From assembly GCA_040756765.1 (NCBI GenBank), contig JBFLYG010000002.1, positions 30,195-62,194 on the forward strand: DNA of 32,000 nucleotides, written 5' to 3'. Below the pieces are notes generated by a model. That model had not been told where the DNA came from, did not search any database, and saw only the letters and a program-made list of their open reading frames with translations. Source of the DNA: Pseudomonadota bacterium (GTDB lineage Bacteria > Pseudomonadota > Alphaproteobacteria > Rhizobiales > Xanthobacteraceae). Made by a program: the position numbers and the translations under genes. Below are positions 1 through 32,000 of the stretch, in pieces; position 1 is the stretch's first letter; every line of letters starts with the position of its first letter.

Positions 1-873
1 CGCGGTGCCGCCGTGAATGGCGCCGATCGAGACGACGCCGAACTCGGTCGGGTCCTTCTCGCGGCTGATCACGCTCTGCACGTCCACCACAAAGCGCGAC
101 GCCATTAGCACCGGGTCGATCGTCGCCTGCGGCACCGCGCCATGGCCGCCGCGGCCGCGGAAGGCGATCTCCAGCAGGTCCGAACTCGATGAGCCGATGC
201 CGCTGCGGTAGCTCACATAACCATAGGCGCCGGGCCCGTCGTGCAGTGCGAACGCCATGTCCGGCTTGCCGAAGCGGGTGAACAGGCCGTCGTCGAGCAT
301 CGCCTTGGCACCGGTCACCTCCTCCTCCGCCGGCTGCGCGATGAACATCAGTGTGCCGTGCCAGGCGTCCTTGAGGCCGATCAGCGCCTTGGCCGTTCCG
401 ACCCAGCTCGCCATATGGATATCGTGACCGCAGCTGTGCGCCACGAACGTCTCGCGCCCGTTCCACATCGTCTTGTCATGGCTGGCATAGGGAAGTCCGG
501 TCTTCTCCTCCATCGGCAGCGCGTCGAGCTCGGTGCGCACCATGATGGTCGGGCCATCGCCGTTGCGGTACAGCGCCACCAGCCCGGTCTTGCCGACGCC
601 TTCGGTCACCTCGAAGCCGATCGCGCGCATCTGCGCGGCCAGCTTCGCCGCGGTCTTCACCTCCTGGAAGGCGATCTCCGGATGGGCGTGGATGTCCTTG
701 TAGAGCGCATCGAGCGCGGGATAGTCGCGCGCCAGCATCTCGCTGACCGCGGCCTTGATGCGGGGCACGTCGACCTCGGCGCGCGCCGGCGGGGCGCATG
801 TCAGCGCGGTGGTCATCAACGTGACCGCGGCGAGCGGCGCGGCAGTCAGGCGGCGTGTGCGACAATGCTGCAT
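1..873 (-). CDS. M20-family amidohydrolase/peptidase (hippurate-hydrolase-like); N-terminal 291 codons only, C-terminus runs off the window
   Basis: Absent from the ORF track because it is open to the window edge. Reverse-strand translation from ATG (873..871) gives MQHCRTRRLTAAPLAAVTLMTTALTCAPPARA (signal-peptide-like), then HPEIAFQE, VAHSCGHDIHMA, FIAQPAEE and GRGGHGA. HxCGHD and PAEE are the metal-site motifs of M20D amidohydrolases. Confidence 0.8.
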   Translation of the reverse strand, partial: MQHCRTRRLTAAPLAAVTLMTTALTCAPPARAEVDVPRIKAAVSEMLARDYPALDALYKDIHAHPEIAFQEVKTAAKLAAQMRAIGFEVTEGVGKTGLVALYRNGDGPTIMVRTELDALPMEEKTGLPYASHDKTMWNGRETFVAHSCGHDIHMASWVGTAKALIGLKDAWHGTLMFIAQPAEEEVTGAKAMLDDGLFTRFGKPDMAFALHDGPGAYGYVSYRSGIGSSSSDLLEIAFRGRGGHGAVPQATIDPVLMASRFVVDVQSVISREKDPTEFGVVSIGAIHGGTA

Positions 874-1100
874 CTGATCATTCCCCAGTGGGCATGCGAT
901 CATCGAGACGAGCCCCGCCGCCGTCAATCCCGTCTGCGCGGCGCGGATTGATCGCGGCCGCCGGGCGGCTTATCCATGACCAGTCTTTCCAGCAATTGTC
1001 GCGCGAACGAGTCGGCGAGGGGTTTACGCATGATCCGTCATCATGAGTGTCTGGCTGGAAAAGGCATCGAGCCATCGTGAAAAACGGCGTTTTCCGTATT

Positions 1101-1229
1101 TCTCTGTCGTGGCCGGGCAGCGCGATCCGTCTTCGACGGATCGCTAGGACTAAGGTCTCCCGGCCACCCCGCTTAGGGACGCAGTGCCTTCCTTGCCGGG
1201 GTCGCCGGGTCAAGCCCGGCGACGACAAA
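1101..1229 (+). repeat. Composite REP/MITE-like element (type A, copy 1): two GC-rich hairpins around a conserved core; hairpin 1 carries a 41-nt module
   Basis: GTGGCCGGG...CCCGGCCAC, then cccgcttagggacgcagtgcctt, then GTCGCCGGG tcaag CCCGGCGAC. Near-identical copies lie at 2552-2676, 4525-4653 and, inverted, 28957-29046. The flanking cttttccagtcagactctgagg motif recurs at about 29088. Confidence 0.85.
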
Positions 1230-1398
1230 CATTTGGTCCATAGTTGCTTTTCCAGTCAGACTCTGAGGTGCGAGCCAATGGGTCCGCGCGAAGCGCGGCC
1301 CGATGACAGGCTCCGCGGGACCACCTCAGGGTGACGGATCAGCATCTCGCCAGAGGATACCCCAAGGGTTTTTCAAAGCGCCTTTCAAAGGATCGTTC

Positions 1399-2304
1399 AT
1401 GACTGTGACGGACAAGCCGCAGGGCGCCGCCGTGCTCGCCGGCATCGGGCTGATGCTGGCGGCGGTGTTCACGTTTGCGTTCGGCGACGCGCTCGGCAAG
1501 TCCATTGTCGCGACCTATTCGGTCGGGCAGCTGCTGTGGCTGCGCGCCTGCGCCGCCTTCCTCATCCTGGCGCCGATGATCTGGCGCCAGCGTGCGGTGT
1601 TCACGGCGCTGGAGCGGCCGTGGCTGCAGCTCGCGCGCATCGTGTTCTCCACCGCCGAGGTCGGGATGTTCTTCCTCGCCGCGGTGTACCTGCCGCTCGC
1701 CGACATCATCACCTGCTATCTTGCGGCGCCGATCTTCGTCACCGCGGCGTCCGCCGTCTTTCTCGGCGAAGAGGTCGGCTGGCGCCGCTGGAGCGCGGTC
1801 GGCGTCGGCTTCTGCGGCGTGCTGATCGCGCTGCAGCCGTCGTCGCACAGCATCGGCTGGCCGTCGCTGATCGCGCTCGCCGGCAGCCTGTCGTTCGCGG
1901 TGCTGATGGTGATCACGCGGATGCTGCGCGGAACGCCGGACGTGGTGCTGGCGGCCAGCCAGTTCGCCGGCACCTTCACGGTGGGGGCGGTGCTGGCGCC
2001 GGTCGGCTGGGTCACGCCGTCGCTGCCCCATCTCGGCCTGTTCCTGGTCGCCGGCGTCATTTCGGTGAGCGCGCTGTTCTGCCTCAACCGCTCGCTCAAG
2101 CTCGCGCCCGCCAGCATCGTGGTGCCCTACCAGTACACCATGATCATCTGGGCGGTGATTTTCGGCTATGTCGTGTTCGGCGACGTGCCGTCGGCCGCGA
2201 CGCTGATCGGCGCCGCCATCATCATCGGCGCCGGCTTCTACATCTTCGTGCGCGAGCAGGCGATGGGCCGGCAGGCGCAGGGGCTCGAACCACCGCCAGT
2301 GTGA
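1399..2304 (+). CDS. EamA/DMT-superfamily transporter
   Basis: ORF 1303..2304. Start placed at the internal ATG at 1399 (MTVTDKPQGAAVLAGIGLMLAAVFTFAFGDALGK). About 10 hydrophobic segments and typical EamA repeat architecture. Upstream of 1399 the ORF runs through repeat sequence. Confidence 0.85.
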   Translation: MTVTDKPQGAAVLAGIGLMLAAVFTFAFGDALGKSIVATYSVGQLLWLRACAAFLILAPMIWRQRAVFTALERPWLQLARIVFSTAEVGMFFLAAVYLPLADIITCYLAAPIFVTAASAVFLGEEVGWRRWSAVGVGFCGVLIALQPSSHSIGWPSLIALAGSLSFAVLMVITRMLRGTPDVVLAASQFAGTFTVGAVLAPVGWVTPSLPHLGLFLVAGVISVSALFCLNRSLKLAPASIVVPYQYTMIIWAVIFGYVVFGDVPSAATLIGAAIIIGAGFYIFVREQAMGRQAQGLEPPPV

Positions 2305-2367
2305 GGCCGCGTCGCCTGCTTCCCACAACATCTCGGGATGACACGCGGAGAGGCGAGGCGCCCGATG

Positions 2368-2492
2368 CTTTTTCGGCGTCATCACCGGGCCGGCGCGTCA
2401 GCGCCGTGACCCGGTGATCCAGCTTCAAACGACGCTCGTTGTGCTGCGAACAAGCTGGATGCGCGGGTCAAGCCCGCGCATGACGGTGGGGG
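2368..2492 (+). repeat. REP-like hairpin repeat (type B, copy 1)
   Basis: ttcggcgtcatcaccgggccggcgcg...ccggtgatccagcttcaa...caagctggat...gggtcaagccc...catgacg. Related copies at 20436-20636, 24181-24325 and a degenerate one at about 29262-29355. Confidence 0.8.
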
Positions 2493-2551
2493 GAGGCGAG
2501 GCGCAAAGGGATGTTGAGGCGCAGGCAGATACGGAGCCCTTGCCACACACA

Positions 2552-2676
2552 CTGTCATGGCCGGGCAGCGCGATCCGTCTTCGACGGATCGCTAGGACTA
2601 AGGTCTCCCGGCCATCCCGCTTAGGGACGCAGTGCCTTCCTTATCGGGGTCGCCGGGACAAGCCCGGCGACGACAA
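2552..2676 (+). repeat. Composite REP/MITE-like element (type A, copy 2) with the 41-nt module in hairpin 1 (2566-2606)
   Basis: Near-identical to 1101-1229 by direct comparison. Confidence 0.85.
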
Positions 2677-2714
2677 CACGAAGGTCGGTGGTTGCTTCGG
2701 AAACGTCCGCTGCC

Positions 2715-3305
2715 TCATCGCCGTGTGCTGGCGCCCCAGCTCTTGAGCGAGGCCCACACGCTGCGGTCGAGGCGGAAGCGGTCGACCGGGGTGGAGGAGC
2801 CCAGCGCCAAAAAGCGATGCAGCTCGACGCCGGTCCACTGGAAGCCGCACTTCTCGAGGATGTGGCGCGAGGCGCCATTGACGACACGGGCGCCGGCGAT
2901 CATGCGCTCGATGGCGAATTCGTCGAAGGCGTAGTCGATCACGGCGCGCGCGGCTTCCGTGGCAAAGCCCTTGCGCCAGTGGTCGACGCCGAGCCAGTAG
3001 CCGAGCTCCGGTGTTTCCACCTGCTGCCAGTCGAGGCCGACCATGCCGACGGGCATGCGCTCGTGCTCGATCAAAAACACGGTGTCGCGATCGGTGGCGG
3101 CGACATGATTGATGAAGGCAATGGCGTCGTCCGGCGTGTACGGATGCGGGACGCGACGCAGGTTCTCGGCCACGCGGCGATCGTTGACGAGGCGCGCGAT
3201 GGCTTTTACGTCCGCGAGGGTCGGGTGGCGCAACACCAGCCGGGCGGTCTCGAGGACGACGCTACTCGCTTCGCGCAGCGTGGATGTGGGCAGTTCCTGC
3301 AACAT
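2715..3305 (-). CDS. GNAT-family N-acetyltransferase (RimJ/RimL-like)
   Basis: 196-aa ORF. LVLRHPTLADV...GYWLGVDHWRKGFATEAARAVIDYAF...NGASRHILEKCGF is the typical RimJ/RimL-type acetyl-CoA binding region. Lies directly downstream of rpmA. Confidence 0.8.
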   Translation of the reverse strand: MLQELPTSTLREASSVVLETARLVLRHPTLADVKAIARLVNDRRVAENLRRVPHPYTPDDAIAFINHVAATDRDTVFLIEHERMPVGMVGLDWQQVETPELGYWLGVDHWRKGFATEAARAVIDYAFDEFAIERMIAGARVVNGASRHILEKCGFQWTGVELHRFLALGSSTPVDRFRLDRSVWASLKSWGASTRR

Positions 3306-3360
3306 GTGATGCTCCTTGGGGCTTTTTTCCGCGCCGCTGCCCGCAAGGGCGTTGGACGGC

Positions 3361-3400
3361 GCGAAACGAAGAAGGGGAGGCCGGTTGCCCGCCTCCCCTT
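3361..3400 (-). terminator. Rho-independent terminator-like hairpin downstream of rpmA
   Basis: 10-bp GC-rich stem (3372-3381 pairs with 3391-3400). On the minus strand it reads AAGGGGAGGC-loop-GCCTCCCCTT followed by CTTCGTTTCG. Confidence 0.55.
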
Positions 3401-3461
3401 AGGAGCTTTGAGTGCTCCGCCGGTTCAACAGGGCCGGCGGACGCAACATGTGTCCACCTTG

Positions 3462-3734
3462 TTATTCGGCCGCAGCTGCAACAATCGGAAGGACCGAAAT
3501 GTAGGTGCGGCCGTTGCCTTTGGCGCGGAACTCGACGCGGCCTTCAACCTTGGCAAACAGGGTATGATCCGTGCCCATGCCGACGTTGAGGCCGGGATGC
3601 CATTTGGTGCCGCGCTGGCGCGCGATGATGTTGCCGGGGATGACGTGCTCACCACCGAACGCCTTGATGCCCAGGCGCTTGCCGGCCGAGTCACGACCGT
3701 TGCGCGATGAACCGCCTGCCTTTTTATGAGCCAT
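3462..3734 (-). CDS. rpmA: 50S ribosomal protein L27
   Basis: [48 protein letters not shown] is the canonical L27 sequence. Confidence 0.97.
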
Positions 3735-3842
3735 GGCTCGTCTCCGAATTCGTTCGAATACTTAACCCGATTCCGCGAAGGAATCATTTCACATTTTGTC
3801 ACCGTCGCCTTCAGCGGCGCCGGTGCGGGCGTTACGCGCCGA

Positions 3843-4226
3843 TTACTCGGCGGCTTCCGCGGTCTCCTTCGCGACCTTCGCCTTCTTCGGGCGCGGACCC
3901 ACGGTGGGGGCCTTGCCGTCGGCGAGGATCTCGGTGATGCGGACCAGCGTCAGCTCGTCGCGATAGCCGCGCTTGCGGCGGGAATTCTTGCGGCGGCGCT
4001 TCTTGAAGGCGATGACCTTCGGGCCGCGCTTGTGGTCCAGCACCTCGGCGGCGACGGATGCGCCGGCCACGGTCGGGACGCCGAGCACGGGCGTGTCGCC
4101 GCCCAGCACCAGCACTTCGGGGAACTGCACGATCGTGCCGACTTCGCCGGCGATCTTGCCAATCTCGAGCACATCATCCGGGACAACGCGGTACTGCTTG
4201 CCGCCGGTTTTGATGACTGCGAACAT
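3843..4226 (-). CDS. rplU: 50S ribosomal protein L21
   Basis: MFAVIKTGGKQYRV is the canonical L21 N-terminus. Start set at ATG 4226, preceded by AAGGA 8 nt upstream, rather than the ORF-track start at 4235. Has a Lys/Ala-rich C-terminal tail. Confidence 0.95.
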   Translation of the reverse strand: MFAVIKTGGKQYRVVPDDVLEIGKIAGEVGTIVQFPEVLVLGGDTPVLGVPTVAGASVAAEVLDHKRGPKVIAFKKRRRKNSRRKRGYRDELTLVRITEILADGKAPTVGPRPKKAKVAKETAEAAE

Positions 4227-4390
4227 CGTTTTCATCCTTCGTGTTCAAACCCGCGCCTTCGGATGTCCGTGGACCTCCGGGCCGGCTTCTTGTCAGTCGT
4301 TGCGAATGTTGTGTCCGGCACCTCACAGCACATGACAAGTGAGGCAAGCCAAGACAAACGGCGGGAGCAAGCCCACGCCGGATTGCGGGC

Positions 4391-4418
4391 TTTATAGCCG
4401 CTGAGAGGGGTGAGTCAA
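4391..4418 (-). promoter_or_regulatory. Candidate sigma70-type promoter for rplU-rpmA
   Basis: On the minus strand: TTGACT (4418-4413), 16-nt spacer, TATAAA (4396-4391). Implies a leader of about 155 nt before rplU. Confidence 0.45.
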
Positions 4419-4524
4419 GGCGATTCCCGGCAAAAAGCCCTCGGAAATGAAGGATTTGGCCGTGGTTTTGGGCCTCCGGGCCGGGGAACCGGTCCCTGGA
4501 AAAGGCGTCAGGCTTCCGTCTTTC

Positions 4525-4653
4525 CTCTGTCGTGGCCGGGCTTGTCCCGGCCACCCCGCTTAGGGGCGCAGTGCCTCCCTTATCGGGGTCGCCGGGAGAC
4601 CTTAGTCCTAGCGATCCGTTAAAAGACGGATCGCGCTGCCCGGCGACGACAAA
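4525..4653 (+). repeat. Composite REP/MITE-like element (type A, copy 3); the module sits in hairpin 2 in inverted orientation (4597-4638)
   Basis: Hairpin 1 is uninterrupted (GTGGCCGGG cttgt CCCGGCCAC). Hairpin 2 contains the reverse complement of the module seen at 1118-1158. Confidence 0.85.
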
Positions 4654-4764
4654 TACTGAGGTCAGACCCCACAGAGCAGGCGAAAGCCGGTTTCTTTCCG
4701 GGATGAGGCCCATTGATCCCCGGCCGGTCTCGTCATTGCCGGAAAGGGAGGCAGCGCCCACCCC

Positions 4765-4880
4765 ATCCTCCACGTCATTCCGGACGCCGCTCCGCGGCGC
4801 TCCGGAATCTCGAAGTACCCTCAGCCCCGTCGCCCGCATGGCCCCGTAGCCCGCATGAGCGCAGCGACATGCGGGAATCC
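4765..4880 (+). repeat. REP-type hairpins (type C)
   Basis: ATTCCGGA...TCCGGAAT palindrome, then gtagCCCGCATGagcgcagcgaCATGCGGG. The second motif recurs twice at 24081-24157. Confidence 0.7.
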
Positions 4881-5075
4881 ACCCATCCGTCCCGGCCGCT
4901 CCGGCCGTCCGCCGCAACCGCCCCTTCCACCCCGCGCGCGCCTCCGCCACCCCCGCCGCGCCGCTTTGCCGCCCACCGATCGCAAAATCGCGGCATCCGA
5001 CGCCTTGTCTCTGCGAGAATCCTCGCATAGAACACCCCCGCAACCCGGCGGGCCACCCCGCCGCTTCGGCCCCGC

Positions 5076-5165
5076 GGAGAGGTGGCAGAGTGGTTGAATG
5101 CACCGCACTCGAAATGCGGCATAGGTGCAAGCCTATCGGGGGTTCGAATCCCTCCCTCTCCGCCA
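5076..5165 (+). tRNA. tRNA-Ser (anticodon CGA), class II with long variable arm, encoded CCA
   Basis: Hand-folded. Acceptor GGAGAGG/CCTCTCC, anticodon stem CCGCA/TGCGG with loop CTCGAAA, variable arm CATAGGTGCAAGCCTATC, T-arm GGGGGTTCGAATCCCTC, discriminator G, then CCA. Confidence 0.93.
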
Positions 5166-5340
5166 GACTGGCCCGCAAAGTATTGCTCCGAAATAAGAAA
5201 ATTTAATCGGATCAATCTCGTACCACATTCTATCCAACAAAAATTCGCGCCTTGGAGCTGGATTTATTTCGCCCGAAATAAATCATTTCCTGCGGTCTAG
5301 CGGCCTGTACGTTCCCGCGCCCGAATTTATAGAAGCTCGG

Positions 5341-5853
5341 ATGAAGGCTCGCCCCAGGGGTAGACCAAAGGGATATCGAGGCGCCGCCGCGGTCCTTGAG
5401 CCGGGGCAGGTCCGCCAGCTTCTGCGCGCTGCGGCCAGAACGAGGCATGCGCGTCGGGCCGAGATCGCGCTGTTGCTCTCCATCGAGCTCGGATTACGCG
5501 CGAGTGAGCTGGCGGCGCTTTGTTTGTCGGATGTCTTCGACGGCGACGGGCGTGTCCGTCCGGTCATTCGTGTCCCGTGGGCCGGCGCGACCCGATGCGT
5601 GCCGATGAGAAGTGACGCACTCCGCACTCGACTGGCGGACTATCGCGCGCTGGAAGTTTCTGAGTTCGGCCGTGCCGGTTGGCCGCTACTTCCTTCGCAG
5701 AGGGGGCATCATATGTCGGCGAGCTCAATGCAGCGATATCTCACAACACTATATAGAGCGGCCAACATTGCGGGCGGCAGCTCTAGGTCGGGGCGACGTA
5801 CATTCGTCGCGGGCCTGCTGATGCTAGGGTTGAACGATCTAGAGATACGATGA
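5341..5853 (+). pseudogene. Tyrosine recombinase/integrase remnant, C-terminally truncated
   Basis: Aligns by eye with the intact recombinase at 11038-11619 (ALLLSIELGLRASELAAL vs IFLLSSKAGLRAKEIACL; SSRSGRRTF vs SSHNGRRTF). It stops at LNDLEIR, before the LLGH...Y catalytic Tyr region, and the box II His is replaced by Arg. Confidence 0.6.
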
Positions 5854-5874
5854 TGTGAGGAGAAGTGGACGAAC

Positions 5875-6073
5875 ATGAGACGCATGCCAGAGCTGGGTCA
5901 CCTTGCCGAAGGGGCTCCTGGCCGACTTCGGTGTGAGCCGGGACGCCAAGTCGAGGGCGCTTCGTGAGCTTGAGGCCGCCTCTCTGGTCCGCGTGAAGCA
6001 GGTGAGGGGAAGGGCCGCTCTGGTGTGCCTGCACCTCGAGGACCAGCCCATTAGCGCGGTGCGGCTTCCGTGA
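5875..6073 (+). pseudogene. Possible frameshifted small winged-helix/HTH gene fragment
   Basis: Frame from 5888 reads QSWVTLPKGLLADFGVSRDAKSRALRELEAASLVRVKQVRGRAALVCLHLED...* but has no in-frame ATG. An ATG at 5875 lies in a different frame. Confidence 0.3.
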
Positions 6074-6792
6074 AAGAATGACCAGTGGCGCATGACCGAG
6101 GCTGACATCAGTTCGACGGAGGTGCCCTACGAGATCCCCGCCGGCCAGCTCTGCGAGCTTCGTGCGCTCAGCGGGCATCGCTATGTGGCCCTTGCGGGTT
6201 GCTGAGAAGTCGTGGGCCAACATTGAGACTTTCCTCGAAGCCTTCCAGTACGCTCTGGGGACGCTGAAGCCGATGGGATGGGACGCTCTCGACTTGAGCA
6301 AGACTTTCGGCCTAGCTCGTGGAGCCTCATCCCACAGCCAGAAAGGAGCATTCAGAGAATCCGCAGCTGCGACGCTAGGTTTATAAGCGCGTGCCTGAGT
6401 TGATTCCAAGATTGTTCCGGCGGGCTTTCGCGCTACGCGGCTTTCCGGGTAGGTAGACGCGTTGCGCCGCACCCTTAACCCCCTTCGACTGACACTTAGA
6501 TCAGGTCAGTTTCGACCCTAGCCCGTGCCTTTGCTTTGACGGTAAAGACGTTGCCACTGTCTGGATCAATGCACCAGCATCTATGAACCACGCCATTGCG
6601 GGTCAATGATCTGGTCCAGCTCATCTAGTACGTCTAGATCATCAATACAGAATTCAGCGGCAGACAGCAGTACACCTTGGGCGCCGTGAGTGGCGATCGC
6701 TCGATGTGGATGCGGGGCGGGAGCGTTTGGCCCCTCCCGAAATGTCGCTGGCCTCCCGCGCCACGGCATTGATGCTGCGCATCGAGGTCAGG

Positions 6793-6903
6793 CTAAGGCG
6801 CGCGCCGAAAGTACAACATGACGGCAACAACGATGACAAACGCAGCGAAGGCCCAGCCGTTATTGACGGCGGGCAGCAGGGCGATCAGATCGGCGGGCTT
6901 CAT
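6793..6903 (-). CDS. Possible 36-aa hydrophobic peptide
   Basis: My translation: MKPADLIALLPAVNNGWAFAAFVIVVAVMLYFRRAP, one TM segment with a basic C-terminus. GGGAG lies 7 nt upstream of the ATG. Too short for the ORF track. Confidence 0.3.
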   Translation of the reverse strand: MKPADLIALLPAVNNGWAFAAFVIVVAVMLYFRRAP

Positions 6904-7171
6904 TTTAGGCTCCCAAGTTTCGGAGCCCTTCAATGTCACCACATTTTAGCAAGGCGCAATGCACCCTTCCAAGGAAGGGGGTGAACCGCGGGACGTGCCC
7001 CTATTGATCTATGAATGTTGCAGCGTGTGTATAGTGGGTTGGATGTAATTCACTGAATATTATTTTGGGTGAACAGCCAGTCGCCCGGCGGCTGTCCTCA
7101 GATTCGCCCACCCCGTGTCTCCGGGGTCGGGGGCGGGCGTTCTTAAATTCGCCCCGGCCTCCATTGTAGTT

Positions 7172-7194
7172 CGCATATTGGATCGCAATATGCG
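7172..7194. promoter_or_regulatory. 23-bp perfect palindrome upstream of the wHTH gene (candidate operator)
   Basis: CGCATATTG gatcg CAATATGCG, ending 34 nt before the GTG start at 7228. Confidence 0.4.
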
Positions 7195-7227
7195 GTGAGC
7201 GGCATTCGCCGCTCCAAGGAGATATCC

Positions 7228-7725
7228 GTGAGCGAAAATGTAGCAGCAAAACAGGCCGACGTCGAAAAAATCAAAGTCAACGAGGCCAAGTGGTCTAAGC
7301 CGCTGATGGCCGCAGGGTGGACGGCCATGCCCAGCGTCATCATCGAAAAGCAGGAAGCGCTTGGCCTCGACGCTATCGACATGAATATCATCCTCCACCT
7401 TTCCCACTACTGGTGGACCCCAGATAACCTCCCTCATCCCTCGGTCGAGACGATCGCCAAGGCGGTCGGCGTTACGCCCCGGACGATTCAGAAGCGCATC
7501 AAGGCCCTTCATGAGCTTGGGTTGCTGGAGCGCGAGGAGCGGCGCTATACCCATCATGGAAGCACGACCAACAAATACGGCTTCAAGGGGCTGATCGAAA
7601 AGGCCACGCCTTTTGCTCAAGAAAAACTGGCGGAGATCCAGCAGAAGCAGCAGGCGAAGCAGGAGCGCCTGGCGCGCAAGAAGCCCAAGCTGACCGTCGT
7701 TCCTGGAGGCGTCCCGCCGTCATAA
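7228..7725 (+). CDS. Winged-helix/HTH DNA-binding protein (replication or regulatory type, as often found on mobile elements)
   Basis: ORF 7195..7725. Start preferred at GTG 7228, preceded by AAGGAG with 6-nt spacing. HPSVETIAKAVGVTPRTIQKRIKALHELGLLERE is a clear HTH. C-terminus is a Lys/Gln-rich coiled tail. Confidence 0.7.
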   Translation: MSENVAAKQADVEKIKVNEAKWSKPLMAAGWTAMPSVIIEKQEALGLDAIDMNIILHLSHYWWTPDNLPHPSVETIAKAVGVTPRTIQKRIKALHELGLLEREERRYTHHGSTTNKYGFKGLIEKATPFAQEKLAEIQQKQQAKQERLARKKPKLTVVPGGVPPS

Positions 7726-8073
7726 TCGTGGCGCAACGCCAAAATCCATCTCAGCCTGATGCATCCCAAACTACGGAGGCACCCGGACCTAGAGCCGGAC
7801 CAAGATGAGGGAGGCATGCGAGCGCAACGAGAGCGGCAAGCTACCGAAGCGCCCGCCGGTACGGCATCCATGGCCGTGTTAAACCCAATTTCACTTGCGA
7901 CGCGGTGGGCAAAGCCAGAGAGCTGCTCAGCTTAAACGCAACGGCTGGCGTGCCGTTGACACGCCTAGCCGCGCGTATCGATCGGTCGCTTATGGATTAG
8001 TGCCCCATTCCGGTCCCGATGGCTCTGCCGTTTGGCTTAACGGATGTGTTTCGAAGAGTGTTTTTAGCGGTCG

Positions 8074-8964
8074 TCATGTCAGTCTCCTTTTTATATCCTT
8101 GTCGAGATGGGAAAAGCGCTCGCGGAAATAGGCAAGCCCAGGCTCGTCCTTGATCGCGACGACCTCACCCGGAGAATAGGCAAATCGCTCAAAGCCCGGG
8201 TCTAGACGCAGCAGTTCCGTGTAGAAGAACAGCATGTCGTTGTCGCTGGCCTTCAACCGTGACGCCAGTTCGAGCCCGTTGACGGCGGCCTGCCACAAGC
8301 ACGGGTTCTCTTTGAGAAAGCCCTTAAGAGATCCGAGCGCGTCCTGTTGACGGAGCGTCTGAAACACGCTTTCCTCCGAGCGAAAGCCCAGCTTGCTCTG
8401 CTCAGCGATCGCGACCATCCAGTTGCAATGAAGAGCCTGATCGAGCGCCTTCAAATGCTGGTGCTCAGCCTCGCGCCTCTCATCCAAAAGGGCAGCGGCG
8501 ACGATCTTGCGACCATCGAGCAACCTCTTTTCTGCATTGCGTAGCGCACTGCCAGGGCCACCGAAGACGGCGTTTCCCTTGTGCTGCAACGCGCGCGCCA
8601 ACGAGGCCAGCGCGAGCAGGTATTGATTGCCCGCCCTGAACCATGCGGACTTCGGGTAGCTATCTGCCAGCATGCCTTCAATCTCGACAATGCGCGCGAG
8701 AAGGGCGGGTGTGCCGGGATCAGCCTTGAGATTTGTCAGATCGGCACGAGCGTTCATGAGATGCTCGGGGAGAAACGACAGTTGTAGGCGCTGCCACTCG
8801 CGATCGATATTCTGCTTGTTGATCGGAGAAATGGTTTTCGCCGCGCCGGGCACCGTCAAGATCCTCCGGAGGTGCCGCTCTCCGAGGCCCACCCTGCGAC
8901 TGACTGCAGGCAGACTCCCGTAGTGGGTGCGGAGGAACATTACCTTGCCAGGATACATCGCCAT
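8074..8964 (-). CDS. Hypothetical all-alpha protein with N-terminal HTH-like segment
   Basis: ORF 8074..8988. Start preferred at ATG 8964, with GGAGG 6 nt upstream. SLPAVSRRVGLGERHLRRIL is HTH-like. I recognise no family in the rest. Confidence 0.6.
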   Translation of the reverse strand: MAMYPGKVMFLRTHYGSLPAVSRRVGLGERHLRRILTVPGAAKTISPINKQNIDREWQRLQLSFLPEHLMNARADLTNLKADPGTPALLARIVEIEGMLADSYPKSAWFRAGNQYLLALASLARALQHKGNAVFGGPGSALRNAEKRLLDGRKIVAAALLDERREAEHQHLKALDQALHCNWMVAIAEQSKLGFRSEESVFQTLRQQDALGSLKGFLKENPCLWQAAVNGLELASRLKASDNDMLFFYTELLRLDPGFERFAYSPGEVVAIKDEPGLAYFRERFSHLDKDIKRRLT

Positions 8965-9179
8965 TGAGCACCTCCTTCCACAACACATAGTCGGCGGCGG
9001 CGATTGCTCAAGCGGGGTGGCCGGACATGGGAGCGGCCCTATGTCCAGACAGGCGGCCGGCCGTATAACCTATTGATAAGTTTGATATTTTTTAATTGGC
9101 GTGCGACCAATGGCGGGTCGATCGTCGTCGACCTGTCGGCTCAAGCTGGCGGCCATGATAACGGAGCGAGGAGATTCCT

Positions 9180-9560
9180 ATGAACAAGCGCGTAACCGAG
9201 ATCGAGACCGTGATCGCCTACAAGGTCGACGGTGAGACCAAGGCGCACTTCGCGAAGAAGCTGGCTGTCGACGCGAGCCTGCACTTCGAGAACGTCCGCC
9301 AGGAGGGCTCGCACCTCGTGGGCGACATCGTCCTGAAGGTGGACATGGGTTTCAGCTCGATCGAGGCGCGGGAGCCGTTCGACCTCGACACCGGGCTCGG
9401 CAACCCGATCGTCGTGGATCTCTCCACCATCACGCTGCCGATCATCGGTGACGTCGAGGTGGTGGCGGAATTCTCCTACGACATCCCGCAGCGCCAGCTG
9501 TCGGTTGTGCTGACGCTGGCCGGCATCATCACCCTCGCCAAGGTGACCACCCACTTCTGA
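9180..9560 (+). CDS. Hypothetical 126-aa protein, beta-rich, no recognised domain
   Basis: GAGGAG lies 6 nt upstream of the ATG. Coding-like composition, and followed by a terminator hairpin. Confidence 0.6.
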   Translation: MNKRVTEIETVIAYKVDGETKAHFAKKLAVDASLHFENVRQEGSHLVGDIVLKVDMGFSSIEAREPFDLDTGLGNPIVVDLSTITLPIIGDVEVVAEFSYDIPQRQLSVVLTLAGIITLAKVTTHF

Positions 9561-9590
9561 CCTGCCATCACCGGCAGAAATCCAAAAGGA

Positions 9591-9620
9591 AGAGCCGCGT
9601 TCCGACGTGGCTCTTTACTT
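9591..9620. terminator. Bidirectional rho-independent terminator between convergent genes
   Basis: 9-bp stem AGAGCCGCG / CGTGGCTCT (one G-U pair), loop ttccga. T-rich runs on both sides: TTACTTT downstream on plus, TCCTTTTGGATTT on minus. Confidence 0.6.
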
Positions 9621-9724
9621 TAACGTGTGAACTGGTGGAGCAGTAGTATGCCTCGAACGAAAGGCTCGGTCTGGGATGAGTTCCTGTGGTCGCAGCATAA
9701 GGTCGATGTCGGGTGATCTCGGAC

Positions 9725-10189
9725 CTATCTAACCGCATTCGCGATTTTATCTATCAAGCAGGAAAGCTTGGCTGCACGGTCGCGAATGCTTTGTAGATCG
9801 CTTGTGGACCTGCTCTCGCCTGTCCTGCTGCGTCGCGCCGAAGTGGTCTGGTATCCGGGCTTGACATAGCCGCGTTCGACATAGTCACCCACGAATAGCG
9901 CGTGAACGAAACTGTTCCGATCCTTAGCTACTTCCTTCAGTTCCTTTTCGGCGTGCGGTATAAGGGCTGCGATCTGCGCGTCGCTTACTCGGCCCCTGAT
10001 GGTTTGTGCCCAAAGTGGCCCCTGATGCCCGGCCGGTTCGTTTCGAATTTTCTCGGATGCGATAGGGTCGACACGCTCCGCCGAGTTAATCAGCATGCTC
10101 TCTATCAAGCCCATTATTTCTACTAGCTCCCCAAGTACCGCGTGCTGGTCCTTGCTAAGGACCAAATTTGGCTCGCTCTCTGTTGTCAT
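9725..10189 (-). CDS. Hypothetical protein with HEPN-like R-x4-H motif (candidate RNase toxin)
   Basis: 154 aa and largely helical. Contains KDRNSFVHALF, i.e. RNxxxH, the signature of HEPN domains (as in DUF86, Abi-type and Cas13 HEPN). Assignment rests on this motif and size only. Confidence 0.45.
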   Translation of the reverse strand: MTTESEPNLVLSKDQHAVLGELVEIMGLIESMLINSAERVDPIASEKIRNEPAGHQGPLWAQTIRGRVSDAQIAALIPHAEKELKEVAKDRNSFVHALFVGDYVERGYVKPGYQTTSARRSRTGESRSTSDLQSIRDRAAKLSCLIDKIANAVR

Positions 10190-10384
10190 CTTGGGATCAC
10201 CGCTCGCCAGACCGTCATGTTGACGATAGTTCCTTTGCCGAAGTCTTCATGGCTCACGACATTACGTAACGGCTGCACTTGTACTGATATCGCTGGACCT
10301 CAGAGTAATCCTTGCAGCACATGTAGCACTCCAGCTCGAAAGTTGACGTTGGTCGCAGAGGTACGACCCGCCCTGTCTCCGAGA

Positions 10385-10795
10385 CTATCCTCCCGGAAGA
10401 CCTATAAGGCACTTGATGTATGCACCGATGTTTTGCTCAGTGAGGTCCGACAACGCCTTGATTGGTGGAAGACCTTGCCCGTCGAACATCGGCGGCATTG
10501 AGAAACGTGCAATCTGAACGGTCCCTTGGGAGGCGTAGAAGCGAAAACCGCGATTTCGTAATGTGAAAAGAAGTCCTGGGGTTTCTGAAGCAGCATCTTT
10601 TCTCACAAAAGCAAAGTCGCTCCCGATTTCCCCTTTTACTCTGGTAAGATATTCTTCCGCGATTGTCTGTAAGGTCCGATCGATCGCTGCATCGACGGCT
10701 TTTATCTTCTCGATCTTAGCTTGAGTTTCTGCTTTCTGTCGCGCTTCGCGCTCGGAGCGTTCCTTGTATAGCCGCCCGAGTTCAGTAGGATCCAT
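10385..10795 (-). CDS. Hypothetical 136-aa protein with N-terminal coiled coil
   Basis: GGAGG lies 7 nt upstream of the ATG. N-terminus KERSEREARQKAETQAKIEKIKAVDAAI is coiled-coil-like. Co-directional between the integrase and the HEPN-like gene. Confidence 0.6.
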   Translation of the reverse strand: MDPTELGRLYKERSEREARQKAETQAKIEKIKAVDAAIDRTLQTIAEEYLTRVKGEIGSDFAFVRKDAASETPGLLFTLRNRGFRFYASQGTVQIARFSMPPMFDGQGLPPIKALSDLTEQNIGAYIKCLIGLPGG

Positions 10796-11037
10796 TTAAC
10801 AGCCTCCAAAACATCGTACGTGAGTGCAGCCCGTGAAGTATAAGCGCACACTTGGTGTTGTTCTAGTCGCGGAGTTCTCACCTTTCTGTTGAGCATCAGG
10901 TTCGCGTGGGCTTAGCGCTCCGGTGACTGGACGTGCGAGAGTTCGCGCTCGATACTCGCGCTCAATGAGCCTCTCGCCTAACGGCTTGTTTAAGTGCTCC
11001 GCATGACGAAGCGTACGCAACCTGAGGCCGGCCACGA

Positions 11038-11619
11038 CTAGAGCTGCTGAACGATTCTCGCCTGCGCCTCAGGGCTAGCCTCGATATATCGTTGGGTTGT
11101 TCTCAGGTTCGTGTGTCCTGCGAGCAGCTGGACATCTCTCAACGACCCGCCGACAGTCGAAATCTTTCTCGCCGCAGCTGTGATGAACGTCCGCCGGCCG
11201 TTATGGCTCGAGCATCCATTGAAGCCCAACTCGTCGTACCAACGTAAGAATAGATTCACGATCGCCTGAGCCGATGTTCGACCCGCCCGTTCTGTCGATA
11301 TGACGAACAGTGATCCCTTCGGCTGTATAGACCTCCACACGATCAGGGCCGACCGTAACTCGGTGTTTAGCGGGATGGTCCGCCCAGAACTCCCCTTGCT
11401 CGCCTCATCTCGTAGGGCAATCGCCGACCCGATCTCACCTGTTGCCTCAGTGATCATGTCCCAGGTCAGGCAGGCGATCTCCTTGGCCCTGAGGCCTGCC
11501 TTGGACGAGAGCAGGAAGATCACTCGATTCCGTTCGGGGTATCTCGTTTTAGCCAGATACCCCAGGGTAGCCTCGACCTGTCCCTTGGCCAGGACCTTCG
11601 CCTGCTTTCCCAACGCCAT
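11038..11619 (-). CDS. Short tyrosine recombinase / site-specific integrase (catalytic domain only)
   Basis: Start preferred at ATG 11619, with GGAGG 6 nt upstream (MALGKQAKVL...). Catalytic signature present: GLRAKEI (Arg I), SSHNGRRTF (H-x-x-R), LLAGHTNLRTTQRYI (His and Tyr). Confidence 0.85.
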   Translation of the reverse strand: MALGKQAKVLAKGQVEATLGYLAKTRYPERNRVIFLLSSKAGLRAKEIACLTWDMITEATGEIGSAIALRDEASKGSSGRTIPLNTELRSALIVWRSIQPKGSLFVISTERAGRTSAQAIVNLFLRWYDELGFNGCSSHNGRRTFITAAARKISTVGGSLRDVQLLAGHTNLRTTQRYIEASPEAQARIVQQL

Positions 11620-11733
11620 TCCTGTCCTCCAACCCGTTATGTTTGGGCCATAGGATGACGAACTATAACCAGCCACGGGACGGCGTACACGGCAGACCTC
11701 GCACGAGGTTAGACGCGTCAATGGCTTAGAAGA

Positions 11734-11765
11734 ACTGATGATAGAATGGACCAAGTATCATCAGT
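11734..11765. promoter_or_regulatory. 10-bp perfect inverted repeat with 12-nt spacer upstream of the integrase (candidate recombinase/operator site)
   Basis: ACTGATGATA gaatggaccaag TATCATCAGT. Confidence 0.35.
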
Positions 11766-12015
11766 CATGCGACGTCGACTTGCTGCTCGTGGGACAGGAA
11801 GTTGCTGTGTTGAGACGGTCACCATCCCGCGCGAGATCATCAACGATCTCGACAACAATCATGATCGCTCCGTTATCGGAAGAAAGAACATCATCCAAAA
11901 TGGGTTGCCGTTTGTCTTAGGTGTGGTTGAGCAGACGTTGAGCGATGTGAGTTCCGTTCCGTCTCGCATCGTCCTGACGCACGGCGCAATTTCGCCGGGT
12001 GCGTTCTGACGCCCG

Positions 12016-12918
12016 CTAGGTCAGCGGAGCAAATTCAAGGCCAAAAGCACGCTCCGATTTCTTTGCCAGGAAGGCTTGGACGGCAGGATTGATAGACTTT
12101 GCCCTGGATAAGATCGCATCTCGGTCTGCGACGTCGCTCTTGCAGCCAAAATAGATTGCGGCGAGTTCGAGCGGATGGAAGTTGACAAACTCCGCCGACA
12201 TTTTTTTTGAGAAGTCAGCAACTCGCCATTCCTGCTCGTATTGCCAATCCCAAGCTTTGGTCAAGATCGTGCGCTTGACGATGCTTTCGCGCTGCAAATC
12301 GGCACGACCCGTGAATAAATCGCGCAACTCATTTTGATCCACCAAACGCGGCATACTTTTCGAATAGACGATGGGTTCTGCAACCGACCAAGAGCTATCG
12401 GTCTCTTCGAGGCAAGCCAAGCGGATAACAACCCCGCGGTGGTGGTCCGCGTAGTGTGACCACATAAGTAGATTGTCATTCACGGCTGACAGACAAAGTA
12501 TGTTGTACTTCTTGAAGTGATTGCGCAATTCCTCATGCATTCGCGAGATATCGACGGGCAAATTTTTGATCGCCGTCCGAAAAGCATCTTCCAAGAAATT
12601 ATCGAGAACAGCGGGTGGGAGGCGCGGGGTGAGAGTCTGAAGTCGCGACAGCATGTTGCCGAGACCGATGCTAGGCTCGAAGCCGCGCTTGCCGAGCAGG
12701 ATTTCGCATGTGTCTTGCTTGCACAATCTGACCAGATCGTCGGGATCGAACTCGAGATGCAAATCGAACTGCATGTCAAAGGGATCATTAAAGTCGGTCG
12801 CTGGTGACCATTTCAGAGTGCGATTTGCCAAGACAGCCTTTGCTGTCTCGCAACTCATGTATTTGTAAAAATAATCGCGGTTATGCCTCCAATGCTCGGG
12901 CCTGCCTCGTGAGGTCAT
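12016..12918 (-). CDS. DUF2971-family protein
   Basis: YFYKYMS...LKWSPATDFNDPFD...LCLS...LLMWSHYADHHRGVVIRL...YEQEWR matches the DUF2971 motifs as I recall them. Start ATG 12918; alternative GTG 12942. Confidence 0.7.
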   Translation of the reverse strand: MTSRGRPEHWRHNRDYFYKYMSCETAKAVLANRTLKWSPATDFNDPFDMQFDLHLEFDPDDLVRLCKQDTCEILLGKRGFEPSIGLGNMLSRLQTLTPRLPPAVLDNFLEDAFRTAIKNLPVDISRMHEELRNHFKKYNILCLSAVNDNLLMWSHYADHHRGVVIRLACLEETDSSWSVAEPIVYSKSMPRLVDQNELRDLFTGRADLQRESIVKRTILTKAWDWQYEQEWRVADFSKKMSAEFVNFHPLELAAIYFGCKSDVADRDAILSRAKSINPAVQAFLAKKSERAFGLEFAPLT

Positions 12919-13221
12919 CCTAGATCCCCAAGTTCTCGCCACATCACTAGCAGGAAATCAATCCAGCCAGCAGCCGCGATAGTACGTTTCGTTCTGAACA
13001 TCCGATACGAGAATTAATGCCGCGCGCACGACCAGCGTCGTGTGGGCCCCTTCCGTTGCCAGCTTCCAGATATAATGAAGGTCAACTGGCACACCGTACT
13101 TCCCGGGAATGTGGTCCACCTGCATTTACGGCATTTAAGCATTTCCACGTCGCTGGCCAGTGTACGCGCGCACGCACGGAGGTAGAATCGGTTGGGTTTT
13201 ATCCAAGTCATGGAGAGCCCA

Positions 13222-13650
13222 ATGCCCGTCCTGAAGTCCCTCTCGTTCACCAGCTTGCCCAAGTCCTCTAACGATCCGATTCTTGCCCGTAGGGCCAAGT
13301 TCGCGGCCAAGCTGGAGGAGCAGAAGATGCTTCTGGCCGACCCGGCCTATATCCGGACCATCCAGCGGACGGCCGAGGTGGACGGCCAGAAGCAGCCCAC
13401 CGTACTGAGGCAGCGCGTCCGCCCCTGGTGGAAGACCGATCAGTCGGGCCAGTTAGTAATGTCTGTGAAGTTTGGGGCCAGGCCCATCGAGTTTGAGAAG
13501 GGAAAGGCCGGTATCCTGGTCCCGTCCAAGGACAAGCTGCCGGCGGTCATCGACACCCTGATTGAGGCGGTCCGTGCCGGCGAACTGGACGACCTGCTTG
13601 CCCAGGCCAGCAAGGCGCGCCCGGTCCCGAAGCCTAAGCGGGCGGCCTGA
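13222..13650 (+). CDS. Conserved hypothetical protein of about 140 aa (resembles the family I recall as DUF6641; name uncertain)
   Basis: Start at ATG 13222 after GGAGAG. Pattern PVLKSLSF...ILARRAKFAAKLEEQ...RVRPWW...VKFGARPIEFEKGK...IDTLIEAVRAGELD. Confidence 0.55.
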   Translation: MPVLKSLSFTSLPKSSNDPILARRAKFAAKLEEQKMLLADPAYIRTIQRTAEVDGQKQPTVLRQRVRPWWKTDQSGQLVMSVKFGARPIEFEKGKAGILVPSKDKLPAVIDTLIEAVRAGELDDLLAQASKARPVPKPKRAA

Positions 13651-13797
13651 TCCGATGCGAGTGGAGGGGCGGGAGCGGTCCCGCCCAGTCTGCCTCAGTC
13701 CCAGGAAACGAGCTTTCGGCAACTTCTCTCGTATCTGGCACTGATGCCGCAGTGCAGGAAACGAGCGCTGCGTGTCCAGCGCGGAGTTCGACTGCTG

Positions 13798-14034
13798 TCA
13801 ACTTCTGGCTAGCTTGCGCACGATCTGCGCTGGGTCGAAGTCGAGCACGCGGCCCAGCTCGATCAGCTCCACGACATCGATACGACGCTGGCCGGACTCC
13901 ATGTGTGTGACCCAGGATTGGTAGACGCCCAGCTTCTCGGCGAGGTCGACCTGCCGCAGGCCAGCCCTCTTCCGCTGCTCGACGAGCATGGCGGCAAGCT
14001 TTTTCTGTAGCGGTGACGTCACCGTCTTCGGCAT
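13798..14034 (-). CDS. XRE-family HTH transcriptional regulator
   Basis: LVEQRKRAGLRQVDLAEKLGVYQSWVTHMESGQRRIDVVELIEL is a classic Cro/C1-type HTH. Confidence 0.85.
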   Translation of the reverse strand: MPKTVTSPLQKKLAAMLVEQRKRAGLRQVDLAEKLGVYQSWVTHMESGQRRIDVVELIELGRVLDFDPAQIVRKLARS

Positions 14035-14165
14035 CTGGCCCCCAGGGAGGGCCAGAGAGTTAAACCGACTTTCCAGATACCTAAAAAATCGGTATTTGAC
14101 TGGTTACGCGAGCAACGGGCCGATTAATATGGCTGGGTCGGACCATTCATTTGCAGGGGGAAATC

Positions 14166-14921
14166 ATGACAACGGAAGCCGGCCAATCTCGGCCATCCAA
14201 TATCGGGGTAAAGTCCATTGTCGCCGCCATTGCCTTCGTCGGGCTGGTCGTCGGCCTCGCGGTCGCGTCGAACAAGCTGCTCGATCGAGCTGGTATAGCG
14301 ACCGGACCCGGCCTTACGATCGAGCAGCGGAAGGAGAAGGCCCTCCGGAATCAGCGCGAGTGGGATCGATCGGCCTCCGACACCCCCGCGCGAAAGACGG
14401 CCGCCATGTGCACAGATGACGAGGTCGTCGAGGTCGCCAAGCGTCTGATCAACGAACAGACCCCCAACGCGACTAAGCTTGGCCGAACCCTCCAAGAGCT
14501 GGAGGCGGCCAGAGGAGGAGGGGTGGCCGACGTCATCAAGGCTCGAGAGAAGACACTTCAGGAGACGAGGGACATGTACGCGCGAAATCCTCTCGATCCC
14601 AACAACAAGTACGACAGCGATCAACTGGCTGAGCGGGTGAAGAACATCACGGGGCAGGAAGCGGAGATCTCGCGCCTGAAGGCCAAGCTCGCCGAGGAAA
14701 CACAGAAGAAGGCATCGTCGCAGATCCAGATCATCGAGAACGAGATCTTCGTCGTCGATGAGCCGTTCTCAACCGAGTACGAGCCGAACATCGATCGGGT
14801 CACGTGCCAGGTTCGGTACAGGGTCAAAGGGCCCGGACATGGCGACGACGTCCACGACGCCATCTACACGGTCCAGCCGGGACGGCAGGATTGGATCATC
14901 AACCTAATGACATTGTCCTAA
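14166..14921 (+). CDS. Membrane-anchored hypothetical protein (one N-terminal TM, coiled-coil middle, compact C-terminal domain)
   Basis: Start ATG 14166 after GGGGGA. TM segment IVAAIAFVGLVVGLAVA. Divergent from the XRE gene. Confidence 0.6.
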   Translation: MTTEAGQSRPSNIGVKSIVAAIAFVGLVVGLAVASNKLLDRAGIATGPGLTIEQRKEKALRNQREWDRSASDTPARKTAAMCTDDEVVEVAKRLINEQTPNATKLGRTLQELEAARGGGVADVIKAREKTLQETRDMYARNPLDPNNKYDSDQLAERVKNITGQEAEISRLKAKLAEETQKKASSQIQIIENEIFVVDEPFSTEYEPNIDRVTCQVRYRVKGPGHGDDVHDAIYTVQPGRQDWIINLMTLS

Positions 14922-15077
14922 GCGCCGCCAATTTGAGTTGGTCAGCGCCAGCGGCCCGTCAGATTTTACCGGATAAAACGCACCAACAGACTAGAACGAA
15001 TTCGCGAACTCGATATCGGCCTTGAGCGTGAGAATGCGCACCTTCACCGATGTCGGTTTGCGAGTGGTAGGGGGCAC

Positions 15078-15707
15078 TTACCGACCGTAGACTCTTGTGG
15101 CGAGAGAAGTGCCGGCCTTGATTCGGGGCCATGGGTACGGAGCAGGAAAACTTCTGCCCTCCTCTAGCGCTTGAGCGACGTCGATACCTCGCTCTAGAAA
15201 CGCTATACGTTCCTTCTCTTCAGCACGAAGGTCCAAGAAATCAGCGACCTCGTCGGCTAGCTCAACACTTCTTCGCACAATATCTGTGCCAGTGAAGCGA
15301 AGAACAGGAATGCCGTACTTCTGTAGCGCCCGGTCGCGCTTGCGATCCTTGCTAGCTTGCTCCACCGTTCGTTCGTGGAATTGATGGCCATCGCACTCGA
15401 TCGCGACCATAGGGAAAGACCCAGTCAAACCTGGGATAAAGATAGCGAAATCTAACCTGCCGATGACTTCATATGCGAGCTGCGGGACAATCGCAAATGT
15501 GCCGCGTCGATTCTTTAGGTCGGGAGTTTGAAGTAGCGAAGTGTATTCCTGTTGAGAGTATATCCAGCACCCCCACTTCGCATAATAGGTAGACAATCGT
15601 TCGAAGAGTGCTAATCCAAATACTAGCTCAACGGGGCTATCCACCATCCCCCAAAGCTTACAAGCGACAGAATTTGACGCGTAATTCGTTGACACTGGTG
15701 CCTGCAC
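15078..15707 (-). CDS. DUF559/Vsr-like (PD-(D/E)xK fold) endonuclease-domain protein
   Basis: GTG start 15707 with GGAGG 5 nt upstream. RLDFAIFI...MVAIECDGHQFHERTVEQASKDRKRDRALQKYGIPVLRFTGTDI matches the D...ExDG..H...D..R...L...G..VLRF pattern of DUF559/Vsr-type nucleases. Confidence 0.6.
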   Translation of the reverse strand: MQAPVSTNYASNSVACKLWGMVDSPVELVFGLALFERLSTYYAKWGCWIYSQQEYTSLLQTPDLKNRRGTFAIVPQLAYEVIGRLDFAIFIPGLTGSFPMVAIECDGHQFHERTVEQASKDRKRDRALQKYGIPVLRFTGTDIVRRSVELADEVADFLDLRAEEKERIAFLERGIDVAQALEEGRSFPAPYPWPRIKAGTSLATRVYGR

Positions 15708-15969
15708 GCGGGCCTCCGGGTGTATTAACAGCCATCCCGAATCATAGTGGGCTAGCAGCTTAACACGAGGGGCGCGTTTGTAGGTGGGCGCGGTTACTTT
15801 GACAGGCTTTCGCGGTGACTGAGAGGAGGTGCCGGATAACGTTCGATGTCTACAAGGGGATTGCCTGACGCTTTGTTAGGTCTCGACCGGTTACGCGTCC
15901 GGGAGCCCGCGCTAAGCTTCCATCATGATATGATCATTCCAGTTTCCCGTTGAGCTACGGTGACTAATC

Positions 15970-16758
15970 ATGAAAGAACCATCTTCGCTCCGCTGTCGCG
16001 TCTTCGTGGATGATAGCGTTCATGATGTGGATGGCTTTGTCCTCACGGCCGCTGTCATCACGTTTGACGATCTCTCGCCTAAAATTGCCGAGCTGTTGCG
16101 TGGAGTTGGTCTCAAGCCCGGTATCGACGAGTACAAAAGCCATTCTCGAAAAGATAGCGATGAACCCTCGCGTCGTTTGCGTAGCGAACTTGGCGAGTTG
16201 CTCTATCAGAGTGGCGCGCGTATTGCCTTGGCTGTGACGCCTCGAGGCCAGCGAGACGCAGCAGGCGTAGATATGCTTGCGTTGCTGGCGCGATTGAAGA
16301 GCGATGGAGCGCTCGGGCCGTCCGAAGTCAGCGTTTGGCTTGACGAGGGCCTTCTGACAGGAGCGGCGAGCAGCTGGTTAGAGAGCCATCCATCACACGG
16401 ATTGCTGATCGAGTCTGAGCAGGATTCCAAGAAGGTATTGGAATTGCAGCTCGCTGATCTGGTCGCTCACACCGCATCGACAATCATTCGGTGCGAACTT
16501 GGGTCGATATCCAAAATGGTCCCAGCTGGGCCCAATAGCGGCTACGATCCGAACGAGCTGTTTCCCCTTGAGTTCGGGCTATGGGCGGGATTGCGCTACA
16601 ATCTGGCGGGGCTGCAGATCAAGCAATCCGACTTAAATGGACTAGACTTTCAGACGTACTACGCATTTGGGCTGTCTATTAACGAGCAATGCTCACCAAT
16701 GGTGAAAGCGGCAGTCAGAGCGCAGCTGGAAACAGTCTATCTGGGCTGTATCCACTAG
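15970..16758 (+). CDS. DUF3800-like protein
   Basis: N-terminal VFVDDSVHD and C-terminal ESEQDSKKVLELQLADLVAHT resemble the two conserved DUF3800 motifs (DESG-like, and S...LQ.AD..A). Confidence 0.5.
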   Translation: MKEPSSLRCRVFVDDSVHDVDGFVLTAAVITFDDLSPKIAELLRGVGLKPGIDEYKSHSRKDSDEPSRRLRSELGELLYQSGARIALAVTPRGQRDAAGVDMLALLARLKSDGALGPSEVSVWLDEGLLTGAASSWLESHPSHGLLIESEQDSKKVLELQLADLVAHTASTIIRCELGSISKMVPAGPNSGYDPNELFPLEFGLWAGLRYNLAGLQIKQSDLNGLDFQTYYAFGLSINEQCSPMVKAAVRAQLETVYLGCIH

Positions 16759-16968
16759 AAGAGCATCGCGGTGATTGCGAACTTTAGTCCGGAGCCTCCT
16801 GGCAACCGCTTGATTGGCCGTAGCTCCCCGCAGCTATGTCATGGGGACCTTTGATTCCTTCCCGACTCGTGTAGAAGCGCGGCGCGACGAGTTCCAACTA
16901 ACAAGCGACTTCGCGTATAGTCAGTACGCTAGCAGCGCCCTCGGGGCGACGAACTCAGGGCATTCTTC

Positions 16969-17229
16969 ATGGCGACCGTGCACGTTCTTCAGGCCTCCTC
17001 CGCGGCGTTTGGAATCATTTCTGCGGTGTCTTGGTTCATTTCATCAAGAATCGTCATTCCCACACGGTATCTGAATCCGGGTACATTCCTGGTGCCCGGT
17101 TCGCAAACGCCTCGGAAGTTAGACCCAATCGTTTTGGCTCTTCGCACTCAGAGTAAATGGAGTGCTACTGGAGCAATGTCGGCTTCTGTTTCAGTTGTTC
17201 TCGGACTTGCGGCCAGTTGGCTTCCTTGA
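16969..17229 (+). CDS. Possible small membrane protein (86 aa, two hydrophobic segments)
   Basis: AAFGIISAVSWFISSRIV and AMSASVSVVLGLAASWL. No convincing RBS seen. Confidence 0.35.
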   Translation: MATVHVLQASSAAFGIISAVSWFISSRIVIPTRYLNPGTFLVPGSQTPRKLDPIVLALRTQSKWSATGAMSASVSVVLGLAASWLP

Positions 17230-17564
17230 TGTGATGTAGTTTGTCGGTAAGCTCTGCGGCATATTTTCATACCTCCTCCATTTGAAGGTGTGACTGCAGC
17301 CATTCTTTTCCTACCTTAGGCGGGGCCAATCTCTTGGAGGTAGTGACCATCAAGGGCCAGAGTTGAGCGGTGGGCCTAGGTATCCTGAAATTAGGGAGTC
17401 GGGCCAGCGGTCCCTCCAAAAATGATCGATGCCTTCGGATGGGGACTGGAGAATGATTTCAGGATACCCTTTCCATCCTGGGATAGCCCTCGGTCACAAG
17501 CCCACTCTTCTGTTGTATGTAGGCGTTTCGCGTCCGCGCAGCGGTCGTCCGCGGACATGCCCTA

Positions 17565-18566
17565 TTGTCCCCCCCCCCTCTTCCGGAGCCCCCTTTGCCC
17601 CCCACTATCCTCATCACCGGCACCAGCGGCTTTGTCGGCAGCGCGCTGGGGCGGGCGTTGCGTGCCAGGGGTTTTGAGGTTACGGGCGTCAGCCGGCGGC
17701 CGGCGCGGGCGGGGGCGGTGGATCGCCAGCTGCAGCACGATCTCGCCGCGCCGCTGCAGCCTGATCTGCCGCGCGCGGACATTGTCGTGCATGCCGCGGC
17801 GCTGGCCTCGCCCTGGGCGCGGCCGGCCGATTATCGCCGCAACATCGTCGATGCCACGCGCCACATGCTCGCCCATGCGCGGCGCACGGGGGCGGAGCAC
17901 TTTGTGCTGATCTCGACCACGGCGGTGCTCTATCGCGCCGGCGATCAGTTCGGCCTCACCGAGGACGATCCCTATCCCGCTGAGCCCATCAACGGCTATG
18001 CCGCAGCCAAGCGCGCGGCGGAGGAGGAGGTGCGCGCGGCGTGGCCCACCGCATCGATCCTGCGGCCGCGCGCGGTCTATGGCCCCGGCGACACCGTGCT
18101 GTTCCCCCGCATCCTCGATGCCGCGCGCAAGGGCGTGCTGCCGCGCATCGTGCGCGCCGATGGCGTCTCGCCGGTCGCCGATGTCGTCTACATCGACAAC
18201 CTCGTGCACGCCGTCGCCGTCGCGATCGCGCGGCGCCTCGCCGGCGTCGTCCATGTCACCGACGGCCAGCCGGTCGATACCGGCCATCTGCTCGCCGAGG
18301 TGCTCACGCGGCTCGGCATTCCCCAGCCGAAATTCCGCTGGTCCTATGCCAATGCGATGCGCCTCGCGGCGGTCGCCGAATGGGGCTCGCGCAACTTCTT
18401 CGGCTGGCGCGAGCCGCCGATCACGCGCTTCGGCGTCTCGGCGCTCACCCATTGCAAGACGTTTGCGCCACAGCGCATGCTGGCGCTGATCGGGCCGCCG
18501 CCGGTCACCACCGCAGAGGGCGTCGCCGCCTTCGTCGCCTGGCAGCAGGCCGGAGCGCCGCTGTGA
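17565..18566 (+). CDS. NAD(P)-dependent epimerase/dehydratase (extended SDR) family protein
   Basis: ILITGTSGFVGSAL Rossmann motif and YAAAK catalytic Y-x3-K. Start uncertain: TTG 17565 or TTG 17595. The Pro-rich N-terminus of the longer form is encoded by a C10 tract. Confidence 0.85.
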   Translation: MSPPPLPEPPLPPTILITGTSGFVGSALGRALRARGFEVTGVSRRPARAGAVDRQLQHDLAAPLQPDLPRADIVVHAAALASPWARPADYRRNIVDATRHMLAHARRTGAEHFVLISTTAVLYRAGDQFGLTEDDPYPAEPINGYAAAKRAAEEEVRAAWPTASILRPRAVYGPGDTVLFPRILDAARKGVLPRIVRADGVSPVADVVYIDNLVHAVAVAIARRLAGVVHVTDGQPVDTGHLLAEVLTRLGIPQPKFRWSYANAMRLAAVAEWGSRNFFGWREPPITRFGVSALTHCKTFAPQRMLALIGPPPVTTAEGVAAFVAWQQAGAPL

Positions 18567-19708
18567 CCCTCGCCTTCTGGCTCATCGCGGCTCTCTTCGT
18601 CGGCCTCGATCTCGTGCGCCGCACCCTGGCGCTGCGCGCCATCGCGGCGCAGGCGCAGGCGCAGCTTACCGCCGCGGCCGACGAGGCCGCCGTCACCGCG
18701 CTGCAGCCGATCCTCGGCGGCGATCCGGCGCTGCAGCAGTGCCTGGAAGCCAACCTGCGCAACGCGCCGCGGGCGCGCTTTCTCTGGCTGGTCGACGACG
18801 ATGATTTGGAGGGGCAGGCCGCCGCCCAGGCGGCGCTGGCCGCAACCCATCATCCCGCGACCACCCTCCTGCGCGCGCCGCGGCCGCCCGCCGGCCTCAA
18901 CCCCAAGAGCGTCAAGCTGGCGGCGGCGCTCGGCCATGTCGACACTGTCTTCGTCGCCGTGCTCGACGACGACACCATCCTGCCGCCGGGCACGCTCGGG
19001 GCCGTCGCGGCGCTGGCCGGCACGAGCGTGCTGGTCACCGGCCTGCCGCTCTATGCCGCGCGCGCCACGCTGGCGTCGCGCCTCGTCACCGGCTTCGTCA
19101 ACGCCAATTCGGCGCTCACCTATCTGCCGGCGGCGCGGCTCGGGCTGGCGCGCACCATCAACGGCATGTTCTCGCTGATGCGCACCGAGGATCTGCGCGC
19201 GCGCGGCGGCTTTGCGCGCATCGTCCACGAGGTCACCGACGATTATGCGCTGGCGCGCCTGTTCCTCGATGCCGGCGGCCGCATCGTGCAGGCGGTCGCC
19301 CCCGTCACGGTGATCACCACGGTGCGCGGGGGGCGCCACTGGCTCGCGCTGATGCGGCGCTGGATGGTGTTCGCGCGGCTCTATCTCCGCGAGAACCTGT
19401 CGCCGGGGCTGGCGCTCCTCGTCGTGCTGCCGGAATTTCTGGCGCTGCCGCTGCTGCTCGCGGGCCTCTTCGTGTCCGCGCCAGCGGCGGCGCTCGCCGT
19501 CGTCCTGCTGGTGGCCAAGGCGCTGGCAACCCGCGCGCTGGTGTGGCGGCTCACCGGGCAGGCGCCGCCGCTGTCCGATGTGCCCTTCGAGATCGCCGCC
19601 GCGCTGCTGCTGCCGCTGCACGCGGTGTCGTCTTCTCTCGCGCCCCACCGCATCCGCTGGCGCAACCGCGACCTCACCCTCGACGGCCGGCGGATCGTCG
19701 ATGGCTGA
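18563..19708 (+). CDS. GT2-family glycosyltransferase, ceramide-glucosyltransferase/HpnI-like, membrane-bound
   Basis: GTG start overlaps the SDR stop (GTGA). AVLDDDTILPPG (DxD) and LMRRWMVF (R-x-x-RW type motif), with N- and C-terminal TM segments. This is the in-frame tail of ORF 18041..19708. Confidence 0.75.
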   Translation: MTLAFWLIAALFVGLDLVRRTLALRAIAAQAQAQLTAAADEAAVTALQPILGGDPALQQCLEANLRNAPRARFLWLVDDDDLEGQAAAQAALAATHHPATTLLRAPRPPAGLNPKSVKLAAALGHVDTVFVAVLDDDTILPPGTLGAVAALAGTSVLVTGLPLYAARATLASRLVTGFVNANSALTYLPAARLGLARTINGMFSLMRTEDLRARGGFARIVHEVTDDYALARLFLDAGGRIVQAVAPVTVITTVRGGRHWLALMRRWMVFARLYLRENLSPGLALLVVLPEFLALPLLLAGLFVSAPAAALAVVLLVAKALATRALVWRLTGQAPPLSDVPFEIAAALLLPLHAVSSSLAPHRIRWRNRDLTLDGRRIVDG

Positions 19709-20339
19709 TCCGTATGCCCAGCGGCTGGCGACGCTCGATCCCACCGGCTTCCTGCTGCCACGCGCCGCGCAGCGGCTCTGCCTGCTCACCGGCCAGAGCG
19801 ATTTCGCCACCAGCGCGCTGCCGCCGGACAAGCACGCCTTTCTCGCCGCCGTCGCGCCCCCCGGCGCGGTGGTGACGCCGGTCGGCTTTCCCTGGCATGC
19901 CTCATTCGCCGCGCCGTCCGCCGGGCCGGTGCCGCTGGCGCGCGCCAGCGTGCGCAACGCCCGGCAGTGGATCTGGGCGCGCCACAGCGCCGTCTATCGC
20001 GCCGCGCTCGCGACCATCGTCGGCACGCTGCTCGCCCGCACCGAGCAGCGCCTGCTGCTGGTCACCGGCAGCTGCGGCGTCGACCTGCTCACCGCAGCGC
20101 TCGCCCGCCTGCCGGCGCACGGCCCCGAGATTGTTGCGGCGATCGTCGGCCCCGCCGGCCGCGCGCCGCCCAAAGGCCGCCTGACCCGTGCGCTGGTGGT
20201 GCAAGGCCGCCGCGACATCTGGAGCCGCGCCCTGTGGCGCGGCGCAGTCGACGAACGGCCGCCGTGCGGCCATCTCGACTACTATGGCGATGCCGCCACC
20301 CGCGCCGCGATCGCGGCGTTCTTTGCGGAGGTGGGCTAA
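19701..20339 (+). CDS. Hypothetical 212-aa protein, translationally coupled to the GT2 gene (possibly alpha/beta-hydrolase-like)
   Basis: ATG overlaps the GT2 stop (ATGGCTGA). LLLVTGSCGVDLL resembles a nucleophile elbow, but the assignment is weak. Confidence 0.55.
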   Translation: MADPYAQRLATLDPTGFLLPRAAQRLCLLTGQSDFATSALPPDKHAFLAAVAPPGAVVTPVGFPWHASFAAPSAGPVPLARASVRNARQWIWARHSAVYRAALATIVGTLLARTEQRLLLVTGSCGVDLLTAALARLPAHGPEIVAAIVGPAGRAPPKGRLTRALVVQGRRDIWSRALWRGAVDERPPCGHLDYYGDAATRAAIAAFFAEVG

Positions 20340-20435
20340 GGCGGGGTGAGGGTGAGGTTGAGCTGCCATCCGTCATCCGGGAACGGGTTCGGCGTGGTGG
20401 CTTTAGGTCCTCTATGGGACATAATAGGGCTCTAC

Positions 20436-20636
20436 ATTTTCGGCGTCATCACCGGGCCGGCGCGAAGCGCCGAGACAGTCCAAGCCGGATGTTTCCGGCT
20501 TGGACCATCAAAGAACGCAACTCGGCTGAGCCGAGTTGCTATGGATCCAGCTTCAAAGCTTACGTTTTGCTATGACCAAGCTGGATTGCCGGGTCTTCGC
20601 CCGGCAATGACGAAGTGGGTGTGGCGAGCTTCGAGA
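20436..20636 (+). repeat. REP-like repeat (type B, copy 2) carrying a nested 66-nt double-hairpin insertion (20477-20542)
   Basis: Direct comparison with the uninterrupted copy at 24181-24325. Confidence 0.8.
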
Positions 20637-20646
20637 TTCTCTCGCA

Positions 20647-21963
20647 ATGGCCTATGAGAGACGTGCCGAGAAAGAGGGGAGGCCCTTGCACGACGCCACA
20701 CCATCGAAACCCCTGCGCATCGCCTTTGTCGCGCCGCCCTTCGCCGGCCATCTCAATCCGCTGCTGGCGCTGGTCGAGGCGGCGCGCGATGCCGGGCATG
20801 ATGTGCGCGTGATCACCGGCGCGCGCAAGCGCGCCGCGGTCGAGGGGCGCGGACTTGCGGCGGTGACGCTCGATTGCCTCGCAGGGCCGATGCTCGAAGA
20901 CATCGCCGACACCGCGGCGCCGGTGCGCGGCCATCCCGGCCGGCTGCTCGCCCAGCTGCGCCGCTCGCTCGCCGTCGCTCTGCTGGCGCGCGACGAGCTG
21001 CTCGGCCTGTGGCGCGCGGCGCCGCCGGACCTCGTGGTCGCCGATTCCGTCGCGGTGTCCGCCGGGCTCGCCGCCACCGCGCTCGGCATTCCCTGGATCA
21101 CCACCATCGCGACGCCGTTCGCCATCGAAGGCCGCCGCGGCCCGCCGTCCTATCTCGGCGGCTGGGGCGCGGGCGACGGCGCGCTGCATCGCCTGCGCGA
21201 TGCCGCGGGCTGGGCGTTCGTCCGCACCATGAAGAGGGCGTTGGCGTTCGCGGCGCGCCGCGAGCTCGCGGCGCTTGGCGCGCAGCTCTACCGCCCCGAC
21301 GGCAGCGAGACCTGCTATTCGCCGACATCCATTCTCGGCTTCGGCCTGACGGAGCTGGAATTCGCACGCGACTGGCCGGCGGCGTTCCAGATGATCGGGC
21401 CGCTCACCCCAAACCCGGAGGCGGTCGCGCCGCCGGCCTTGCCGCCGGGGCGGCCGCGCGTGCTGGTCACGCTCGGCACCCATCTGCCCTGGGCCAAGGC
21501 GACGCTCGCCGACGATCTCGCCCGCCTTGCCGCGGCGCGGCCAGGCGTCACTTTTGTCGGCAGCCTCGGCACCGCGGAGGCGGGCCTTGCGGCAAGGCCG
21601 CTCGCTGACAACGCCGTGCTGCTGCCGTTCGTGCCCTATGACGCGCAGCTCGCGGCATTCGATGCGGTGATCCATCATGGCGGCGCCGGCATCACCTATG
21701 CCGCGATCGCCGCCGCCAAGCCGGCGCTGGTCGTGCCGCACGACTATGACCAGTTCGACTATGCGGCGCGCGTCGTCGCCAAGGGCGCGGGCCTGCGCGC
21801 AACGCGCCTTGTCAGCGACGCGACGTGTGCCGCGCTCGACCGCGTGCTGCAGCCGCAGCTGTTTCCGGCGCTGCCCGCGCTCGCCCGCGCTGCGGCGCGC
21901 TACCGGCCGCGCGCCGCGTTCCTCGCCGAGGTCGACAGGGTGGTCGGCGCGCACAGCCGCTGA
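20647..21963 (+). CDS. GT1-family UDP-glycosyltransferase (MGT/CrtX-like)
   Basis: N-terminal RIAFVAPPFAGHLNPLLAL and C-terminal HHGGAGITYAAIAAAKPALVVPHDYDQFDYA, the UDPGT signature. Confidence 0.8.
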   Translation: MAYERRAEKEGRPLHDATPSKPLRIAFVAPPFAGHLNPLLALVEAARDAGHDVRVITGARKRAAVEGRGLAAVTLDCLAGPMLEDIADTAAPVRGHPGRLLAQLRRSLAVALLARDELLGLWRAAPPDLVVADSVAVSAGLAATALGIPWITTIATPFAIEGRRGPPSYLGGWGAGDGALHRLRDAAGWAFVRTMKRALAFAARRELAALGAQLYRPDGSETCYSPTSILGFGLTELEFARDWPAAFQMIGPLTPNPEAVAPPALPPGRPRVLVTLGTHLPWAKATLADDLARLAAARPGVTFVGSLGTAEAGLAARPLADNAVLLPFVPYDAQLAAFDAVIHHGGAGITYAAIAAAKPALVVPHDYDQFDYAARVVAKGAGLRATRLVSDATCAALDRVLQPQLFPALPALARAAARYRPRAAFLAEVDRVVGAHSR

Positions 21964-23165
21964 GCCAGAACATCGTCGCCGAGCGGGATGCGCCGCTCAA
22001 AGCGGCGGAATTTGTCGTCGAGCGGCGGCAGCACCAGCGGCACTGTCGTGACATCACATTCGCAGCAGCTCTTCGCGGCCTCCACCGCGCGGCGGACGTT
22101 ATCGGCAGCAAGATGCTCCGGCAGGTGCAGCGTCATGCGCGCGGCGTCGGTCTGCACCAGGCGGAACGGCGCGCCGTCGAGCGCCGGCGCGATCTCCTGA
22201 TGGACGGCGCGCGGAAACAGCAGTCTGCCCGATGGCGCCAGGAGCACATCCGACAGGCGGCCCTCGATCGCCGCGATCGCCGGCAGCGCCGAGCCGCACG
22301 GGCACGGCCCGTCGCTTTCCATCGCGATGTCGTCGGTGCGATAGCGCAGCAGGCGCTGCGGGCCATGGCGCGTCATGTCGGTGACGATGGGGATGAAGCG
22401 GTCGGGCGCCGCGACGAACGACGCGCGCTCGAACTGCACGATGTCGACATTGAGATGCAGCCGGCCATGGGCGCAGCTCGCGCCGAAAAACCCTTCCGCC
22501 GCCTGGTAGACCTGGCGCACCGGCGCGCCGAGCCGGGCGCGCAGCACGGCTGCGTCCTCCGGCCACAGCGGCTCGCCGCCGGCGACGACGAGGCGGACCT
22601 GCCACGGTGCGCGCGCAAAGGTCGCGCTCTCGACAATGCGCCGCAGCGCGAATGGCGGGCCGACAATGATGTTGGGGCGGAACGCGGCGAGGCCTGCGGC
22701 GATCGCCTCTTCGCCGCGTCCGAGCGGGAAGAACGCGGTGCGCCTCTGCGTCTGGTGATAGAGGCGGCTGTCGTGGCGCAGCAGCACCGCGACGCGCCCT
22801 GCGCGCACGAAGTCGACGAGCTCGCCGGTCGTCAGCACGCGGGCGAGAAACGTGCCGAGCCAGCGCGCGCGGTCGCGCTGGGAGGCGATGAAGACGCCGG
22901 GCGTGCCGAGCGTGCCGGTGGACAGCCCGAAGCTGACGGCATGGCCCGTCGGCTCGCCCGCCGCCTCGCGCCGCGCCAGCTCGCGCGCCTGCGGCAGGTC
23001 AAGGCCGAGCGTGTTCCAGGCGGCGAAGTCTGTGCGATAGTCCGCGGGGCTGATGACGGGCGCCGACGGATCGGGCGGCGTGCCGCCGGCGGCCGAGAGC
23101 CAGCGCGGCGAGCGCGCCCGCAGCTTCGCACGCGCGAACGCCGTCAGGGCCTCAAGCGAGTTCAC
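21900..23165 (-). CDS. Adenylate-forming enzyme of the PaaK / coenzyme F390 synthetase-related type
   Basis: LSTGTLGTPGVF is the (S/T)(S/T)G(T/S)xGxP AMP-binding P-loop motif. About 421 aa from GTG 23165, overlapping the MBL stop by 14 nt. The longer N-terminus in ORF 21900..23513 is Arg/Ser/Pro junk overlapping the MBL gene. Confidence 0.7.
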   Translation of the reverse strand: MNSLEALTAFARAKLRARSPRWLSAAGGTPPDPSAPVISPADYRTDFAAWNTLGLDLPQARELARREAAGEPTGHAVSFGLSTGTLGTPGVFIASQRDRARWLGTFLARVLTTGELVDFVRAGRVAVLLRHDSRLYHQTQRRTAFFPLGRGEEAIAAGLAAFRPNIIVGPPFALRRIVESATFARAPWQVRLVVAGGEPLWPEDAAVLRARLGAPVRQVYQAAEGFFGASCAHGRLHLNVDIVQFERASFVAAPDRFIPIVTDMTRHGPQRLLRYRTDDIAMESDGPCPCGSALPAIAAIEGRLSDVLLAPSGRLLFPRAVHQEIAPALDGAPFRLVQTDAARMTLHLPEHLAADNVRRAVEAAKSCCECDVTTVPLVLPPLDDKFRRFERRIPLGDDVLAQRLCAPTTLSTSARNAARGR

Positions 23166-24000
23166 GCCGCGTGTCCTCGATCGCGGTGAAGCAGTGCGAC
23201 GGCACCACCAGCACGTCGGGGCGCTGCTGCGCGAAGCGCTGCAACTGCGCCAGGGTCTGCCGGTAGGCCGCGTAGTCGTCGATGAAGGCGCGCGCCGCTG
23301 CCAGCGGCTCGAGCCGCTCGCGGTAGCACAGCGACAGCCAGGCGGCGTCGGCGGCGAGGAACACCTCGCGCCCGCCATGGGTCTCGATCCGGATGCCGAA
23401 ATGCCCCGGCGCATGGCCGGGCAGCGGCACCGCGAGCACGCTGCGGTCGCCGAAGATGTCGGCGCCCTCGGCAAACGCCTCGTCGCGCGTGGTGACTGTG
23501 GCGTGCGGCGCATCCTCGAAGAAGTCGGCGCGCGCGCCGAGGTCGGCCGGAAACAGGTCGCGGATCAGCCCCGCCCGCAGCCGCGCGCCGAAGCCGGCCG
23601 GCGCCCGCGCGTCGAATGCTTGCCGCGACAGATAGACCTTGGTGGCCGGAAAGTCCGTCAGGCCGCCGGCGTGATCGGGATGGAGGTGCGACAGCACGAT
23701 GGCATGGACGTCGCCGGCTGCGATGCCCGCGGCGGCGAGCTGGTGCACGCAGGCCTCGCCCGGCGCGAGGCGATAGGGCAGCACGCGCCGGTACAGCCGC
23801 GCCACCGGATCGGTCGCCGTGCGCAGCGCCTCGCCATAGCCGGTGTCGAACAGCACCGCGCCGCGCGTCGGATGGCTGATGCGCCCGACCAGCGCCGGAA
23901 ACGTGGTGCGGCCGAGCTCCGGCCGCCCCGTCACCATGCAGGTCGGATGCTGGCAGCTGCCGCAGACGATGAGATCGAGCCCGACGCGCACGATGGTCAT
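23152..24000 (-). CDS. MBL-fold metallo-hydrolase
   Basis: IVLSHLHPDHAGG (HxHxDH) and a later GHAPGH. Start placed at ATG 24000 (MTIVRVGLDL). Confidence 0.85.
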   Translation of the reverse strand: MTIVRVGLDLIVCGSCQHPTCMVTGRPELGRTTFPALVGRISHPTRGAVLFDTGYGEALRTATDPVARLYRRVLPYRLAPGEACVHQLAAAGIAAGDVHAIVLSHLHPDHAGGLTDFPATKVYLSRQAFDARAPAGFGARLRAGLIRDLFPADLGARADFFEDAPHATVTTRDEAFAEGADIFGDRSVLAVPLPGHAPGHFGIRIETHGGREVFLAADAAWLSLCYRERLEPLAAARAFIDDYAAYRQTLAQLQRFAQQRPDVLVVPSHCFTAIEDTRRELA

Positions 24001-24069
24001 TCCCAATGAGTTCGAGGACAAGGATCTAACACAATGCCGCGCGACATTCCCGGCGTCATCCCCCGCAGG

Positions 24070-24325
24070 CGTCATCTCCCGTAGCCCGGGTGAGCGAAGC
24101 GATACCCGGGACCGCGGCCCCCACCTCCCCGCATATCGCTGCGCTCATGCGGGCTACGCGCTGGGACACGATGCGACTCCACATTTTCAGCGTCATCACC
24201 GGGCCGGCGCGAAGCGCCGAGACCCGGTGATCCAGCTTCAACGGATTCACGTTGCGCCGTGAGCAAGCTGGATTGCCGGATCAAGTCCGGCAATGACGCC
24301 GTGGGTGTGGCGAGCTTCGAAGCCG
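24070..24325. repeat. Cluster of REP-type hairpins (two type C units plus type B copy 3) between the KAS III and MBL genes
   Basis: gtagcccgggtgagcgaagcgatacccggg, then ccccgcatatcgctgcgctcatgcgggctac, then cagcgtcatcaccgggccggcgcgaagcgccgagacccggtgatccagcttcaa... Confidence 0.8.
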
Positions 24326-24364
24326 AGCCGGACAACCTTGGGCGCGGTGCCCGCTTCGCTCGCG

Positions 24365-25345
24365 CTAATACCTGAACACCATCGCCCCCATGCCGAAGCC
24401 GGCGGCGGTGCCGAGGAGGAGGCCGAGGTCGCCGCGGCGCAGGCGGCCGGTGGTGATGGCGTGGTGGAGCGTGGTCGGCAGCGACGCGCTCACCTGGTTG
24501 CCGTGATCGGCGAGGATGTCCACCATTGCCGCGCCCTTGGCGCCGAGCAGGCGCTTGAGAAAGCGCAGGCCGAGGCGGCTCGCCTGGTGCGGCATCACGC
24601 AGGCGATGTCGTCGAGCCGGACGCCGGCTTCGTCCAGCACCCGGGTGATAAAGTCCGGCAGCCGCTCCATGGCAAGGCGCGCCAGCGCCGCGCCGTTCAT
24701 GCGGAACAGATAATCTTGCTCGGACGGAGGCGGCCGCCGCGGATTCCAGCGCGAGCCGCCGGCGGGGATTTCGCAGAGATGCGCGCCGTCGGGATAGGTT
24801 TCGAGGCGGATGGCGAGGATCGCGGACGCACCGTCCGAGCGCCGCAGCACCGCCGCCGCGGCGCCGTCGCCGAACAGCGGCGCGGTTGCCGGGTCTTCGC
24901 GATCGAGGCCGAGGGTTGCGGTCTCCACCGCCACCACGGCGGCCTTCGTGGAGGTGCCGAGCGTGATCGCCGCCGCCGCGCCCTCGACCGCCTGCAGGAA
25001 GCCGAGGCACGAGGCATTGACGTCATAGGCGGTGATGCCGTCGAGGCCGAGGCGACGCGCGGTCAGCGCCGCGGTGGTCGGGATCGGCTGCTCGGCCATG
25101 ATCGACGTCACCACCAGGCGATCGAGCGCACCGGTGGCGTCGCCGGCGAGCGCCGCGCGCACCGCCTCGCTCGACATCAGCGACGCGCACTCGTCCTCCG
25201 TCGCCGCGTGGCGGCGGGCGACCCCGGTCAGCTTCTCGCTGCGCCCGCGCGGCCAGGCGTTGGCGGCATCGATGTCGGCGGAGGCGATCGTGGTGCGCGG
25301 CGTGTAGAGGCCGGTCGCGGCGATGGCTACGGGGAAGACCGTCAT
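24365..25345 (-). CDS. 3-oxoacyl-ACP synthase III (FabH-like KAS III) family condensing enzyme
   Basis: Start ATG 25345 (MTVFPVAIAATG). Catalytic triad contexts present: NASCLGF (Cys), MPHQAS (His), HGNQVSASLP (Asn). Confidence 0.85.
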   Translation of the reverse strand: MTVFPVAIAATGLYTPRTTIASADIDAANAWPRGRSEKLTGVARRHAATEDECASLMSSEAVRAALAGDATGALDRLVVTSIMAEQPIPTTAALTARRLGLDGITAYDVNASCLGFLQAVEGAAAAITLGTSTKAAVVAVETATLGLDREDPATAPLFGDGAAAAVLRRSDGASAILAIRLETYPDGAHLCEIPAGGSRWNPRRPPPSEQDYLFRMNGAALARLAMERLPDFITRVLDEAGVRLDDIACVMPHQASRLGLRFLKRLLGAKGAAMVDILADHGNQVSASLPTTLHHAITTGRLRRGDLGLLLGTAAGFGMGAMVFRY

Positions 25346-25480
25346 GCGTCGTGCGCGAGCCCCAACATGCAAAGAGGTCACTCTAGGGGGCGCGGCCGGG
25401 AGACACAACCGCCGCGGCCCTCGACGGCCGGGGACTTGCGCCCTATCTCAGGGGAGGATGCAGGCGATGGAGAGCGTGTC

Positions 25481-26098
25481 ATGACGGACCGGCGGAGCCA
25501 CTGGGAACATGTCTACGAGACCAAGGGCGAGCATGAAGTCAGCTGGTTTCAGGACAATCCCGCGCCGTCGCTGGAGCTGATCGCGCTGGCCGGCGCCGCG
25601 CCGGCATCCGCCATCATCGATATCGGCGGCGGCGCGTCGCGGCTGGTCGATGCCCTGCTGGCGCAGGGTTTTCGCGATCTGACCGTGCTCGACCTGTCGT
25701 CCGCCGCGCTCGCGACGGCGCAGGCGCGGCTTGGCCGCGCGGCGGACCGCGTCACCTGGATCGCCGCCGACGTCACCACCTGGCAGCCGCCGCAAGCCTA
25801 CGACATCTGGCACGACCGCGCCGCGCTGCACTTCCTCAACACGCCGCAGGAGCAGGCGGCGTATCGCGATCGCCTGCGGCAGGCGCTCAAGGTCGGCGGC
25901 CATGCCATCATCGGCACCTTCGCGCTCGACGGCCCGGAGAAATGCAGCGGCTTGCCGGTGACGCGGCACAGCGCCGACAGCCTCGGCGCGCTGCTCGGGG
26001 CGGACTTCACACTGGTGGACAGCCGCCGGCACGACCACGCGACGCCGTGGCAAGCGGTGCAGCACTTTCAGTTCAGCACGTTTGAGCGCACGCGCTAG
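25481..26098 (+). CDS. Class I SAM-dependent methyltransferase
   Basis: IIDIGGGASRLVDAL (motif I) and VLDLS. This is the in-frame tail of ORF 24293..26098, starting at ATG 25481. Confidence 0.8.
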   Translation: MTDRRSHWEHVYETKGEHEVSWFQDNPAPSLELIALAGAAPASAIIDIGGGASRLVDALLAQGFRDLTVLDLSSAALATAQARLGRAADRVTWIAADVTTWQPPQAYDIWHDRAALHFLNTPQEQAAYRDRLRQALKVGGHAIIGTFALDGPEKCSGLPVTRHSADSLGALLGADFTLVDSRRHDHATPWQAVQHFQFSTFERTR

Positions 26099-26117
26099 AC
26101 CGGCGGTCACACGCGCA

Positions 26118-27296
26118 TCACGTGTGCTGCCGCGGCACCAGCAGGACGCGCGGCCGCAGCAGCAGCGGCAGCGTGGCGATCAGCGCCGCCGCGGCGCCGA
26201 TCGCGAACGGCCCGGCATTGGTGGCACCGGCGACCAGCCCGCCGAGCGGGCCGCCGATGGCGAGGCCGAGGTCCCAGGCCGAGGTCACGGCGCCGAGCGC
26301 CGCGCTGCGCTCGCGTGGATCGGCGGCCTCGGTCACGAGGCTCGCCAGACAGGGATACAGCATCGACAGCCCGGCGCCGGTCAGCGCGGTAAAGCCGAGC
26401 GCGAGCCACGACGTCTGCGCGACGAACAGCCCGGCGAGGCCCGCGGCCTCGACCACGAAGGCGATCAGCAGCACGCGCCGCGCGCCGAAACGATCGACCG
26501 ATGAACTGCCGGCGAACCGCGTCACCATGAAGGTGACGCCGAACACCGTGAGCGCAAGATTCTCGCCGGCGAGCTGCAGCGCCGCGAAGCGCGGCACCAG
26601 GAACGCGGCGATGACGCCATAGCCGACACTGGCGAACACGTTCGACGCGCCGGGCAGCCACGCGGCGCGCGGCAAGAACGCGCGGCGGAGATCGCCGGTG
26701 GCGGCGGGCGGGGCTTCGGCGCGCGGCGTGCGCACCACCAGCACGAAGGCGAGCGCGGGACTGAAGCTCGCGGCGATCCACACATCGCGGTAGCTGCCGA
26801 ACGCGAGCAGCGCGGCGCCGATCACCGGCCCGCTGGCGAGCCCGGTCCACATCGACAGGCCGAAATGGCCGGCGATCGTGCCGCGGCGCGCCGGTTCGGC
26901 GTGCGCCAGCACCCAGCCGATCGCGGCGGTGAACAGCGCGCCTTCGCCGGCGCCGAGCAGCAGCCGCGCGACGATCAGCGCGGGCAGCGTCGAGGCAAGG
27001 AGATGCCCGAGGCCGCCGGCGCAGCCGAGCAGCGCGCCCGCGAGCACCACACGGCGGCCGCCGCGCTGGTCCGCGAGGCGGCCGGCGATCGGGCGGGCGA
27101 TCATGGTGGCGAGCGAGCCGATGGTCACCGCAAGTCCCGCGGCGACCGCATCCGCGCCGAGGCGGTCATGGGCATAGGCCGGCATCACCTGGATGGTCAT
27201 GCCGATCGCGGCATAGCCGAGGAAGCAGGCGGCCCATAGCGGCCAGTAGGGCGCGGCGGGAGCGGTGGTCGGGCGGACGGGATCGGCGGCGGGCAT
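26118..27296 (-). CDS. MFS transporter
   Basis: Start ATG 27296 (MPAADPVRP...). About 12 hydrophobic segments and ARPIAGRLADQRGGRR, the MFS loop 2-3 motif. Confidence 0.85.
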   Translation of the reverse strand: MPAADPVRPTTAPAAPYWPLWAACFLGYAAIGMTIQVMPAYAHDRLGADAVAAGLAVTIGSLATMIARPIAGRLADQRGGRRVVLAGALLGCAGGLGHLLASTLPALIVARLLLGAGEGALFTAAIGWVLAHAEPARRGTIAGHFGLSMWTGLASGPVIGAALLAFGSYRDVWIAASFSPALAFVLVVRTPRAEAPPAATGDLRRAFLPRAAWLPGASNVFASVGYGVIAAFLVPRFAALQLAGENLALTVFGVTFMVTRFAGSSSVDRFGARRVLLIAFVVEAAGLAGLFVAQTSWLALGFTALTGAGLSMLYPCLASLVTEAADPRERSAALGAVTSAWDLGLAIGGPLGGLVAGATNAGPFAIGAAAALIATLPLLLRPRVLLVPRQHT

Positions 27297-27364
27297 CACG
27301 TCATCGGCAGGCGGGTTCGGCGATGACAGTACGCGGCGCGGCTGATATGACTCAATCGCGTTAT

Positions 27365-27383
27365 TCTCATCAAGATTATGAGA
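27365..27383. promoter_or_regulatory. Inverted repeat TCTCAT-N7-ATGAGA in the MFS/LysR divergent intergenic region (candidate LysR-type box)
   Basis: Perfect 6-bp arms, located 8 nt upstream of the LysR ATG. Confidence 0.4.
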
Positions 27384-27390
27384 CTTGGGC

Positions 27391-28314
27391 ATGAACACGC
27401 GGGATCTCGAGGCCTTCCTCGCGGTGGTGGAGACCGGCTCGATCGTCGCCGCCGCCGCGCGGCTGCATCTGACGCAGTCGGGCGTCAGCCGCCGCATCCA
27501 GAGTCTCGAGGAGCAGCTCGGCGTCGCGCTGCTCGATCGCCTGTCGAAGCCGCTCAAGCCCACTGCCGCGGGCCACGACACGTATGCGCACGGGCGCCGC
27601 GTGCTGCGGGTGCTGGACGACCTCAAGTCCGAGCTGTCGCGCGACGGCGCGGTCACCGGCGAATTCCGCCTCGGCATCACGCCGTATCTGTCGGAGATCG
27701 CGCTGACGGCGCCGCTCGATCAGCTGCGCGGCAGCTTTCCCGACCTCACGCTGTGTGTCACCACCGGCTGGCCGGAGCAGCTTGTCGAGCGCCTGCGCCG
27801 CGGCGAGATCGATGCCGCGGCGTTCTGCCTGCCGGAGGCGGTCGATCCGCCCGACGATCTCGTCACGGACGTGCTCGACCTGCAGCCGCTGGTCGTCGTG
27901 GTGCCGCAGGCCTGCGCGCTGCGATCGTCCACGACGCTGCAGGCGCTGGCGGCCTATCCCTGGATCATCAACCCGGACGGCTGCGGTTTCCGCAGCGCGC
28001 TGCGGCGGCGCCTCGCACAGGACGACCTGCCGCTGCGCGTCGGCGTCGAGGCGCTGAGCTCGGACCTGCGCCTGTCGCTGGTGGCGCGCGGCGCCGGCAT
28101 CACGCTGGCGACCCGCGCCGCCATCGAGGCAAGCCCGCTGCGCAGCCAACTGCGGATCGTCACGGTGCGCGACTTCGCGCCGAAGGTCCGCGCCTTCCTG
28201 GTGCATCGCCCGCCCGCCGGCCGGCTGGCGCCGCCGATCGCGGCGCTTGCCACCGCACTGAAGGCCGCACTGGCCGCGCCTGAGCCGGCCAGGCGGCGAG
28301 TGGCCGCGCGGTAG
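27391..28314 (+). CDS. LysR-family transcriptional regulator
   Basis: MNTRDLEAFLAVVETGSIVAAAARLHLTQSGVSRRIQSLEEQLGVALLDR is the canonical LysR wHTH, followed by a substrate-binding domain. Confidence 0.9.
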   Translation: MNTRDLEAFLAVVETGSIVAAAARLHLTQSGVSRRIQSLEEQLGVALLDRLSKPLKPTAAGHDTYAHGRRVLRVLDDLKSELSRDGAVTGEFRLGITPYLSEIALTAPLDQLRGSFPDLTLCVTTGWPEQLVERLRRGEIDAAAFCLPEAVDPPDDLVTDVLDLQPLVVVVPQACALRSSTTLQALAAYPWIINPDGCGFRSALRRRLAQDDLPLRVGVEALSSDLRLSLVARGAGITLATRAAIEASPLRSQLRIVTVRDFAPKVRAFLVHRPPAGRLAPPIAALATALKAALAAPEPARRRVAAR

Positions 28315-28341
28315 CCCGCGGCTGCGCTCAATGACGATGGC

Positions 28342-28779
28342 TCAGCGCGGAGCGCCGGCGCGCAGTTCGTCGTAGTCGCCCTCGGGGGATGCGCCGCGGC
28401 CGACGGCGACGAAGCCGTGCGCCTCATAGAAGCGCCGCGCGCGCGCATTGGCGACGAGGCATTTCAGCCGGTAGGGACGGTCGGGCCATCCCGGCAGCGC
28501 GCGCAGCAGCGCGGTGCCGACGCCGCGGCGCTGCCACGCCTCGCGCACATAGAGCATGTGGATGAAATCATCAGCGGCCCACACGGAAATGAAGCCGGCG
28601 ATCGTGCCGTCCGCCGCCTGCGCGAGCCAGATCGCTTCGCCTTGCGCGTCCGCCGCGAAATCGTCGAGGCGGAATGTTGCGGGATCGCACCAGCCGAACG
28701 CCTGGCGCCGGCCGTCGCGATAGATCTCTGCAAGTGCGGCGCTGTCGCGCGCGTGCGCAGGGCGGATGATCGGGGGCAT
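28342..28779 (-). CDS. GNAT-family N-acetyltransferase
   Basis: IRPAHARDSAALAEIY...VREAWQRRGVGTALL...NARARRFYEAHGF, the Q/RxxGxG/A acetyl-CoA motif. Confidence 0.8.
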   Translation of the reverse strand: MPPIIRPAHARDSAALAEIYRDGRRQAFGWCDPATFRLDDFAADAQGEAIWLAQAADGTIAGFISVWAADDFIHMLYVREAWQRRGVGTALLRALPGWPDRPYRLKCLVANARARRFYEAHGFVAVGRGASPEGDYDELRAGAPR

Positions 28780-28904
28780 GAAGCGCGTCGCGTTGTGTGA
28801 GGTGAGGCGTCAGCGTGGGTGCGTGAGCGCAGCGCATAGCCGCCGGAAGCGGCAGCACTGCGGCGGCGCGCCGGCGATCCAAAATCGGCCGAGTTCGGTG
28901 GCGC

Positions 28905-29355
28905 GGTCTCCTCATCCTGAGAGTCTGACTCAAAAAGCGACTATGGACCTAAATGTTTGTCGTCGCCGGGCTTGTCCCGGCGACCCCGGCAAGGAGGGCA
29001 CTGCGCCCCTAAGCGGGGTGGCCGGGACAAGCCCGGCCACGACAGAAAAATACGAGCCGCGCCGCTCCTTCACAAACGCCCAACGCCTTTTCCAGTCAGG
29101 CTCTGAGGAGCAGGCGAAGCCTGCGTCTCGAAGGATGAGGCCCGGATTGGTCAGCCGATGCGCCTCGGCCTCATGGTTCGAGACGCGCGGCGAAGCCGCG
29201 CTCCTCTCCATGAGGGAGAAGCCGGAAGCTGGCAGTTTCGAGTGTTGAGGGGGCGCTCATTCACAGCGTCATCATGGGGCCGTCGCGCAGCGTCTCTGGT
29301 CTCATGCGGCGTTGGCCACACCCAACGCGTCGTTGCCGGGCTTGACCCGGCAACC
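28905..29355. repeat. Block of REP-type repeats: inverted type A copy 4 (28957-29046, no module), SFETR-type hairpins, degenerate type B
   Basis: 28957-29046 is the reverse complement of the type A core. 29088-29215 has ccttttccagtcaggctctgagg and the cgtctcgaaggatgaggc / gcctcatggttcgagacg pairing. Confidence 0.75.
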
Positions 29356-29625
29356 CAGCTGCGCGCGCGGCGGTCGCAATTCTTCAGGGGATGGCGAGCA
29401 CCGGCAGGGCCACGAATCGCAACCCCCATGCCAAGATCTTAATGAGATCGCTAAGGTATTCACGACGCTATCCGAAGTAAAAAGGACAAAAAGTACCTTG
29501 TTGAGGACACCAAGTACCTTAATGAGGCGCGGAATAGCCTCGGAATTACAGTGCCTTAAATAATCGAGGGCCCAGTCTTCTGCGTGTCGCGTGTCGTAGC
29601 GACGAGAACAGAAGGATCTCAAGCC

Positions 29626-31323
29626 ATGCCCTCCGAAATCACCCTGTCCGCGGCGACGCGCCAGAACCTGCTGTCGTTGCAGGACACCGCATCGCTGCTC
29701 GCGACCACCCAGTCGCGCCTGTCGACCCAGAAGAAGGTCAACTCGGCGCTCGACAATCCCGTCAACTATTTCGCCGCGCAGAGCATGACGGCGCGCTCGT
29801 CCGACCTGATGTCGCTGCTCGACGGCATCTCCAACGGCATCCAGACCGTGCAGGCGGCCAACCAGGGCATCACCCGCATCCAGGGCCTGGTCGATTCCGC
29901 CAAGAGCGCCGCGCAGCAGGCGCTCGCCGTGCAGAACACCGCCGCGGGCGCGACCGCGACCGGCGCGGTGGTGGCCGCGGCCAACGGCAAGTCGCTGCTC
30001 GGCAGCGGCACCGGCGCCGCCGCCGACGGCACCCATGATTACAGCGGCACCAATGCCGCGTCGTCGTTCACCCTCACCGACAATTTCGGCAACACCGCCT
30101 CGATCACGCTCGACCGCGGCCATCTCGGCACCGTGCGCGACATCACCAAGGTGACGTCGACCGAGATCCTGACCCAGATCAACCAGCAGCTCAGCCAGGC
30201 CGGCGGCTTCGCCACGGCGTCGCTGACCAATGACGGCCGCCTGACCTTTACTTCGACCGTCACCGGCGTCGACGCCAAGCTGACGGTCGGCGGCGGCGGC
30301 GCCGCCAACACCGTCGATGTCGGCTTCGGCGTCGGCACCGTCACCGCGGTGTCCGCCTCGGGCATCGACGCCACCGACGGCTCGGCCAAGGCCACCGTCA
30401 CCGGCGCCGCGATCACTGCGCTCGGGGTCGCCAGCAACTTCGACCTCACCAGCGGCGATGCCTCGATCACCCTGCAGCTCGGCAACGGCCTGTCCAAGAC
30501 CATCAACCTCAACAAGACGGCGGATGCCTCGCTTGGTTCGGCGACGCTCAAGGCCCAGGACATCGCCAACGCCATCAACAAGCAGCTCAACGCCGACACC
30601 GGCATCTCCGGCAAGGTGATCGCGACCTACGACAACACCGCCGGCACCATCGCGCTGCGCACCACGGCGGCGGGCGGCGACCAGAAGATCACCGTGACGT
30701 CGGCGTCCGCGAGCACCAAGGACATCGGCTTTGGCACCGGCGGCGATGTCACCAAGGCGCGGATCGGCGCCGGCGCCGGCGCCACCTCGGCCAACGGCAC
30801 CAACCAGCGCGCCGTGCTCGCCCAGCAGTTCAACGATCTCCTGACGCAGATTTCGATGGCGGCGCAGGACGCGCGCTTCCAGGGCGTCAACCTGCTCTAC
30901 CGCTCGGGCAGCGACCCGCGCGAGAACACGCTGCACCTGACGTTCAACGAGAAGGACACCAGCTTTCTCGACATCAAGGGCGTGAAGTTCGATGCCGCCG
31001 GTCTCGGCATCACCCAGATCACCGGCAACTTCGCCACCAATGACGAGATCAAGACCTCGCTGAGCCAGCTCACCAACGCGGCGTCGACGTTGCGCACCCA
31101 GGCCTCGACCTTCGGCTCCAACATGACGGTGGTACAGAACCGCCAGGCGCTGACCAAGAGCATCGTCAACATCCTCGATGTCGGCGCCAGCAACCTGACC
31201 ATCGCCGACCTCAACGAGGAAACCGCCAACCAGAAGGCGCTGGAGCTGCGCAACTCGCTGGCGATCTCGGCGCTGTCGCTCGCGAGCCAGGCGCAGCAGG
31301 GCATTCTGCAGCTGCTCCGCTAA
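29626..31323 (+). CDS. Flagellin, 565 aa, with conserved N/C helical domains and a duplicated central domain
   Basis: Start ATG 29626 after AAGGA. N-terminus RLSTQKKVNSALDNPVNYF and C-terminus NRQALTKSIVNILDVGASNLTIADLNEETANQKALELRNSLAISALSLASQAQQGILQLLR are flagellin N and C regions. Confidence 0.85.
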   Translation: MPSEITLSAATRQNLLSLQDTASLLATTQSRLSTQKKVNSALDNPVNYFAAQSMTARSSDLMSLLDGISNGIQTVQAANQGITRIQGLVDSAKSAAQQALAVQNTAAGATATGAVVAAANGKSLLGSGTGAAADGTHDYSGTNAASSFTLTDNFGNTASITLDRGHLGTVRDITKVTSTEILTQINQQLSQAGGFATASLTNDGRLTFTSTVTGVDAKLTVGGGGAANTVDVGFGVGTVTAVSASGIDATDGSAKATVTGAAITALGVASNFDLTSGDASITLQLGNGLSKTINLNKTADASLGSATLKAQDIANAINKQLNADTGISGKVIATYDNTAGTIALRTTAAGGDQKITVTSASASTKDIGFGTGGDVTKARIGAGAGATSANGTNQRAVLAQQFNDLLTQISMAAQDARFQGVNLLYRSGSDPRENTLHLTFNEKDTSFLDIKGVKFDAAGLGITQITGNFATNDEIKTSLSQLTNAASTLRTQASTFGSNMTVVQNRQALTKSIVNILDVGASNLTIADLNEETANQKALELRNSLAISALSLASQAQQGILQLLR

Positions 31324-31538
31324 CCGTGCGCGGAGGAGGGTGAGCGCCGGCGCCATGCGTTCCAGGATGGAGCGTGTGGCGCCGATCCGCCCGGCCCGTC
31401 TCTCCGCCTCAAATCCATGGCGCCCGCGTTCTCGTTCCGCGTCCCGATGGCGCGCCTCCCATCGCCGTTCGTCGTGCCGTCCCGCGCAAAGCGCCGGACC
31501 GCCGCGACCGGCCGTCACTCTCTTTCCATCGGGGCTTT

Positions 31539-32000
31539 GATGAGCATCTCCATCGCACTGCAGAACGCGTTCAGCGGCATGAAGGCGCAGTCCTACGCGA
31601 TCGGCAACATCTCCGGCAACATCGCCAACGCGCAGACGCCGGGCTACAAGTCCATCGACACCAATTTCGCCGACCTGATCACCGCGCAGTCGTCCAAGCA
31701 GGCGATGGCGGGCAGCGTGATCGCCGAGGCGCGCTTCACCACCGCGCAGCAAGGCGCGCTGCGCGCCACCGGCATCTCCACCAACATGGCGATCAACGGC
31801 CCGGGCTTCCTGGTCGTGCAGCAGAAGACCGGCGAGGCGAAGTTCTCCGGCGTGTCGCAGTACACCCGCCGCGGCGACTTCACGCTCAACAAGGACGGCT
31901 ACCTGGTCAACGGCGCCGACGGCTACCTGTTCGGCAGCAATCTCGATCCCGCGACCGGCAGCGTCACCTCCTCGGGCCCGATCAAGATCGCCAATGTCAG
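31539..32000 (+). CDS. flgE: Flagellar hook protein FlgE, N-terminal 154 codons (continues past the window)
   Basis: My translation: MSISIALQNAFSGMKAQSYAIGNISGNIANAQTPGYKS...NMAINGPGFLVVQ...YTRRGDFTLNKDGYLVNGADGYLFG. This combines the rod/hook N-terminal motif with FlgE-type downstream motifs. Confidence 0.75.

Follow-up and report, generated by a model that had tools for sequence, protein, structure and literature searches.

A horizontally spreading seven-gene cassette that may direct synthesis of a glycosylated envelope lipid in a member of the Xanthobacteraceae

Glucosylceramide synthase and HpnI add sugars to lipid alcohols. In the condensing enzymes OleA and PpyS a glutamate base is essential (PMC4578411), and NocG and NocH provide a precedent for the pairing of a head-to-head ketosynthase with an acyl-AMP ligase (PMC9486936). 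A full-text literature search found no published product for the four-enzyme core or the whole cluster described below.

The window, which is the whole stretch of 32,000 nucleotides that was analysed, comes from a bacterium of the Xanthobacteraceae. The gene set examined within it consists of ten ORFs, all confirmed by reading of the sequence, which are interspersed with two copies of a repeat element.

17565 to 18566, plus strand: SDR ORF, first in the plus operon, with an alternative TTG start
18563 to 19708, plus strand: GT21 ORF, predicted membrane-anchored glycosyltransferase
19701 to 20339, plus strand: ORF for a 212-aa predicted alpha/beta-hydrolase (AF2 fold and triad)
20415 to 20634: repeat element, copy 1 (direct-repeat families D3, D5 and D7)
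20647 to 21963, plus strand: GT1 ORF, final gene of the plus operon
21900 to 23165, minus strand: ORF for a predicted PaaK-type adenylase, relative of TIGR02304
23152 to 24000, minus strand: MBL-fold hydrolase ORF; a longer ORF reaches 24075
24162 to 24320: repeat element, copy 2, in the same orientation as copy 1
24365 to 25345, minus strand: KAS III ORF, first in the minus operon; a longer ORF reaches 25408
25481 to 26098, plus strand: SAM methyltransferase ORF, divergent from KAS III
26118 to 27296, minus strand: MFS transporter ORF
27385 to 28314, plus strand: LysR regulator ORF

The ORFs, the three start/stop overlaps and the motifs quoted in the initial annotation were all found when checked against the sequence letters. 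The SDR stop and GT21 start overlap as GTGA (18563 to 18566), the GT21 and 212-aa hydrolase genes overlap by ATGGCTGA (19701 to 19708), and the MBL and adenylase genes share 14 nt on the adenylase start side (23152 to 23165). At their 3' ends the GT1 and adenylase genes, and with them the two convergent operons, share 64 nt. An independent gene call on an identical contig starts the SDR at the TTG at 17595, which gives a protein of 323 aa, and gene calls on identical public contigs yield the same products of 282, 421 and 438 aa. No ACP gene is encoded in the cassette, and the earlier description of the region as an orphan biosynthetic cluster that lacks ACP, PKS and NRPS genes holds.

Comparative genomics over about 120 loci, which include a 44-locus census, identifies the flagged genes as a real seven-gene cassette that is spreading horizontally. 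The cassette occupies positions 17565 to 25408, with the KAS III gene as the outer limit of the conserved unit; KAS III, MBL and adenylase form one operon, which converges with a second composed of SDR, GT21, the 212-aa hydrolase and GT1. The arrangement is far from what chance would give: each of the type-A loci examined carries these seven genes in one and the same order. Carriers are found among the Alpha- and Betaproteobacteria, the Bacteroidota and the Actinomycetota; the hosts include Bradyrhizobium, Nitrospirillum, a Rhodospirillales MAG, Hydrogenophaga, Janthinobacterium, Hymenobacter and Phycicoccus. Among these hosts the cassette proteins are 37-87% identical and the flanks are unrelated, differing between loci and often being mobile. 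The two convergent operons occur together in all 14 type-A loci with full flanks, which supports the functional linkage that had been proposed for them, and GT21, the hydrolase and GT1 are jointly present in the same 14.

The methyltransferase, MFS exporter and LysR regulator, which had been counted as parts of the cluster, do not share this conservation and appear from the comparison to be its ordinary neighbours. The methyltransferase has matches to Methyltransf_25, Methyltransf_12 and Methyltransf_11 in Pfam and is of the class I SAM type. An orthologue with 80% identity occupies the same position in one relative, Bradyrhizobium sp. 2TAF24, and a methyltransferase was absent beside the cassette in every other locus examined; the gene does not belong to the conserved cassette and could at most serve in tailoring in particular lineages. 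The MFS and LysR genes were found in none of the type-A loci examined.

Within the cassette, KAS III, SDR, MBL and the TIGR02304-type adenylase constitute a four-gene core that is ancient and widespread. The first three are located no more than 6 kb from the adenylase gene in 57 of 60 full-flank loci, and operons with genuine TIGR02304 proteins (573 and 432 bits) possess the same four genes and no glycosyltransferase. Of the complete E. coli genomes, 12% also have the core module, as do Pseudomonas syringae and oral streptococci. A metagenomic variant (L040) retains six cassette genes and lacks the adenylase, and MBL is missing from a few loci (L032 and L034), so the core is not absolutely indivisible. 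The decoration genes that accompany it are exchanged from one lineage to another: GT21, the hydrolase and GT1 in the window; one YjiC-like GT1 in Streptococcus parasanguinis; PAP2_3, FA_hydroxylase and FA_desaturase in E. coli and P. syringae; and elsewhere an ATP-grasp protein, an unknown protein and a Rieske oxygenase. This modularity suggests that a lipid serves as the anchor and that its head and tail chemistry can be exchanged.

Profile-HMM searches of Pfam and NCBIfam bear out the initial family assignments, and the catalytic residues are invariant in 15 to 93 homologues per family. The SDR, KAS III and adenylase of the window all score below the cut-offs of their curated NCBIfam families, with 131.8 bits for the SDR against its top match OleD (cut-off 580), 268.6 bits for KAS III against PRK07204 (cut-off 402) and 169.8 bits for the adenylase against TIGR02304, "F390 synthetase-related protein" (cut-off 251.9). 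The KAS III matches ACP_syn_III and ACP_syn_III_C in Pfam, and its Cys-His-Asn triad is conserved (C113 and H253 invariant in 87 homologues, N283 in 86 of 87). Its nearest characterised relatives are MxnB and CorB, with PDB matches to CorB (157.5 bits), MxnB (149.6) and FabH (137.7 and below); a KAS comparison besides that of the window protein gave MxnB 208 and CorB 198 versus 171 bits for the best FabH. As its margin over FabH is only about 20 bits, the window KAS III could nevertheless prove to be a plain decarboxylative enzyme of the FabH type, or perhaps even an acyltransferase. The MBL protein (Lactamase_B, 59.4 bits) is a predicted AHL-lactonase-like hydrolase which matches the AttM-type lactonase family over its full length (81.7 bits) and has N-acylhomoserine lactonases and 4-pyridoxolactonase as its top PDB matches. 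Residues H105, H107, D109, H110, H196, D218 and H269 are invariant in 93 of 93 homologues. The adenylase is a PaaK-type enzyme and a divergent relative of TIGR02304; the best fold matches to its AF2 model (mean pLDDT 88.1) are PaaK1, BT_0428, AjiA1 and NatL2. All 75 homologues share S82/G84/T85, Y220/E224/G225, R274/D279, C288/C290 and G302/R303, and 74 of them have K385. All PaaK-type enzymes with solved structures use small aryl or short acids, and thus the starter for the cassette may not be a fatty acid.

The SDR (Epimerase 99.9 bits, 3Beta_HSD 56.8 bits in Pfam) is an extended SDR of the 3beta-HSD/OleD-like type and a member of the core, with G19, G25, S117, Y145 and K149 invariant across 87 homologues. 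All three SDRs tested have OleD as their highest-scoring curated family (131.8, 160.8 and 225.9 bits). The SDR gene adjoins a glycosyltransferase gene in 15 of 15 type-A and 19 of 19 Streptococcus-type loci and is translationally coupled to GT21 in the window, and for this reason the SDR probably makes the hydroxyl that is glycosylated. GT21 (Glyco_transf_21, 105.8 bits) is likely a membrane-anchored enzyme resembling ceramide glucosyltransferase and HpnI: its only PDB sequence matches are to ceramide glucosyltransferase, hydrophobic segments span residues 1-19 and 286-317, and D135-D137, R266 and W267 are invariant in 15 of 15 homologues. GT1 (EryCIII-like_C, 51.1 bits, plus UDPGT) is a GT1-family glycosyltransferase of the MGT/YjiC/EryCIII type with PDB matches to a rhamnosyltransferase, SnogD, CalG1/3, YjiC and a sterol glucosyltransferase; its HHGGAG motif and D366/D368/Q369 are invariant in 33 of 33 homologues. 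The 212-aa protein, initially listed as an unknown, had no Pfam or NCBIfam match. Its AF2 model (mean pLDDT 92.9) points to a minimal alpha/beta-hydrolase, for which the top Foldseek matches are carboxylesterase 4fhz, the SulM thioesterase, dienelactone hydrolase, LipA and cutinases, and Ser124, Asp172 and His191 are invariant in two sets of 22 and 17 homologues. A function as esterase, thioesterase or acyltransferase is predicted. The gene is restricted to the cassette, where it is always located between GT21 and GT1.

It is possible, with a probability of about 0.45, that the region is a horizontally mobile glycolipid cassette with two modules, whose product is a diglycosylated beta-hydroxy envelope lipid. 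The comparison shows the gene content, the intact catalytic residues, the strict co-conservation, the exchange of decoration modules and the family relationships; what we infer from them is in which order the steps run, which substrates and sugars are used and what each hydrolase does. In the first module the adenylase would activate a carboxylic acid, KAS III would form a beta-keto intermediate by Claisen condensation, MBL would release or open this intermediate through thioester or lactone hydrolysis, and the SDR would reduce the beta-keto group to a hydroxyl. In the second, GT21 would place the first sugar on the hydroxyl, much as glucosylceramide synthase and HpnI do, the Ser-Asp-His hydrolase would trim or acylate the intermediate, and GT1 would attach a second sugar to give a diglycosylated beta-hydroxy lipid located in the cell envelope. 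The product is most likely a sugar-decorated membrane lipid. The small signal molecule suggested at the outset is less likely given the hydrophobic segments of GT21 and the occurrence of the core elsewhere with PAP2, a lipid hydroxylase and a desaturase.

A Pqs-like signal pathway is an unlikely alternative, in which the adenylase would form an aryl-CoA, KAS III would extend it with malonyl-CoA as PqsD, MBL would hydrolyse the thioester as PqsE, and the small keto-acid-derived product would be reduced, glycosylated, methylated, exported by the MFS protein and controlled by LysR. The likeness to PqsA/PqsD/PqsE holds at the superfamily level, where all three proteins agree, but not for nearest relatives, as KAS III favours CorB (157 bits) over PqsC (69) and PqsD (52), PqsE was absent among the PDB matches of MBL, which favours AHL lactonases, and the adenylase is PaaK-type. 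The activation of aryl acids by PaaK-type enzymes of known structure and the adjacent LysR and MFS pair fit such a pathway; the failure of LysR, MFS and methyltransferase to be co-conserved does not, and membrane-embedded GT21 and the lipid-modifying partners of the core elsewhere argue for a membrane lipid instead of a diffusible signal. Position 88 of KAS III is I, L or M in place of the Glu base with which OleA and PpyS deprotonate a plain acyl alpha-carbon. This fits a malonyl or beta-keto nucleophile, as in a Pqs-like pathway, and counts against an Ole-type pathway with non-orthologous replacement, which is doubtful to a similar degree. Here the SDR would be OleD, the adenylase would serve as an OleC-like beta-lactone synthetase, and an OleB-like role, lactone opening or decarboxylation, would fall to MBL or the small alpha/beta-hydrolase, giving a beta-lactone, olefin or 2-alkyl-3-hydroxy acid that is then glycosylated. 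The four enzyme roles do parallel oleABCD, OleD is the top family of the SDRs, MBL is lactonase-like, KAS III is nearest to the head-to-head enzymes MxnB and CorB, and NocG/NocH offer a precedent. OleA structures, however, score only about 58 bits against KAS III, the SDR falls far short of the OleD cut-off, the adenylase is not OleC-type and is dispensed with in L040, and an olefin or lactone would lack a hydroxyl for two glycosyltransferases.

MBL could instead be a true lactonase in a catabolic or quorum-quenching system, opening acyl-homoserine or other lactones, with the remaining enzymes acting on the ring-opened acid. Its full-length alignment with AttM/AiiA-type lactonases and its seven conserved metal ligands agree with this, but the equivalent of AiiA Tyr194 is Trp in 91 of 93 homologues, Streptococcus also carries the system, and a Cys-His-Asn condensing enzyme with two or three glycosyl or head-group transferases does not fit lactone catabolism, which makes such a system very improbable. 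Less credible still is the mere adjacency of two unrelated operons, one for HpnA/HpnI-like envelope glycosylation (SDR, GT21, the 212-aa protein and GT1) and one for fatty-acid or lactone metabolism (KAS III, MBL and adenylase). Convergent operons are not co-transcribed, and HpnA and HpnI do match weakly (70.5 bits for the SDR; 67.9 bits for GT21, far under the cut-off of 310). Against this, both halves are present in every type-A locus across four phyla, with differing flanks, a convergent 3' overlap of 55-119 nt is kept across the type-A loci compared, locus L052 carries all seven genes on one strand, and the SDR gene sits inside the KAS operon in loci that lack glycosyltransferases. The last point, with the membership of the SDR in the core in 57 of 60 loci and its better match to OleD than to HpnA, also speaks against its initial description as a sugar-side partner of the glycosyltransferase and an HpnA analogue.

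Direct-repeat families and pairwise alignment of the copies reveal a REP/MITE-like element of about 200 nt twice inside the operons of the window. Copy 1 separates the hydrolase gene from GT1, two genes that in L003, L005, L007 and L040 either adjoin directly or share up to 8 nt, and copy 2 lies between the MBL and KAS III genes, which are separated by 0-4 nt in L005, L007 and L008. The two insertions could affect expression of the window operons.

The seven genes between positions 17565 and 25408 of the window form two convergent operons. One encodes a KAS III-type condensing enzyme, an MBL-fold hydrolase and a PaaK/F390-type adenylating enzyme (adenylase), and the other an SDR, a GT21-type glycosyltransferase, a 212-aa protein and a GT1 glycosyltransferase. 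An ORF scan and direct reading of the sequence confirmed the gene layout and overlaps described in the initial annotation, and profile annotation with Pfam and NCBIfam upheld all of its family assignments. The genes and repeats of the region are as follows.

17565-18566, plus strand: SDR (ORF scan; the gene call on an identical public contig has a TTG start at 17595)
18563-19708, plus strand: GT21-type GT2, with a GTGA start overlapping the SDR stop
19701-20339, plus strand: 212-aa ORF, with a ATGGCTGA overlap
20415-20634: repeat element, first copy
20647-21963, plus strand: GT1 (ORF scan)
21900-23165, minus strand: adenylating enzyme, with a 14-nt overlap with the MBL gene
23152-24000, minus strand: MBL hydrolase (ORF scan)
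24162-24320: repeat element, second copy, in the same orientation
24365-25345, minus strand: KAS III (ORF scan)
25481-26098, plus strand: SAM methyltransferase, beyond KAS III
26118-27296, minus strand: MFS transporter, beyond the methyltransferase
27385-28314, plus strand: LysR regulator, beyond the MFS gene

The convergent adenylase and GT1 genes share 64 nt at their 3' ends (21900-21963), which had escaped the first reading of the sequence, and this shared stretch codes for the C-terminus of one protein on each strand. A corresponding overlap of 55-119 nt is found in five of the homologous loci compared with the window (L003, L005, L007, L008 and L009). Conservation of a convergent overlap is uncommon, and expression of the two operons could be coupled through it. 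The repeat copies, each of about 160-220 nt, are 82-94% identical over ungapped blocks and about 73% identical across the full gapped alignment. Each copy contains a GC-rich hairpin (TTGCCGG...CCGGCAA), and the first has an additional hairpin with a 10-bp stem at 20517-20539. Only two gaps of appreciable size separate genes within the operons, and each holds one copy, the first between the 212-aa gene and GT1 and the second between the MBL and KAS III genes; in other genomes these gene pairs abut or overlap.

Every close-relative context retrieved has the same layout, KAS III, MBL and adenylase genes converging on SDR, GT21, 212-aa and GT1 genes, and it persists while adenylase identity falls from 79% to 36%. 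Hosts include Bradyrhizobium, Nitrospirillum and a Rhodospirillales MAG among the Alphaproteobacteria, as well as Hydrogenophaga, Janthinobacterium, Hymenobacter (Bacteroidota) and Phycicoccus (Actinomycetota), and the cassette proteins of the window are 75-87% identical to their counterparts in Bradyrhizobium spp. Neighbourhood comparison bore out the association of the two operons in all 14 full-flank loci with this cassette (type A), and GT21, the 212-aa protein and GT1 always occur all three together (14 loci). In one locus (L052) all seven genes lie on a single strand. The initial annotation had proposed a ten-gene cluster, of which the seven genes are conserved and the methyltransferase, MFS and LysR genes fall outside the unit. 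A methyltransferase orthologue was found only in Bradyrhizobium sp. 2TAF24 among the compared loci, and the MFS and LysR genes are ruled out as members since they never adjoin the cassette in those loci. In these comparisons the seven enzymes are strictly co-inherited, and their catalytic residues are intact.

The flanks of the cassette differ at each locus and are often mobile, with an integrase in L005 and an IS630-type transposase in L008. In Nitrospirillum viridazoti (L039; CP022113.1, 6543-14900) the cassette is on an 825-kb replicon beside relaxase and NikA genes, and an ISL3 transposase is inserted into the GT21 gene, which it has probably inactivated. A variant on a metagenomic contig (L040; JGI 3300001815, 7904-13699) has SDR-GT21-hydrolase-GT1 genes convergent with MBL and KAS III genes, lacks an adenylase gene, and is flanked by the toxin-antitoxin pairs YoeB/Phd and TacA/GNAT. 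A search of PLSDB plasmids did not find the window-type cassette; its matches were distant relatives of the core enzymes with less than 60% identity. Close relatives of the adenylase are few (22 word-sharing matches), and an exhaustive HMMER scan found that only about 5 of the 263 representatives of the adenylase family (50%-identity clusters, E <= 1e-30) reach at least 44% identity to the window protein. The GT21-bearing variant is rare and mobile.

The rest of the family has a different organization around a common core consisting of KAS III, SDR, MBL hydrolase and an adenylase of the TIGR02304 type. Adenylase-alignment scans of genome and metagenome collections yielded 107 further loci, and a census was made by tblastn with author-chosen thresholds on 60 non-redundant loci with 4 kb or more of flanking sequence on each side of the adenylase, the metagenomic loci not being taxonomically independent samples. 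KAS III, SDR and MBL genes are all within 6 kb of the adenylase gene in 57 of the 60 loci, and all are less than 5 kb from it in the window. This neighbourhood is an empirical feature brought out by the census and does not belong to the curated definition of TIGR02304. Most core loci are single-strand operons in the order KAS, SDR, MBL, adenylase and carry no glycosyltransferase. Adenylases of these operons are genuine members of TIGR02304 (572.9 bits in Xenorhabdus and 431.8 bits in Verrucomicrobiales against a cut-off of 251.9). TIGR02304-type matches number more than 3600 and occur in Xenorhabdus, Providencia, Pectobacterium, Serratia, the P. syringae group and others; core operons are also found in Snodgrassella and Streptococcus parasanguinis. 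These operons are the true homologous system, sharing with the window the same four enzyme families, invariant catalytic residues and tight linkage, though in the window the SDR gene has moved to the second, convergent operon. The SDR gene is directly beside the glycosyltransferase gene whenever one is present (15/15 and 19/19 loci); the SDR itself belongs to the older four-gene core and not to the glycosylation side.

Lineages differ in the enzymes that accompany the core. Membrane enzymes of the PAP2_3, FA_hydroxylase and FA_desaturase families form the accessory set in 10 loci, among them those of E. coli and P. syringae; the P. syringae desaturase had no match among PDB sequences. The E. 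coli operon (L123; NZ_CP141085.1, 85456-92337), present in 674 of 5426 complete genomes (~12%), consists of seven genes located between narGHJI and purU, for example in UPEC 26-1. Its core part encodes KAS III, an NAD-dependent oxidoreductase, an MBL hydrolase and an F390 synthetase-related protein, and the remainder a PAP2 phosphatase, a sterol-desaturase-family protein and an acyl-CoA desaturase. In the annotated records inspected, including those of E. coli for all seven genes, the genes have generic, family-level names only. For work on the core pathway, the E. coli operon offers a tractable model. A single YjiC-like GT1 is the accessory enzyme in 10 loci from Streptococcus parasanguinis and relatives (within L090-L122, for example L111, 6790-12031), where the order is GT1, SDR, MBL, adenylase, KAS III, beside ylxM-ffh. 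The 90%-identity cluster containing the Streptococcus adenylase has 6278 member sequences, indicating that this type is abundant in human-associated metagenomes. A third set, found in 14-30 of the 'core-only' loci, comprises an ATP-grasp ligase (PRK06849-like, 340 bits; 30 loci), a protein of about 386 aa that matches neither Pfam nor NCBIfam (24 loci) and, in 14 loci, a Rieske oxygenase, and is possibly an amino-acid head-group module; examples within L045-L119 are L053 (11145-12350), L078 (3743-4903) and L057 (7104-8108). The window differs from all of these in decorating by GT21, an alpha/beta-hydrolase and GT1 rather than by PAP2/hydroxylase/desaturase, a single GT1 or the ATP-grasp set. 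The core is shared with hundreds of lineages, and the decoration modules are exchangeable and composed of membrane-lipid-type enzymes. A full-text literature search, with subscription journals mostly outside its reach, returned no paper on the operon, an absence that is no proof, and its matches were general papers on OleA, PpyS, NocG and CorB only.

The initial annotation had read the catalytic motifs as intact; the catalytic residues proved invariant in each family, for which 15-93 homologues were compared, and the window has all of them. KAS III has the conserved residues C113, H253 and N283. Its best matches in the PDB are CorB (157 bits) and MxnB (150), followed by FabH (at most 138), OleA (~58) and PqsD (52), and a KAS from a genuine core operon gave 208 bits for MxnB, 198 for CorB and 171 for the best FabH. 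MxnB and CorB, from myxopyronin and corallopyronin biosynthesis, are stand-alone KAS III-type enzymes which fuse two chains head to head to form an alpha-pyrone. Of the relatives with structural characterisation they match the window KAS best, and they have the Cys-His-Asn triad in common with it. Their margin over FabH is modest. Unlike the window, which encodes no PKS or carrier protein, they act on carrier-bound beta-ketoacyl chains inside trans-AT PKS/NRPS lines. Deprotonation of a plain acyl chain depends on a Glu base in OleA (E117 in X. campestris) and PpyS (E105), whereas MxnB and CorB have Val (V94) at this position (PMC4578411). The residue in the window KAS is likewise hydrophobic, Ile88, and 85 of 87 homologues have I, L or M. 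Since the family lacks the Glu base, the nucleophile is probably a malonyl or beta-ketoacyl thioester, and an OleA-type condensation of two plain acyl chains was rejected.

The SDR retains G19, G25, S117, Y145 and K149. OleD was its best curated family, ahead of HpnA, in all three proteins compared, the window SDR (131.8 bits) and two core-operon SDRs (160.8 and 225.9), all of which fall short of the 580-bit cut-off of OleD NF042422 (2-alkyl-3-oxoalkanoate reductase). Relatives in the PDB include NSDHL. The best matches of 3beta-HSD/OleD/NSDHL type, together with the presence of the SDR in operons without glycosyltransferases, rule out a nucleotide-sugar epimerase or HpnA, and the protein is predicted to be a lipid-acting reductase of the 3beta-HSD type. 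Over its whole length the MBL hydrolase aligns with lactonases of the AttM/AiiA type and with 4-pyridoxolactonase; its AttM score is 81.7 bits against an equivalog cut-off of 390. Its seven metal ligands (H105, H107, D109, H110, H196, D218 and H269) are invariant in 93 homologues; these are kept while Trp221 replaces the substrate-stabilising Tyr (AiiA Tyr194) in 91 of the 93. The adenylase scores 169.8 bits, below the 251.9-bit cut-off of TIGR02304, and is a divergent sister of that family. Among 75 homologues it conserves the P-loop-like S82/G84/T85, Y220/E224/G225, R274/D279, C288/C290, G302/R303 and K385. It has the PaaK-type ANL fold, the adenylation motifs and a CxC zinc motif, and its AF2 model (pLDDT 88.1) matches PaaK1, BT_0428, AjiA1 and NatL2. 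PaaK-type enzymes with solved structures all use small aryl or short acids.

Among the decoration enzymes, GT21 (Pfam PF13506) scores 105.8 bits against a gathering threshold of 21.7, and D135-D137, R266 and W267, which belong to its DxD and R-x-x-R-W motifs, are invariant in 15/15 sequences. It has one N-terminal and several C-terminal hydrophobic segments, and its relatives by PDB sequence are ceramide glucosyltransferases only. It shares its fold family, both motifs and membrane anchoring with glucosylceramide synthase and HpnI. GT1 matches EryCIII-like_C (51.1 bits; Pfam threshold 31.7) and TIGR01426 (62.8 bits; subfamily cut-off 260), which places it within the superfamily of macrolide/MGT-type enzymes but outside the curated subfamily; its HHGG and D/E-Q motifs (H343-G348, D366, D368 and Q369) are invariant in 33/33 sequences, and its best PDB sequence match is a rhamnosyltransferase. 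The 212-aa protein has a confident AF2 model (pLDDT 92.9) for which Foldseek matched small carboxylesterases, an NRPS thioesterase, dienelactone hydrolases, LipA and cutinases, with probability 1.0 but TM-scores of only about 0.5. Its triad, Ser124-Asp172-His191, is invariant and in canonical order. The modelled fold and the triad indicate a divergent minimal alpha/beta-hydrolase, which was found solely inside this cassette; a spurious ORF of high-GC DNA is ruled out by its conservation, triad and confident fold.

It had been suggested that the SDR and GT2 pair recalls HpnA and HpnI of hopanoid glycosylation. That resemblance did not hold up. Scores are low and under both cut-offs (HpnI 67.9 against 310 bits, HpnA 70.5 against 367.65), no hopanoid genes (shc, hpn) occur in the window or related loci, and the SDR is part of a core without glycosyltransferases. 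In the hopanoid pathway the HpnK deacetylase comes after HpnI, and the cassette likewise has a hydrolase gene after the glycosyltransferase gene, but the encoded hydrolase has an alpha/beta fold and is not of the YdjC type. Sphingolipid genes (Spt, CerS) were not found nearby. Rhamnolipid synthesis employs RhlA (alpha/beta-hydrolase fold), RhlB (GT1-like) and RhlC (GT2) to produce a diglycosylated beta-hydroxy-acyl lipid. The decoration module has the same three fold classes, with GT1 nearest a rhamnosyltransferase, and the sequence of the 212-aa hydrolase revealed no link to RhlA (no Pfam match). The cassette differs from the rhamnolipid pathway in that its GT2-type enzyme is a GT21, which probably acts first, and in having a dedicated four-enzyme aglycone module.

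We tentatively favour a modular pathway in which the core makes a hydroxy lipid that GT21, the hydrolase and GT1 decorate, to which we assign a probability of about 0.45; this and the other functional statements rest on sequence and gene context. The adenylase would activate a carboxylic acid, from which KAS would form a beta-keto intermediate, and the MBL hydrolase may release or open that intermediate through thioester or lactone hydrolysis. The SDR would convert the beta-keto group into the hydroxyl used by the adjacent glycosyltransferase. GT21 would add the first sugar at the membrane, the alpha/beta-hydrolase might trim or acylate the intermediate, and GT1 would add the second sugar. Against this pathway stand the small substrates of solved PaaK-type enzymes, the absence of an encoded ACP, the variant L040 lacking an adenylase, and the modest margin of KAS matches over FabH. 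A bolder extension, possible but unlikely, is that the core makes, by a route so far unrecognised and independent of PLP, a hydroxylated membrane-lipid anchor resembling ceramide, onto which lineage-specific modules graft interchangeable head groups: sugars through the glucosylceramide-synthase homologue in the window, phospho-groups through PAP2 and amino acids through ATP-grasp ligases. If true, this would be a bacterial parallel to the diversification of sphingolipid head groups.

The other explanations fit less of the evidence. The proposed analogy with PqsA/PqsD/PqsE stood as far as the superfamily trio (ANL ligase, KAS III, MBL hydrolase) and the general activate-condense-release logic are concerned, and failed at the level of the individual proteins, none of which is closest to its Pqs counterpart. 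PqsD ranks below about 55 other KAS III structures, PqsE is not among 24 matches of the MBL hydrolase, and the ligase is only PaaK-like; PqsBC and PqsH are absent, the LysR/MFS pair is not conserved, and the gene context points to a lipid. A Pqs-like signal pathway is therefore improbable. We consider an olefin or beta-lactone pathway of the Ole type to be similarly doubtful. Like the core, OleABCD and the lipstatin (LstABCD) and nocardiolactone (NltABCD) pathways join a condensing enzyme of thiolase fold to a 3beta-HSD-type SDR and an adenylate-forming enzyme, and in some cases to a hydrolase. In favour of the Ole type are the OleD-like SDR and the match in all four enzyme roles. However, all scores are far under equivalog cut-offs, the KAS is outside the OleA family and lacks the Glu base, the PaaK-type adenylase has no OleC match, and the core hydrolase is MBL-fold rather than an OleB-like alpha/beta-hydrolase, the only alpha/beta-hydrolase of the cassette being confined to the glycosyltransferase module. 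Moreover, a glycosyl acceptor is needed. Lactone catabolism would have no use for a condensing enzyme or glycosyltransferases and is very unlikely, and a chance adjacency of two operons is hardly credible in view of the 14/14 co-occurrence and the single-strand arrangement in L052.

The enzyme superfamilies are all known and their combination follows a familiar activate-condense-reduce-glycosylate logic, which makes this an orphan lipid or glycolipid gene cluster and not a categorically new system. The main interest, beyond this one window, is a large cross-phylum uncharacterised lipid module with tractable carriers. If the favoured reading is true, the window holds one variant of a cross-phylum family of lipid-biosynthetic operons without an assigned product, carried by E. 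coli of the uropathogenic type, by pathogens of plants and insects and by a dominant oral Streptococcus, among others. The head-group enzymes (glucosylceramide-synthase-like GT21, PAP2_3, lipid hydroxylase and desaturase) mirror eukaryotic ones that act on ceramide. Naming the lipid would define a new class of lipids or glycolipids of the bacterial envelope, give function to thousands of genes that now bear just the labels 'F390 synthetase-related', 'MBL fold hydrolase' or 'NAD-dependent epimerase', and explain why an anchor-making core joins such different head-group enzymes; the related operons of E. coli, P. syringae and Xenorhabdus bring this question within reach in tractable organisms. 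Being rare and mobile, the GT21 variant may provide a surface property suited to a particular niche (surfactant, protective or antagonistic).

A block of low GC content (52-62% against 64-74% around it) extends from a tRNA gene to about 17560 and contains the following features.

5076-5165: tRNA-Ser(CGA), at the start of the block
5341-5853, plus strand: phage-integrase-family gene
7195-7725, plus strand: DnaD/HTH protein
11038-11754, minus strand: phage-integrase-family gene
12016-12942, minus strand: DUF2971
13192-13650, plus strand: DUF6641 protein
15078-15707, minus strand: restriction-endonuclease-like MTES_1575/DUF559 protein

This integrase-bearing block looks like a genomic island directly abutting the SDR gene. 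A copy of the tRNA 3' end (attR) was sought at its far edge and not found, and Rfam and tRNA scans of the window detected nothing beyond tRNA-Ser. On the other side of the cassette, a GNAT acetyltransferase gene (28342-28779, minus strand) is downstream of LysR, and the interval 28342-31752 contains two long overlapping ORFs on opposite strands. The ORF at 29302-31752 (minus strand, 816 aa) had no match in a Pfam search, and that at 29584-31323 (plus strand, 579 aa) has a weak Pfam match to Flagellin_N (26.1 bits). In Bradyrhizobium sp. U87765 (L003), too, the cassette has flagellar genes in its flanks.
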